Below, one piece after another: positions 1-47,523 of a DNA stretch of 47,523 nucleotides. Source of the stretch: Jimgerdemannia flammicorona (lineage: Eukaryota); NCBI GenBank assembly GCA_003990765.1, contig RBNJ01000046.1, positions 1 to 47,523 of the forward strand. The letters run 5' to 3'. Numbering within the stretch: position 1 is the stretch's first letter; each line of letters begins with the position of its first letter. The notes under the pieces were generated by a model. It was not told where the DNA came from. It saw only the letters and a program-made list of their open reading frames with translations, and ran no database searches. A program made the position numbers and the translations under genes.

Positions 1-356
1 AAAAAAAAAAAAAAAAATTAAATGTGCCAGCCTTTGTGTTTAATTATGGTCAGATAGCGAGACTAACACGGGGTATACCAGCCACTGACCATCGACTTCA
101 CACACGACAACCGTCCGATTCAATTACAGAGGAAACAGAGGAATATGGCAGACTCCCCATTTCACGGCGGGTCTTTTTCGCAAGAAAATCCCCACCTTTC
201 TCATAAGAAGAGGTAAGAACTTCTTTTCTCAGAGTCATCGTGCAGTGGCTGAATATATAAGTCAAGCATTGACCTATAGCTCTGCAGACCGTCAGTAGGG
301 TCGTCAGTGGAAGGACATAAATTCCGGGATCGAAGTCAAGTTGTTGATCGTCTTGT

Positions 357-388
<32 letters not shown>

Positions 389-1363
389 GGTGTCTTGCAT
401 TAACGTGACACTAAGCATAGCTTCGTTCATTTTCTAAGGACCACTATTTCTGGCGGCGTAGGTATCCAGGTCTCCAACGAAATATAGGGATCAAAAGAGA
501 GCCAAGTCGTCGGAGCACAAAGAAGGTAAAGGCGGCCGAGGCCAAGGTGCGCGAGGGTCATTCTTAGTCCATCGCCGATTACGAGTCAAACAAATTTCCG
601 CTCATGTTTTATTTTATTTCCCCTTCATTGCGTCCGTTTTCTCGAATAATTTCAAGTCGGGTTAGCCAGCATCAAAGCTACCACTCAAAAACACAAAATT
701 GAAGCATGGAATGGCGTGAGGCAGGATAACGGAGGTGCCGGATATACTGGCGCGGAGGGCCTAGGTTGGAATTGTCCCCCATTTTTTCAATGGCCCCCGA
801 GATGGGATTAGATTTTATTGCTCATTCCCACCTAAGGTCGGTGGTAGTTTTGGTTCGATCACAGGAGGATTGTAAAATTTGTTGACCACTACTCGTTCCT
901 GTTATATCATCTTGTTCCGTTCAATGGTGAGCAGCGCACATCTGTAGAAATAGACTCCTACATTCTCCTTTTCCTCTTTTGCAATTAATGAAAGTTGCTG
1001 GTGCGAGCATCACACTTGGTCGATGAGGGTCTTTGGTGTCATCCCATCACATTCAAACCTCTTTAGCACTTTGAATGTCATTATTCAATTTGCAGTTGAC
1101 AGGTATATACACATGATTTTCTTACCTTCCATTGGAACTTCAGCTGCTGTGAAGCAGTCAATCCATCGGATATTGGTTGTCACAAACATCTTGCCCACAA
1201 GAGAAATTAATTTTTCCTTGTATCTTGAAATGACGCCGCTGCTGTTGTTCAACATTGAAAATCCTATAAAGTCTCCACTCTGCGACCTCCCAACACACAC
1301 ACACACACGTTTCAGTCCACCAGAGAGTCAGAAACGTCTTCCACGAACGCCTTTTCCAAATTC

Positions 1364-4013
1364 ATGAGCCGTACGTTCGAAGTCGAAGTCAATAACGTCA
1401 ACGGCATCGTCAACCCCACCACCATCTCGGCGCACCTGAACATACTCGCTCTGTTCAAGCGACTCGAGTACACAACAGAAAAACCCTCGACATGGCCTTC
1501 ATCGTTCGCGCTGAGCTGCGCTACGTCAAGTGGATGAATGCACTTAACGAGCAAAAACCTGATGTGATGCCAGTGCCACCCATTGGTAAGCCATGGATCG
1601 AACTAGCATTTCGCATCTTCAGTGTTTCAACGCAACTCATAATTTATGCGGAACTGATCGTGTATACTTTAGATGTCGCCATGATATGGCACACCCATTG
1701 CCTCAGCCCATTCGCTACTACGATGACATATTTCGCCTGTACAAGTCCCATATGCTTGGATATGAATTGCCAGTAGTCAGGATCTACGTATCAATTTCCT
1801 ATATCCCACTGCTCCTGCATCGCTTCGTATTACCCCTTTCCACCATGCCTACCCATATCATAGGCCGACGTGGCGATGCAAGGATATGATGCTGCCGACC
1901 CTGAGTCTGAAGAGTGGTGGAATCAGAACATCGGCGATAATGAGCCCTACGTGCTCGTGCAAAATCTCCAAGCGACCAGCTACCACTTCAATGCCCGTGG
2001 TGCAACGAGATTGCCGAGATCTCTTGGTACATGTCCTTTCAAGACAACACCTTTCGGGATCGTTTGTTCGAACCGCAGGGGTTCATCCTCGCCCCTTGTT
2101 TTGATTCGATAATATTATTCGGCTAATTTTCTTGATTATTAGGGAAACATACGCCGAGATGAAAGTCGTGCGGGGTAAAAGCTTCAAGTGCGCTAACTGT
2201 CCCCATTTTCGTACACTACAATATCAACAACCTGTAGCGGCTCGCTCGTCAATCCCAAAGGCAGCACTGTGGCGGATAGGAAACAAGCCGAATATGACCT
2301 CACTATCCTGTTCCAGGACAACGCTAACATGGAAAAGGCAATCTCGGGATCCTACAAGGACACTAACTGCCAGTAGAGCGTGGTCATGGCTTCACTCCGC
2401 TCAGCCACGGGGGAAAGGGGAAGTTCGTCAAAGTGAGTAGCAAGATGGAATCGCCATCGCCCTGATATTCGGAAACGTTATCTTACGTTAACCGTCACAT
2501 TACTTACCCTCACACCGTTGCGTCGTCCCATGAAAGCCATCCCCCCTCGTACATGGGCATTATCACGCCCTCCTCAATCGACCTTATTGCAGCGGTGATG
2601 CGGCAGCGCGGTTTCACCGACAAGATGGTCAGCATGCAGTGGAACCCAGTGGAGGAAATTCCGCGGCCGTGGCGCGCTACAACAAATTCTTGCACCTGAT
2701 GGTCGTGGAACCGAAAGGCTGCATGGTGCCGACGCTGGATATTGGTGGGTGAATGTATTGGTGCTGTGTTGTTGTGATCAGTTTCACGTGCGGCATCATT
2801 GCCAATCCATCTTATAGACATTTCCTGGCACACACATATGCTCTTCCATAGCAAGTACCGTGTGTACACCTCCTCTCTGTTTCGCGGTAGAATGCTGAAT
2901 CATGACGATACCGTGGGCTCAGTGATTTGGATGCAGGTAAGCTTTGGTATTTCCCTCCTCTTCGTGATTGATATACACAAGGAAGCATTACTAACCTTCG
3001 ATTTTTGTGTATATCCATCATCACCAGGTTTGAAAAAAGACAGCGTCTTTGCGGCTTAAGATGTATAAAGAGTCGTATACCACTGGTAAGTAACCTCCAC
3101 CGAAAGAACGTTCGTGGTGGTTTACCAACCAATCCTGATCTCCACTTCCTATCCCACTCATTCAGATGACCTCCAAAAGAATCCGTACTCAGGTCCCGGG
3201 TGATCAAAAGCACCTTCTTCCCCCGTATGTGGCATCGGTCGCAGAAGCCGAAGGAGAAGGACAGCGAGGGCGAGAAAAGTGGTAACAACGACAACACGTT
3301 GGACGCCCCGGACGTGTATTTCGGGAATTTAAGCGGGGATGACAACATCGGGCCTGTCTCGGTAGACGACCAGCATCGGCCCACGGGGCAGGGTCACCGC
3401 CATGACACAGACAAAGGCGGGGTGGCGGCGGGCGCGAATGCCGATGAGCAGAAGCACATAGACCATGCGCATGAAGGGAATAAGAGGCATGTGGCCGTAC
3501 CGGTGGCAAATTCCGTGGAGCATAATAGGTGAATTTTGGGTTGGCATGGTGGGGTAGGGAAACGATAGGCCTAAAACACATCATACTCATTTTGTTTCCA
3601 CGATTCTCCATCCGATGAGAAGCCCGAACGGTGTTTACGTCCACAGCTACTGGATATATAGCCCAAGTAGGTATCGCTCCATCTCGCACCCTTTTCATCC
3701 TGGTCCTCACTCCCTTCACCCTATCATTCCAAACTACCCACCCTCTAACCCTACCACCCACTCATCCCTCTCAGTCGTGATTTTCACTGGTGGCAACTGT
3801 TCGACTTGGTCCGGCCACAATCCCATCGGCACGGCCAATAGCGCGTACGGGAGTTCGACGACAATCTCCTCGTCAAACGACACCAGCGGCTCGGCCTACA
3901 CGACGAACGCGAGCGCGTGCGTGTCTGCTAGCCATCAGCTCATAGCTCACACAACGCCGGTAGTTCGTGCAGCAGTGGGTAGTCGTGTGGTAGTAGTTGC
4001 GGGTCGTCATTAA
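1364..4013 (+). pseudogene. Glycine-rich-domain (GRDP-like / DUF1399) gene, multi-exon, with at least four -1 frameshifts
   Basis: Manual splicing and translation gives family motifs: HLNILALFKRL, FIVRAELRYVKW, PPIDVAMIWHTHCLSP (intron 1586-1672 GT-AG), RYYDD, CPWC...CANC, DLIAAVMRQRGFTDKM, RYNKFLHLM, VPTLDIDISWHTHML, NHDD, and a C-terminal SCGSSCGSS-type tail near 3960-4013. Frame breaks at ~1480, ~1713, ~1990 and ~2665. The 3' exon structure is approximate. Confidence 0.75.
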
Positions 4014-4600
4014 CTAGTAGCGGCATGTAAAGGAGTTGCGGCTTTCTTTCTTGTATGTTGTTGTACTTATAGTGTTAATGGGTTTAGAATGTATAAGTGT
4101 TTTATCGTTCGGGTTTGTGATTACTATATATATCCATCAACAAGCGCAACGCATTGTCTGTTTAAATAAATCTCGACTTGAAGCCTTTCACAAACAGTGG
4201 TTCATAACAAGCTGCGGCATCAGTTCTGATATATAACAAAGTTTATCGGGTTGACCTACCCACACTACACAGTGATATGCTGAACGCCAGTTGCTACGAA
4301 CCGGGGCCAGGTAGCCCCGGCAATGGATGGATTTGATGGTTTCGTGAATGGCAACAATGTAATAGCATCATTGCCCAGCGTCGAGATAAATTATGAAGGG
4401 GGGGAGTTCGTGGAAATAAATATTTCGGAATGACAACAGCTAATTTCGAAGGGGCGTGTTTGTAGTAGTGGTGGGATTTCCGCGTGGTATGGGAAAAAAA
4501 AAAAGGACTCACTAATAGACTGACCACGTGGATAACCCAGGCAATGGTTCTTAGTAGCCCATTGTGGGTTTCTTTGAAAAACCGTTCTAGCATTGTTCCC

Positions 4601-4642
<42 letters not shown>
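4601..4642. repeat. (AAT)14 microsatellite
   Basis: Read directly from the sequence. Confidence 0.95.
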
Positions 4643-4646
<4 letters not shown>

Positions 4647-4879
4647 CTTGTGTGAATAATTGCCTGTACAGATGGGCAGCATGCATGCGTTGTAAGTTAT
4701 CGTTGATTGTTGTATACTAACCACCACTATGTTCAACTCCCCCGAGAATTGGACCTCTTTTGCCCCCTGTATTTCACGCTAACTTCGGGGTACCTACGCC
4801 GCCGGAAATAATGGTCAGCATGAATGGGACAAAAGATATGGAACAAGCATGGGAAAACTACCTGCGCGGACTCTGGCGA

Positions 4880-4985
4880 CTCAGTGGCACGTTGATGTAG
4901 GATCCACCTATGATTAGTCGTCGCGGACTCATGCCCGTTGATCTATGATTAGTCGTCGCGGCTCAGTGGCACATTTGATGTAGGA
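4880..4985. repeat. Short shuffled duplication (X-Y-Y-X)
   Basis: CTCAGTGGCAC..TTGATGTAGGA at 4880-4902 and 4962-4985; CTATGATTAGTCGTCGCGG at 4908-4926 and 4943-4961. Confidence 0.8.
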
Positions 4986-5412
4986 CAACGAGGCGAGGGC
5001 AAGCCAAAAAAAAAATCATTCGATTGTCAGATCGCATAGGGCGCTTCAGTTCCCAGTTTGATGAAGTAGGACAGGGTCGACAGTTTCAGCCGCTTCCCTT
5101 AAATAGATTATACGCTAGGGTATTGCATGGGTGCAAGACAGATCTAAGAACTATGGGCAACACCGCAACATAGCCGCAAGTTCAGTTTCGTGCGAAACCA
5201 TGTAAAGTAAGCATTGTATAAAATGCAACCGAAAGCCTTGTCTATCCATTGTTTCATCTGTCCAATCCCGAGACTGTATTTCGAAATTTGCGAAATTAAA
5301 TTTAAGTAGGTTTGCAACTAACCTTTAGAAAACTGTTCGTCAAACAACAATGCATGCGAAACGACTCTCTAAGGTCATACATACATCGGCACGTCTTACG
5401 TGACCATCTATT

Positions 5413-5530
5413 CGAAACCAATAGCTCTCGAAGCCAACAGCCCTCTAAACCAATAGTTTTCGAAACCAACAGCTTTATAAACGAAACCCGACAGCACTCG
5501 AAACCGACAACTCTCAAAACCAACAGCTCT
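5413..5530. repeat. Minisatellite, ~7 copies of a 16-bp unit (consensus CGAAACCAACAGCTCT)
   Basis: Units: cgaaaccaatagctct, cgaagccaacagccct, ctaaaccaatagtttt, cgaaaccaacagcttt, (ataaa), cgaaacccgacagcact, cgaaaccgacaactct, caaaaccaacagctct. Confidence 0.85.
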
Positions 5531-5602
5531 CAAATCCCGAAACATCTATTTTCCCTTCCTACCCATCCTCCTCCAACGGCTTGCATTGACAGAATTGTAG
5601 CA

Positions 5603-5785
5603 ATGCCCTGCCCTATTTGCAACAAGTGCGAACTGAAGCCAACCGGGGTAATACCGTTCTGGATATGCTGCGAATGTAAGCTCGTGGGCGTTTTCTCGGC
5701 CTTTGAAAAGTTTGAGAAAGCCATTAAGAAGAACGAAAAGAGAAACAGAGATGGCAAAAAGTTCGGAACGGTTGCTACTCGATAG
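5603..5785 (+). CDS. Possible small zinc-ribbon protein (60 aa)
   Basis: ATG at 5603 gives MPCPICNKCELKPTGVIPFWICCECKLVG... with two CxxC pairs followed by a Lys/Glu-rich tail. No family recognised. Confidence 0.3.
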   Translation: MPCPICNKCELKPTGVIPFWICCECKLVGVFSAFEKFEKAIKKNEKRNRDGKKFGTVATR

Positions 5786-6357
5786 AGGCCGAAAGTCTTG
5801 GTCTGGGACGGTGGCAGATTTAGAGTCGTATGTTTCAATAGACGCTGGTAGATGGATAGAATTTGTGGTATCTGTGAATATGTTGTCGCTTAATACATAA
5901 AGCAATGGGCCAACCCTATCACCACGATAGCGTAATTGTTGGGTTTCATAATGGCCTAATAGCGGGTATACCAGCAACTGACCGTCGAGTTCATACACGA
6001 CAAGCCAAAACGCGCCGTAATGTCCCATGAGCGAATTACAGCAGGGCGTCGGATCAAACCAGAAAATGCAAAAAAGTGTAAGGGTAATCTATGCTTTGTC
6101 TCGAAGCAGCATCAACGAACTTGTGCACTCCGGTTTCAACTTGCGGAATCACCTGCTCGAACCAGTTTGAATAAATTAAAACCCTTCCATACGGTAAAAA
6201 GACGACAAAGAAATTCATTGCGTCCCGTCACGTAGAAAAGGAGGACGGTTGTCGGAAATATACAAGTAGCTGTTATGCAAAGTAGCTTGTGGGATCATAG
6301 AACCAAATCACAGCGTGGTGATTGACTCCAAAATGCAGAAAACCCAGTTATACCTGC

Positions 6358-6399
<42 letters not shown>

Positions 6400-6747
6400 A
6401 TTTGGAAAGTGAAAAAGTAAACTATATACATCGCGTGACGTATTCGGATCCGGAAGACGTGATTGGCATGGGCCCCATGGGCATGTCTTTGCGGAGGTGA
6501 ACGGTGGACATTACGTTTGTTTTAAATACAATAAGTTGTCGGCACATCCCGCAATATGCGAATCTGTTCATGACACACTGGCTAAGTTGAATGCCCTTGA
6601 AAGTATTCCATTCCTTTGCCGGGCGTGTGCGACGAAACGGTATCCTCTTGGTCTCTCGGTAAGTTATATTTGGCCTTCGTGGTTGTAAATAAACATTTGC
6701 CCGCGCAATGTCGTTTCGAATTCGGGTCTTCTTTGTCGCATAGGATG

Positions 6748-6780
<33 letters not shown>

Positions 6781-7315
6781 GAGTAAGTCAAAATGGTTGC
6801 AAAGCATCAGTACCGCGGACGTGGCTCAAGCGTGGGAAGTTTCACACCGCTTTTCGCACCGGATTTGTCCGCTAGCGCAAGAGTTGTCTCGTGAGATGTA
6901 GCAATAAGAGGTATACATTGTACATACGGTGGTCAAGTGTCGCTGACTCTGAAAAATGAGGAGGCGTGGGTTGGGTGTGCTGGTGGTGGGTGAAGTGAAA
7001 AGGTGGAAGTTCAAAGCGAGGCGATATGTTTAGAGAATTCGGCAAAACCGAATGGTTTATGAACATACAGTTGTATGGAAATAAATTTATTATTTTTGCA
7101 ACAGTGCCAATGTCTGATGAAATGTACCGGGCTGCATAAATACTCGAAGCATCCAGCCAATGGTATAACATATATGTGGCGTATACGGTCTCTTAGGTTT
7201 GCTGAGCAGCTCCCATTCATACACCTTCCGTCATGTCTGTTTAACGCCATCCTCGCCATACATACCTCCAACCAACTAAACGCCCAGCGAGTTTACACAC
7301 GCCGGTTTCCCTCCC

Positions 7316-8578
7316 TTACTTGCGATACACCATCCCGCTTACATTCTCCAACTTCCACATCCGATTGATCCACTTCCCATTAAACCCCTTCCGCTCCAGC
7401 TCGGTCTTGACATCAATGTCCCTCCTCAACGGCCTGGTCAGATGCACTTCATTGAGCTCCTCCGAGGCAGATATGAGGCCAAGAAAGAACGTGGAAGTCA
7501 GCCCCTTGCATTTTGCGAGGCCGAGCTTGGTGAGCCGCGGCCACTCCGGCGTGGGGACGTCCTCTGTGGTGATTTGCCTGCACCCGTTGAGCTCGAGGTG
7601 GACGATGTTGGGGATGGAACGGGCGAGAAGGGAGAGGAACGCCGGGCCCTTCAAGCAGTTGAAACGGGTGATGGAGAGGACTTTGAGGTAGGGGGAGAGG
7701 GCCTCGACGAGGTTGTACACCAAGTTCGAGATCGATGTTGCGTAGTCGTCGTTCTCCAGTCGCGGGCAGACGAGCTGGAGCTCTTGGAGCGGCGGGCTCG
7801 CCTCTTGGAGCGCAATAAGGGATTGGGTAAAGGTTTCGGGGTCGTCGATTCGAAGCTGGAGCTGGCGGAGGTGCGGCCAGGAGGTAAAGACGGTGCGGAA
7901 CGGGTCCTTGTCGGAGAAGGTTACGCCTCGGAAGCTGGCAGTTTTGATTTTGGGAAGTTTGGAGAGCGCTTGGGCAACGGAGATACCACCGGTGAAGTTG
8001 TGGAGGTTGATGGATTCGAGTTCGACGAGAGTGGAGAGGAAGTCAGCTATGGCTTGCATGTCCTCCGTGGAGGGGATTGTGGATTTCTCGTGATTCCATT
8101 GCTCGAATTTGATGGAGGTGAGGCTGTGGCGGAGGGGGGAGAGTTTTTCGAAGAATGTCTTTGATGCTAGTTGCAGGTAATTGAAACTGTAGTTGGGCCA
8201 GGAGATCTCGATATCATGTAACGAGGGGAACAACGCCAAGGTAAACGCTGTTTTATCGGACAAACTCAGTTTCAAAGCCTCGTCGTCGTCTGTTTCATCT
8301 CGGCTGTATATGTGTGACAGGTCCAGAAAGACCTTATGTACCAGGCGAACGATGCGGGGTTCGGATTTGGCTGCTTCCGCAAAGAGGTTCGCTTTGCGGT
8401 GAAATTCTAAAACGTCTCCGGTGTGCACATAGTAGTTTTCGAGCGTGGTCTCGATGCGGGGCAGTACACAGTCGCACCAGAGCGGTTGTACCAGGCAGCA
8501 TGAGAGCAGGTCAATCGGTGAGTCGATAGACTCGAAGATTTGGAGAAGGGTTTCAGGAGGAAGGTATGGCGAGGACAT
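7316..8578 (-). CDS. F-box / leucine-rich-repeat (RNI-like) protein, intronless, ~420 aa
   Basis: N-terminal F-box motif LPPETLLQIFESI...LLSCCLVQPLWCDCVLPRI, then LRR-type repeats (LESINL, LRQLQL, LKVLSI, IVHLELNGC, LTKLGLAKC). The first ATG is at 8578; the ORF track starts at an upstream TTG. Confidence 0.85.
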   Translation of the reverse strand: MSSPYLPPETLLQIFESIDSPIDLLSCCLVQPLWCDCVLPRIETTLENYYVHTGDVLEFHRKANLFAEAAKSEPRIVRLVHKVFLDLSHIYSRDETDDDEALKLSLSDKTAFTLALFPSLHDIEISWPNYSFNYLQLASKTFFEKLSPLRHSLTSIKFEQWNHEKSTIPSTEDMQAIADFLSTLVELESINLHNFTGGISVAQALSKLPKIKTASFRGVTFSDKDPFRTVFTSWPHLRQLQLRIDDPETFTQSLIALQEASPPLQELQLVCPRLENDDYATSISNLVYNLVEALSPYLKVLSITRFNCLKGPAFLSLLARSIPNIVHLELNGCRQITTEDVPTPEWPRLTKLGLAKCKGLTSTFFLGLISASEELNEVHLTRPLRRDIDVKTELERKGFNGKWINRMWKLENVSGMVYRK

Positions 8579-8987
8579 GTCGGATGGCAGAAAGATTTGT
8601 GAAGGGGAAGCGCGTGTATTTTTATTCAGGGGGGCCAAGCTGCGTCGTTGGGTTGGGATAGATCCAAATCAGGACAAATATTTGGGCGATTGTGTCACAC
8701 CTTTTCCTTTGTGTTTTTTCAGGTGGCTTCGGCCCCGCCAAAGTTTGGAACTGTCACGCGACTAGTGCAAGAGTGGTTAGCTAAATATTCAGAATTCCAT
8801 TTTTTTTTTTTTTTTTTTAAAAAAAAACAAGTGTCTGACACACAATGGCTGGTATGCCGGCTAAACTCGGTGGCAAAGGTACATGTCAGGGGTAAAGGTA
8901 TATATATACATGTCAGGGGCAAAGATGCATGTCAGGACATCAGAACAAAATAGAATGTTCTGGAGAATTATTCCCAATGATCGCTGT

Positions 8988-9507
8988 TCAAACGTCGAAC
9001 ATATTCGCCGCCATTATTGCCTCCAACCCCTCAACGCCGGGGAGAACTATTTTCTCCAATCGTGGACATCCGCGCAGTACGACCTCTAAAAACGCCGACG
9101 AGGCGTCCGCTGCGCCGCTAATTCGGAGCGACCACAGCCCCGGCCAGTGGCATCGCTCTCTGCCCACGCGCCGTCGCCGCGAATACCCGCGCAATTCTCC
9201 ATTCGAGCCCGGAACCGCACGTGCCAAGAGCCGTAGGCAGTCGTCGTCAACAGACTCGTCGACTGTAAGCAGCAAGTTCTACAACCAGGAGCACCGCGTC
9301 AGGGCACGGATCACTGGGGCCGACGCGCGGAGGGCCCAAGTACGTCAGATTAGGGAGCTTAGCGACGAGGCTGGATATCGGATCCTCAGTGTTGGTCGAT
9401 TGGTGTTTGCGGGGAAGACTGGACGGCGAAGGGGTCATTGATGATAAGGCATTTAACGCGGCGGCATTGGGTGAGGACGGAGTGCATGGTCGTGCTAAGA
9501 TTGACAT
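8988..9507 (-). pseudogene. Decayed RNI-like LRR gene fragment
   Basis: LRR-like segments in different frames: SSLVAKLPNLTYL, VDDDCLRLLARAVP, WPGLWSLRISG, AFLEVVLRGCPRLEKIVL. These resemble the C-terminal half of the adjacent F-box protein. Confidence 0.5.
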
Positions 9508-10371
9508 TTGTCATGATGGGTTGAGCCTCGAGATACCAGGATGTGCACACGAGCGAGGCGGCGACGAGGTCGAGGCAAGAATTGCCCAGTCGCCCTCAAC
9601 AAGTGGAAGGTTTGGGCGAGTACCTCTAGCGGCAGTTGGGAAATCGTCGAAGAGATATACGTCGATGCTTAACTTTCAAGTTTCGTTCCACTTTCCCTCT
9701 CCGCATATTGAACAAGCCGCCGACAAAAAAGATAACGTCAGTTCCCAAACTCATGCGATATGGACTTGGCTTTGTAAACAATTGCCGACACGGGAATCAA
9801 CCAATGAATGACTGTAAAGTAAGAAAGGTCTTATTGCAATATTTCAGACAAAAAAAAAAACTTCAGGGATCCACTGAGCATACGCTAAATAAAATTACAT
9901 TGGTACACAATGCTCACTGCGCATCTCTCATATCTCACGATCCATTGAAGCGGCCCGCTCAACGGATGTTGTATGTCCGTTCATACTTTCGAGCCTCTCT
10001 CTCGAACGAATGTCAGAGAGATTAATTAGAACAATGCCTTATAACAGATTGCATCGCAAGGGAGTTTCACCGGGAAGATGCCGAGGCTATCGTAATTGTT
10101 GAAGAGAAACTCGGACATAATATTGACGACAGCAGCAAGAATGCTGGTTCAAAAGCGGCACACCAATGCCAGCTGAATGGAGGGGCTTAAACTGTTCTCC
10201 TCTTTCGATCTCTTGGTCTCACCGTAATCAAGGGAACGCAGACGCACATTAGAAGTGGATATGTAGACTCAAAACGGAGGCTCGTAACCCAGAGCCGGAC
10301 AAAGCTGCCCCGGCAAGAGCGCTCGGCCGATCGTTCGCGCTTGTTAGAACAACACCATGTTTTGGTATTCA

Positions 10372-10407
<36 letters not shown>
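10372..10407. repeat. (AAT)12 microsatellite
   Basis: Read directly from the sequence. Confidence 0.95.
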
Positions 10408-10408
<1 letters not shown>

Positions 10409-10817
10409 TACAACCCAGTGGAAGCCTACGTTGGAATTAGATATTTGCACAGATTTTACTTGGCTATACCGGTGCAGGAACCGCACCACCTCGACCTTGC
10501 CAGCGGGACTTGGGATGAATGCAATAGGTGGCTTTTGCCACATACGACCTTGTCCCGTTGTGCGTTACCAGGAACGTTCTATACTTTACTACTTTACTAT
10601 CTTCCGTCGCATGGTCAAAGTACGTAGGAAACACAAGGCAGGCACATTTCCTGTATGTCTGTAACCACGCTACATGCATTTGAAGCTGCATAGAACGCCA
10701 ACGCACGAGCTAGTGAAGTTAATAAGAAAAGACAACACAACAAGAGAGAAAAGGAAGCTTTTGAGGGTAAATGAACAGTTTATCTGTAGCAAGATGGATA
10801 AAACCAAACACGATGCT

Positions 10818-10852
<35 letters not shown>

Positions 10853-11613
10853 TGACATGAACGAATCACGATCCAGTTCAGAGCCTAGTCGCAAAGCCTC
10901 CACATCACAGGGAATGTGCGAATGCCGGTCTCCCAAGATGTGTTGTCGATCCTCCGCGCGATTCCGCATGGCATCACCTTTTTTTTCAGCTGACAATAAT
11001 GTTCTTTATATGTCGGATAAGGTTGTGCATACTCCATTTTTTCAGGTCAAGAAATACTAAGCCAACCAAGCCAATATCAAAGCTGAATGTCTTGTTTTGA
11101 TCTTTGTAGACCGGTTATTTTTCTGCCTTTGCACCATCATCACCGTGATCGAATTACCTTATGACATGATTTTAGCATATCGCGTAATGCCAGTTTATTG
11201 AGAGCATGGAACGGGCAATTGATTTCTCGATTTTCTTTGCGCTACGTGTGTGGGATGACGCTACTGAATCAGAACAATCCCAATAATTTTTCGACATACA
11301 AAACATCAAAATCTATAGATGTCGAGGATGTGGGACTTGCATTGACCGTGATTACAATGAAGCTCGTGGGATCCTCCTACGGGCATTGCTTGGAGCCGTT
11401 GTCATGCTATAAGAACATGGTAATGCTAGTCATACTGGTGATTTTTAAGAGTTGCTTGGAATTATCTAGTATTGATGTAATGAATACATCCGTACAATGA
11501 CATGATAATGAATTGCTCAGAAAATGCAAGAAAAAAAGAAGAAAAAAACAGTCCGAAAAGTAAAATAAACCCTTGCTCATGTTTCCGTAAAAGTCGTGAT
11601 ATATTTCTCCAAA

Positions 11614-14600
11614 TCACTTTAGGCCCGAAATGAAGTTATCTAGATTGTATTCCTCCTCGTACTGTTTATCGTCCCACAAGGTTTCTAGATTCTCGAGAAC
11701 TGTCTTCGTGGTTGATCGCTTCGAGGCCGCCGTTGCGGCTTCGTGGTCTTTTCGTTTCCGCGCCTTCTCCTCCGAGTTTGGTGTGACATTGAAGAGATCA
11801 AGAATTTGGTCTGTGTCCATGCTTTGTAAGCCGGTGTTTTGTTGATTCACGATTGTATTGGCAATATTGAGCTTGAACTTTTGCAGCCTATTGATGGTTG
11901 ATGGGGTAATATATAACGGACGGAGTTAACGATTAGAACATATAATTGCGTGGGGTTTCTTTCGCAAACCATAATAAACAACTTTGGTAATAATAGATGG
12001 TCAGTCCTGAAATTTACCCCATAATTTTCTCTTCCAACGTGCCCTTGGTAATCAACCTGTACACATTCACCACCTTCTTCTGCCCAATTCTGTGCGCACG
12101 ATCCATCGCTTGGAGGTCCTTCATCGGATTCCAATCATGTTCGACAAATATGACTGTATCCGCGCCCGTCAAATTGAGACCAAGCCCACCAACATGTGTC
12201 GTCAACAGCAGCAAGTCGATCGATGGATCGGCATTGAACTTTTGGACGATGTCGTGTCGCTTATTCGCGTCCACGGAGCCATCCAGACGCATGTACGTGA
12301 CGGAGGGCATGAGTGCCTTCAGGAGATCGTTTTCAATGATGTCGATCATCGTTTTGAGCTGACAGAAGATGAGGGCGCGGTGTTGGCTGACGGCGCCAGC
12401 TGCCATCGCTGCTGGATCATTCTCTGACTCACTTGTTGGTGACCCAATGCCGCAGTCGACCAAGAGTTGCCTGAATCGCATTTTTCAGACACAGAAATCG
12501 CGTTAGTTATAACACGCATGAGAACATACCAGCACGGTACGAATAAGCAAAAAAAAATAACCGCTTCCGCCTATTTTTCATGGGTATAAGACTTACTTTA
12601 ACGCTTGTAATTTCGGCGCATTGGATATATCATGAAGGGACGTCTTGGAGTTTGCCATTTCGTTCATCACCAGCTTGTACTTGGGGTGCTTTTCGTTCAC
12701 GACAAGCAGAGGGTGGTTACAGAGCTTTCGAAGATATTGTAGCGCTTGGAAGATGTGAGTTGCCTTCTTTTGACCTCCGCCCTCGCGCTCTTCTTCGTCA
12801 AGCTGACCCTCGAGCGCGTGCTTAGTTTGAGACTTTGCAAATTCTTCGTAAAGTTGTTTCTAATATGAATGGAAAGCAATAATTCGATATGTTATTCTTT
12901 GCTCCTGTTGTTGACATTGCAAAGTAATATCAGATGGCATACTTAAAAAGGGACGGAATTTATAACCTTACCTGAAGATCGCTCAATTCGCAGTAATAGT
13001 CCTGGATGATCTTGGGCGGTAGATCGTGCAACACATCCTCCTTCAAGCGGCGTAACAAGAATGGTAGAACTTGCTTGTGCAATGCTTCTAATGCTAACGC
13101 GCCTGTGAACTCGTGAAAAACATAAATTTGCATCAAGTTATAAGGTCTAAAAACATTATTCACTGCAACGCACGCCTAAAGGAGTAGAGTTCGAAAATCA
13201 CCTGCTTCCTGCTCCTTCGAAGAGCTCTTGCTATCTCGGCTCGCCAGGATGGGTTTCCCGAATCTCTCATTGAAGATTTTCTCGGTCCCCAAAAAGCCCG
13301 GCATCAAGAAATCGAACAGCGACCAAAGTTCTAGAACATTATTCTGGATCGGCGTTCCTGACAGGATTAGTCGATGGCTCGCCTTGACGGTTTTGACGGC
13401 CTTGGTAATCTTCGTCTTGCCGTTCTTGATTATGTGCCCCTCATCTAAAATGCAGTAGTTCCAGTTGATGTCGCCCAGATCTTCGATGTCATTGCGAACG
13501 ATGTCGTAAGACATGATGATAACGTCATGGTCTTTGATTTTGGAACGAAGCCTGTGAGGATATGGGGTGGTTTGATTAGGTCGACAGAATCAGTGTACCG
13601 TTTTTTTTTTTTTTTAAAAAAAAAAACTGAGCAACCCTCTTGTTTGTCAGTGTTAAAAGCAACAGCACAACGGCATTCAAAAATTACCTTTTTCTCTCGG
13701 AGGGCCCACCCGTATACAATAATGGCCGCAATGTATCAGTATAGTTCAATACTTCGTGGTACCAATGGCCCGTCAAGGTTGGGGGACACACGACCAGCGA
13801 TGGCATAGGGATGACGTCGGGCGACTTCGACTGCGAGTATTTTGTGGACCGGACGTGATGATCGCTGACGAGGATGCATATGGACTGCAGTGTTTTGCCT
13901 AGACCCATATCTAAAATGAAATAGAACGAATTTTCGCACAAACGTGAGTAAGCACTCCACGTTTCCACACATTGAAGACCAGAGGCACAATAAACCCACC
14001 ATCGCACAAAATTCCATGCAGCTGGTACTTGTTCAGGAACGCCAACCAGTTAACACCCTCTTGCTGGTATTTGCGAAGCTCGGCTTTGATAGTCACCGGT
14101 ATTTCAAAGTTCTCCAGCTTCGAACTATCGAGGAGTTGAGCAAGGAACTTGCGTTCGTCGTCGCGGTGCGCGAGAAGCTCTTGTGACATGCCTGGCGGGT
14201 CGGGGATACCGGCCTATGTTTAGAGAAAACGTGGCAATTATATGATAAGCCATTGTCATTATGTCTCGTAACTAAAACAATTCCATCACCGAAACCAAGG
14301 CCATTCGAAAACACGAAAACTTACTTCCAACGGCACCAGCTTAATCAACAAAGCGAAGCAATTCGTCGTCACGAGTCTAACCGCCTCATCGACATCGCTC
14401 ATCCTGCCTAAGATGGGCACGATCAAGAAAATGACGTAAGGTAGAATTTTGGCGTCCATAGTCTGCACGAGGTGATAGACCATCTCGGCGGCGCCCTGGC
14501 GATGGACGACGTGCTGAGTGTCGCCCAGCAGCGGGAGGACCTTGTCGATAACGCTCTGCATACCCTCAACGGTGATGACGCTGCAGATTATGGCAAGGCA

Positions 14601-17600
14601 GCGGGCTGCTACGGAGCGGATAACGGCGTAGCGGGATTGCAGCGCTTTCGTAATGTTGGGAAGAATGTCGATGACCTATTTCGTGTTTGAGATGCATGGC
14701 ACTTAGAATGTCATCCTTCATTAAAGTCATCACAATGGAATTGTACATGGAGAAAAACAAACAAATACCTGCTTCCACAACGCCTTGTTCAAAAACGGAA
14801 CAACCGTCATCACCACGATCATAGCATCAACGACCTCCTGCCCGACCGCCAAATCCGCCTCCACGATCCGATCGGCAGCCTTAACCCCCATCGCCCCACC
14901 CTTCACATTCTTTCCAAACACCTCTTCAATTTTTGCGCTGAGACACTCCCACAACTTGGGTAGCACTTCGAGCAGGCGTTCGCCGAACCGCGTACAGAAC
15001 TCCTTCAGTGCCGTCTCGGCACCGCGCTGCATCAGCTTCGCTTCCTTAACGTCGGGGTTGTCCTCATCCTTGCCGTGAGCTTTCTCAGCGTCGTCCTTCT
15101 TGCTAGTGTGGCCGGCGATCGAGCCGTCCTCCCGTTGCACGGACAGGATGCCCTCCGTCTGCTGGTTGGTGTCGAGGACGGGTGTGATGGACGGATCGGA
15201 GCAGAGGAAGGCGCAAAGGTTCTTGACGATCTTGTCGTTCGGGTTCACGCGACCGCTGGTGGTGGCGCAAAGGGAGACGAGCGTGGCGAGCGTGGACGAG
15301 GCGCGCTGTTGGAGCTCGGGATTTTCTTCGTACTAAAGTTTTAAGATTATTTACAGGTGGCGGAGAGACAAAAATATCAGCATAAATGAAAATAATCTTT
15401 CCGTGTACATCCGCCTCAAAACAGCAAAAATCACCAGACTCCACTCATACATAGAACATACCTTAACGCTATTCATCACACTCCTCACTACGGGATTCAA
15501 CTTTGTCGGCAATACCCCTAACGCGACCACAGCCCCCGCGACAGCGGCATACACATTGACCTCGGCCTTCTGCCTCGTAGCCTCATAATACCCAATACTA
15601 CTCACGACTCTCCTCTGCTTATCCTGCAACGTAGGCACCGCCTCCTTCCTGTGCTTAGCCGGAACCATAGCCAAAAACCTATCAAACACCTCATTGCACA
15701 CCTGCCCCGCGATCTCAACGCTGAACAACGTTTCCCCCTCCACAAGTTGCTGCTGTAGCACTTCGCCGACGACATATGTTGGCAAGGTCGGCAGCGCTAC
15801 GGTGTTACACTTTCCCTCGACGCCGAACGCGTTCAGCAGCACCTGGCATTCGCTTCGTATGCGCTTCAGTACACCAACGAGCTCAAAGTAGAACGGGATT
15901 GGCTGCCCCGGTCCACCTCCGTTCTCGAGCGCAACGATAAGTGCGTCGGAGAGTGCGCGTGCGAGTGGGCTCTTGTTGGCGAGAGCGATGGTCTCTCGTC
16001 CTACGCCGCCGTACCGCGTCCGCTGCAGGGCGTTGGCCCATTCTTCGATGACGATCCCTCCGAGCTGTCGCTTGAGCGCCCAGGGTGAGACGAGCAACTG
16101 GATCAGCACGTCTTTGTAGGACATTTCGACGGCATCGTCGGACCACACGCTCATGGCCATGCCGAGGGCAGTGCTTCCGGCGACGCGGGCGCGGATCACC
16201 GTCTCGTGCGTCACGAGCGAGAAGTCCTGCATGATCATGCCCACGTCGATATTGTGCCCACCGGGTACCGCCGCCGAACTGGATTCGTCGGTTGCGCCGG
16301 CAGATTTGCCCGGGGGGACTCGCTTACTCGTCGTCGCGGCCACGGCCGCGGTCGCTGCACCGCCACCGCCAGTGATGGCGGTCGTTAGTGCCGTGCCGAA
16401 AAAACCTGGGGGCTTGTAGAAGTTGGTCACGTCCAACGGCTGTCCGATGGGTGTCATTGTAAACTCAAACCATTGACCTAGCCATTGCCCTGTGCACTGC
16501 AGAACGAGTTCAGTGGTTATGCAACTACTCAATGTCAACGCCTCCCACACCTTTAAGCTCTGCGCGACGATGTCCTTCTTCTCCTCAACCAGTAGGTTCT
16601 GGAACACGAGCCGGAATACCCGATCGTCCACCCACTCTGTGCCGGTCCCGCACACTAAAAATGTCAGCAGAGTGTTCAGCACCGCCACACGGACAGATGT
16701 AATGGTGTGCCGAAAGAAAGGGTAGAGGCGCGGGATCAGGTCCTTGAGTGACTGGCTTGATCGCACGACTTCCATCACGCCGGGACACTCGAACAACCGC
16801 GCGAGGAGGTCCATGACTGCACCAGTGGACGCTGTGAGATCGTCCTTGAGATCGACGAGACAGTCCCATAGAGTCTCGATCATCTGCCTGACGCGCTCGG
16901 TGGGGCTCAGCTGCACGAAGTCGGTTGTGATGGGTAGCATAGTGGCTGCGCTGACGGCGCGGACGTCGTCGTCATGGTCACGTAGACCGAGTACGACGGC
17001 ACCAACGGTGCCCTCGACCAGGCTGCCAACGAGGTCGCGGCGAACGGCGACGGTGTACTTGAGGCCCAACAGACCGGCGTGACGCACCTCCCAAATGCTG
17101 CGGTTGCCGAAGCAGGGGTCGGTCTGGTAGATCAGCTGGAGCAGCGTGCGGTGCACTTGCTCGACCGAGATCGACGTCATGTATTGGAGCAAGACACCCA
17201 GGGTCTGTGAGCACGTCTCGCGGACGGGGCAGATCACTTGATCCGAGACGAAGTCGGCGAAACGGTCGAGGGCGAAGACGCAGAGGAGACGGATGGCGGC
17301 GTCTTCGAGCCAAACGTTGTGAAGATTTTCGTTTTCTTGTTTAGATAGACCAACTAGCCATGCAACAAAAATAAATCGAAATGATTATCTTTCCGCCCAA
17401 CATGCTCATCACAACATCCTATACACGACCTCACTTCCACCCCCAATACGCACCGACCTTCCCCGCTCCCTTGCCTTGCCCCCTAAGTATGCTCCTCATG
17501 CCAATCCCTGCACCATGCCTAATCTCCCATGACGGGTCGAACAGGTCCATGCACAGATGCTCGCATACGGCCTCGAACGGCCAGTCGGGCGAGGGTGGTT

Positions 17601-19676
17601 GCTCCTCGTCCACGGGCTGACCATCAGCATTGGTGGGCGGCTTGGCCTCGACAACAATCTTGTTGGATTGCGGTTGCGGGGTGAAGTTGAAGTAGGAGTC
17701 CGATGGGGCTGGTTGGTTAAGGGCCGGGGGAACGATGTGTTTCATTTTCGTCATTTATTCCGTAAACCCGCCACCAACATTATCATTACATATTCCCATG
17801 GCATGTACCAACAAACAACGCCATACTCACTTTCAACCTCGATCTTCATGGGCGTCGCTGGGGCGAAGGATCCACTTGCTGATGAGGGCGTCGCCAGCGG
17901 GGTGGTGACGGATCCGTCGCCGCTCTTGCGCCGCGTCGTCGACAGGTCAAGGACTCGGACCCTGTTTAAAAATACCATAGTCACGTCAATGAGACCAAAA
18001 TTAACAGGAGCACAAGGCAGAATACCAGCACGAAGATCAGCAGAACAAAGTAGACACAAACAACACTTACTTTTCCTTCCCCTTGTTCTTCGCATGCGTC
18101 TTCAGTTTCCTCTTTAGCTGATTCCTTTCCCTAGCCGACAACCCCGCCATCTCCGCATCCGTAGCGATCGGTGAGCTGATGGGCGGCGCAATTGGCGGGC
18201 CCAACGGTATGGTCAGGGGTGGGAGGGGGCCGACGGGCGAGGAGGAAGAGAAGGTTTGGTGTTGGTGTTGGAGTTCGAGGTGGGAGACTTGCGAGGTGGT
18301 GGTCGTGATGTCCGTGTCATCGAATAAGTCGACTGGGGAGAGACCAACGAGAACGGTTTTTATCGAGAATGTTTATGAGGGAACGTTGAGATGGAATGAA
18401 TATCAAGGTGGGGGGGGGGAGGGTTTACCATCCATAAATTGGGTATCCAAGCCGAGTCGTTCGCGAAGGTTTTTTCGCTGGAGCGCGAGGCGTTCCGCAG
18501 GCGTCATGTCGGACATGTCAATGTCGAATTCCTGCAAGCACATTTGCACAGTTCCATGACGCGGTGAGTATACATATACACATAGCCATAGTTACAAATA
18601 TGCCATATCACTATCAATTGCTACCACCATTCCTTTTGGCTCAGGATCTGCGCTCATCTCACCGATTTCTACGACCTTCCAATCAGATTCCCCACCACCA
18701 ACACCAACAACAACAAAAAAAAAAAAAAAAAAAGGATCGACAAGCTACCTTCCCCGCAGACGCCAGCAGCGTCTTCCCGTTCGTCAGCACAGACGCAATA
18801 TCAAAATTCTTAAATGAAAGCCTGTTCGTCTGTCCGGTGGTTTTATTTGAAAGGGGAGCGCTGTCCGACGTTTCCATTTTGACAGCTACCAAAGCCAAAT
18901 AAAGTGTATGACGCGATGGTATCAGAAATGGTTCGCGTTGAGAAATTCGGGCAACTGTACGCCGGCACGGATTGTCACGTACCTTCGGCGGGGTCCCATT
19001 CTGGTACGTTGCCTGCGATGGCCTCAAGGGCCTGGCCAGCGGCGATGCGGGTCTCCCAGTTTTTACTACGGAGGTGCACAATAACCTGGCGCCGATGGAA
19101 ACCATGAAATGAAATAAATCAAAATCTCGCGTTTTCGCCGTAACCATTTTGGTCACAAACTGCTACAGTGTCATGATCGTCGGTTGGCAATCAGTGAGCT
19201 CATTGTCCAGATGGACAAAGGAAATTTGGACATTCGTCGAACGCACGAGGATCGGTCAAAGATGTTGCAAACACCGCTGAGGATGATGAGTGGTGTATTG
19301 ACAAAATGCTGTAGCTGCCACCGCACGGTCGCCGTTTCGTATTAGGACATTTACAATTGTAGAGTTTCTAGAAGCTTAATCTCCGACATCGAACCGCCAG
19401 TAGTTTGACGACAGGAGGGGGGGTTTCAGCACTTAATACTCACTCGCGATAGCAAATTGTAGAGTTCTGTCGGGTGTTGCTTCTGGATCTCACCAAGCTG
19501 CTGCGCGGCGGTCTGCCTCACGGCAGCGGTGGACCCAGTGTCGAGGAGGAGGACTAGACGATCGAGCCTGCATTATAGGGGGGTGGGGGGGAGGTGGGAG
19601 GGTGATTCGTGAGAAGATATTATATCCTCGAGGATGGGCGCGGAAGGAGGGCCAGGTGTGCTCGCCTTGTAGCCAT
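11614..19676 (-). CDS. MOT1: TATA-binding-protein-associated SNF2-family ATPase Mot1/BTAF1, 18 exons, ~1946 aa
   Basis: Exons (minus strand): 19676-19666, 19567-19444, 19085-18983, 18885-18749, 18531-18429, 18332-18071, 17961-17831, 17708-17454, 17353-15462, 15332-14769, 14675-14325, 14213-14000, 13910-13688, 13551-13202, 13102-12972, 12859-12597, 12470-12018, 11887-11614. Total 5841 nt, and all intron phases close. Motifs: MATRLDRLVLLLDTGS, HEAT region ALDRFADFVSDQ and WEVRHAGLLGLKY, GILCDDMGLGKTLQ, ILDEGH, LSGTPIQNN, DLQAMDRAHRIGQKK, C-terminal LWDDKQYEEEYNLDNF. Confidence 0.96.
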
Positions 19677-21629
19677 GGGTTCGGAGATCCCAACAAGCGA
19701 CGCGTCGTTCGGTCGAGTCTGTTCTTTTTCGTGGCTTTTCCGTGCAAGCGGGGAAAAGCGTGGACAGGAGGGGGGGTGTGACGTCACTAGAATTGTGATG
19801 GGGGAATTTTGGAAATGCGACAGCGACGGGCCGACGTCTCTTTTTATCTTTCCAAACCATCCCAGATTCCTGCGCCAGTCATGGATCATAACACGTGACA
19901 CTTCATTTCCAAGACCGGGCTGGGAACATTCTGTGACGGTCCTGGTGCTTGACCGGCGAAGCCCGGGTGGCCGGGTGCCCTTTCCATGCGTTTTCCAACT
20001 CTAGCCAACGACACAGCAATGGGCCTTGTCTGGTTGGCGGGATGGTTGAATGGGGTACAGGCCGGAGCCGCTTCCGCCACATGACCCAGATTACGCAATT
20101 TTTCAGGCATTGGCACTTCGCCAGATCAGCAACTAGGCCGAGACATATATACACGGCTATACCATTGATATATAATAAGGACATGTTTCTTAGCTACTTT
20201 ATTAAATGAATGAAATTCATGATCCGAGATATATATGGTCTTTGTCCAGGGTGTTTGAATTTGAACGACGCATTATCCTGTAGAACGGATGAACCGTTTA
20301 TCCCACCTTGGAATTGCGTCGGGGATTGTGAACTGTGCGCTCCTAATTGTATACGCCAACCCAAAGTGGTAGCGGGTGGCGTGGAAACGGGCCACCGCAG
20401 CGAGGCGCGTCCTGCCACGTGTAACCAACTAACAAACAGCCGACTCTGGCACCGGTGCTGAAAGGCGGTCTGCCTTTTCCTCTCTACTATGACATAAACA
20501 ACACTCACGTCCTTCTCTATTCATTCGAAGCGCATTAACCAAATAAATCCAAGTTTAGACGCGTTCGAATGTCGCCACTGACAAACCGATCTTCCCAACC
20601 CATTTCACACAAGAATGTCGGACGTAAAAGAGCGAAGAAGCTAAGTCGAACAGGCCAAGTCAGTTGGGCCCAAGCCTCTCGACAATTCAGTCAAAGAACT
20701 GCATTCCACGACAGTGGTCTTAGCATAGAGCACGCGTACCTGGCGGGCAAATGCGAGCTCCCAGTGCATTGAGGAGGGTGAGGGTTTGAAATGCGTGCCA
20801 GCCAAGCCATTCGCCAACACCCCATCCCCTACCTTGGGACACACTACAATATTGTCGCCGCTCATCCACCGTTACAGTCGGATGACGGGGTTATCAGGCC
20901 CCTGCTGTGCGCGTGCGGATTCAGGTGTTGAATCCGCGGATCGAGAGATGGTGTCGTGGGACAGGGAGGATGATCGCAAATAGGGGTGTGGTAGATGTCA
21001 GGATGTGCAGCTTTGGCATTCAACAGACAGACATGCATCTAGCCAGCAGTTATTGCCACTCTACCACTTCTCATCTATGTTGTGATGATAGGTCTTCGAC
21101 TCATTGAAACAATGATAAACTTGGAACAACACAACGTGCCATTTTGAACGTGTATTATAGGCTAAATGTAGTCAAGTGTTTTAGCAGCACTCGACTGCAC
21201 CAGAAAAGCGGAGAGTCGTTGTAAGCAACCTTCTTAACCAATAAAGCACACGAGAAACAGAAAAAACGAAGCCGGTGGAGAATGCAATGGATGCAAGGTA
21301 AAAGATAGAGGTTGAAAACCAGTATAATATGTACAGAATGCAGTAGTTAGGAGCCACAAAAGACAACAATATAAATCAGCATTAAAAAAAAAAAAAAAAA
21401 AAAAAAAAATGACATCCTTCCTCGCTCAGCCACAAAAGTCCACCATATCCCATCATAAGTCAAAGCTACTGACATTGCCGTAACCTATAGTCATGCGAAC
21501 AAGGTACATTGTCACAACCAAAGAAAAGGCCCATTATTCACACCTGAAATATACCCCACCAAACAACAAGCAATCACACCCACCTTAAGCCAACAATCCG
21601 GCCCCTCCATCACCCTCGTTCCCTCTCTC

Positions 21630-23135
21630 ACTCCTCGCCGCTCAAATCCGGGGTTTTCACATCATCATCATCGTCGTACCAATCATCGTAGCCGAAGATG
21701 TCGCCGTATTGGTATCCGCTGTAATCATAGTTCTTAAGCCTGTCGTCTTGTCTCAACTAGGTTAAGAGTAAGTGCGATGTGATGAGTTATAAAGAGACCT
21801 GGATAATACCATCGCGCATATGGCGAGAGACAACGATATGACAACACACAATTACCTCTCACCTCCTTGATGTGGGCGGCCCAGCGTACGGGGGCATCCT
21901 GCGAAATTAAATAGATGGGTGGGTCAACGTTGATTATGGCCTCGTAGTCCGTGCTGAGGGATTCGAGGCGGTGCTGAGGGAGAAATTGGAACGGGTTTAG
22001 ATGGAGAGGATAAATCTATGAACGAAAACCATGTCGCTAACATTTCACATGTCTATTCACACGAGCATTCACCAATTCATTCCGCATGTCCCTCCAAGAA
22101 CAATTCATCGCACACTCACCATGATGACCTCAAGATCCCTCCTCACCGCCTGGCCGTCTACGACGACTTGGACATGACGCTCCTGTATGCGATAAAAAAC
22201 ATAGCGTCAGAGCCAGCGCGATAAACGGAGCCCACCGTAATGCGGTAATGCTGGCAAATGACGTACCGTGTGGCCCAACGCAGCGGCTACGAGAGGTGGG
22301 ATGGTTGAGTGACCGAGCGTCATCTAGTTCTACAGACAGAGAGAAGGGTTGGATGAGAAGATTGAATAGAGTGGTGGGTATATCTCATGCTGTTTACAGA
22401 GCCCAAAAACTGTTTCGGAATATGTCAGGAGACGGCAATCGCAAACGTACCGATTATGAGCAAGGGTATAGAAGATGCCATGTAGATCAGGGCGATGCCG
22501 CGGGAGCCGACGCAAATGGAAGTGCCGAAAAAGGCGAATCAGTTTGTACGCGACTATCCGAAATAAAGGAGGAAGCCCAATAAAAGACTCTCAACATGAG
22601 CAAAATCATAACCTTCCCAAACAAATTCAAACATTTAAAAATCATAACCTTCCCGCCCAAACAAATTCAAACATTTAAAATTATGGGAAACCAAAGTACC
22701 TCCATACCACCATCTGCGAGGTTCTCTGGCGTAGGCATAGACGAGGCGGATGGCTCGGCGCTGGCCACGGTGTCGGACTTAGTGGAATGAGCCGAGATCG
22801 CTTTGGGGAACCCGGAGCTGGCGGCTTGGCGAAGGTTCTAAAACAAGTAGTCCAGTTAAGGAAGTAAGCGCAAAGGTTGCCAGCACCCCTCGACGGAATT
22901 AACAGATGTGTCGGAACGAGCACGAACTAGCGCGAGGGTCGTGCGGTTCGTCTTGGGACGCTTGGCAATTTGAGAGGTATGGGGATCACCCTGTGAGTCT
23001 GCGAGCCTCTGGAAGGGACGTTTTTGGAGGGTTAATAGGGTTGGGGCGCAGGGGGATTCGGTATAGGTGCTGTCGGTTTACCTTGGTCGTCTCTGTCTTG
23101 ATCACGACTTGATGTTTCTGCGGGTGGAAACAACG
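21630..23135 (-). other. Possible spliced hypothetical gene or gene relic
   Basis: Several GT..AG-bounded, GC-richer blocks can be joined (e.g. ...PPLVAAALGHT|ERHVQVVVDGQAVRRDLEVIM|HRLESLSTDYEAII...; acidic tail DIFGYDDWYDDDDD). I could not build one fully open model, and no family was recognised. Confidence 0.3.
22602..22682. repeat. Tandem duplication of a ~35-39-bp unit
   Basis: aaaatcataaccttcc...caaacaaattcaaacattt occurs twice in tandem; the second copy has a short insertion. Confidence 0.85.
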
Positions 23136-23530
23136 TGAAATGAAAATATATGTTAGAAGCAAAGCGAATTTGCCATAATATTAAATCAATGTACGCACGT
23201 CTTTGTTAGGTTCCATTACTTTTGCTGGAAAGACGGCGAAGGAAAGAGTGGGTGCCTTTATAAAATGGGACTGTCGAAAAACACTGCTGCATGATGTCAT
23301 CGTATGCCTTTCAGTTATCACGGCGGCGAGTGGGTTAAAAGTAGAGGTCTCGGCTAAGCAAGCATCATAATACAGCAATGTGAAATAACCCCAACAAATA
23401 TGTAGCCTTTAAGCTCATTTCTGCACCTTACCACACAAAAACAGCTTGACATGTCAACATCAAATCAGCTTGACATATCTTGGTTTTGGAGAATTTTTTT
23501 CTTTTTTCTTTTTGGTTAATGGGTGGGTGG

Positions 23531-23631
23531 AAACCTCATCCCAGGAGCAGAACCACCATATAAGAGTATCTACCAGTTGGCTTAGTCAGAGCTCAAGGTC
23601 CTCAAGGATGAACTGACCAATTTATTGATTT
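23531..23631 (+). mobile_element. Old Ty3/gypsy RT fragment (element 0), left part
   Basis: LIPGAEPPYKSIYQLA*SELKVLKDELTNLL. It continues in frame after 35699 once one GATTT TSD copy is removed. Confidence 0.8.
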
Positions 23632-24034
23632 TGTAACATTTTAGCATAGTTTATTTCTTTTCTTTGTCTTTCTCCAATATTTTACAACCTTCCAGTACTT
23701 TCTGAATACTTAGAAATCCTTTCTTGGCACCAAGCATCCTCTAGTATTTATTTAGCTAGTCACTGAATGCCCTGGAAACTTGTAGAACTTTATTTATCAT
23801 CATTTGTCATCTTTGCCAAAAACTTTCCTCTTGGTATTTTCCTTTGATTTCTCAGATTCTTTCAGATCCTTCTTTCAGATCTTGTATAAATATCTCCTTT
23901 GTTCTTATGAATAAAGTCTCAGAATATTTTCTCCCAGAAATCTTTTGAGAATACTTAAATCCTTAGTATCTCTTTGAGCTACTTAGAACCACCAGAACTA
24001 GTTGCTTCCTTATTTAGAAACTAGAACTATTATA
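23632..24034 (+). repeat. 5' LTR of element A
   Basis: Starts TGTAAC. Ungapped match to 35292-35694 with 32 mismatches in 403 bp. Terminal CA has mutated to TA. Confidence 0.95.
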
Positions 24035-24036
24035 CT

Positions 24037-24047
24037 TGGTAGCAGCA
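24037..24047 (+). other. Primer-binding site, probably for initiator tRNA-Met
   Basis: TGGTAGCAGCA in A and TGGTAGCAGTG in B imply ancestral TGGTAGCAGCG, complementary to a tRNA 3' end CGCUGCUACCA with the A1:U72 pair typical of initiator tRNA-Met. The tRNA identity is inference. Confidence 0.7.
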
Positions 24048-24970
24048 GGTGGTTACATCTAGCCTTATCAAGATACCTCTCAAGATATCAGTTACAATAC
24101 TATGGAGGACAATGGGTGGAATCCTTCATATAGTATCTATAGTCTAGACAATGCCTCATACAATCAGCAAGAAGAAGAGGAACAGCAAAACTCTACTTAG
24201 TTAAATGGAGTCATCAAGAGTCTTTTGCAGACTGCATTAGCTCAGATTTATAATGGTTCTAGTTTCTAAATGAGGAAGTGACTGGTTCTGGTTGACTTAA
24301 AGTAGCTCAAAGAGATACTTAAAGGTTCAAGTGTTCTTGAAGGATTTCTGGGAGAAAATATTCTGAGACTTTATTCATGAGAATAAAGGGGATATTTATA
24401 CAAGATCTAAAAGAAGAATCTGAAAGGATCTGAGAAATCAAAGGAAAATGCCAAGAGGAAAGTTCTTGGCAAAGATGATAAATAATGACAAATAAAGTTC
24501 TACAAGTTTCCAGAATATTCTATGACTAGCTAAATAAGTACTAGAGGGTGCTTGATATCAAGAAAGGATTTCTAAGCATTCAGAAAGTACTGGAAGATTA
24601 TAGAATGTTCAAGAAAGATAGAGAAAAGAAATAAACTATGCCAAAATGTTATATCTCCCCCTCCTTAAGAATCAATATTCTTGTTGAATTCTCAAAGTTA
24701 CATATAACAAACAATAAGACTAAAAGAAACTTCAAATTAAATATATCAACTCATTGGTAAGGATTGGCTATTCTTGTATGTATAAGGCAAGGGCCAAAGT
24801 ATTATCTTGATTAGATGAGAACTAGTTCGAACCTCATTAGTTACAGGATTTATAGGGTTCTCCTATATCTCTTATTTCTGATACTGTATCCCTTAGAGAG
24901 TTCCAATGTGTAATGTACCTGATCAGCACAGTAGGTCATCTACTATCCAAGGGGAGAACCTCACAGGTAG

Positions 24971-27900
24971 TCAATGAGTTTCTTTTTGCTCGAACTCTTG
25001 AATGAGGTCTTGGGAGTTCTTGAGATTGGTAGCAGGTTTCCAGGTAGTGTCATATTCAGGGTAACCCATCCACTTGACTAGGTATTCTGTGTAATGGTAT
25101 CAGACTCACTTGTCTAAGATTTTCTCAACTTCATACTTGATGTGGTCTTCAATTATGACTAGTGCTAATGGTGTTAAAATTTAGCCAGGGTATGGTGGTG
25201 ACTAGTTCCAGGCCTTGAGTTATGATATATAGAATACTGGGTGTATATGCATGGTTATTAGTAAGTTGAGACAATAAGACCAGGTAGAGACTTGCTCAGT
25301 GATCTTGAAGAGTCCAAGGTACTTGGGCTGGAATTTGGCTAACTGGTGGTTGACTTGAGATTGAGCCTTGATGTTGTCAGCTTTGAGTAGAACCATATCT
25401 CCAATATTGTATATGTCATCTCACTGCTTCTTATCTGCATACTTAACTTGATGTTGCTGAGCCTTTTATAGATTCATAGTGATGATCTTGAGAAGGAAAT
25501 CCATTTTGTCGATAAGGTTCTGGGCTGTAGGGACTTATATGTGACTGGATTGCTGGAATGAGACTAGGCTTGCAGGGGTCTTAGAGTTTTGACCATGAAG
25601 TAGCTGAAATGGGAAAAGACCAGTTGATGATTGGACAGCATTGTTGTAGATAAACTTGGCATAGGTCAGATAGTGGTCCCAATCATCTTGCTCATAAGAT
25701 ATATAGTTTCTAAGTATTTGTTCAAGTATTCTGTTCATTTGCTTGATCTGTCCATTAGTTTGAGAGTGAAAGGCAGTAGATATAGCAATTTGGGTTCCAA
25801 GAGTCTTAAAGAGTGCTTGCCAGAAGTGGCTTGTAAACTTGGGGTTGTGGTCGCTAATAATTACTCGGGAAAGTCCATAATGACAGAAGACAGTCTTGAA
25901 GAATATTCTTGCAATTTCTGGGATAATGGCATTGGTTGTAGTTGGCTTGGCAATTGTAATCTTAGTGAGACAGTCTACAAATATAACAATAGTATTATAG
26001 CCTGTTTTGGTTTGTGGGAGTTACACAATGAAGTCTATTGTGACTTGTTTGAACTTCTTGGTCAGAATTGACAGAGGTTGTAGAAGACTGGTGGGTGCTT
26101 GGTTGCTTGACTTATTTCTTTGACAAAGATTACAGCTTTGGACATACTCCTTGATTTCCTTGAGCATGTTTGGCCAGTAGTAGTCTCATTGGATATTCTT
26201 GATGGTCTTCTCAGTTCCCAAATAACCAGCTAGTGGGGAGTCATAATGTTCATGAAGAATCTTGTACTGTAGTTTAGAGTTGGTAGGAATATATACTTTG
26301 TCTTGATAGTACATGAGGTTGTCCTTGATGGTGTACTTTTCCTTAAATTCCTTAGTGTTCCTTTGTAGAACCAGAGAGTCTTATTCATATGCCTTCTTGA
26401 TCTGATTGAGGAATTCAGGTGCCATGGTGACTTGTAAAATTGCAGCAAGGTCAGGTCTTCTTGAAAGTGCATCTGGTATAACTAGAGTTTTGCTAGGCTT
26501 GTAGATGATATTTGGGATAAAGGTCTGGAGCAGTTGACTCCACTTGGCTTATTGGCAGGAAAGGGTTAGTTGAATGTTGATATACTGAAGGGACCTGTGA
26601 TCGGTGATCATGTCAAACTCAACTCCTTCTAAATAGTATCACTAGGTCTTGAGGGCATATATGATTGCCAGGAGTTCCTTTTCGTGAGTGGCCAGCTTTT
26701 GTTCTGCTGGGGACAATTTTCTTGACTCAAAGGCAATAGGTCAGTGTCCTTGACCATCATCTTGAGAAATGACTGCACTAATGGCAAAGTTAGATATATT
26801 TGTAGTAACTATGAACTTCAAGTTTGGGTCCATATTTCTAAGGATAGGTACATGGGTCAGGTGGTTCTTGAGTTCTTGAAAAGCTTGTTGACAGAAAGCA
26901 TTCCATATATAGGAGACATAGAGGTCAGAGTTGGGTTTCTTTTGCAGGAGGTTTATCAAAGATTCTGCAATGCCAGAGAAGTTCTTGACAAATCGACAGT
27001 AGTATCCAGCCAGACCAAGGAAGAACCTGAGTTCAGTGAGGTTTGCTGGTATAGGCCACTGTTTAATGGCTTGTATTTTCCTTAGGTCTACTTGAATTCC
27101 TTTGGCTGATACAATGTGTCCAAGGTATTTGACTTGATCCTTGAAAAATTCACATTTCTTAAGCTTTGCATAGAGCTTGTTTTTGCAGAGGATCTTGAGA
27201 ACTTGTTCAATGTGCTTGAGGTGTTCTTCTTTAGTACTGCTGAAGATCAGAATGTCATCAATGTACACGAGTACAAAGATATAGAGCTGATTCTTGAAGA
27301 CAGTTTGCATGAGGTCTTGAAAAGTTGCTGGCACATTAGTGAGATCAAAGGCCATAACTAGGAACTCATAGAGTCCAAAGGGGGTCATAAAGGCAGTCTT
27401 GGGTATGTCTTCTGGCTTGATTCGAATTTGGTGATACCCAGAGGTGAGATCAATCTTAGTGAAGTACTTTGCATTCTTGAGGGCATTAAAGATTTGATCT
27501 ATAAGTGGTAGCAGATAATGGTTCTTGACTGTTATCTTATTGAGTGCTTGGTAGTCTATGCATATTCACAGAGTATCATCCTTTTTCTTGACAAATAGGA
27601 CTGGAGAGCTAAAGAGTGACTTGCTTGGCTGAATGGCCCCTTGCTCAATGAGTTTATTGAGTTCCTTCTTGACTGCTTCAATTTCAAGTAGAGATATATA
27701 GTACATTTTCTTCTTAGGTATAGCTGCATCAGATACCAACTTGATTTCATAGTCATGATCTCTTGAAGGTAGCAGACCAGGTAGTTTGTCTGGGAAGACA
27801 TCCTTGTACTTATTTAGTAGTAACTTGATACTTTCACTAATTGATAGCTTCTTGTCTTTTTTCTTTGGTCAGATCAGTACCACAAAGGTACAGATAGCTT

Positions 27901-29808
27901 TCTTGAGGGCCTTCTTGAACTGAATTACTGAAAGGGTAGCAATTGGAGTTCTCGTCTGAGTCTTGTCTGGCTTGATGGTAATGTTGGCTCCATCCTGAAT
28001 CAAAGTGACTTCATTCTTGGTCCAATCAATCTGAAAGTTGTGCTATATAAGCCAAGGTTTGCCTAGGATCAGGTCATGGTCTCCTAGTAGTGCTACCTTG
28101 AAATCTAAACATTCCCAGTACTTCTGGATCTTGAGGGGAAGTTTAGCAGCAATTGAGTCAATTGGTAAGGTGGTGCCATCTGTGGTAACAACTCCACCAT
28201 TCTTGCCAACTGGTTTGGTGAGAATCTTAAGCTTGTCAATGAGGTTCTTGTTGATGAAGTTCCCAACAGCTCTACTGTCTATGAGAACATCTAGTTCTTG
28301 TCCCTTGACTAGACCTTTGAAAATGAGCATTGAATTGGCTCAGTTCTCAGCTATGCTTGTAACTTTGTCAGTGCTGCCAAAGTCTTTCTGATCTTGCTTG
28401 GTTGAAGACAGCTTGGTGACTTCTTTGATAACTGGTAGGGTGGCTTGCTCCAGAATGAGCTGTGCAATTCTGTCTCCTTCATTGATGATATATGGTTGGT
28501 TCTTGTGGTTGACTAGCAGGACTTGCATTTCACCTCAGAAGTCAGAGTCAATGACTCCAGCACCAATATCTAGTGAGTGCTTGAAACTGAGGCCAGATCT
28601 TGGTACAATTATTGCATAATGTTCCTTGGGGATTTTGACTAAAAGGCCAGTTGGAATGAGCCTTCTTTCATATGCTGAAATAGTGACCTGTTGTACTGCT
28701 TGAAGGTCCAAACCAATGGCTCCTTCTGACTGTGCTTGAGGGATCTGGGTCTTAGGGTTGACTCACATGAAATTGAGTATAACTTCTTATTCAACTGGTT
28801 GACCTTGAGTGTCTTTGGACAGGACCAGAATCCTCTTTGGTTCTGTAGTTTCCTTGGGACATTTAGTTGTAATGTGACCAGGCTGATGGCAAAAGAAGCA
28901 GGCTCCCGCCTTCTTGAGGCACTCCTTTTCCTCAGGTGTAAGCTTGTCTTTCTTGCTCTTATCGATGGTGTCTAGGTCTATGGGGGCAGGTCCAACAGTT
29001 CTGACTTTGGGTTCCTCCCTTCTGTGGTTGTTGTTGTTGAAAGGTGGTCTCTTCTATTCAAAGTGGTGACCATAGGTGATGACATCAAACCTATCAGCAA
29101 TTTTCATTGCTGTGTCTAGGTCCTTAGGTTCTTCTAGTTCAACATGAACTCAGGTTTGACCTTTCAGGTCTCAGATATACTTGTCAACCTTCTCGTCTTC
29201 AGTGACATGTGGTAGTTCTAGCAGGATTGACAGGAATTGTACATTGTATACTTGTATAGACTTGAGTTGTTTGACATTTGCCAAGCGGTCTCATGTGGTC
29301 TTAGTGCTGTTGACTGGTTTGAATTGGCCTTGAATAGCATCAGAGAATTCACCCCAGGTCTTGATTCAGTCAGAGAATCTGGTATTCTGGACATAATTTT
29401 GCCACCAGATTGTAGCATTCCCTCAGAGGAGTATGGTGGCAAATTGGACTAGTATTGCTTCTTTCAAATTGGTCAGTTCTCTATATTGCTCTAATTGGAA
29501 AAGCCAGGCATTAGTAGACAGTCCTCCTCTTTGACCATCAAAAGTGTCAGGCTTCTGAGGCTTGATAGTGACTGCTGTCAGATGTATTGATATCAGTGGA
29601 GGTATAGAGGTATGAGCAGAGGCCTTGCTTTTCTTTCTTTCTATACATTCTTAAAGTTGGGCAATCTGAGCTAATGCAGTCTGCAAAAGACTCTTGATGG
29701 ACCCATTTGACTGAGTGGGGATTGGCTGTTCTTCTTCTTCTTGCTAATTGTATGAGGTATTACCTGGACTATAGTACTGTATAAAGGGTTCCACCCATTA
29801 TCCTCCAT
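24971..29808 (-). pseudogene. Degenerate gag-dUTPase-pol-chromodomain ORF of element B
   Basis: Same domain order as A. RT YIDDILIFS is intact (ORF 26741-27388); protease LIDSRAVGNFI; dUTPase VIDSDF...GDRIAQLI...FGST. Confidence 0.92.
28367..28771 (-). pseudogene. dUTPase domain of element B
   Basis: GAIGLDL, IVPRSGLS, GAGVIDSDF*GEMQVLL, GDRIAQLI, DFGST. Confidence 0.9.
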
Positions 29809-31179
29809 AGTGTTGTGACTGATATCTTGAGAGGTGTCTTGATAAGGCTAGGTATAACTTAACCACTGCTACCAAGTGTAACAGTTCTAGTTTCTAAATG
29901 AGGAAGTGACTGGTTCTGGTTGACTTAAAGTAACTTGAAGAGATATTTAAAGATTCAAGTATTCTCAAGAATTTCTGGGAGAAAATATTCTGAGACTTTA
30001 TTCATAAGAACAAAGGGGATATTTATACAAGATCTGAAAGAAGGATCTGGAAGGATCTGAGAAATCAAAGGAAAATGCCAAGAGAAAAGTTCTCAGCAAA
30101 GATGACAAATAATGACAAATAAAGTTCTACAAGTTTCCAGGATATTCTGTGACTAGCTAAATAAGTTCTAGAGGGTGCTTGGTACCAAGAAAGGATTTCT
30201 AAATATTTGGAAAGTACTGGAAGGTTATAGAATATTCAAGAAAGACAGAGAAAAGAAATAAACTATACTAAAATGTTACAAGATTGCTCAACTTCAAGAA
30301 TGCATAGAAAGAAAGAAAAGCAAGGCCTCTGCTCATACCTCCATACTACTACTGATATCAATATATCTGATAGCAGTTACTATCAAGCTTCAGAAGCCTG
30401 ATACTTTTGATGGTCAAAGAGGAGGACTGTCTACTGATACCTGGCCTTTCCAATTGGAGCAATATGGAGAACTGACCAATTTGGAAGAAATAACACTAGT
30501 CCAATTTGCTGCTATACTCCTCCAAGGGAATGCTGTAATCTGGTGGCAAAATCATGTCTAGAATACTAGATTCTCTAGCTGAATCAAGACCTGGGGCAAA
30601 TTCTCTGATGCTATTTAAGGCCAATTCAAACCAGTCAACAGCACTAAGGCCACACAAGACTATCTGGCAAATGTCAAACAACTTAAGTCTGTACAAGCAT
30701 ACAATGCACAATTCCTGTCAATCCTGCTAGAACTACCACATATCACTGAAGATGAGAAGGTCAACAAGTACATCTGAGGCCTGAAAGGTCAAACCTGAGT
30801 TTGTGTTAAACTAGAAGAACCTAAGGACCTAGACATAGCAATGAAAATTGCCAATAGGTTTGATGTTATCACCTATGGTCACTGCTTTGAATAGAAGAGA
30901 CTGCCTTTCAACAATAACAATAACCACAGAAGGGAGGAATCCAAAGTCAGAACTATTGGACCTGCTCCCATGGACCTAGACACCATCGATAAGAATAAGA
31001 AAGGCAAGCTTACACCTGAGGAAAAGGAGTGTCTCAAGAAAACTAGAGCCTGCTTCTTTTGCCATCAGCCTGGTCACATTGCAACTAAATGTTCCAAGAA
31101 AACTGCCAAACCAAAGAGGATCCTGGTCCTGTCCAAAGACACTCAAGGTCAACCAGTTGAACAAGAAGTTGTACTCAAT

Positions 31180-31584
31180 TTCATGTGAGTCAACCCCAAG
31201 ACTCAGATCCCTCAAGTATAGTCAGAAGGAGCCATTGGTTTGGACCTTCAAGCAGTACAACAAGTCACTATTCCAGTACATGAAAGAAGGCTCATTCCAA
31301 CTGGTCTTTCAGTCGAAATCCCCAAGGAACATTATGCAAGAATTGTACCAAGATTTGGCCTCAGTTTCAAGCACTCATTAGATATTGGTACTGGAGTCAT
31401 TGATCCTAACTTCCGAGGTGAAATGCAAGTCCTACTAGTCAACTATAAGAACCAATCATATACTGTCAATGAAGGAGACAGAATTGCACAGCTCATTCTG
31501 GAGCAAGCCACCCTACCAGTTATTAAAGAAGTCACTAAGCTGTCTTCAACCAAGTGAGATCAGAAAGGCTTTGGCAGCACTGAC
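31180..31584 (+). pseudogene. dUTPase domain of element A
   Basis: All five trimeric dUTPase motifs: GAIGLDL, IVPR(F/S)GL, GVIDPNFRGE, GDRIAQLI, *DQKGFGST. In frame with the upstream zinc knuckle and the downstream protease. Confidence 0.92.
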
Positions 31585-34500
31585 AAAGTTGCAAGCATAG
31601 CTGAGAACTGAGCCAATTTAATACTCATTTTCAAAGGTCTAGTTAAGGGACATGAACTAGATGTTCTCATAGACAGTAGAGCTATTGGGAACTTCATCAA
31701 CAAGAACCTTATTGACAAGCTCAAGATTCTCACCAAACCAGTCAGCAAGAATGATAGAGTTGTCACTACAGATGGCACCATCTTACCAATTAACTCAATT
31801 GCTGCTAAACTTCCCCTTAAGATCCAGAAGTACTGGGAATGTTTAGATTTTGAGGTAGCACCACTAGGAGACCATGACCTAATCCTAGGCAAACTCTGGC
31901 TTATACGGCACAACCCTCAGATTGATTGGACCAAGAATGAAATCACCTTGATTCAGGATGGAGTCAACATTACCATCAAGCCAGATAAGACTCAGATGAG
32001 AACCCCAATTGCTACCCTTTCAGCAATTCAGTTCAAGAAGGCCCTCAAGAAAGCTACCTATGTCTTTGTGATACTGATCCGACCAAAGAAAGAAGACAAG
32101 AAGCTATCAATTAGTGAAAGCATCAAGTTACTGCTGAACAAATATAAGGATGTCTTCTTGGACAAACTACCTGGTCTACCACCCTTAAGAGACCATGACC
32201 ACAAAATCAAGTTGACATCTGATGCAGCCATATCTAAGAAGAAAATATACTATATATCTCTACTCAAAATTGAAGCAGTCAAGAAGGAACTCAATGAACT
32301 TATTGAGTAAGGAGCCATTCAGCCAAGCAAGTCACCCTTTGGCTCTCTAGTCCTATTTGTCAAGAAAAAGGATGATACTCTGTGAATGTGCATAGACTAC
32401 CAAGTACTCAACAAGATAATAGTCAAGAACCATTACCCACTACTGCTCATAGATCAAATCTTTGATACTCTCAAGAATGCAAAGTACTTTACCAAGATTG
32501 ATCTCACCTCTAGGTATCACCAAATTTGAATTAAGCTAGAAGACATACCCAAGACAGCCTTCATGACCCCCTTTGGACTCTACAAATTCCTAGTCATAGC
32601 CTTTGGTCTCACCAATTTGCCAGCAACCTTTCAAGACCTCATGCAAACTGTCTTCAAGGATCAGCTCTATATCTTTGTACTTGTGTACATTAATGATATT
32701 CTGATCTTCAGTAGTACTGAAGAAGAATACCTCAAGTATATTGAACAAGTTCTCAAGATCTTCTGCAAAAACAAGCTCTATGCAAAGCTTAAGAAATGTG
32801 AATTTTTCAAGGATTAAGTCAAATACCTTGGACACATTATATCAGCCAAAGGAATTCAAGTAGACCCAAGGAAAATACAAGCCATTGAACAGTGGCCTGT
32901 ACCAGCAAACCTCACTAAACTCAGGTCCTTCCTTGGTCTGGCTGGATACTACCATTGATTTTTCAAGAACTTCTCTGGTATTGCAGAATCTTTGATAAAC
33001 CTCCTGTGAAGGAACCCAACTCTGACCTCTATGTCCCCTATATCTGGGATACTTTCTGTCAACAAGCTTTTAAAGAACTCAAGAACTACCTGATCCATGC
33101 ACCTGTCCTTAGAAATATAGACCCAAACTTGAAGTTCACAGTCACTACAGATGTATCTAACTTTGCCATTAGTGCAGTCATTTCTCAAAATGATAGTCAA
33201 GGACACTGATCTATTGCTTTTAAGTCAAGAAAATTATCCCCAGCAGAACAAAAGCTGGCTACTCATGAAAAGGAACTCCTGGCAATTATGCATACCCTCA
33301 AGACCTAGTGACACTATCTAGAAGGAGTTGAGTTTGATGTAATCATTGATCACAGGTCTCTTCAGTATATCAACACTCAACCAACCCTTTCTTACCAACA
33401 AGCTAAGTGGAGTTAACTACTTCAGACCTTTACCCCAAATATCATCTACAAGCCTGGCAAAACTCTAGTTGTACCAGATGCACTTTCAAGAAGACCTGAC
33501 CTTGCTGCAATTTTACAAGTCACTATGGTATCTGAATTCCTCAATTAGATTAAGAAGGCATATGAACAAGACTCTCTGGTTCTACAAAGGAATACCAAGG
33601 AATTCAAGGAAAAGTACACTATCAAGGATAACCTCATATACTATCAAGACAAAGTATATATTCCTACCAACCCTGAACTATAGTATAAGATTCTTCATGA
33701 ACATCATGACTCTCCACTAGCTGGTCACCTTGGAACTGAGAAGACTATCAAGAATATCCAACAAGACTACTACTGGCCAAACATACTCAAGAAAATCAAG
33801 GAGTATATCCAAAGCTGTGATCTTTGCCAAAGAAATAAGTCAAGCAACCAAGTACCTACCAGTCTTCTACAACCCTTGTCAATTCTGATCAAAAAGTTCA
33901 AATAAGTCACAATAGACTTCATTGTGCAACTCTCACAAACCAAAACAGGCTATGATGCTATTGTTGTGTTTGTGGACCATCTCACTAAGATTATAATTAC
34001 CAAGTCAACCACAACCAATACTATTGCCTCAGAAATTGCAAGAATCTTCTTCAAGACTATCTTCTGCCATTATGGACTTCTCTGAGTAATTATCAGCAAC
34101 CATGACCCCAAGTTCACAAGCCACTTCTGGCAAGCACTCTTCAAGACCCTTGGAATCCAAATTGCTATGTCTACTGCTTTTCACCCTCAAACTGATGGAC
34201 AGACTGAGCAAATGAATAGAACACTTGAACAAATGCTCAGAAACTATGTATCTTATGAGCAAGATGATTGGGACCATTATCTGACCTATGCCAAGTTTGC
34301 CTACAACAATACCATCCAATCATCAACTGGTCTTTCCCCATTTCAGCTACTTTATGTCAAAACTCTGAGACCCCTGCAAGCCTAGTCTCATTCTAGCAAT
34401 CCAGTCACACACAAGTCTCCACAGCCCAGAACCTTATCAACAAAATGGATTCTCTTCTTAAGGTCATCACTATGAACCTGTAAAAGATTCACAATATCAA

Positions 34501-35291
34501 GCTAAGTATGTAGATAAGAAGCAGCAAGATGTCATATATAACATTGGAGATATGGTTCTACTCAAAGCCAACAACATTAAGGCTCAATCTCAAGTCAACC
34601 ACCAGTCAGCCAAATTCCAGCCCAAGTACCTTAGACCCTTTGAGATCACTGAGCAAGTCTCCACCTGGTCTTACTATCTCAACTTACCAACAACCATGCA
34701 TATATACCCAGTATTTCATATATTACAACTCAAGGCCTGGAACCAGTCACCCCCATACCCTGGCCAAATTCTGACATCATCAGTACCAGTTATAGTTGAA
34801 GACTACATTGAGTATGAAGTTGAGAAAATCTTAAACAAGTGAGTCCGATACCATCACATAGAATACCTAGTCAAGTGGATGAGTTATCCTGAATATGATG
34901 CCACCTGGGAACCTGCTACCAATCTCAAGAACTCCCAAGACCTCATTCAAGAGTTTGAGCAAAAAGAAACTCATTGACTGCCCATGAGGTTCTCCCCTTA
35001 GATAGTAGATGACCTACTGTGCTAATCAGACACATTATGCATCAGGGCTCTCTAAGGGATACAGCATCAGAAACAAGAGATATAGAAAAACCCTATAAAT
35101 CCTGCAACTAACAAGGTTCAAACCAGTTATCATCTGATCAAGATGATACTTTGGCCCTTGCCTTATATAAGGATAGCCAATTCTTGCCAATGAGTTGATA
35201 TATTTAATTTGAAGTATCTTTTAGTCTTATTGTTTTGTTATGTGTAACTTTGAGAATTCAACAAGGATGTTGATTCTTAAGGAGGGGGAGA

Positions 35292-35694
35292 TGTAACATT
35301 TTAGCATAGTTTATTTCTTTTCTTTGTCTTTCTTCAATATTCTATGACCTTCCAGTATTTTCCAAATACTTAGAAATCCTTTCTTGGTACTGAGCATCCT
35401 CTAGTACTTATTTAGCTAGTCACTGAATGCCCTGGAAACTTGTAGAACTTTATTTGTCATCATTTGTTATCTTTGCTGAGAACTTTCCTCTTGGCATTTT
35501 TCTTTGATTTCTCAGATCCTTCCAGATCCTTCTTTCAGATCTTGTATAAATATCCCCTTTGTTCTCATGAATAAAGTATCAGAATATTTTCTCCTAGAAA
35601 TCCTTTGAGAATACTTGAATTCTTAGTATCTCTTCGAGCTACTTAGAACTACCAGAACTAGTTGCTTCCTCATTTAGAAACTAGAACTGTTACA
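35292..35694 (+). repeat. 3' LTR of element A
   Basis: TGTAAC...GTTACA, preceded by the PPT and followed by the TSD GATTT. Confidence 0.95.
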
Positions 35695-35899
35695 GATTTA
35701 AGGATATATTGAACCAAGCAGATCACTCTTTGGAGTACTTATTCTTTTTGTTAAAAAAAAAAAGATAGTTCTCTACAAATATATATTAATTACTAAGCTC
35801 TCAACAAGATCACCATCAAGAATTACTATGTACTGCTCAGAATTGATGAACTACTCTATCAGATCTTTAAGGCTAAAGTCTTTTCTTTACTTGACCTTC
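35695..35899 (+). mobile_element. Old Ty3/gypsy RT fragment (element 0), right part
   Basis: GYIEPSRSLFGVLILFVKKK...ALNKITIKNYY...IDELL...AKVFSLLDL, cut abruptly by TGTAAG at 35900. Confidence 0.8.
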
Positions 35900-37973
35900 T
35901 GTAAGAGGATTACTTGTTAGGGTAACTATTATGTAGTTCTGAAAGAGTTTTCTGGAAGTTCTAGATATTCTGGAAGACTATTTTCTTAAGATCAAGATCA
36001 ATTTCATATAGAGTATATCCTCTACACTTATTGATTTCAAGATTAGGTTGATATCTCAACCAAAGTCCTTTTTCGGACTAGTTCTGGATGTTCAGGATTT
36101 TCCATATTTTAGGAAGTTCAAGAAACTAAGATCAGCTTAGTTGAATTGGCATATTGCTGCAGACAATACCCAATTAGGAATTTTCATGATGGGGTTAGGA
36201 GTAAGATCTAACAGGAAGTAGATTTACTTAAGAGTAGTTTGTGGATTATTAAATAGATTTATTTACTATTCATGATATTACTATATTAGGAGTAGTTGTA
36301 TGAAGGAATATTATGGGGAAGTATTTAGAAATGTTTTTGTATATTTGAGTCTAAGATTCTGAGATCTGGAAGAGGGGGTATTTATACCAGTGAGGAGCTA
36401 TCTGGACTATACTAAATATGGATATAATACTTAGTATCTTGTTGAGTCAGAATGCAGTTATGTAGTATAAGTGTGATCTGATATATAAAGGGATTATCTG
36501 ACTGCTGAGTCAGTTCATAGTCACATTGTATAAGGCTAATCTAACTATACTATGACTGCTAAGCTATCTATAGATTTAGATGCTATCTAGGTAGTCTTTG
36601 ATAACATCACTATTGATGGTATTATCTCTAATAAAGTAGTTATCTAGGAAGAGTTGTTTGCAGATTAATTCTCTCTGTTTACTGAGATAATAATATATTG
36701 AGACTTCATCACTATCTTACAGAATAGTATCATCTGTCTCATATACTGGGTAAGGTATTGGTGGGTAGAGAAGAGGTATGTCATCTTCACTTTTATCAGA
36801 TTTACTATCAGTATACCTTTTATAGGTAATGGTACTGTGAGTTATAGGGTTGTAATATGCTGGTAGTTGTGCTTCATATTGCTCATACTTGGGTGACAGA
36901 GTTGTTGGTTTGATCTTGAGAGTTGTCTGGAGATATAGGTTATATTCTTCTGTCTCTTCATTATAGTTGAAGTAATTAGAGATAAATGCAGGTTGATACT
37001 TATGCCAATAGTCATTATTTCAATAGATCTCATAGGTGGTTATGAACTGTTGTAAGTTCATCAGTAAGACTGATAGAGTAATCAGAATTGGTAGGGATCC
37101 TTAGCTTGAGGTCATGTCAGTATCAGAGAGATTATTATCTTCTACTTCATTATCATCAAATCAGATTATATCATAGACATCCTTCATGGCATATTCAACT
37201 TAGAGTATTTGTAGGATGTGGTTATCAGGGTACAGGAAGGTTCTATCTGTGGTCTGAATATACTTGATATATATACTTATAGTTAAGTTCTTGTATCATG
37301 TCATTGATTTGGCCATAGGACAGAGTGACAACTATTTCAGTAGTAGTAACTCAGAGGTGGGGAATAAAGGTGTTATACTTATAGAAGAGTTCTTGATGTT
37401 TGTAGGCAATAAGTTTCTGATATTAGGATATCTAGGTAATGTCTGTATTATAGTGGTGTTCAACCATGTCTTCTAGGAGGCAGCCAATCTGGTAGTAGCT
37501 TGAGATTTGTCTAATTCAGTGAGTCTCACTAAGTATGTTCAGGGTATTCCATTGGGTTTCCATAAAGTAGAGGGGTGCTAGGCTATAGATATTTATGAGG
37601 GGCAGAGGGGGTGTAGCTCAGTTGACAATAGTATTCCAAATGTCAGCATGGATACAGTTGTAGATCTCAGTGGTCATATTTGTATATATTCAAGAGTTGG
37701 GATTATTTGTTTGGTTTATTTTGGTTCTCTGTTTTGACATATCTTGGTGCTCAGTATATATATATTTGGTCTTAATTGATAAGATTCTGTTTGTATAAAT
37801 CTTGTGTTCTGTAACTTTATATTGACTCAGCTTTGTGTACTGTAACTTTGGTTTAACTCAGCTTTATGATCTTACAGGTGATTTTTAGATTTTTTCAGAG
37901 GTTATATGTGATTTTAGTGGCTTGTTCAGAGGGTGACATATGATTTCAGTGACTTGAAAGTTATGCACTTATA
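35900..37973 (-). repeat. Putative 2074-bp 3' LTR of chromovirus element C
   Basis: Ends TGTAAG (35900) and CTTATA (37968-37973, mutated CTTACA). Minus-strand PPT AAGAAGGGGAGAG at 37975-37987 abuts it. Minus-strand TATAAATA at 36379-36386; two ~31-bp tandem duplications at 37809-37870 and 37894-37956. The partner LTR is outside the window. Confidence 0.65.
36576..37740 (-). pseudogene. Decayed ~388-codon orphan ORF inside the putative LTR of element C
   Basis: ATG at 37740; readable frame MSKQRTK...SYYQIGCLLEDMVEHHY...HQELFYKYNTFIPHL...; one frameshift near 37270; a stop-free stretch of ~100 codons from 37019 to 36720; 11 internal stops by manual count. Confidence 0.55.
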
Positions 37974-38404
37974 ACTCTCCCCTTCTTAGCTTTCGACATC
38001 CTCATCAGGGCCTTCTAGTTTTGTTCTAGTATTGTTACACCATTTGGATGGTCAAAAGTCTGATAAAGTCCATTTTTCTCAGAAAGTAACATGCTTATAG
38101 TACAGTTGCCTAATATATTAAATTCATATATTAAAGGGTCATGTGTTCAATACCATATATCAGAAGTGATTCTGATGTCATTTACTACTGGAGAATTTTC
38201 TCTAAGGAATCTTCTTAAATATCTATGCCTCATTTCTCACCAGTAGTATGGAGAGAATAGACTGACTTTCAGTTTTGCTATTTTTCTAGAGAGTTAGTAT
38301 TCTTTTGTCTTGACTTGATGAGTTCTTGATTTTGTTCATGATAATTATAATGTTTAAGAAGATAATATATAGTATATACTAATAGATACAGAAGTATTCA
38401 GGTT

Positions 38405-39800
38405 TCAGTTATTCAAAGAATCATATTCTTGAACTAAGTCAGTAGTATTCTGGAGGTTAGTCTTGAGTTCCCATGTTGTATCATAGATTGAATAACCTTT
38501 TTATTTGACAAAGTACTCAGGATGGTTCTTATGACTATGTTTATTGAGAATTTATTCAATTTCATATTCTTCATGATCAAGGTGTAGGTGGTTCTATAGT
38601 TTAGTTCAGGAATAGCTTGTCATTGTTTTCATTATATTGCTTAAGATATTAGACATTGAAGACTGGGTAAACCTTAATGGTATCTAGTAGTGCCAATTTG
38701 TATGAGATTAGAGAGACTTGTGCAATAACTTTAAATAGTCTAATAAACTTACTGTTCAGCTTTGTAGATGGTCTGTGCTTGAGGTTGTCAACTCAGTATC
38801 CTCAGATGTCCAGTAGGATTTTTTCTCCAATGTTAAAAGTTTTCTCTTAATAGTGCTAGTTAATATACTATTAGTGCTCCCAATGAATTGAATCGAATCA
38901 AATTTGGCCCAAACTCGATTCGATTTGATCAAATCAAGAGTCCAATTCAATTCAATTCAAATCAAATCAAAGGTCCAATTCTATTCAAAGTTTGATTTGA
39001 ACCTTAATTTTCAAAATGTAATAACTCGACGAAAATTCATCTAAATTTAACGTATTTTAGTATGTTAGATTCATCATATTAATGTGATTCTAATAAGTTA
39101 AAGTACATTAGATTTGGATGAGTTTACGCTGAGTTATTACATTTTGAAAATTAGGGTTTGAATTAGACTCTCAATTCAATTCAACTTTTGATTCAATTCA
39201 AATTGATTTGAATTGAAAAATCCCCAATTCGATTTGACTCATTTAACTCTCAATTCGATTCGATTCAAATTGATTTGACTCATTTGAGAGCACTATATAC
39301 TGTAACTATTGTTCTTGAGCTTATGATAAATTTTTAATTGCAATCTGGCTTAGATTGTACATTCAGAGCAAGAATTCTTCAATGGCTTCAACTGTGGAGG
39401 ATTCATCAGTAGTTCACATAAGTGTTAGAGGGGTGTTTAGATTTTGTTCTGTATTGGTGAAGAATGGAGTCATTCTAAGAGAGGTTTGCTTGCTGTTATT
39501 GTAGACAAACTCAACAGCAGTAAGGTATTCATGCCAATCATCTTGTCTGTAGGAAATATAGTTCCTTAGTATTTGTTTCAGAGTTTGGTTCATTCTTTCA
39601 GTTTAGCCATCAGTTTTAGGGTAGAAGGCTATGGATAGTACAAGTTTCATTCCAAGGTATATATAGAGGGCTTTCCAAAAATAGCTGGTGAATTTCAGGT
39701 CTCAATTGCTAACAATAATCTTAGGAAGACTATGATAGTAAAAGATATTGTCAAACAAGAGTGTAGCTATGTCTGGTGCTATTGCAGTAGTAGTAGTTGG
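38405..39800 (-). mobile_element. Integrase and chromodomain of chromovirus element C (split by MITE 1, cut at 39800 by the LINE)
   Basis: APDIATLLFDNIF...LPKIIVSN*DLKFTSYFW; FYPKTDG*TERMNQTLKQILRNY; chromodomain EYEIE*IL...YFVK*KGY...TTWE..NL. Clearly a different family from A/B. Confidence 0.85.
38872..39295. mobile_element. hAT-type MITE copy 1 (424 bp)
   Basis: TIRs TAGTGCTCCCAA / TTGAGAGCACTA; 8-bp TSD TATACTAT (38864-38871) / TATACTGT (39296-39303); subterminal AATCG/AATTG/AATCA pentamers; central palindrome. Confidence 0.9.
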
Positions 39801-41471
39801 CCAATAGCACACCTTTCTCTGGTACAATTCACATTACACCAACTTCAAGTAATGGTTTTCAACACAACTCAGAGAAAAGGTATTATAAAAATATCATTGA
39901 GCAAGAGTTCCAATAGATGTGCTGGGTCAGGTAGACCCAGGACATTCAGTTGGCAGACTGTGGGAAGAGGTTATAGACTGGGGATGGGGGTCTTTGGAGG
40001 GTTGAAGGGTGGAGAAGGCTCTGGAGGAGGACTGGTATCAGGTGGAACTGGAGGAAGGCCTGGCCCCTCTAGCTTTGTAGACAAGATGAAGGTGAGTGGA
40101 TGGCCAGCTGGAACTAGAGCTGGTGCTGCTGAGGAGAAGAATAAGGCTAGTGCTAGGAGGGGGAGTAGTACTCAGGCTGGGGATGTGAGCATAGGTGCTA
40201 GAGGTGCTGTGGCTGAGAGAGTAACTATTGATGAGAGTATAATAGGGAATCAGGAAAAAAAAAGAGATATGACCAGGTGGGGCAGGGGTTCTCAAAGTAG
40301 AAGGGGGACCTGATAGTGGCACCATTGCTCAAGAAGTCAATCTCAGAGTTTGTAGCTACTTTGTGCTTCTAGGGCTTGGCAATAATGGTGAGGATGGTCC
40401 TGGGGATTATCTCAAAGCAAGTGGCTGGAGCTATCTTGGTGAAGTTCCTGAAAGGTCTGGAGGGGGTTGAGGTGGGCTTTGAGGATGCAGGCCCACTGAA
40501 AGAGGCTTTGAAGTCTGGAGTGGCAGTAGGGGAGGTAGTGGTCTCTATAGTGCAGTGCTTGAGGTGAGACCCCAGGATAGCATAGTTATTAGTAAAGGGG
40601 GTATCCACAGTGATGAAAAATGAGACTAAGAGGAGAGTGGAGGAGGTGATGGCAAAATATAGTGATGTAGTGGATATTGGTTTCCAGATATGGAAGGAGA
40701 CTACCTTCAGGATGGATGATATAGATGTCAGAATTAGACTGACTAGGAGAGAGACCACAGGGAAGATGAGTGACTGGTCCTTAATGATAATGTGGGGGGC
40801 TTTTGTCTGTAAGGTGTCAAGGGTAAAAGGGAGTGAAGAGGAAGAGGAGAACTTGTTAGAGGCTCTAGAGGAGTTAAGTGGTGCTGTTGAGAAGAGGGTG
40901 AAGGCCTAGAAGTTGTATGTAGAGTTAACATATCTGGAGATTATTGATGAGAAACATATTTGCACTGACAAGAGGTAGTGGGAGAGGGCTCAAGGATATA
41001 GGAGACAGAGGAAGCTGCTGGCAAGCATGGAGGAAAAGGCAAAGATGAAGGCTGAGGGTACTGAAAAGTCTGAGGGGATGGAGGTAAGTATCTGGGCTAG
41101 CAAGAGAGGAGGAGATGTAATGGAAGGCCTGGAGGGAGCTAGAAAGATGCTGCACAAGGACCCATTTGCTGATGACACATTTGAAGTCTGAGAATTGGTC
41201 TTGGATGACACTCCCTCTCTGGTCTAGTGGGATTCAGCTGCAAGAAGTTGGGTGGTAGAGGATGAGCTGATGAGGGGCACTCAGAGGATATATTTTAGGG
41301 TTCCTGATATATTAAAAGGTAGACAGGTGGTGGCAGTTGGTGAGGATGAGCTGGTGGATGTCCCAGAGGAGAGATGGGATGAGACTGCTAGTGTAGGGGT
41401 CAATATTATGATGCTGGATATAGGTAGGCCAGGGATACCAGGAGGGAAGAAGGTGGGGAACCTGCTGTAGA

Positions 41472-41854
41472 TAGTGCTCCCAAACAAGTTGAATCAATTC
41501 GAATCGAATCGAATTGAGGGTTAAACGAGTCAAATCGAATTGGGGATTTTTCAATTCAAATCAATTCGAATCAAATCAAAAGTTAAATTGAATTGAGGAT
41601 CTGATTTGAACCTTAATTTTCAAAATGCAATAACTCAGTGTAAACTCATCCAAATCTAACGTACTTTAGCTTGTTAGAATCACATTAATACAGTGAATCT
41701 AACAAGCTAAAATACGTTAAATTTAGATGAGTTTTCGTCGAGTTATTACATTTTGAAAATTAAGGTTTGAATCGAACTTTGAATCAAATTGGACCTTTGA
41801 TTCAATTTGAATTGAATTGAATTGGACCCTTGATTTGATTCATTGGGAGCACTA
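41472..41854. mobile_element. hAT-type MITE copy 2 (383 bp), inverted relative to copy 1, inserted in LINE ORF1
   Basis: Perfect 12-bp TIR TAGTGCTCCCAA / TTGGGAGCACTA; perfect 8-bp TSD GCTGTAGA (41464-41471 / 41855-41862). Confidence 0.93.
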
Positions 41855-44228
41855 GCTGTAGATGAGCAAGATGATGGATAACCTTGTAGCTGAGGAGTTG
41901 GGGGAAGTGGACCTGTGAGTGATAAGTGAGGAGTATTGCATAGAGATTCTGTATGGAGAGAGAGTGGTGGGGGTACTGAAGGCAGAGATCCTTGTGATTT
42001 TCCTGGAGGAAGAGAGATATGAGGTAGATAAGGAGAGGGAGGTAGAACTGGCAGTTATTGCTAGTGAGCAGGCTGCCTACTATTGGGTAGAGTATCATGG
42101 TTTACAACTCTGGCAAGAGGCATACCTAGAGTATTGAGAGGACTTTGAGGAAAAAGAGGATGGGGTGATGGCTGAACTTCTGGTAGGATTAGAGGTATAG
42201 GCAGCTGAAGAAAAGGTACTGACTGCAGAATATAACTTAGACTTAGTATATATAAATTTATAGAGATTGAGATTAATAATTAATATTATTCTTTATGAAC
42301 AGTATAACTAATATTTTCTCTCTAAATGTAAATAGGTTATAGGGATCTGGGCAGTATAAGAACATTTTTACTTAGCTTAAGAGATTGGAGGCTGATCTCT
42401 TTTTACTATAGGATATATGGTGTGGGGATGAGGAAGATTGAGTAGAGTGGACTAGAGAATGGAGAGAAGCTACTGCTTGGAGTGACAAAGTGACAATTCT
42501 GGTGAAGAAGGGTAAAGGAGATTTGGGTGGAATCAGGAGCTGGGGTAATCATTTGGTCTGGGGAGAATGATATTGACCTGGGTGGGAATCAATGTGGGTT
42601 GGCTCCTACTACTGCCCTGTAGTTAGAGGTGAGTGGATTGAGTAGATTAGGGATCTTTTAAAGGAGGGCATTCTCTTGGAAGAAGGCATCAATATTCTGG
42701 GAGGTGATTTTAATATGGTGTGGGATCCAAGGTTAGATAGAACTAATGGAGAGAGGAGTGTAGGTAGGAGGAGTGGTGGTCTGGATAAGTGGGAGAAGGT
42801 GGAGAACCTTAACTCCTTAGGAGATATGGACAGAATACAGTGGGGCAATACAAGAGTCTATATGCATTGGGTGAATGGACTGGGTATAAGGATTGACTGG
42901 ATTCTGATGGCCAAATATTGGGGTGTTGATGTTTGGAGGACTCTAGAGGTAGAGTGGTGCCCATGGTCTAATCACTAAAGGTTATTGAGGCAGGGGCAGT
43001 TTGGGGAGAGTAGAGATGAACTTGGATATTGGTGCCTTAACTTCTCTCTACTGGCTGAGAAGGTGTTGTGAGACTTATGGATAGAGGACATTCAAGCAAA
43101 GATTATTAACTGAACACATAAAAGTTCATCTGTGGGTGTCCATTAGATGAGATTAAAGGAGGCTATAAGGGTTTATTGGGGAGGAGCTGGTAGAGAGGCT
43201 GGGAGGCAGAGAAGGAAGTAAGTAAGGTGTGCTTCTAATAGGCTGATTATATTGTAGATGAAATGGGCAGATTTGCTTTCTTCCAATGAGATGGAGAATT
43301 GGAGGCTAGAGAGGGCAAAATTGGAGATAGTGGAGCTGCAATAGATTTTAAGAGAGGAGGAGGAGATTCATATGAAAGAAATGGCTACCAGACTATGGTG
43401 GCAGGAGCTTGAGGAGGGAGAGCAGCCTACTAGGTACTTGTCTAGGCTCCTCTAAGCTAGGAGGATATGATATTGATGGGATGGAGTCTTTGATACTGAG
43501 GGAGAAATGGTGCATGGCACACAACAGATCTTAGGAGTACTGAAGGAGAGATAGAGGGGTCTATGGAGTGAGGAGGAAGAGGGTGCAGTTGAAGAGGTGA
43601 TTGGAGACATACTGGAGGAGTGAGAACCACTACAAGTAGAGGGACTTGGTGACTTGATCATACTGGTCCAAGAGGAGGAGATCTAGAGAGTTCTTGCAGC
43701 AACTGAACTTAGGACAGCACTAGGAGAGGATGAGTTACCTTGGGACTTCTGGAAGAAGATGGCAAAGGTCCCTGGAGTGTTAGGAGAGATGGCTGCTCTC
43801 TGTAACCATGTTCTTCTAAATGGTACATAGGTTGGAGAGCAGGACTTAGGGCTGGTGGCCTTATCATACAAAGACAAGGGGAGGAGGGAGGACTGGAAGA
43901 ACTGGAGACCAATCATACTTCTAGATATGGATAGGAAGATAGTGACTAAGGTGATTATTACAAGGCTACAGAAGGTTGCCCAATAGGTACTGGGTGAGGA
44001 CAGGGCTTTGTTGAAGGCAGACTTATCAGAGATGAGACTGCCTGAGTGTACAGCATCATTGAAGAGATATGAGCTTGTGGACTGGATAGAAGACTGGTCT
44101 TTTTGGACCAGGAGAAAGCCTATGACTATATTAGATGGGTATTGCTGGGCAAGGTGCTGGATAGAATTAGTGTTCTCTCATGATTTTGAGCTTCTATATT
44201 AAATCTGTTGGAGGGCAGTAGGGCTGTG

Positions 44229-45716
44229 AGAAATGGTGTTAGGGAATAGGCTAGTGGGAGGGGATGTCATTGAAACAATTGTCCCCACAGGAGAGATGGT
44301 GTGGTATTTGGACATCTTTCTTTCTATATGTAGATCTGCCTTGCCATAAGTATGGTGGGAGAGAAGAGTGGCCATTTGGGGAGAGGCTCTTAGAGATTGG
44401 GGGGGTTGTCACATCTCCCTGGCAGAGCAGGTGTCAATTCTGAATGTCTACTGGTTTCCCAAGCTATGGTATGTGGCCTATCACTTAGACTTCCCAGCTT
44501 GGGTGGTAAAGAGACTGATGAAACTGGTTAGAGATTGGATTTGGACAGAGAGGAGGTCCCAGATCAGTTGGGATACTCTTGTAATACTGATGGTTAGGAG
44601 TGGACTAGATCTTGTGGATTTCCCTAAGCAGCTGTACTGCCTGTGGGCTTGGTGGTTGAAAAGGGCTATTGAACTACAGGGAGGTAGTTGGGTGCCGCTA
44701 ATGCAGAAGATGTGGGAGATGAGGTTCTCTCCTCAGGGGTTCTTAGGAGATTTGCTCTCTCTGGTGGGTCTGACTGGATGCTGATAGCTATGGTATAAGG
44801 GCTTCTGGTGAGAGGTGGTGGATGGAGCACACCAGATAGGCCTGCACTGATGAGGTAATGAAGGGGAGGTGCTGTGGGGTCCAGCTATGTAGTGATGAGA
44901 CAGACTCCTTCTGGGGGGCGTTCTGCTTACTGAGTTTGATATTAGTGATGGAGTGGAGTATCAGCGGGGTCTTGGCCAGAATCTTTGGCCAAGTAGTTAG
45001 CAGGCTGTAGGGATTGGTGAGGAGTGGGACTGGGCAGGAGTCTGGTCATAGAGTGCTGAGGTGTGGTGGTAGCTTTCTCCCAAGTTCTGGGTAGTATGGT
45101 GGCAGATGCTGAGGAGGAATGTCATGTTAAATTTCTATACTGAGCATCTAGTAGAGGGTGGCTGATTAGATTGTGAGGAGTGTTATAATATAGGGCAAGT
45201 TGGGGGATTTGTGCAAACACCTAAACATTGGCTGGGAGAGTGTGAGGTTCTGGGGGACTTTTGGATAGTAGTAGGGAATTAGCTGGGTATAGAGAGGAGA
45301 CCAGATAGAGAGAGAGATCACTGGGAGGATTTGAAATCTTGGCTAGTGAGTGGTGTGGGCAATGGTTGGCTCACTGTAGGGTGGGTTTTAGTAGTATAGA
45401 TAGGACTGGCTGGACATTAGCTCTTTGTTTTTAAGGAGAGGTGACAGATAGGTTTACAGGAGAAGTTGTTAAGGTGGGAGGAGTTGATGGGGGATCTGCT
45501 GACTGAGTGGTGGGTGGGTTGGGGTCCTCAGGGTGGTAAATGTTGCCACCTGGTGGAAGGAATTTGTGAATAGAGTGGTGGGCAGATAGAGATGGTGTTA
45601 GACAAAGTAGTCTTTTATTGAGTAAGGGGCCCCCCTAGGGGGATTGGATAGGGTTGGGCATTGTATATTATTTAGAAGATAGATGGTATATTAATAAAGG
45701 AAGAAGTCTAAGTGAC

Positions 45717-45756
<40 letters not shown>
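44229..45756 (+). mobile_element. 5'-truncated LINE copy of the same family, inserted in the host LINE RT
   Basis: Homologous to ~46065-47523; AATAAA at 45693-45698; poly(A) at 45720-45756; flanked by the 18-bp direct repeat GAGGGCAGTAGGGCTGTG (44211-44228 / 45757-45774). Confidence 0.92.
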
Positions 45757-45760
<4 letters not shown>

Positions 45761-47523
45761 GCAGTAGGGCTGTGCTGATATGTAATGGTCACCAGGGTTT
45801 GGCTTTTTCCTTAGGAAGAGGAGTTCCTCAGAGAGACCTGCTGTCTCCTATCCTTTATACCCTTTCATTGGAATCTTTGATGGATAGGATATGTATGATA
45901 GAAGGTGGCTGGGCTCTTTATGTATAGTATAGTGTGGAAGATGGGGGTCTTTGCAGATGATATGATAGTTGGACTTGGATCAGTGGCAGATGTTGAGGCA
46001 CTTAAGGATATGGTGGAATGGTATGAGGCACACTCTGGGGCAAAACTCAACTGGCATAAGTGTGAGACAATGGTTTTGGAGAATGGGCTAGTAGGAGGAG
46101 ATGTTATTGGAACAATTGTCTCTACAGAAGAGGTAGTGCAATATCTGGGTATCTTTCTTTCTATATATGAATCTGTTTTGCCATAAGTGTGGTGATAAAG
46201 GAAGGTGGCCATATAGAGGGAGGCCCTTAGAGATTGGGGAGGTCACCACATCTCCCTAGTGGGTCAGGTATTGATTTTGAATGTCTACTGATTCCCCAAG
46301 CTATGGTATGTAGTCTATCACTTAGACTTTCCAGCTTAGGTAGTGAAGAGACTGATGAAACTGACTAGAGATTAGATTTGGACAGGGAGGAGCTCTAGGC
46401 CTTGTGGACTTTTCTAAGAGACTGCACTGCCTACAAGCTTAGTGGTTGAAAAGAGCTGTTGAACTGCAAGAAGGGGGTTGGGTGCCACTGATGCAGAAGG
46501 TGTAGGAGATGAGATTCTCCCCTCAGGAGTCATTAGGAGATTTGCTATCTCTGGTGGGTCTGGATGGAAGCTGACAGATGTGGTATAAGGGCTTCTGGTG
46601 GAGGGTGATAGATGGAGTACACTGCATTGGCCTATGTTAGAGAAGCAATGAGAGAGAGATACTGTGGAGACCAGCTATGTGGAGATGAGACAGATTGCTT
46701 CTGGGGGGCATTCTACTTGCTGAGTTTGATATTAGTGATGGAGTAGAGTATCAGTGGAGTCTTGGTCTGGATATTTAGCCAAGTAGTTGGCAGATAGTGA
46801 GGATTGGTGAGGAGTGAGACTGGGCAGGAGTCTGGTCATAGAGTGCTGAAGTGAGGAGATGGATTCCTCCCAAGTTCTGGATGGTATGGTAGAGGATACT
46901 GTAAAGGAATATTATGTTGAATTTCCATACTAGTCATCTGATGGATGGTGGCCATCTAGATTGTGAGGAGTGTTATAATATAGGACAAGTTGGGAGTTTT
47001 GTGCAGATATCAGAACATTGGCTGGAAGAATGTGAAGTTCTGAGGGACTTTTGGATAGTAGTGGGAGATCAGCTGGGTGTGGAGAGAAGGCCAGATAGAG
47101 AGTAAGGGCACTGGGAGGATTTTAAATCTAGACTAGTAGATAGTATGGGAAATGAATAGCTCACTGTAGGGTGAGTTTTAGTTATTTAGGTAGGGCTGGC
47201 CAGATACTGGCTCTTTGTTTTTGAGGAGAGGCAATAGATAAGTCTGCAAGAGAAGTTGTTAAGATGGGAGAGGTTGATGGGTGATTTATTGTCAGAGTGG
47301 TGGGTAGGCTGGGGTCTCCAGGGTGGGCATTATTACCATTTGGTAGAAGAGATATATGAACAGAGCAGTGGGCAGGTTATGTTGGTTAATAATCTTATGG
47401 TCTTTAATTGAGAAGGAGTAGAAGGAGGAGGGCCTCTAGGGGGATTGGATAGGGGTGTGCTCAATGTATTTATATAGGATAGATTGGTGTATTAATAAAG
47501 AAAGGAGTCCAAGAGACTATAAA

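Follow-up and report, generated by a model that had tools for sequence, protein, structure and literature searches.

The window, a stretch of 47,523 nucleotides from Jimgerdemannia flammicorona (contig RBNJ01000046.1), contains on its minus strand the 3' portion of an LTR retrotransposon, element C, behind whose pol lies the open reading frame (ORF) described here (Table 1). A Pfam search detected a chromodomain in the pol fragment (Chromo, E 8.5e-9, 35.6 bits versus a cutoff of 25.1) at 38566-38420, corresponding to residues 479-527 in the frame read from 40000, and this domain comes after integrase-like sequence. Judged by its sequence, element C is a chromovirus, i.e., a chromodomain-bearing Ty3/gypsy element. 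A LINE-like insertion reaching the window end interrupts it at about 39960, and the 5' end of element C falls beyond the window. Nearby lies the Gypsy element A2, which is on the plus strand, is flanked by a 5-bp target duplication (GATTT) and carries element A1 nested inside; self-BLAST showed that this neighbouring element A family has 403-bp LTRs.

Table 1. Features of element C and of the sequence around the ORF (positions refer to the window)
Feature	Position	Strand	Basis or remark
pol 3' fragment of element C	38405..39960	-	Translation; integrase core, integrase C-terminus, chromodomain
Nested 373-bp repeat inside the pol fragment	38928-39300
Stop of element C pol (TGA)	38407-38405	-
Polypurine tract AAGAAGGGGAGAG, 13 nt	37987-37975	-	417 nt past pol stop
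Tandem repeats, 32 nt x 2.0	37894-37956	-
Tandem repeats, 31 nt x 2.1	37802-37865	-
TATA-like TA run	37766-37754	-	3' of tandem repeats
ATG of the 388-codon frame	37740-37738	-
AATAAA, upstream part	37720-37715	-
Possible N-terminal extension of the ORF, in the frame of ATG 37740	37336..37431	-	Metagenome contig readings; hint only
Supported ORF, ~251 codons, dead in the present copy	36576..37335	-	P0002 alignment
4-nt insertion in TA repeat, shift from frame 1 to frame 2	37263..37270	-
Internal stops of the ORF	37202 (TAA), 37163 (TGA), 37103 (TAA), 37022 (TGA), 36719 (TAA)	-
Terminal TAA of the ORF	36578-36576	-
Distal block	35900..36575	-	Either a separate short LTR or, within the putative LTR, the promoter/R/U5-like part
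TGASTCA sites of the distal block	36512-36506, 36449-36443	-
TATAAATA box of the distal block	36386-36379	-
AATAAA of the distal block	36263-36258	-
CTTACA terminus of the distal block	35905-35900	-
Later insertions cutting the flank	23631..35694		Self-BLAST and junction sequences; 205 nt past the putative LTR end
Element A1, nested in A2	24249-30280	-	Self-BLAST

The polypurine tract (PPT), the two sets of tandem repeats, the ATG at 37740 and the TATAAATA box were all found on the minus strand where an earlier note on this DNA had placed them. The run AAGAAGGGGAGAG was the best among seven purine runs of at least 8 nt between 38410 and 35695, as many G residues were reached by 40 of 2000 shuffles, and the run closely resembles AAGGAGGGGGAGA, the PPT directly adjoining the verified 3' LTRs in element A. 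A PPT upstream of the ORF and behind the chromodomain-bearing pol is a credible assignment. The ORF lies downstream on the sense strand, 1.07 kb from the integrase-chromodomain stop and ~640 nt from the PPT of element C. The window has ten TGASTCA sites, three of which fall within the 2.1 kb behind the PPT; one tandem-repeat unit of 37802..37956 contains such a site (TGAGTCA/TGACTCA), and two of the three are located 57-126 nt upstream of the TATAAATA box.

The frame had been described as a 388-codon path with one frameshift and 11 stops, where about 25 were expected. Our recount reproduced these numbers: the path runs in frame 1 from 37740 and then in frame 2 to the terminal TAA, its 11 stops comprise six TGA, four TAA and one TAG, and base composition predicts 0.066 stops per codon, or ~25 per 388 codons. 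The stop-free stretch of about 100 codons was likewise recovered, at 37019-36720. As a null model, 300 first-order Markov sequences of the same 2088 nt were generated. The 100-codon open run alone was reached by 5 of the 300, and none yielded a path of 388 codons holding no more than one shift and no more than the 10 stops counted in this comparison (null mean 18.7, minimum 11). The excess of low-stop sequence was located in the distal two thirds of the frame, whereas the first 135 codons (37740-37336) contained 6 stops versus ~8.9 expected, which is indistinguishable from chance, and a Pfam search of this proximal part returned no family above cutoff.

We identified a homologue of the frame, P0002, an open metagenome protein of 247 aa that matches over its whole length with 52-54% identity (E 1e-63 to 1e-67). 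It was the sole match among 56 candidates (E 3.8e-63, 100% coverage) and the single relative found among 1.84 billion (1.84e9) cluster representatives (E 1.9e-67). BLASTP aligned 116 of 225 residues identically, and 136 of 247 were identical in the full-length alignment. The tblastn match spans the predicted frameshift: P0002 residues 1-22 pair with frame 1 and residues 21-247 with frame 2, so that the switch of frame falls where the earlier note had put it. Four of the five internal stops aligned to Gln or Trp in P0002 (Q, Q, W, W). Because P0002 matches end to end across the frameshift and the stops pair with Gln and Trp, the frame is a genuine decayed gene, in agreement with the coding nature that had been proposed for it. 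That AT-rich, G-poor DNA had produced a non-coding low-stop stretch by chance might have been suspected from the low stop frequency of the strand (only 0.066 per codon), the open run seen in 5 of 300 nulls and the lack of a Pfam family, but this explanation is refuted by an independent open homologue that matches across the frameshift, by the pairing of the stops and by a low-stop path that 0 of 300 nulls attained, and we give it next to no credence.

Additional copies were represented among soil-metagenome contigs, all from one sequencing run with a word share of 0.09, whose habitat carries no evidential weight. The listed ORF positions were covered by 5 to 29 distinct contigs, many of them diverged, indicating that the gene is repeated. 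In other searches, JGI metagenome contigs gave 589 pattern matches to ORF relatives and viral contigs gave 154, with none confirmed in either set; a metagenome contig scan with a transition-tolerant DNA pattern from 36115-36160 gave no match, and of 485 candidates for longer (fused) forms of P0002 none scored. Taken together, the alignments show, at the level of sequence, that minus-strand 37335-36576, perhaps starting at 37431, holds a genuine, multi-copy gene, here in a dead copy, behind pol and the PPT.

The gene is shorter than the ~388 aa originally proposed. The first residue of P0002 aligns to 37335, and coding support covers only about 251-283 codons, from 37335 or 37431 to 36576. For the longer version there is a hint in the soil-metagenome contigs, in which ATA at 37431-37429 is read as ATG, TAA at 37425 as CAA (6 contigs) and TAT at 37422 as TAC (7 contigs); these readings are compatible with coding in the frame of the ATG at 37740, with TGA 37353 left unaccounted for.

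The copy was inactivated by the 4-nt insertion and by decay of the deamination type, C>T/G>A (CAA>TAA, TGG>TGA/TAA). The stop at 37103 is CAA in 29 of 29 soil-metagenome contigs, and one contig lacks 1+3 nt at the frameshift site. Among the 111 residues that differ from P0002, C>T/G>A changes in the direction of the window account for 54 and changes in the reverse direction for 18, the other 39 fitting neither. An origin of the TGA stops from CGA>TGA decay, which the earlier note had assumed, did not hold, as both checkable TGA stops pair with Gln and Trp, not with Arg.

The predicted product has a pI of 4.05 and a net charge of -35.8, is rich in Tyr and Pro, contains no Cys and has no membrane segment (maximum 19-residue Kyte-Doolittle hydropathy, 0.97). 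Pfam assigned it to no family, with sub-cutoff noise only (Peptidase_M3_N, E 0.012; UPF0302, E 0.016); together with the search of the 1.84e9 representatives, this agrees with the absence of Gag, Pol or Env similarity noted before. A PDB profile search with the product gave 0 matches, the Atlas gave no feature match (pLDDT 0.39, TM at most 0.30), and AlphaFold2 on the two-sequence alignment produced no confident fold (mean pLDDT 29.9). An Rfam search yielded 0 matches, and a bacterial promoter/terminator scan, irrelevant here, found 12 versus 13.5 expected, i.e., chance level. Since the product is acidic, Cys-free and without a membrane segment, it cannot be Env or a nucleic-acid-binding Gag. 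It would be a protein of ~250-280 aa, predicted to be disordered and with a net charge of about -36, that most likely works via protein-protein contacts, conceivably as a decoy or as a factor resembling an acidic/aromatic activation domain. The acidic, aromatic-rich composition is compatible with an activation-domain-like role, and for an anti-silencing or trans-activating function one may purely speculate.

We investigated whether 37973-35900 is a single LTR. ORFs within LTRs are rare, and a gene inside an LTR is duplicated along with it. If the PPT is taken at face value, the 3' LTR would extend from TATAAG (37972) to CTTACA (35900), a length of 2.07 kb, and the gene would occupy U3, upstream of the TGASTCA-TGASTCA-TATAAATA promoter and the AATAAA of the LTR. 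Allowing for a single G>A change, TATAAG at 37972 and CTTACA at 35905-35900 are inverted complements, and the same decay (TGTAAC>TATAAC) is displayed by the A1 copy of element A. Minus-strand composition stays even between 37974 and 35900 (C 0.21-0.24, G 0.11-0.13) and changes at either end of this interval. In a terminal inverted-repeat alignment test, however, the score was reached by 244 and 247 of 300 shuffles, which is chance level, and 2.27 kb contain two occurrences of CTTACA and six of its decay-tolerant form. Self-BLAST revealed no second copy of 35900-37987 within the window, where element C is cut at about 39960, and a general repeat scan of 35695-38410 found short chance-level pairs only. 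Summed soil-contig depth was 105-300 in pol, compared with 370-870 in 37957-37262, 40-250 in the ORF and 1200-2700 in 36565-35870; such depth does not measure copy number and gives no ranking of the parts. Its strong unevenness counts against one LTR unit, for which even depth is expected, with the same proviso that depth is not a copy number. We tentatively place the accessory gene within U3 of a 2.07-kb LTR of chromovirus C, a putative location to which we assign somewhat less than an even chance. The more specific proposal, that a chromovirus family carries in its 2-kb LTR a U3 gene for a lineage-specific, highly acidic, disordered protein, is possible but doubtful.

Other partitions of the same sequence were weighed against this long LTR. 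The ORF and the distal block could form a separate repeated element, D, ending at 35900, with the 3' LTR of element C being short, running from 37972 to before 37431 and abutting D. The window contains nested insertions, with A1 in A2, A2 lying 205 nt past 35900, and the LINE-like element and the 373-bp repeat in or beside C, and an LTR of 540-640 bp with tandem repeats, the TA-rich box at 37766-37754 and AATAAA at 37720-37715 would be ordinary. Contig depth, although inadmissible as a copy number, is ~2-3x that of pol over 37957-37262, which is LTR-like, and at or below the pol level over the ORF. Against an element D, there is no CTTACA-like terminus between 37790 and 37431, the composition of 37974-37336 fits the ORF and distal block and not pol, D would lack a recognisable PPT ahead of its distal block, and C would need to have inserted in matching orientation no more than ~100 nt ahead of the start of an intact ORF. 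We regard this arrangement as fairly unlikely.

Alternatively, the ORF might be an internal extra ORF of element C, of the ORF3 type, with the distal block (~36525-35900, TGTGAC...CTTACA) as a short 3' LTR and with 37987-37975 not acting as the plus-strand primer. Extra ORFs behind pol are the usual Ty3/gypsy arrangement according to PMC5718144, citing Steinbauerova et al. and Rodriguez et al., and for full-length Gypsy LTR retrotransposons of fungi the legend of Figure 3 in PMC2864245 indicates an additional ORF whose function is unknown. The distal block stands on its own, having a TATA box, an AATAAA and a pair of TGASTCA sites, its contig depth (not a copy number) is by far the highest, and TGTGAC at 36525 lies only ~50 nt past the ORF stop. 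Purine runs of at least 8 nt are nevertheless absent between 36668 and 36075, and there is consequently nothing PPT-like ahead of 36525; transitions cannot convert purines into pyrimidines. Moreover, the strong PPT at 37987-37975, which resembles the verified one of element A, would be a coincidence, and TGTGAC fits the inverted CTTACA worse than TATAAG does, making this partition unlikely in our estimate. A 1.44-kb LTR of C that holds the ORF (37972-36529, TATAAG...CTTATA), with the distal block 36525-35900 as a separate, abundant neighbour element, is suggested by CTTATA at 36534-36529, the exact inverted complement of TATAAG, by TGTGAC 3 nt later and by a step near 36529 in contig depth, which again is not a copy number. 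We consider it very improbable: the decay-tolerant terminus motif is frequent, as given above, composition is unchanged at 36529, the 5-nt flanks of the distal block differ (TACAA versus GAAGG) with no target-site duplication seen, and such an LTR would be without the good TATA box.

Should the 2.07-kb LTR be real, the gene may be expressed as part of the 3' portion of the element RNA or, alternatively, by its own transcription, which would start from the repeats and TA-rich box ahead of it and stop at the poly(A) signal of the LTR. Additional ORFs of Ty3/gypsy elements (plant extra ORFs, rotifer ORF3, fungal Gypsy 'add. ORF') sit ahead of the PPT and 3' LTR. The ORF resembles them in lying on the sense strand downstream of pol, in being unrelated to gag and pol and in being a conserved ORF outside gag-pol with more than one copy (the open P0002 and many diverged contigs), but here a strong PPT is upstream of the ORF, and its protein family is unrelated to any described one, going by Pfam and by the search of the 1.84e9 representatives. 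According to PMC8365987, Boty-like (BcGypsy1) retrotransposons of Botrytis cinerea bear an extra gene, brtn, besides gag and pol; this fungal Gypsy-type element with an extra gene is set beside the ORF by description, not by sequence, and brtn is antisense, as the title of Zhao et al. 2011, cited there, indicates, whereas the present ORF is on the sense strand. In mouse mammary tumor virus (MMTV), the 3' LTR ORF encodes a superantigen, sag, as described in PMC2191060 and PMC2191119. An accessory ORF past the PPT, in U3 of a long LTR, would make sag an analogue of architecture only if the long LTR is right, and the two have no sequence relation, P0002 being the sole relative of the ORF in the 1.84e9 representatives. 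Sag is a type II membrane protein according to PMC2191119, whereas the ORF product is strongly acidic and without a hydrophobic segment; MMTV has a vertebrate host and the present element a non-vertebrate one, and LTR membership is putative here.

The locus thus presents an orphan gene with a single known relative, repeated and situated behind a polypurine tract. Extra genes on LTR retrotransposons show how elements gain new functions; to our knowledge, very few such genes have a known role, and the arrangement of a gene within an LTR is known to us mainly from MMTV. If the long LTR is not real, the gene joins the orphan "additional ORFs" carried by Gypsy-type elements, an ordinary finding. 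If it is real, the gene would be copied into both LTRs and persist in solo LTRs, and each LTR, solo ones included, would be a self-contained expression unit comprising repeats and TA box, ORF and poly(A) site. A location in U3 would then constitute an MMTV-sag-like architecture outside vertebrate retroviruses, with a product that may be a trans-activator or a silencing decoy.

The features listed in an earlier note for a putative 2.07-kb LTR (37973-35900) of element C, a chromovirus fragment, were all found on the minus strand at the places it named. The frame it described, ending at the TAA at 36578-36576, shifts once and carries 11 stops, of which six are TGA, four TAA and one TAG, and the note's expectation of about 25 stops per 388 codons (~0.066 per codon from composition) was reproduced; strand composition is A 789, T 594, C 451 and G 254 (n=2088). 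In 300 first-order Markov nulls, the 100-codon run was reached in five, and none contained a path of 388 codons that had so few stops (10 counted) with no more than one shift; the null paths had a mean of 18.7 stops and a minimum of 11.

A query of the distal 226 codons, with stops as X, matched only one of 56 candidates, the open 247-aa metagenome protein P0002 (E 3.8e-63, coverage 100%), and P0002 was again the only hit when 1.84 billion cluster representatives were searched exhaustively with HMMER (E 1.9e-67). BLASTP of the ORF, the dead frame after the pol of C, against P0002 gave 116/225 identical and 160/225 positive residues. By tblastn, the first frame matched P0002 residues 5-30 and the second matched residues 21-247; the match thus passes across both frames, as had been predicted, which shows that the frameshift is real. 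In one contig of the soil-metagenome run X1, 1+3 nt are absent exactly at 37263-37270. P0002 has Gln, Gln, Trp and Trp opposite four of the five internal stops, and the fifth lies at an alignment gap; the two checkable TGA stops correspond to Gln and Trp, not Arg, and for these two the proposed origin of TGA from CGA is not upheld. The ORF and P0002 are identical at 136 of 247 aligned positions, and C>T/G>A changes toward the window suffice on their own for 54 of the 111 differences and changes in the opposite direction for 18; the other 39 fit neither. Run X1 yielded 2789 short contigs with at least 80% likeness on 35000-40200, and position 37103 reads CAA in 29/29 contigs and TAA in the window. 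Each listed ORF position was covered by 5 to 29 distinct contigs, which makes the gene a member of a repeated family. The frame is a real gene, and by the direction of its differences from P0002 the window copy is the deaminated one. One low-depth metagenome contig skipped 117 nt (39 codons, in frame) at 36761-36879 of the ORF, and another such contig lacked 219 nt at 37640-37860, where the tandem repeats lie.

The initial Met of P0002 aligns to the ATA at 37335-37333, and the 135 codons of the frame upstream of 37335 contain 6 stops vs 8.9 expected, which is no signal; the proposed length of 388 codons was therefore not upheld. X1 contigs show ATG for ATA at 37431-37429 and CAA for TAA at 37425 (6-7 contigs), with a synonymous TAC at 37422 (6-7 contigs), a hint that the ORF may be slightly longer and begin at 37431; under this longer reading the TGA at 37353 fits no explanation. 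Given the P0002 start, the upstream stop count and the contig readings, an ORF of about 251 codons is supported, possibly about 283.

Coordinates of the features of the frame, element C and the neighboring elements
Feature	Position	Strand	Remark
Purine tract AAGAAGGGGAGAG	37987-37975	minus	
Tandem repeat	37894-37956	minus	32 nt x 2.0
Tandem repeat	37802-37865	minus	31 nt x 2.1
ATG opening the 388-codon frame	37740	minus	
Frameshift	37263-37270	minus	4-nt insertion in TA repeat
Open run	37019-36720	minus	100 codons without stop
Terminal TAA	36578-36576	minus	
TATAAATA box	36386-36379	minus	
Pol stop of C	38407-38405	minus	
Chromo domain of C	38566-38420	minus	Pfam E 8.5e-9
Integrase-like sequence of C	from about 39960	minus	
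Element A1	24249-30280	minus	
Element A2	23631-24248 + 30281-35694	plus	target duplication GATTT
dUTPase domain of element A	31222-31557		Pfam E 3e-28
LINE-like element	about 40000 to 47523 (window end)	plus	
373-bp repeat, copy inside integrase of C	38928-39300		
373-bp repeat, copy inside LINE-like element	41467-41839		

The window is genic from 1 to about 23350, with a CpG observed/expected ratio of 1.06, and 23631-47523 is a transposon nest in which the ratio is 0.02-0.07 in all large transposons, a contrast that agrees with cytosine methylation and deamination targeted to transposons. TpA was also raised in 35695-37987 (observed/expected 1.09 vs 0.70-0.75), so decay there was not confined to CpG. 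The genic part contains a Mot1/BTAF1-like gene on the minus strand (12014-17384; DUF3535 E 2.9e-73, Helicase_C E 5e-23); its HEAT repeat match (E 3.8e-4), at 20.9 bits, falls short of the cutoff of 23.5. An F-box-like ORF is located at 7316-8668. Two copies of the Gypsy element A, whose LTRs are 403 bp long, are present; they are about 90% alike, and A1 is nested in A2. A dUTPase domain such as the one that A carries is also reported for some basidiomycete and Tuber Gypsy elements (PMC2864245). Of element C the window holds a 3' fragment only, on the minus strand, and since the LINE-like element fills the rest of the window, the 5' half and 5' LTR of C lie outside it. An endonuclease/exonuclease/phosphatase match in the LINE-like element (E 8e-5) scored 22.9 bits, under the cutoff of 24.5. 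The element also has a direct duplication of about 80% identity (44225-45722 and 46061-47523) and an extreme strand skew, with G at 0.33 and C at 0.12 on the plus strand; in the LTR elements the skew runs the other way, their sense strands being poor in G. The copies of the 373-bp repeat, which contain ATCAA-type 5-mer runs, are 90% alike inverted and 80% alike direct, indicating that the repeat is palindromic; CpG observed/expected is 1.05 in the copy within C vs 0.00-0.22 in its surroundings, and the repeat looks like a young MITE-like insertion.

That the ORF lies inside the LTR of C, all versions taken together, is slightly short of an even chance; the 2.07-kb version is somewhat less probable, and placement of the gene in U3 is plausible but unproven. 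Several observations favor the long LTR. Of seven purine runs in 38410-35695, the purine tract of C is the best (reached by 40/2000 shuffles), and it closely resembles AAGGAGGGGGAGA, which lies immediately next to the verified LTRs of element A. One nucleotide after the tract of C stands TATAAG, which matches CTTACA (35905-35900) in inverted complement if one G>A is allowed, the same decay that turned TGTAAC into TATAAC in copy A1. Base composition is even over 37974-35900 and shifts at both ends, and the distal part carries two TGASTCA sites, the TATAAATA box and AATAAA in promoter-like order. Against it, self-BLAST detected no second copy of 35900-37987, the defining property of an LTR, in the window, and the termini TATAAG/CTTACA lack statistical significance. 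Summed X1 contig depth ranged from 40 to 250 across the ORF, from 105 to 300 across pol, from 370 to 870 across 37957-37262 and from 1200 to 2700 across 36565-35870, a very uneven profile that is only a hint against the long LTR, summed contig depth being no copy number and unable to rank the parts.

Alternatively, a short LTR of C may end ahead of the ORF, which would then belong, like the distal block (36525-35900), to another element, or the LTR may measure 1.44 kb and end at CTTATA (36534-36529). The ORF may also be an internal ORF3, in which case the LTR would be short and lie behind it at 36525-35900, but no purine tract precedes 36525.

Placed within the LTR, the ORF has an architectural analogue in sag, which MMTV carries in its 3' LTR (PMC2191060, PMC2191119), although the two products are not related and do not resemble each other; our literature search found no fungal case of an LTR-borne retrotransposon ORF, a weak negative. 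Its ordinary analogue is the additional ORF after pol reported for Ty3/gypsy elements (PMC5718144). Among full-length fungal Gypsy LTR retrotransposons, the legend to Figure 3 of PMC2864245 notes an additional ORF whose function is unknown, and antisense brtn of Boty elements is a further case (PMC8365987).

P0002 has a pI of 4.05, a net charge of -35.8, 26 Asp, 20 Glu, 23 Tyr, 24 Pro and no Cys, and a maximum hydropathy of 0.97 in a 19-residue window. Env identity was rejected for the product, which is without a membrane segment, as was Gag identity, the product being acidic and without a zinc knuckle. Neither a Pfam family nor a PDB relative was found for P0002; its AlphaFold2 model has a mean pLDDT of 29.9, and the Atlas model (pLDDT 0.39) gave no feature match and a TM of at most 0.30. 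By these searches the gene is an orphan. Since the product is acidic, aromatic-rich and predicted to be disordered, its composition fits a protein-binding role, which may be that of an activation-domain-like factor or a decoy.
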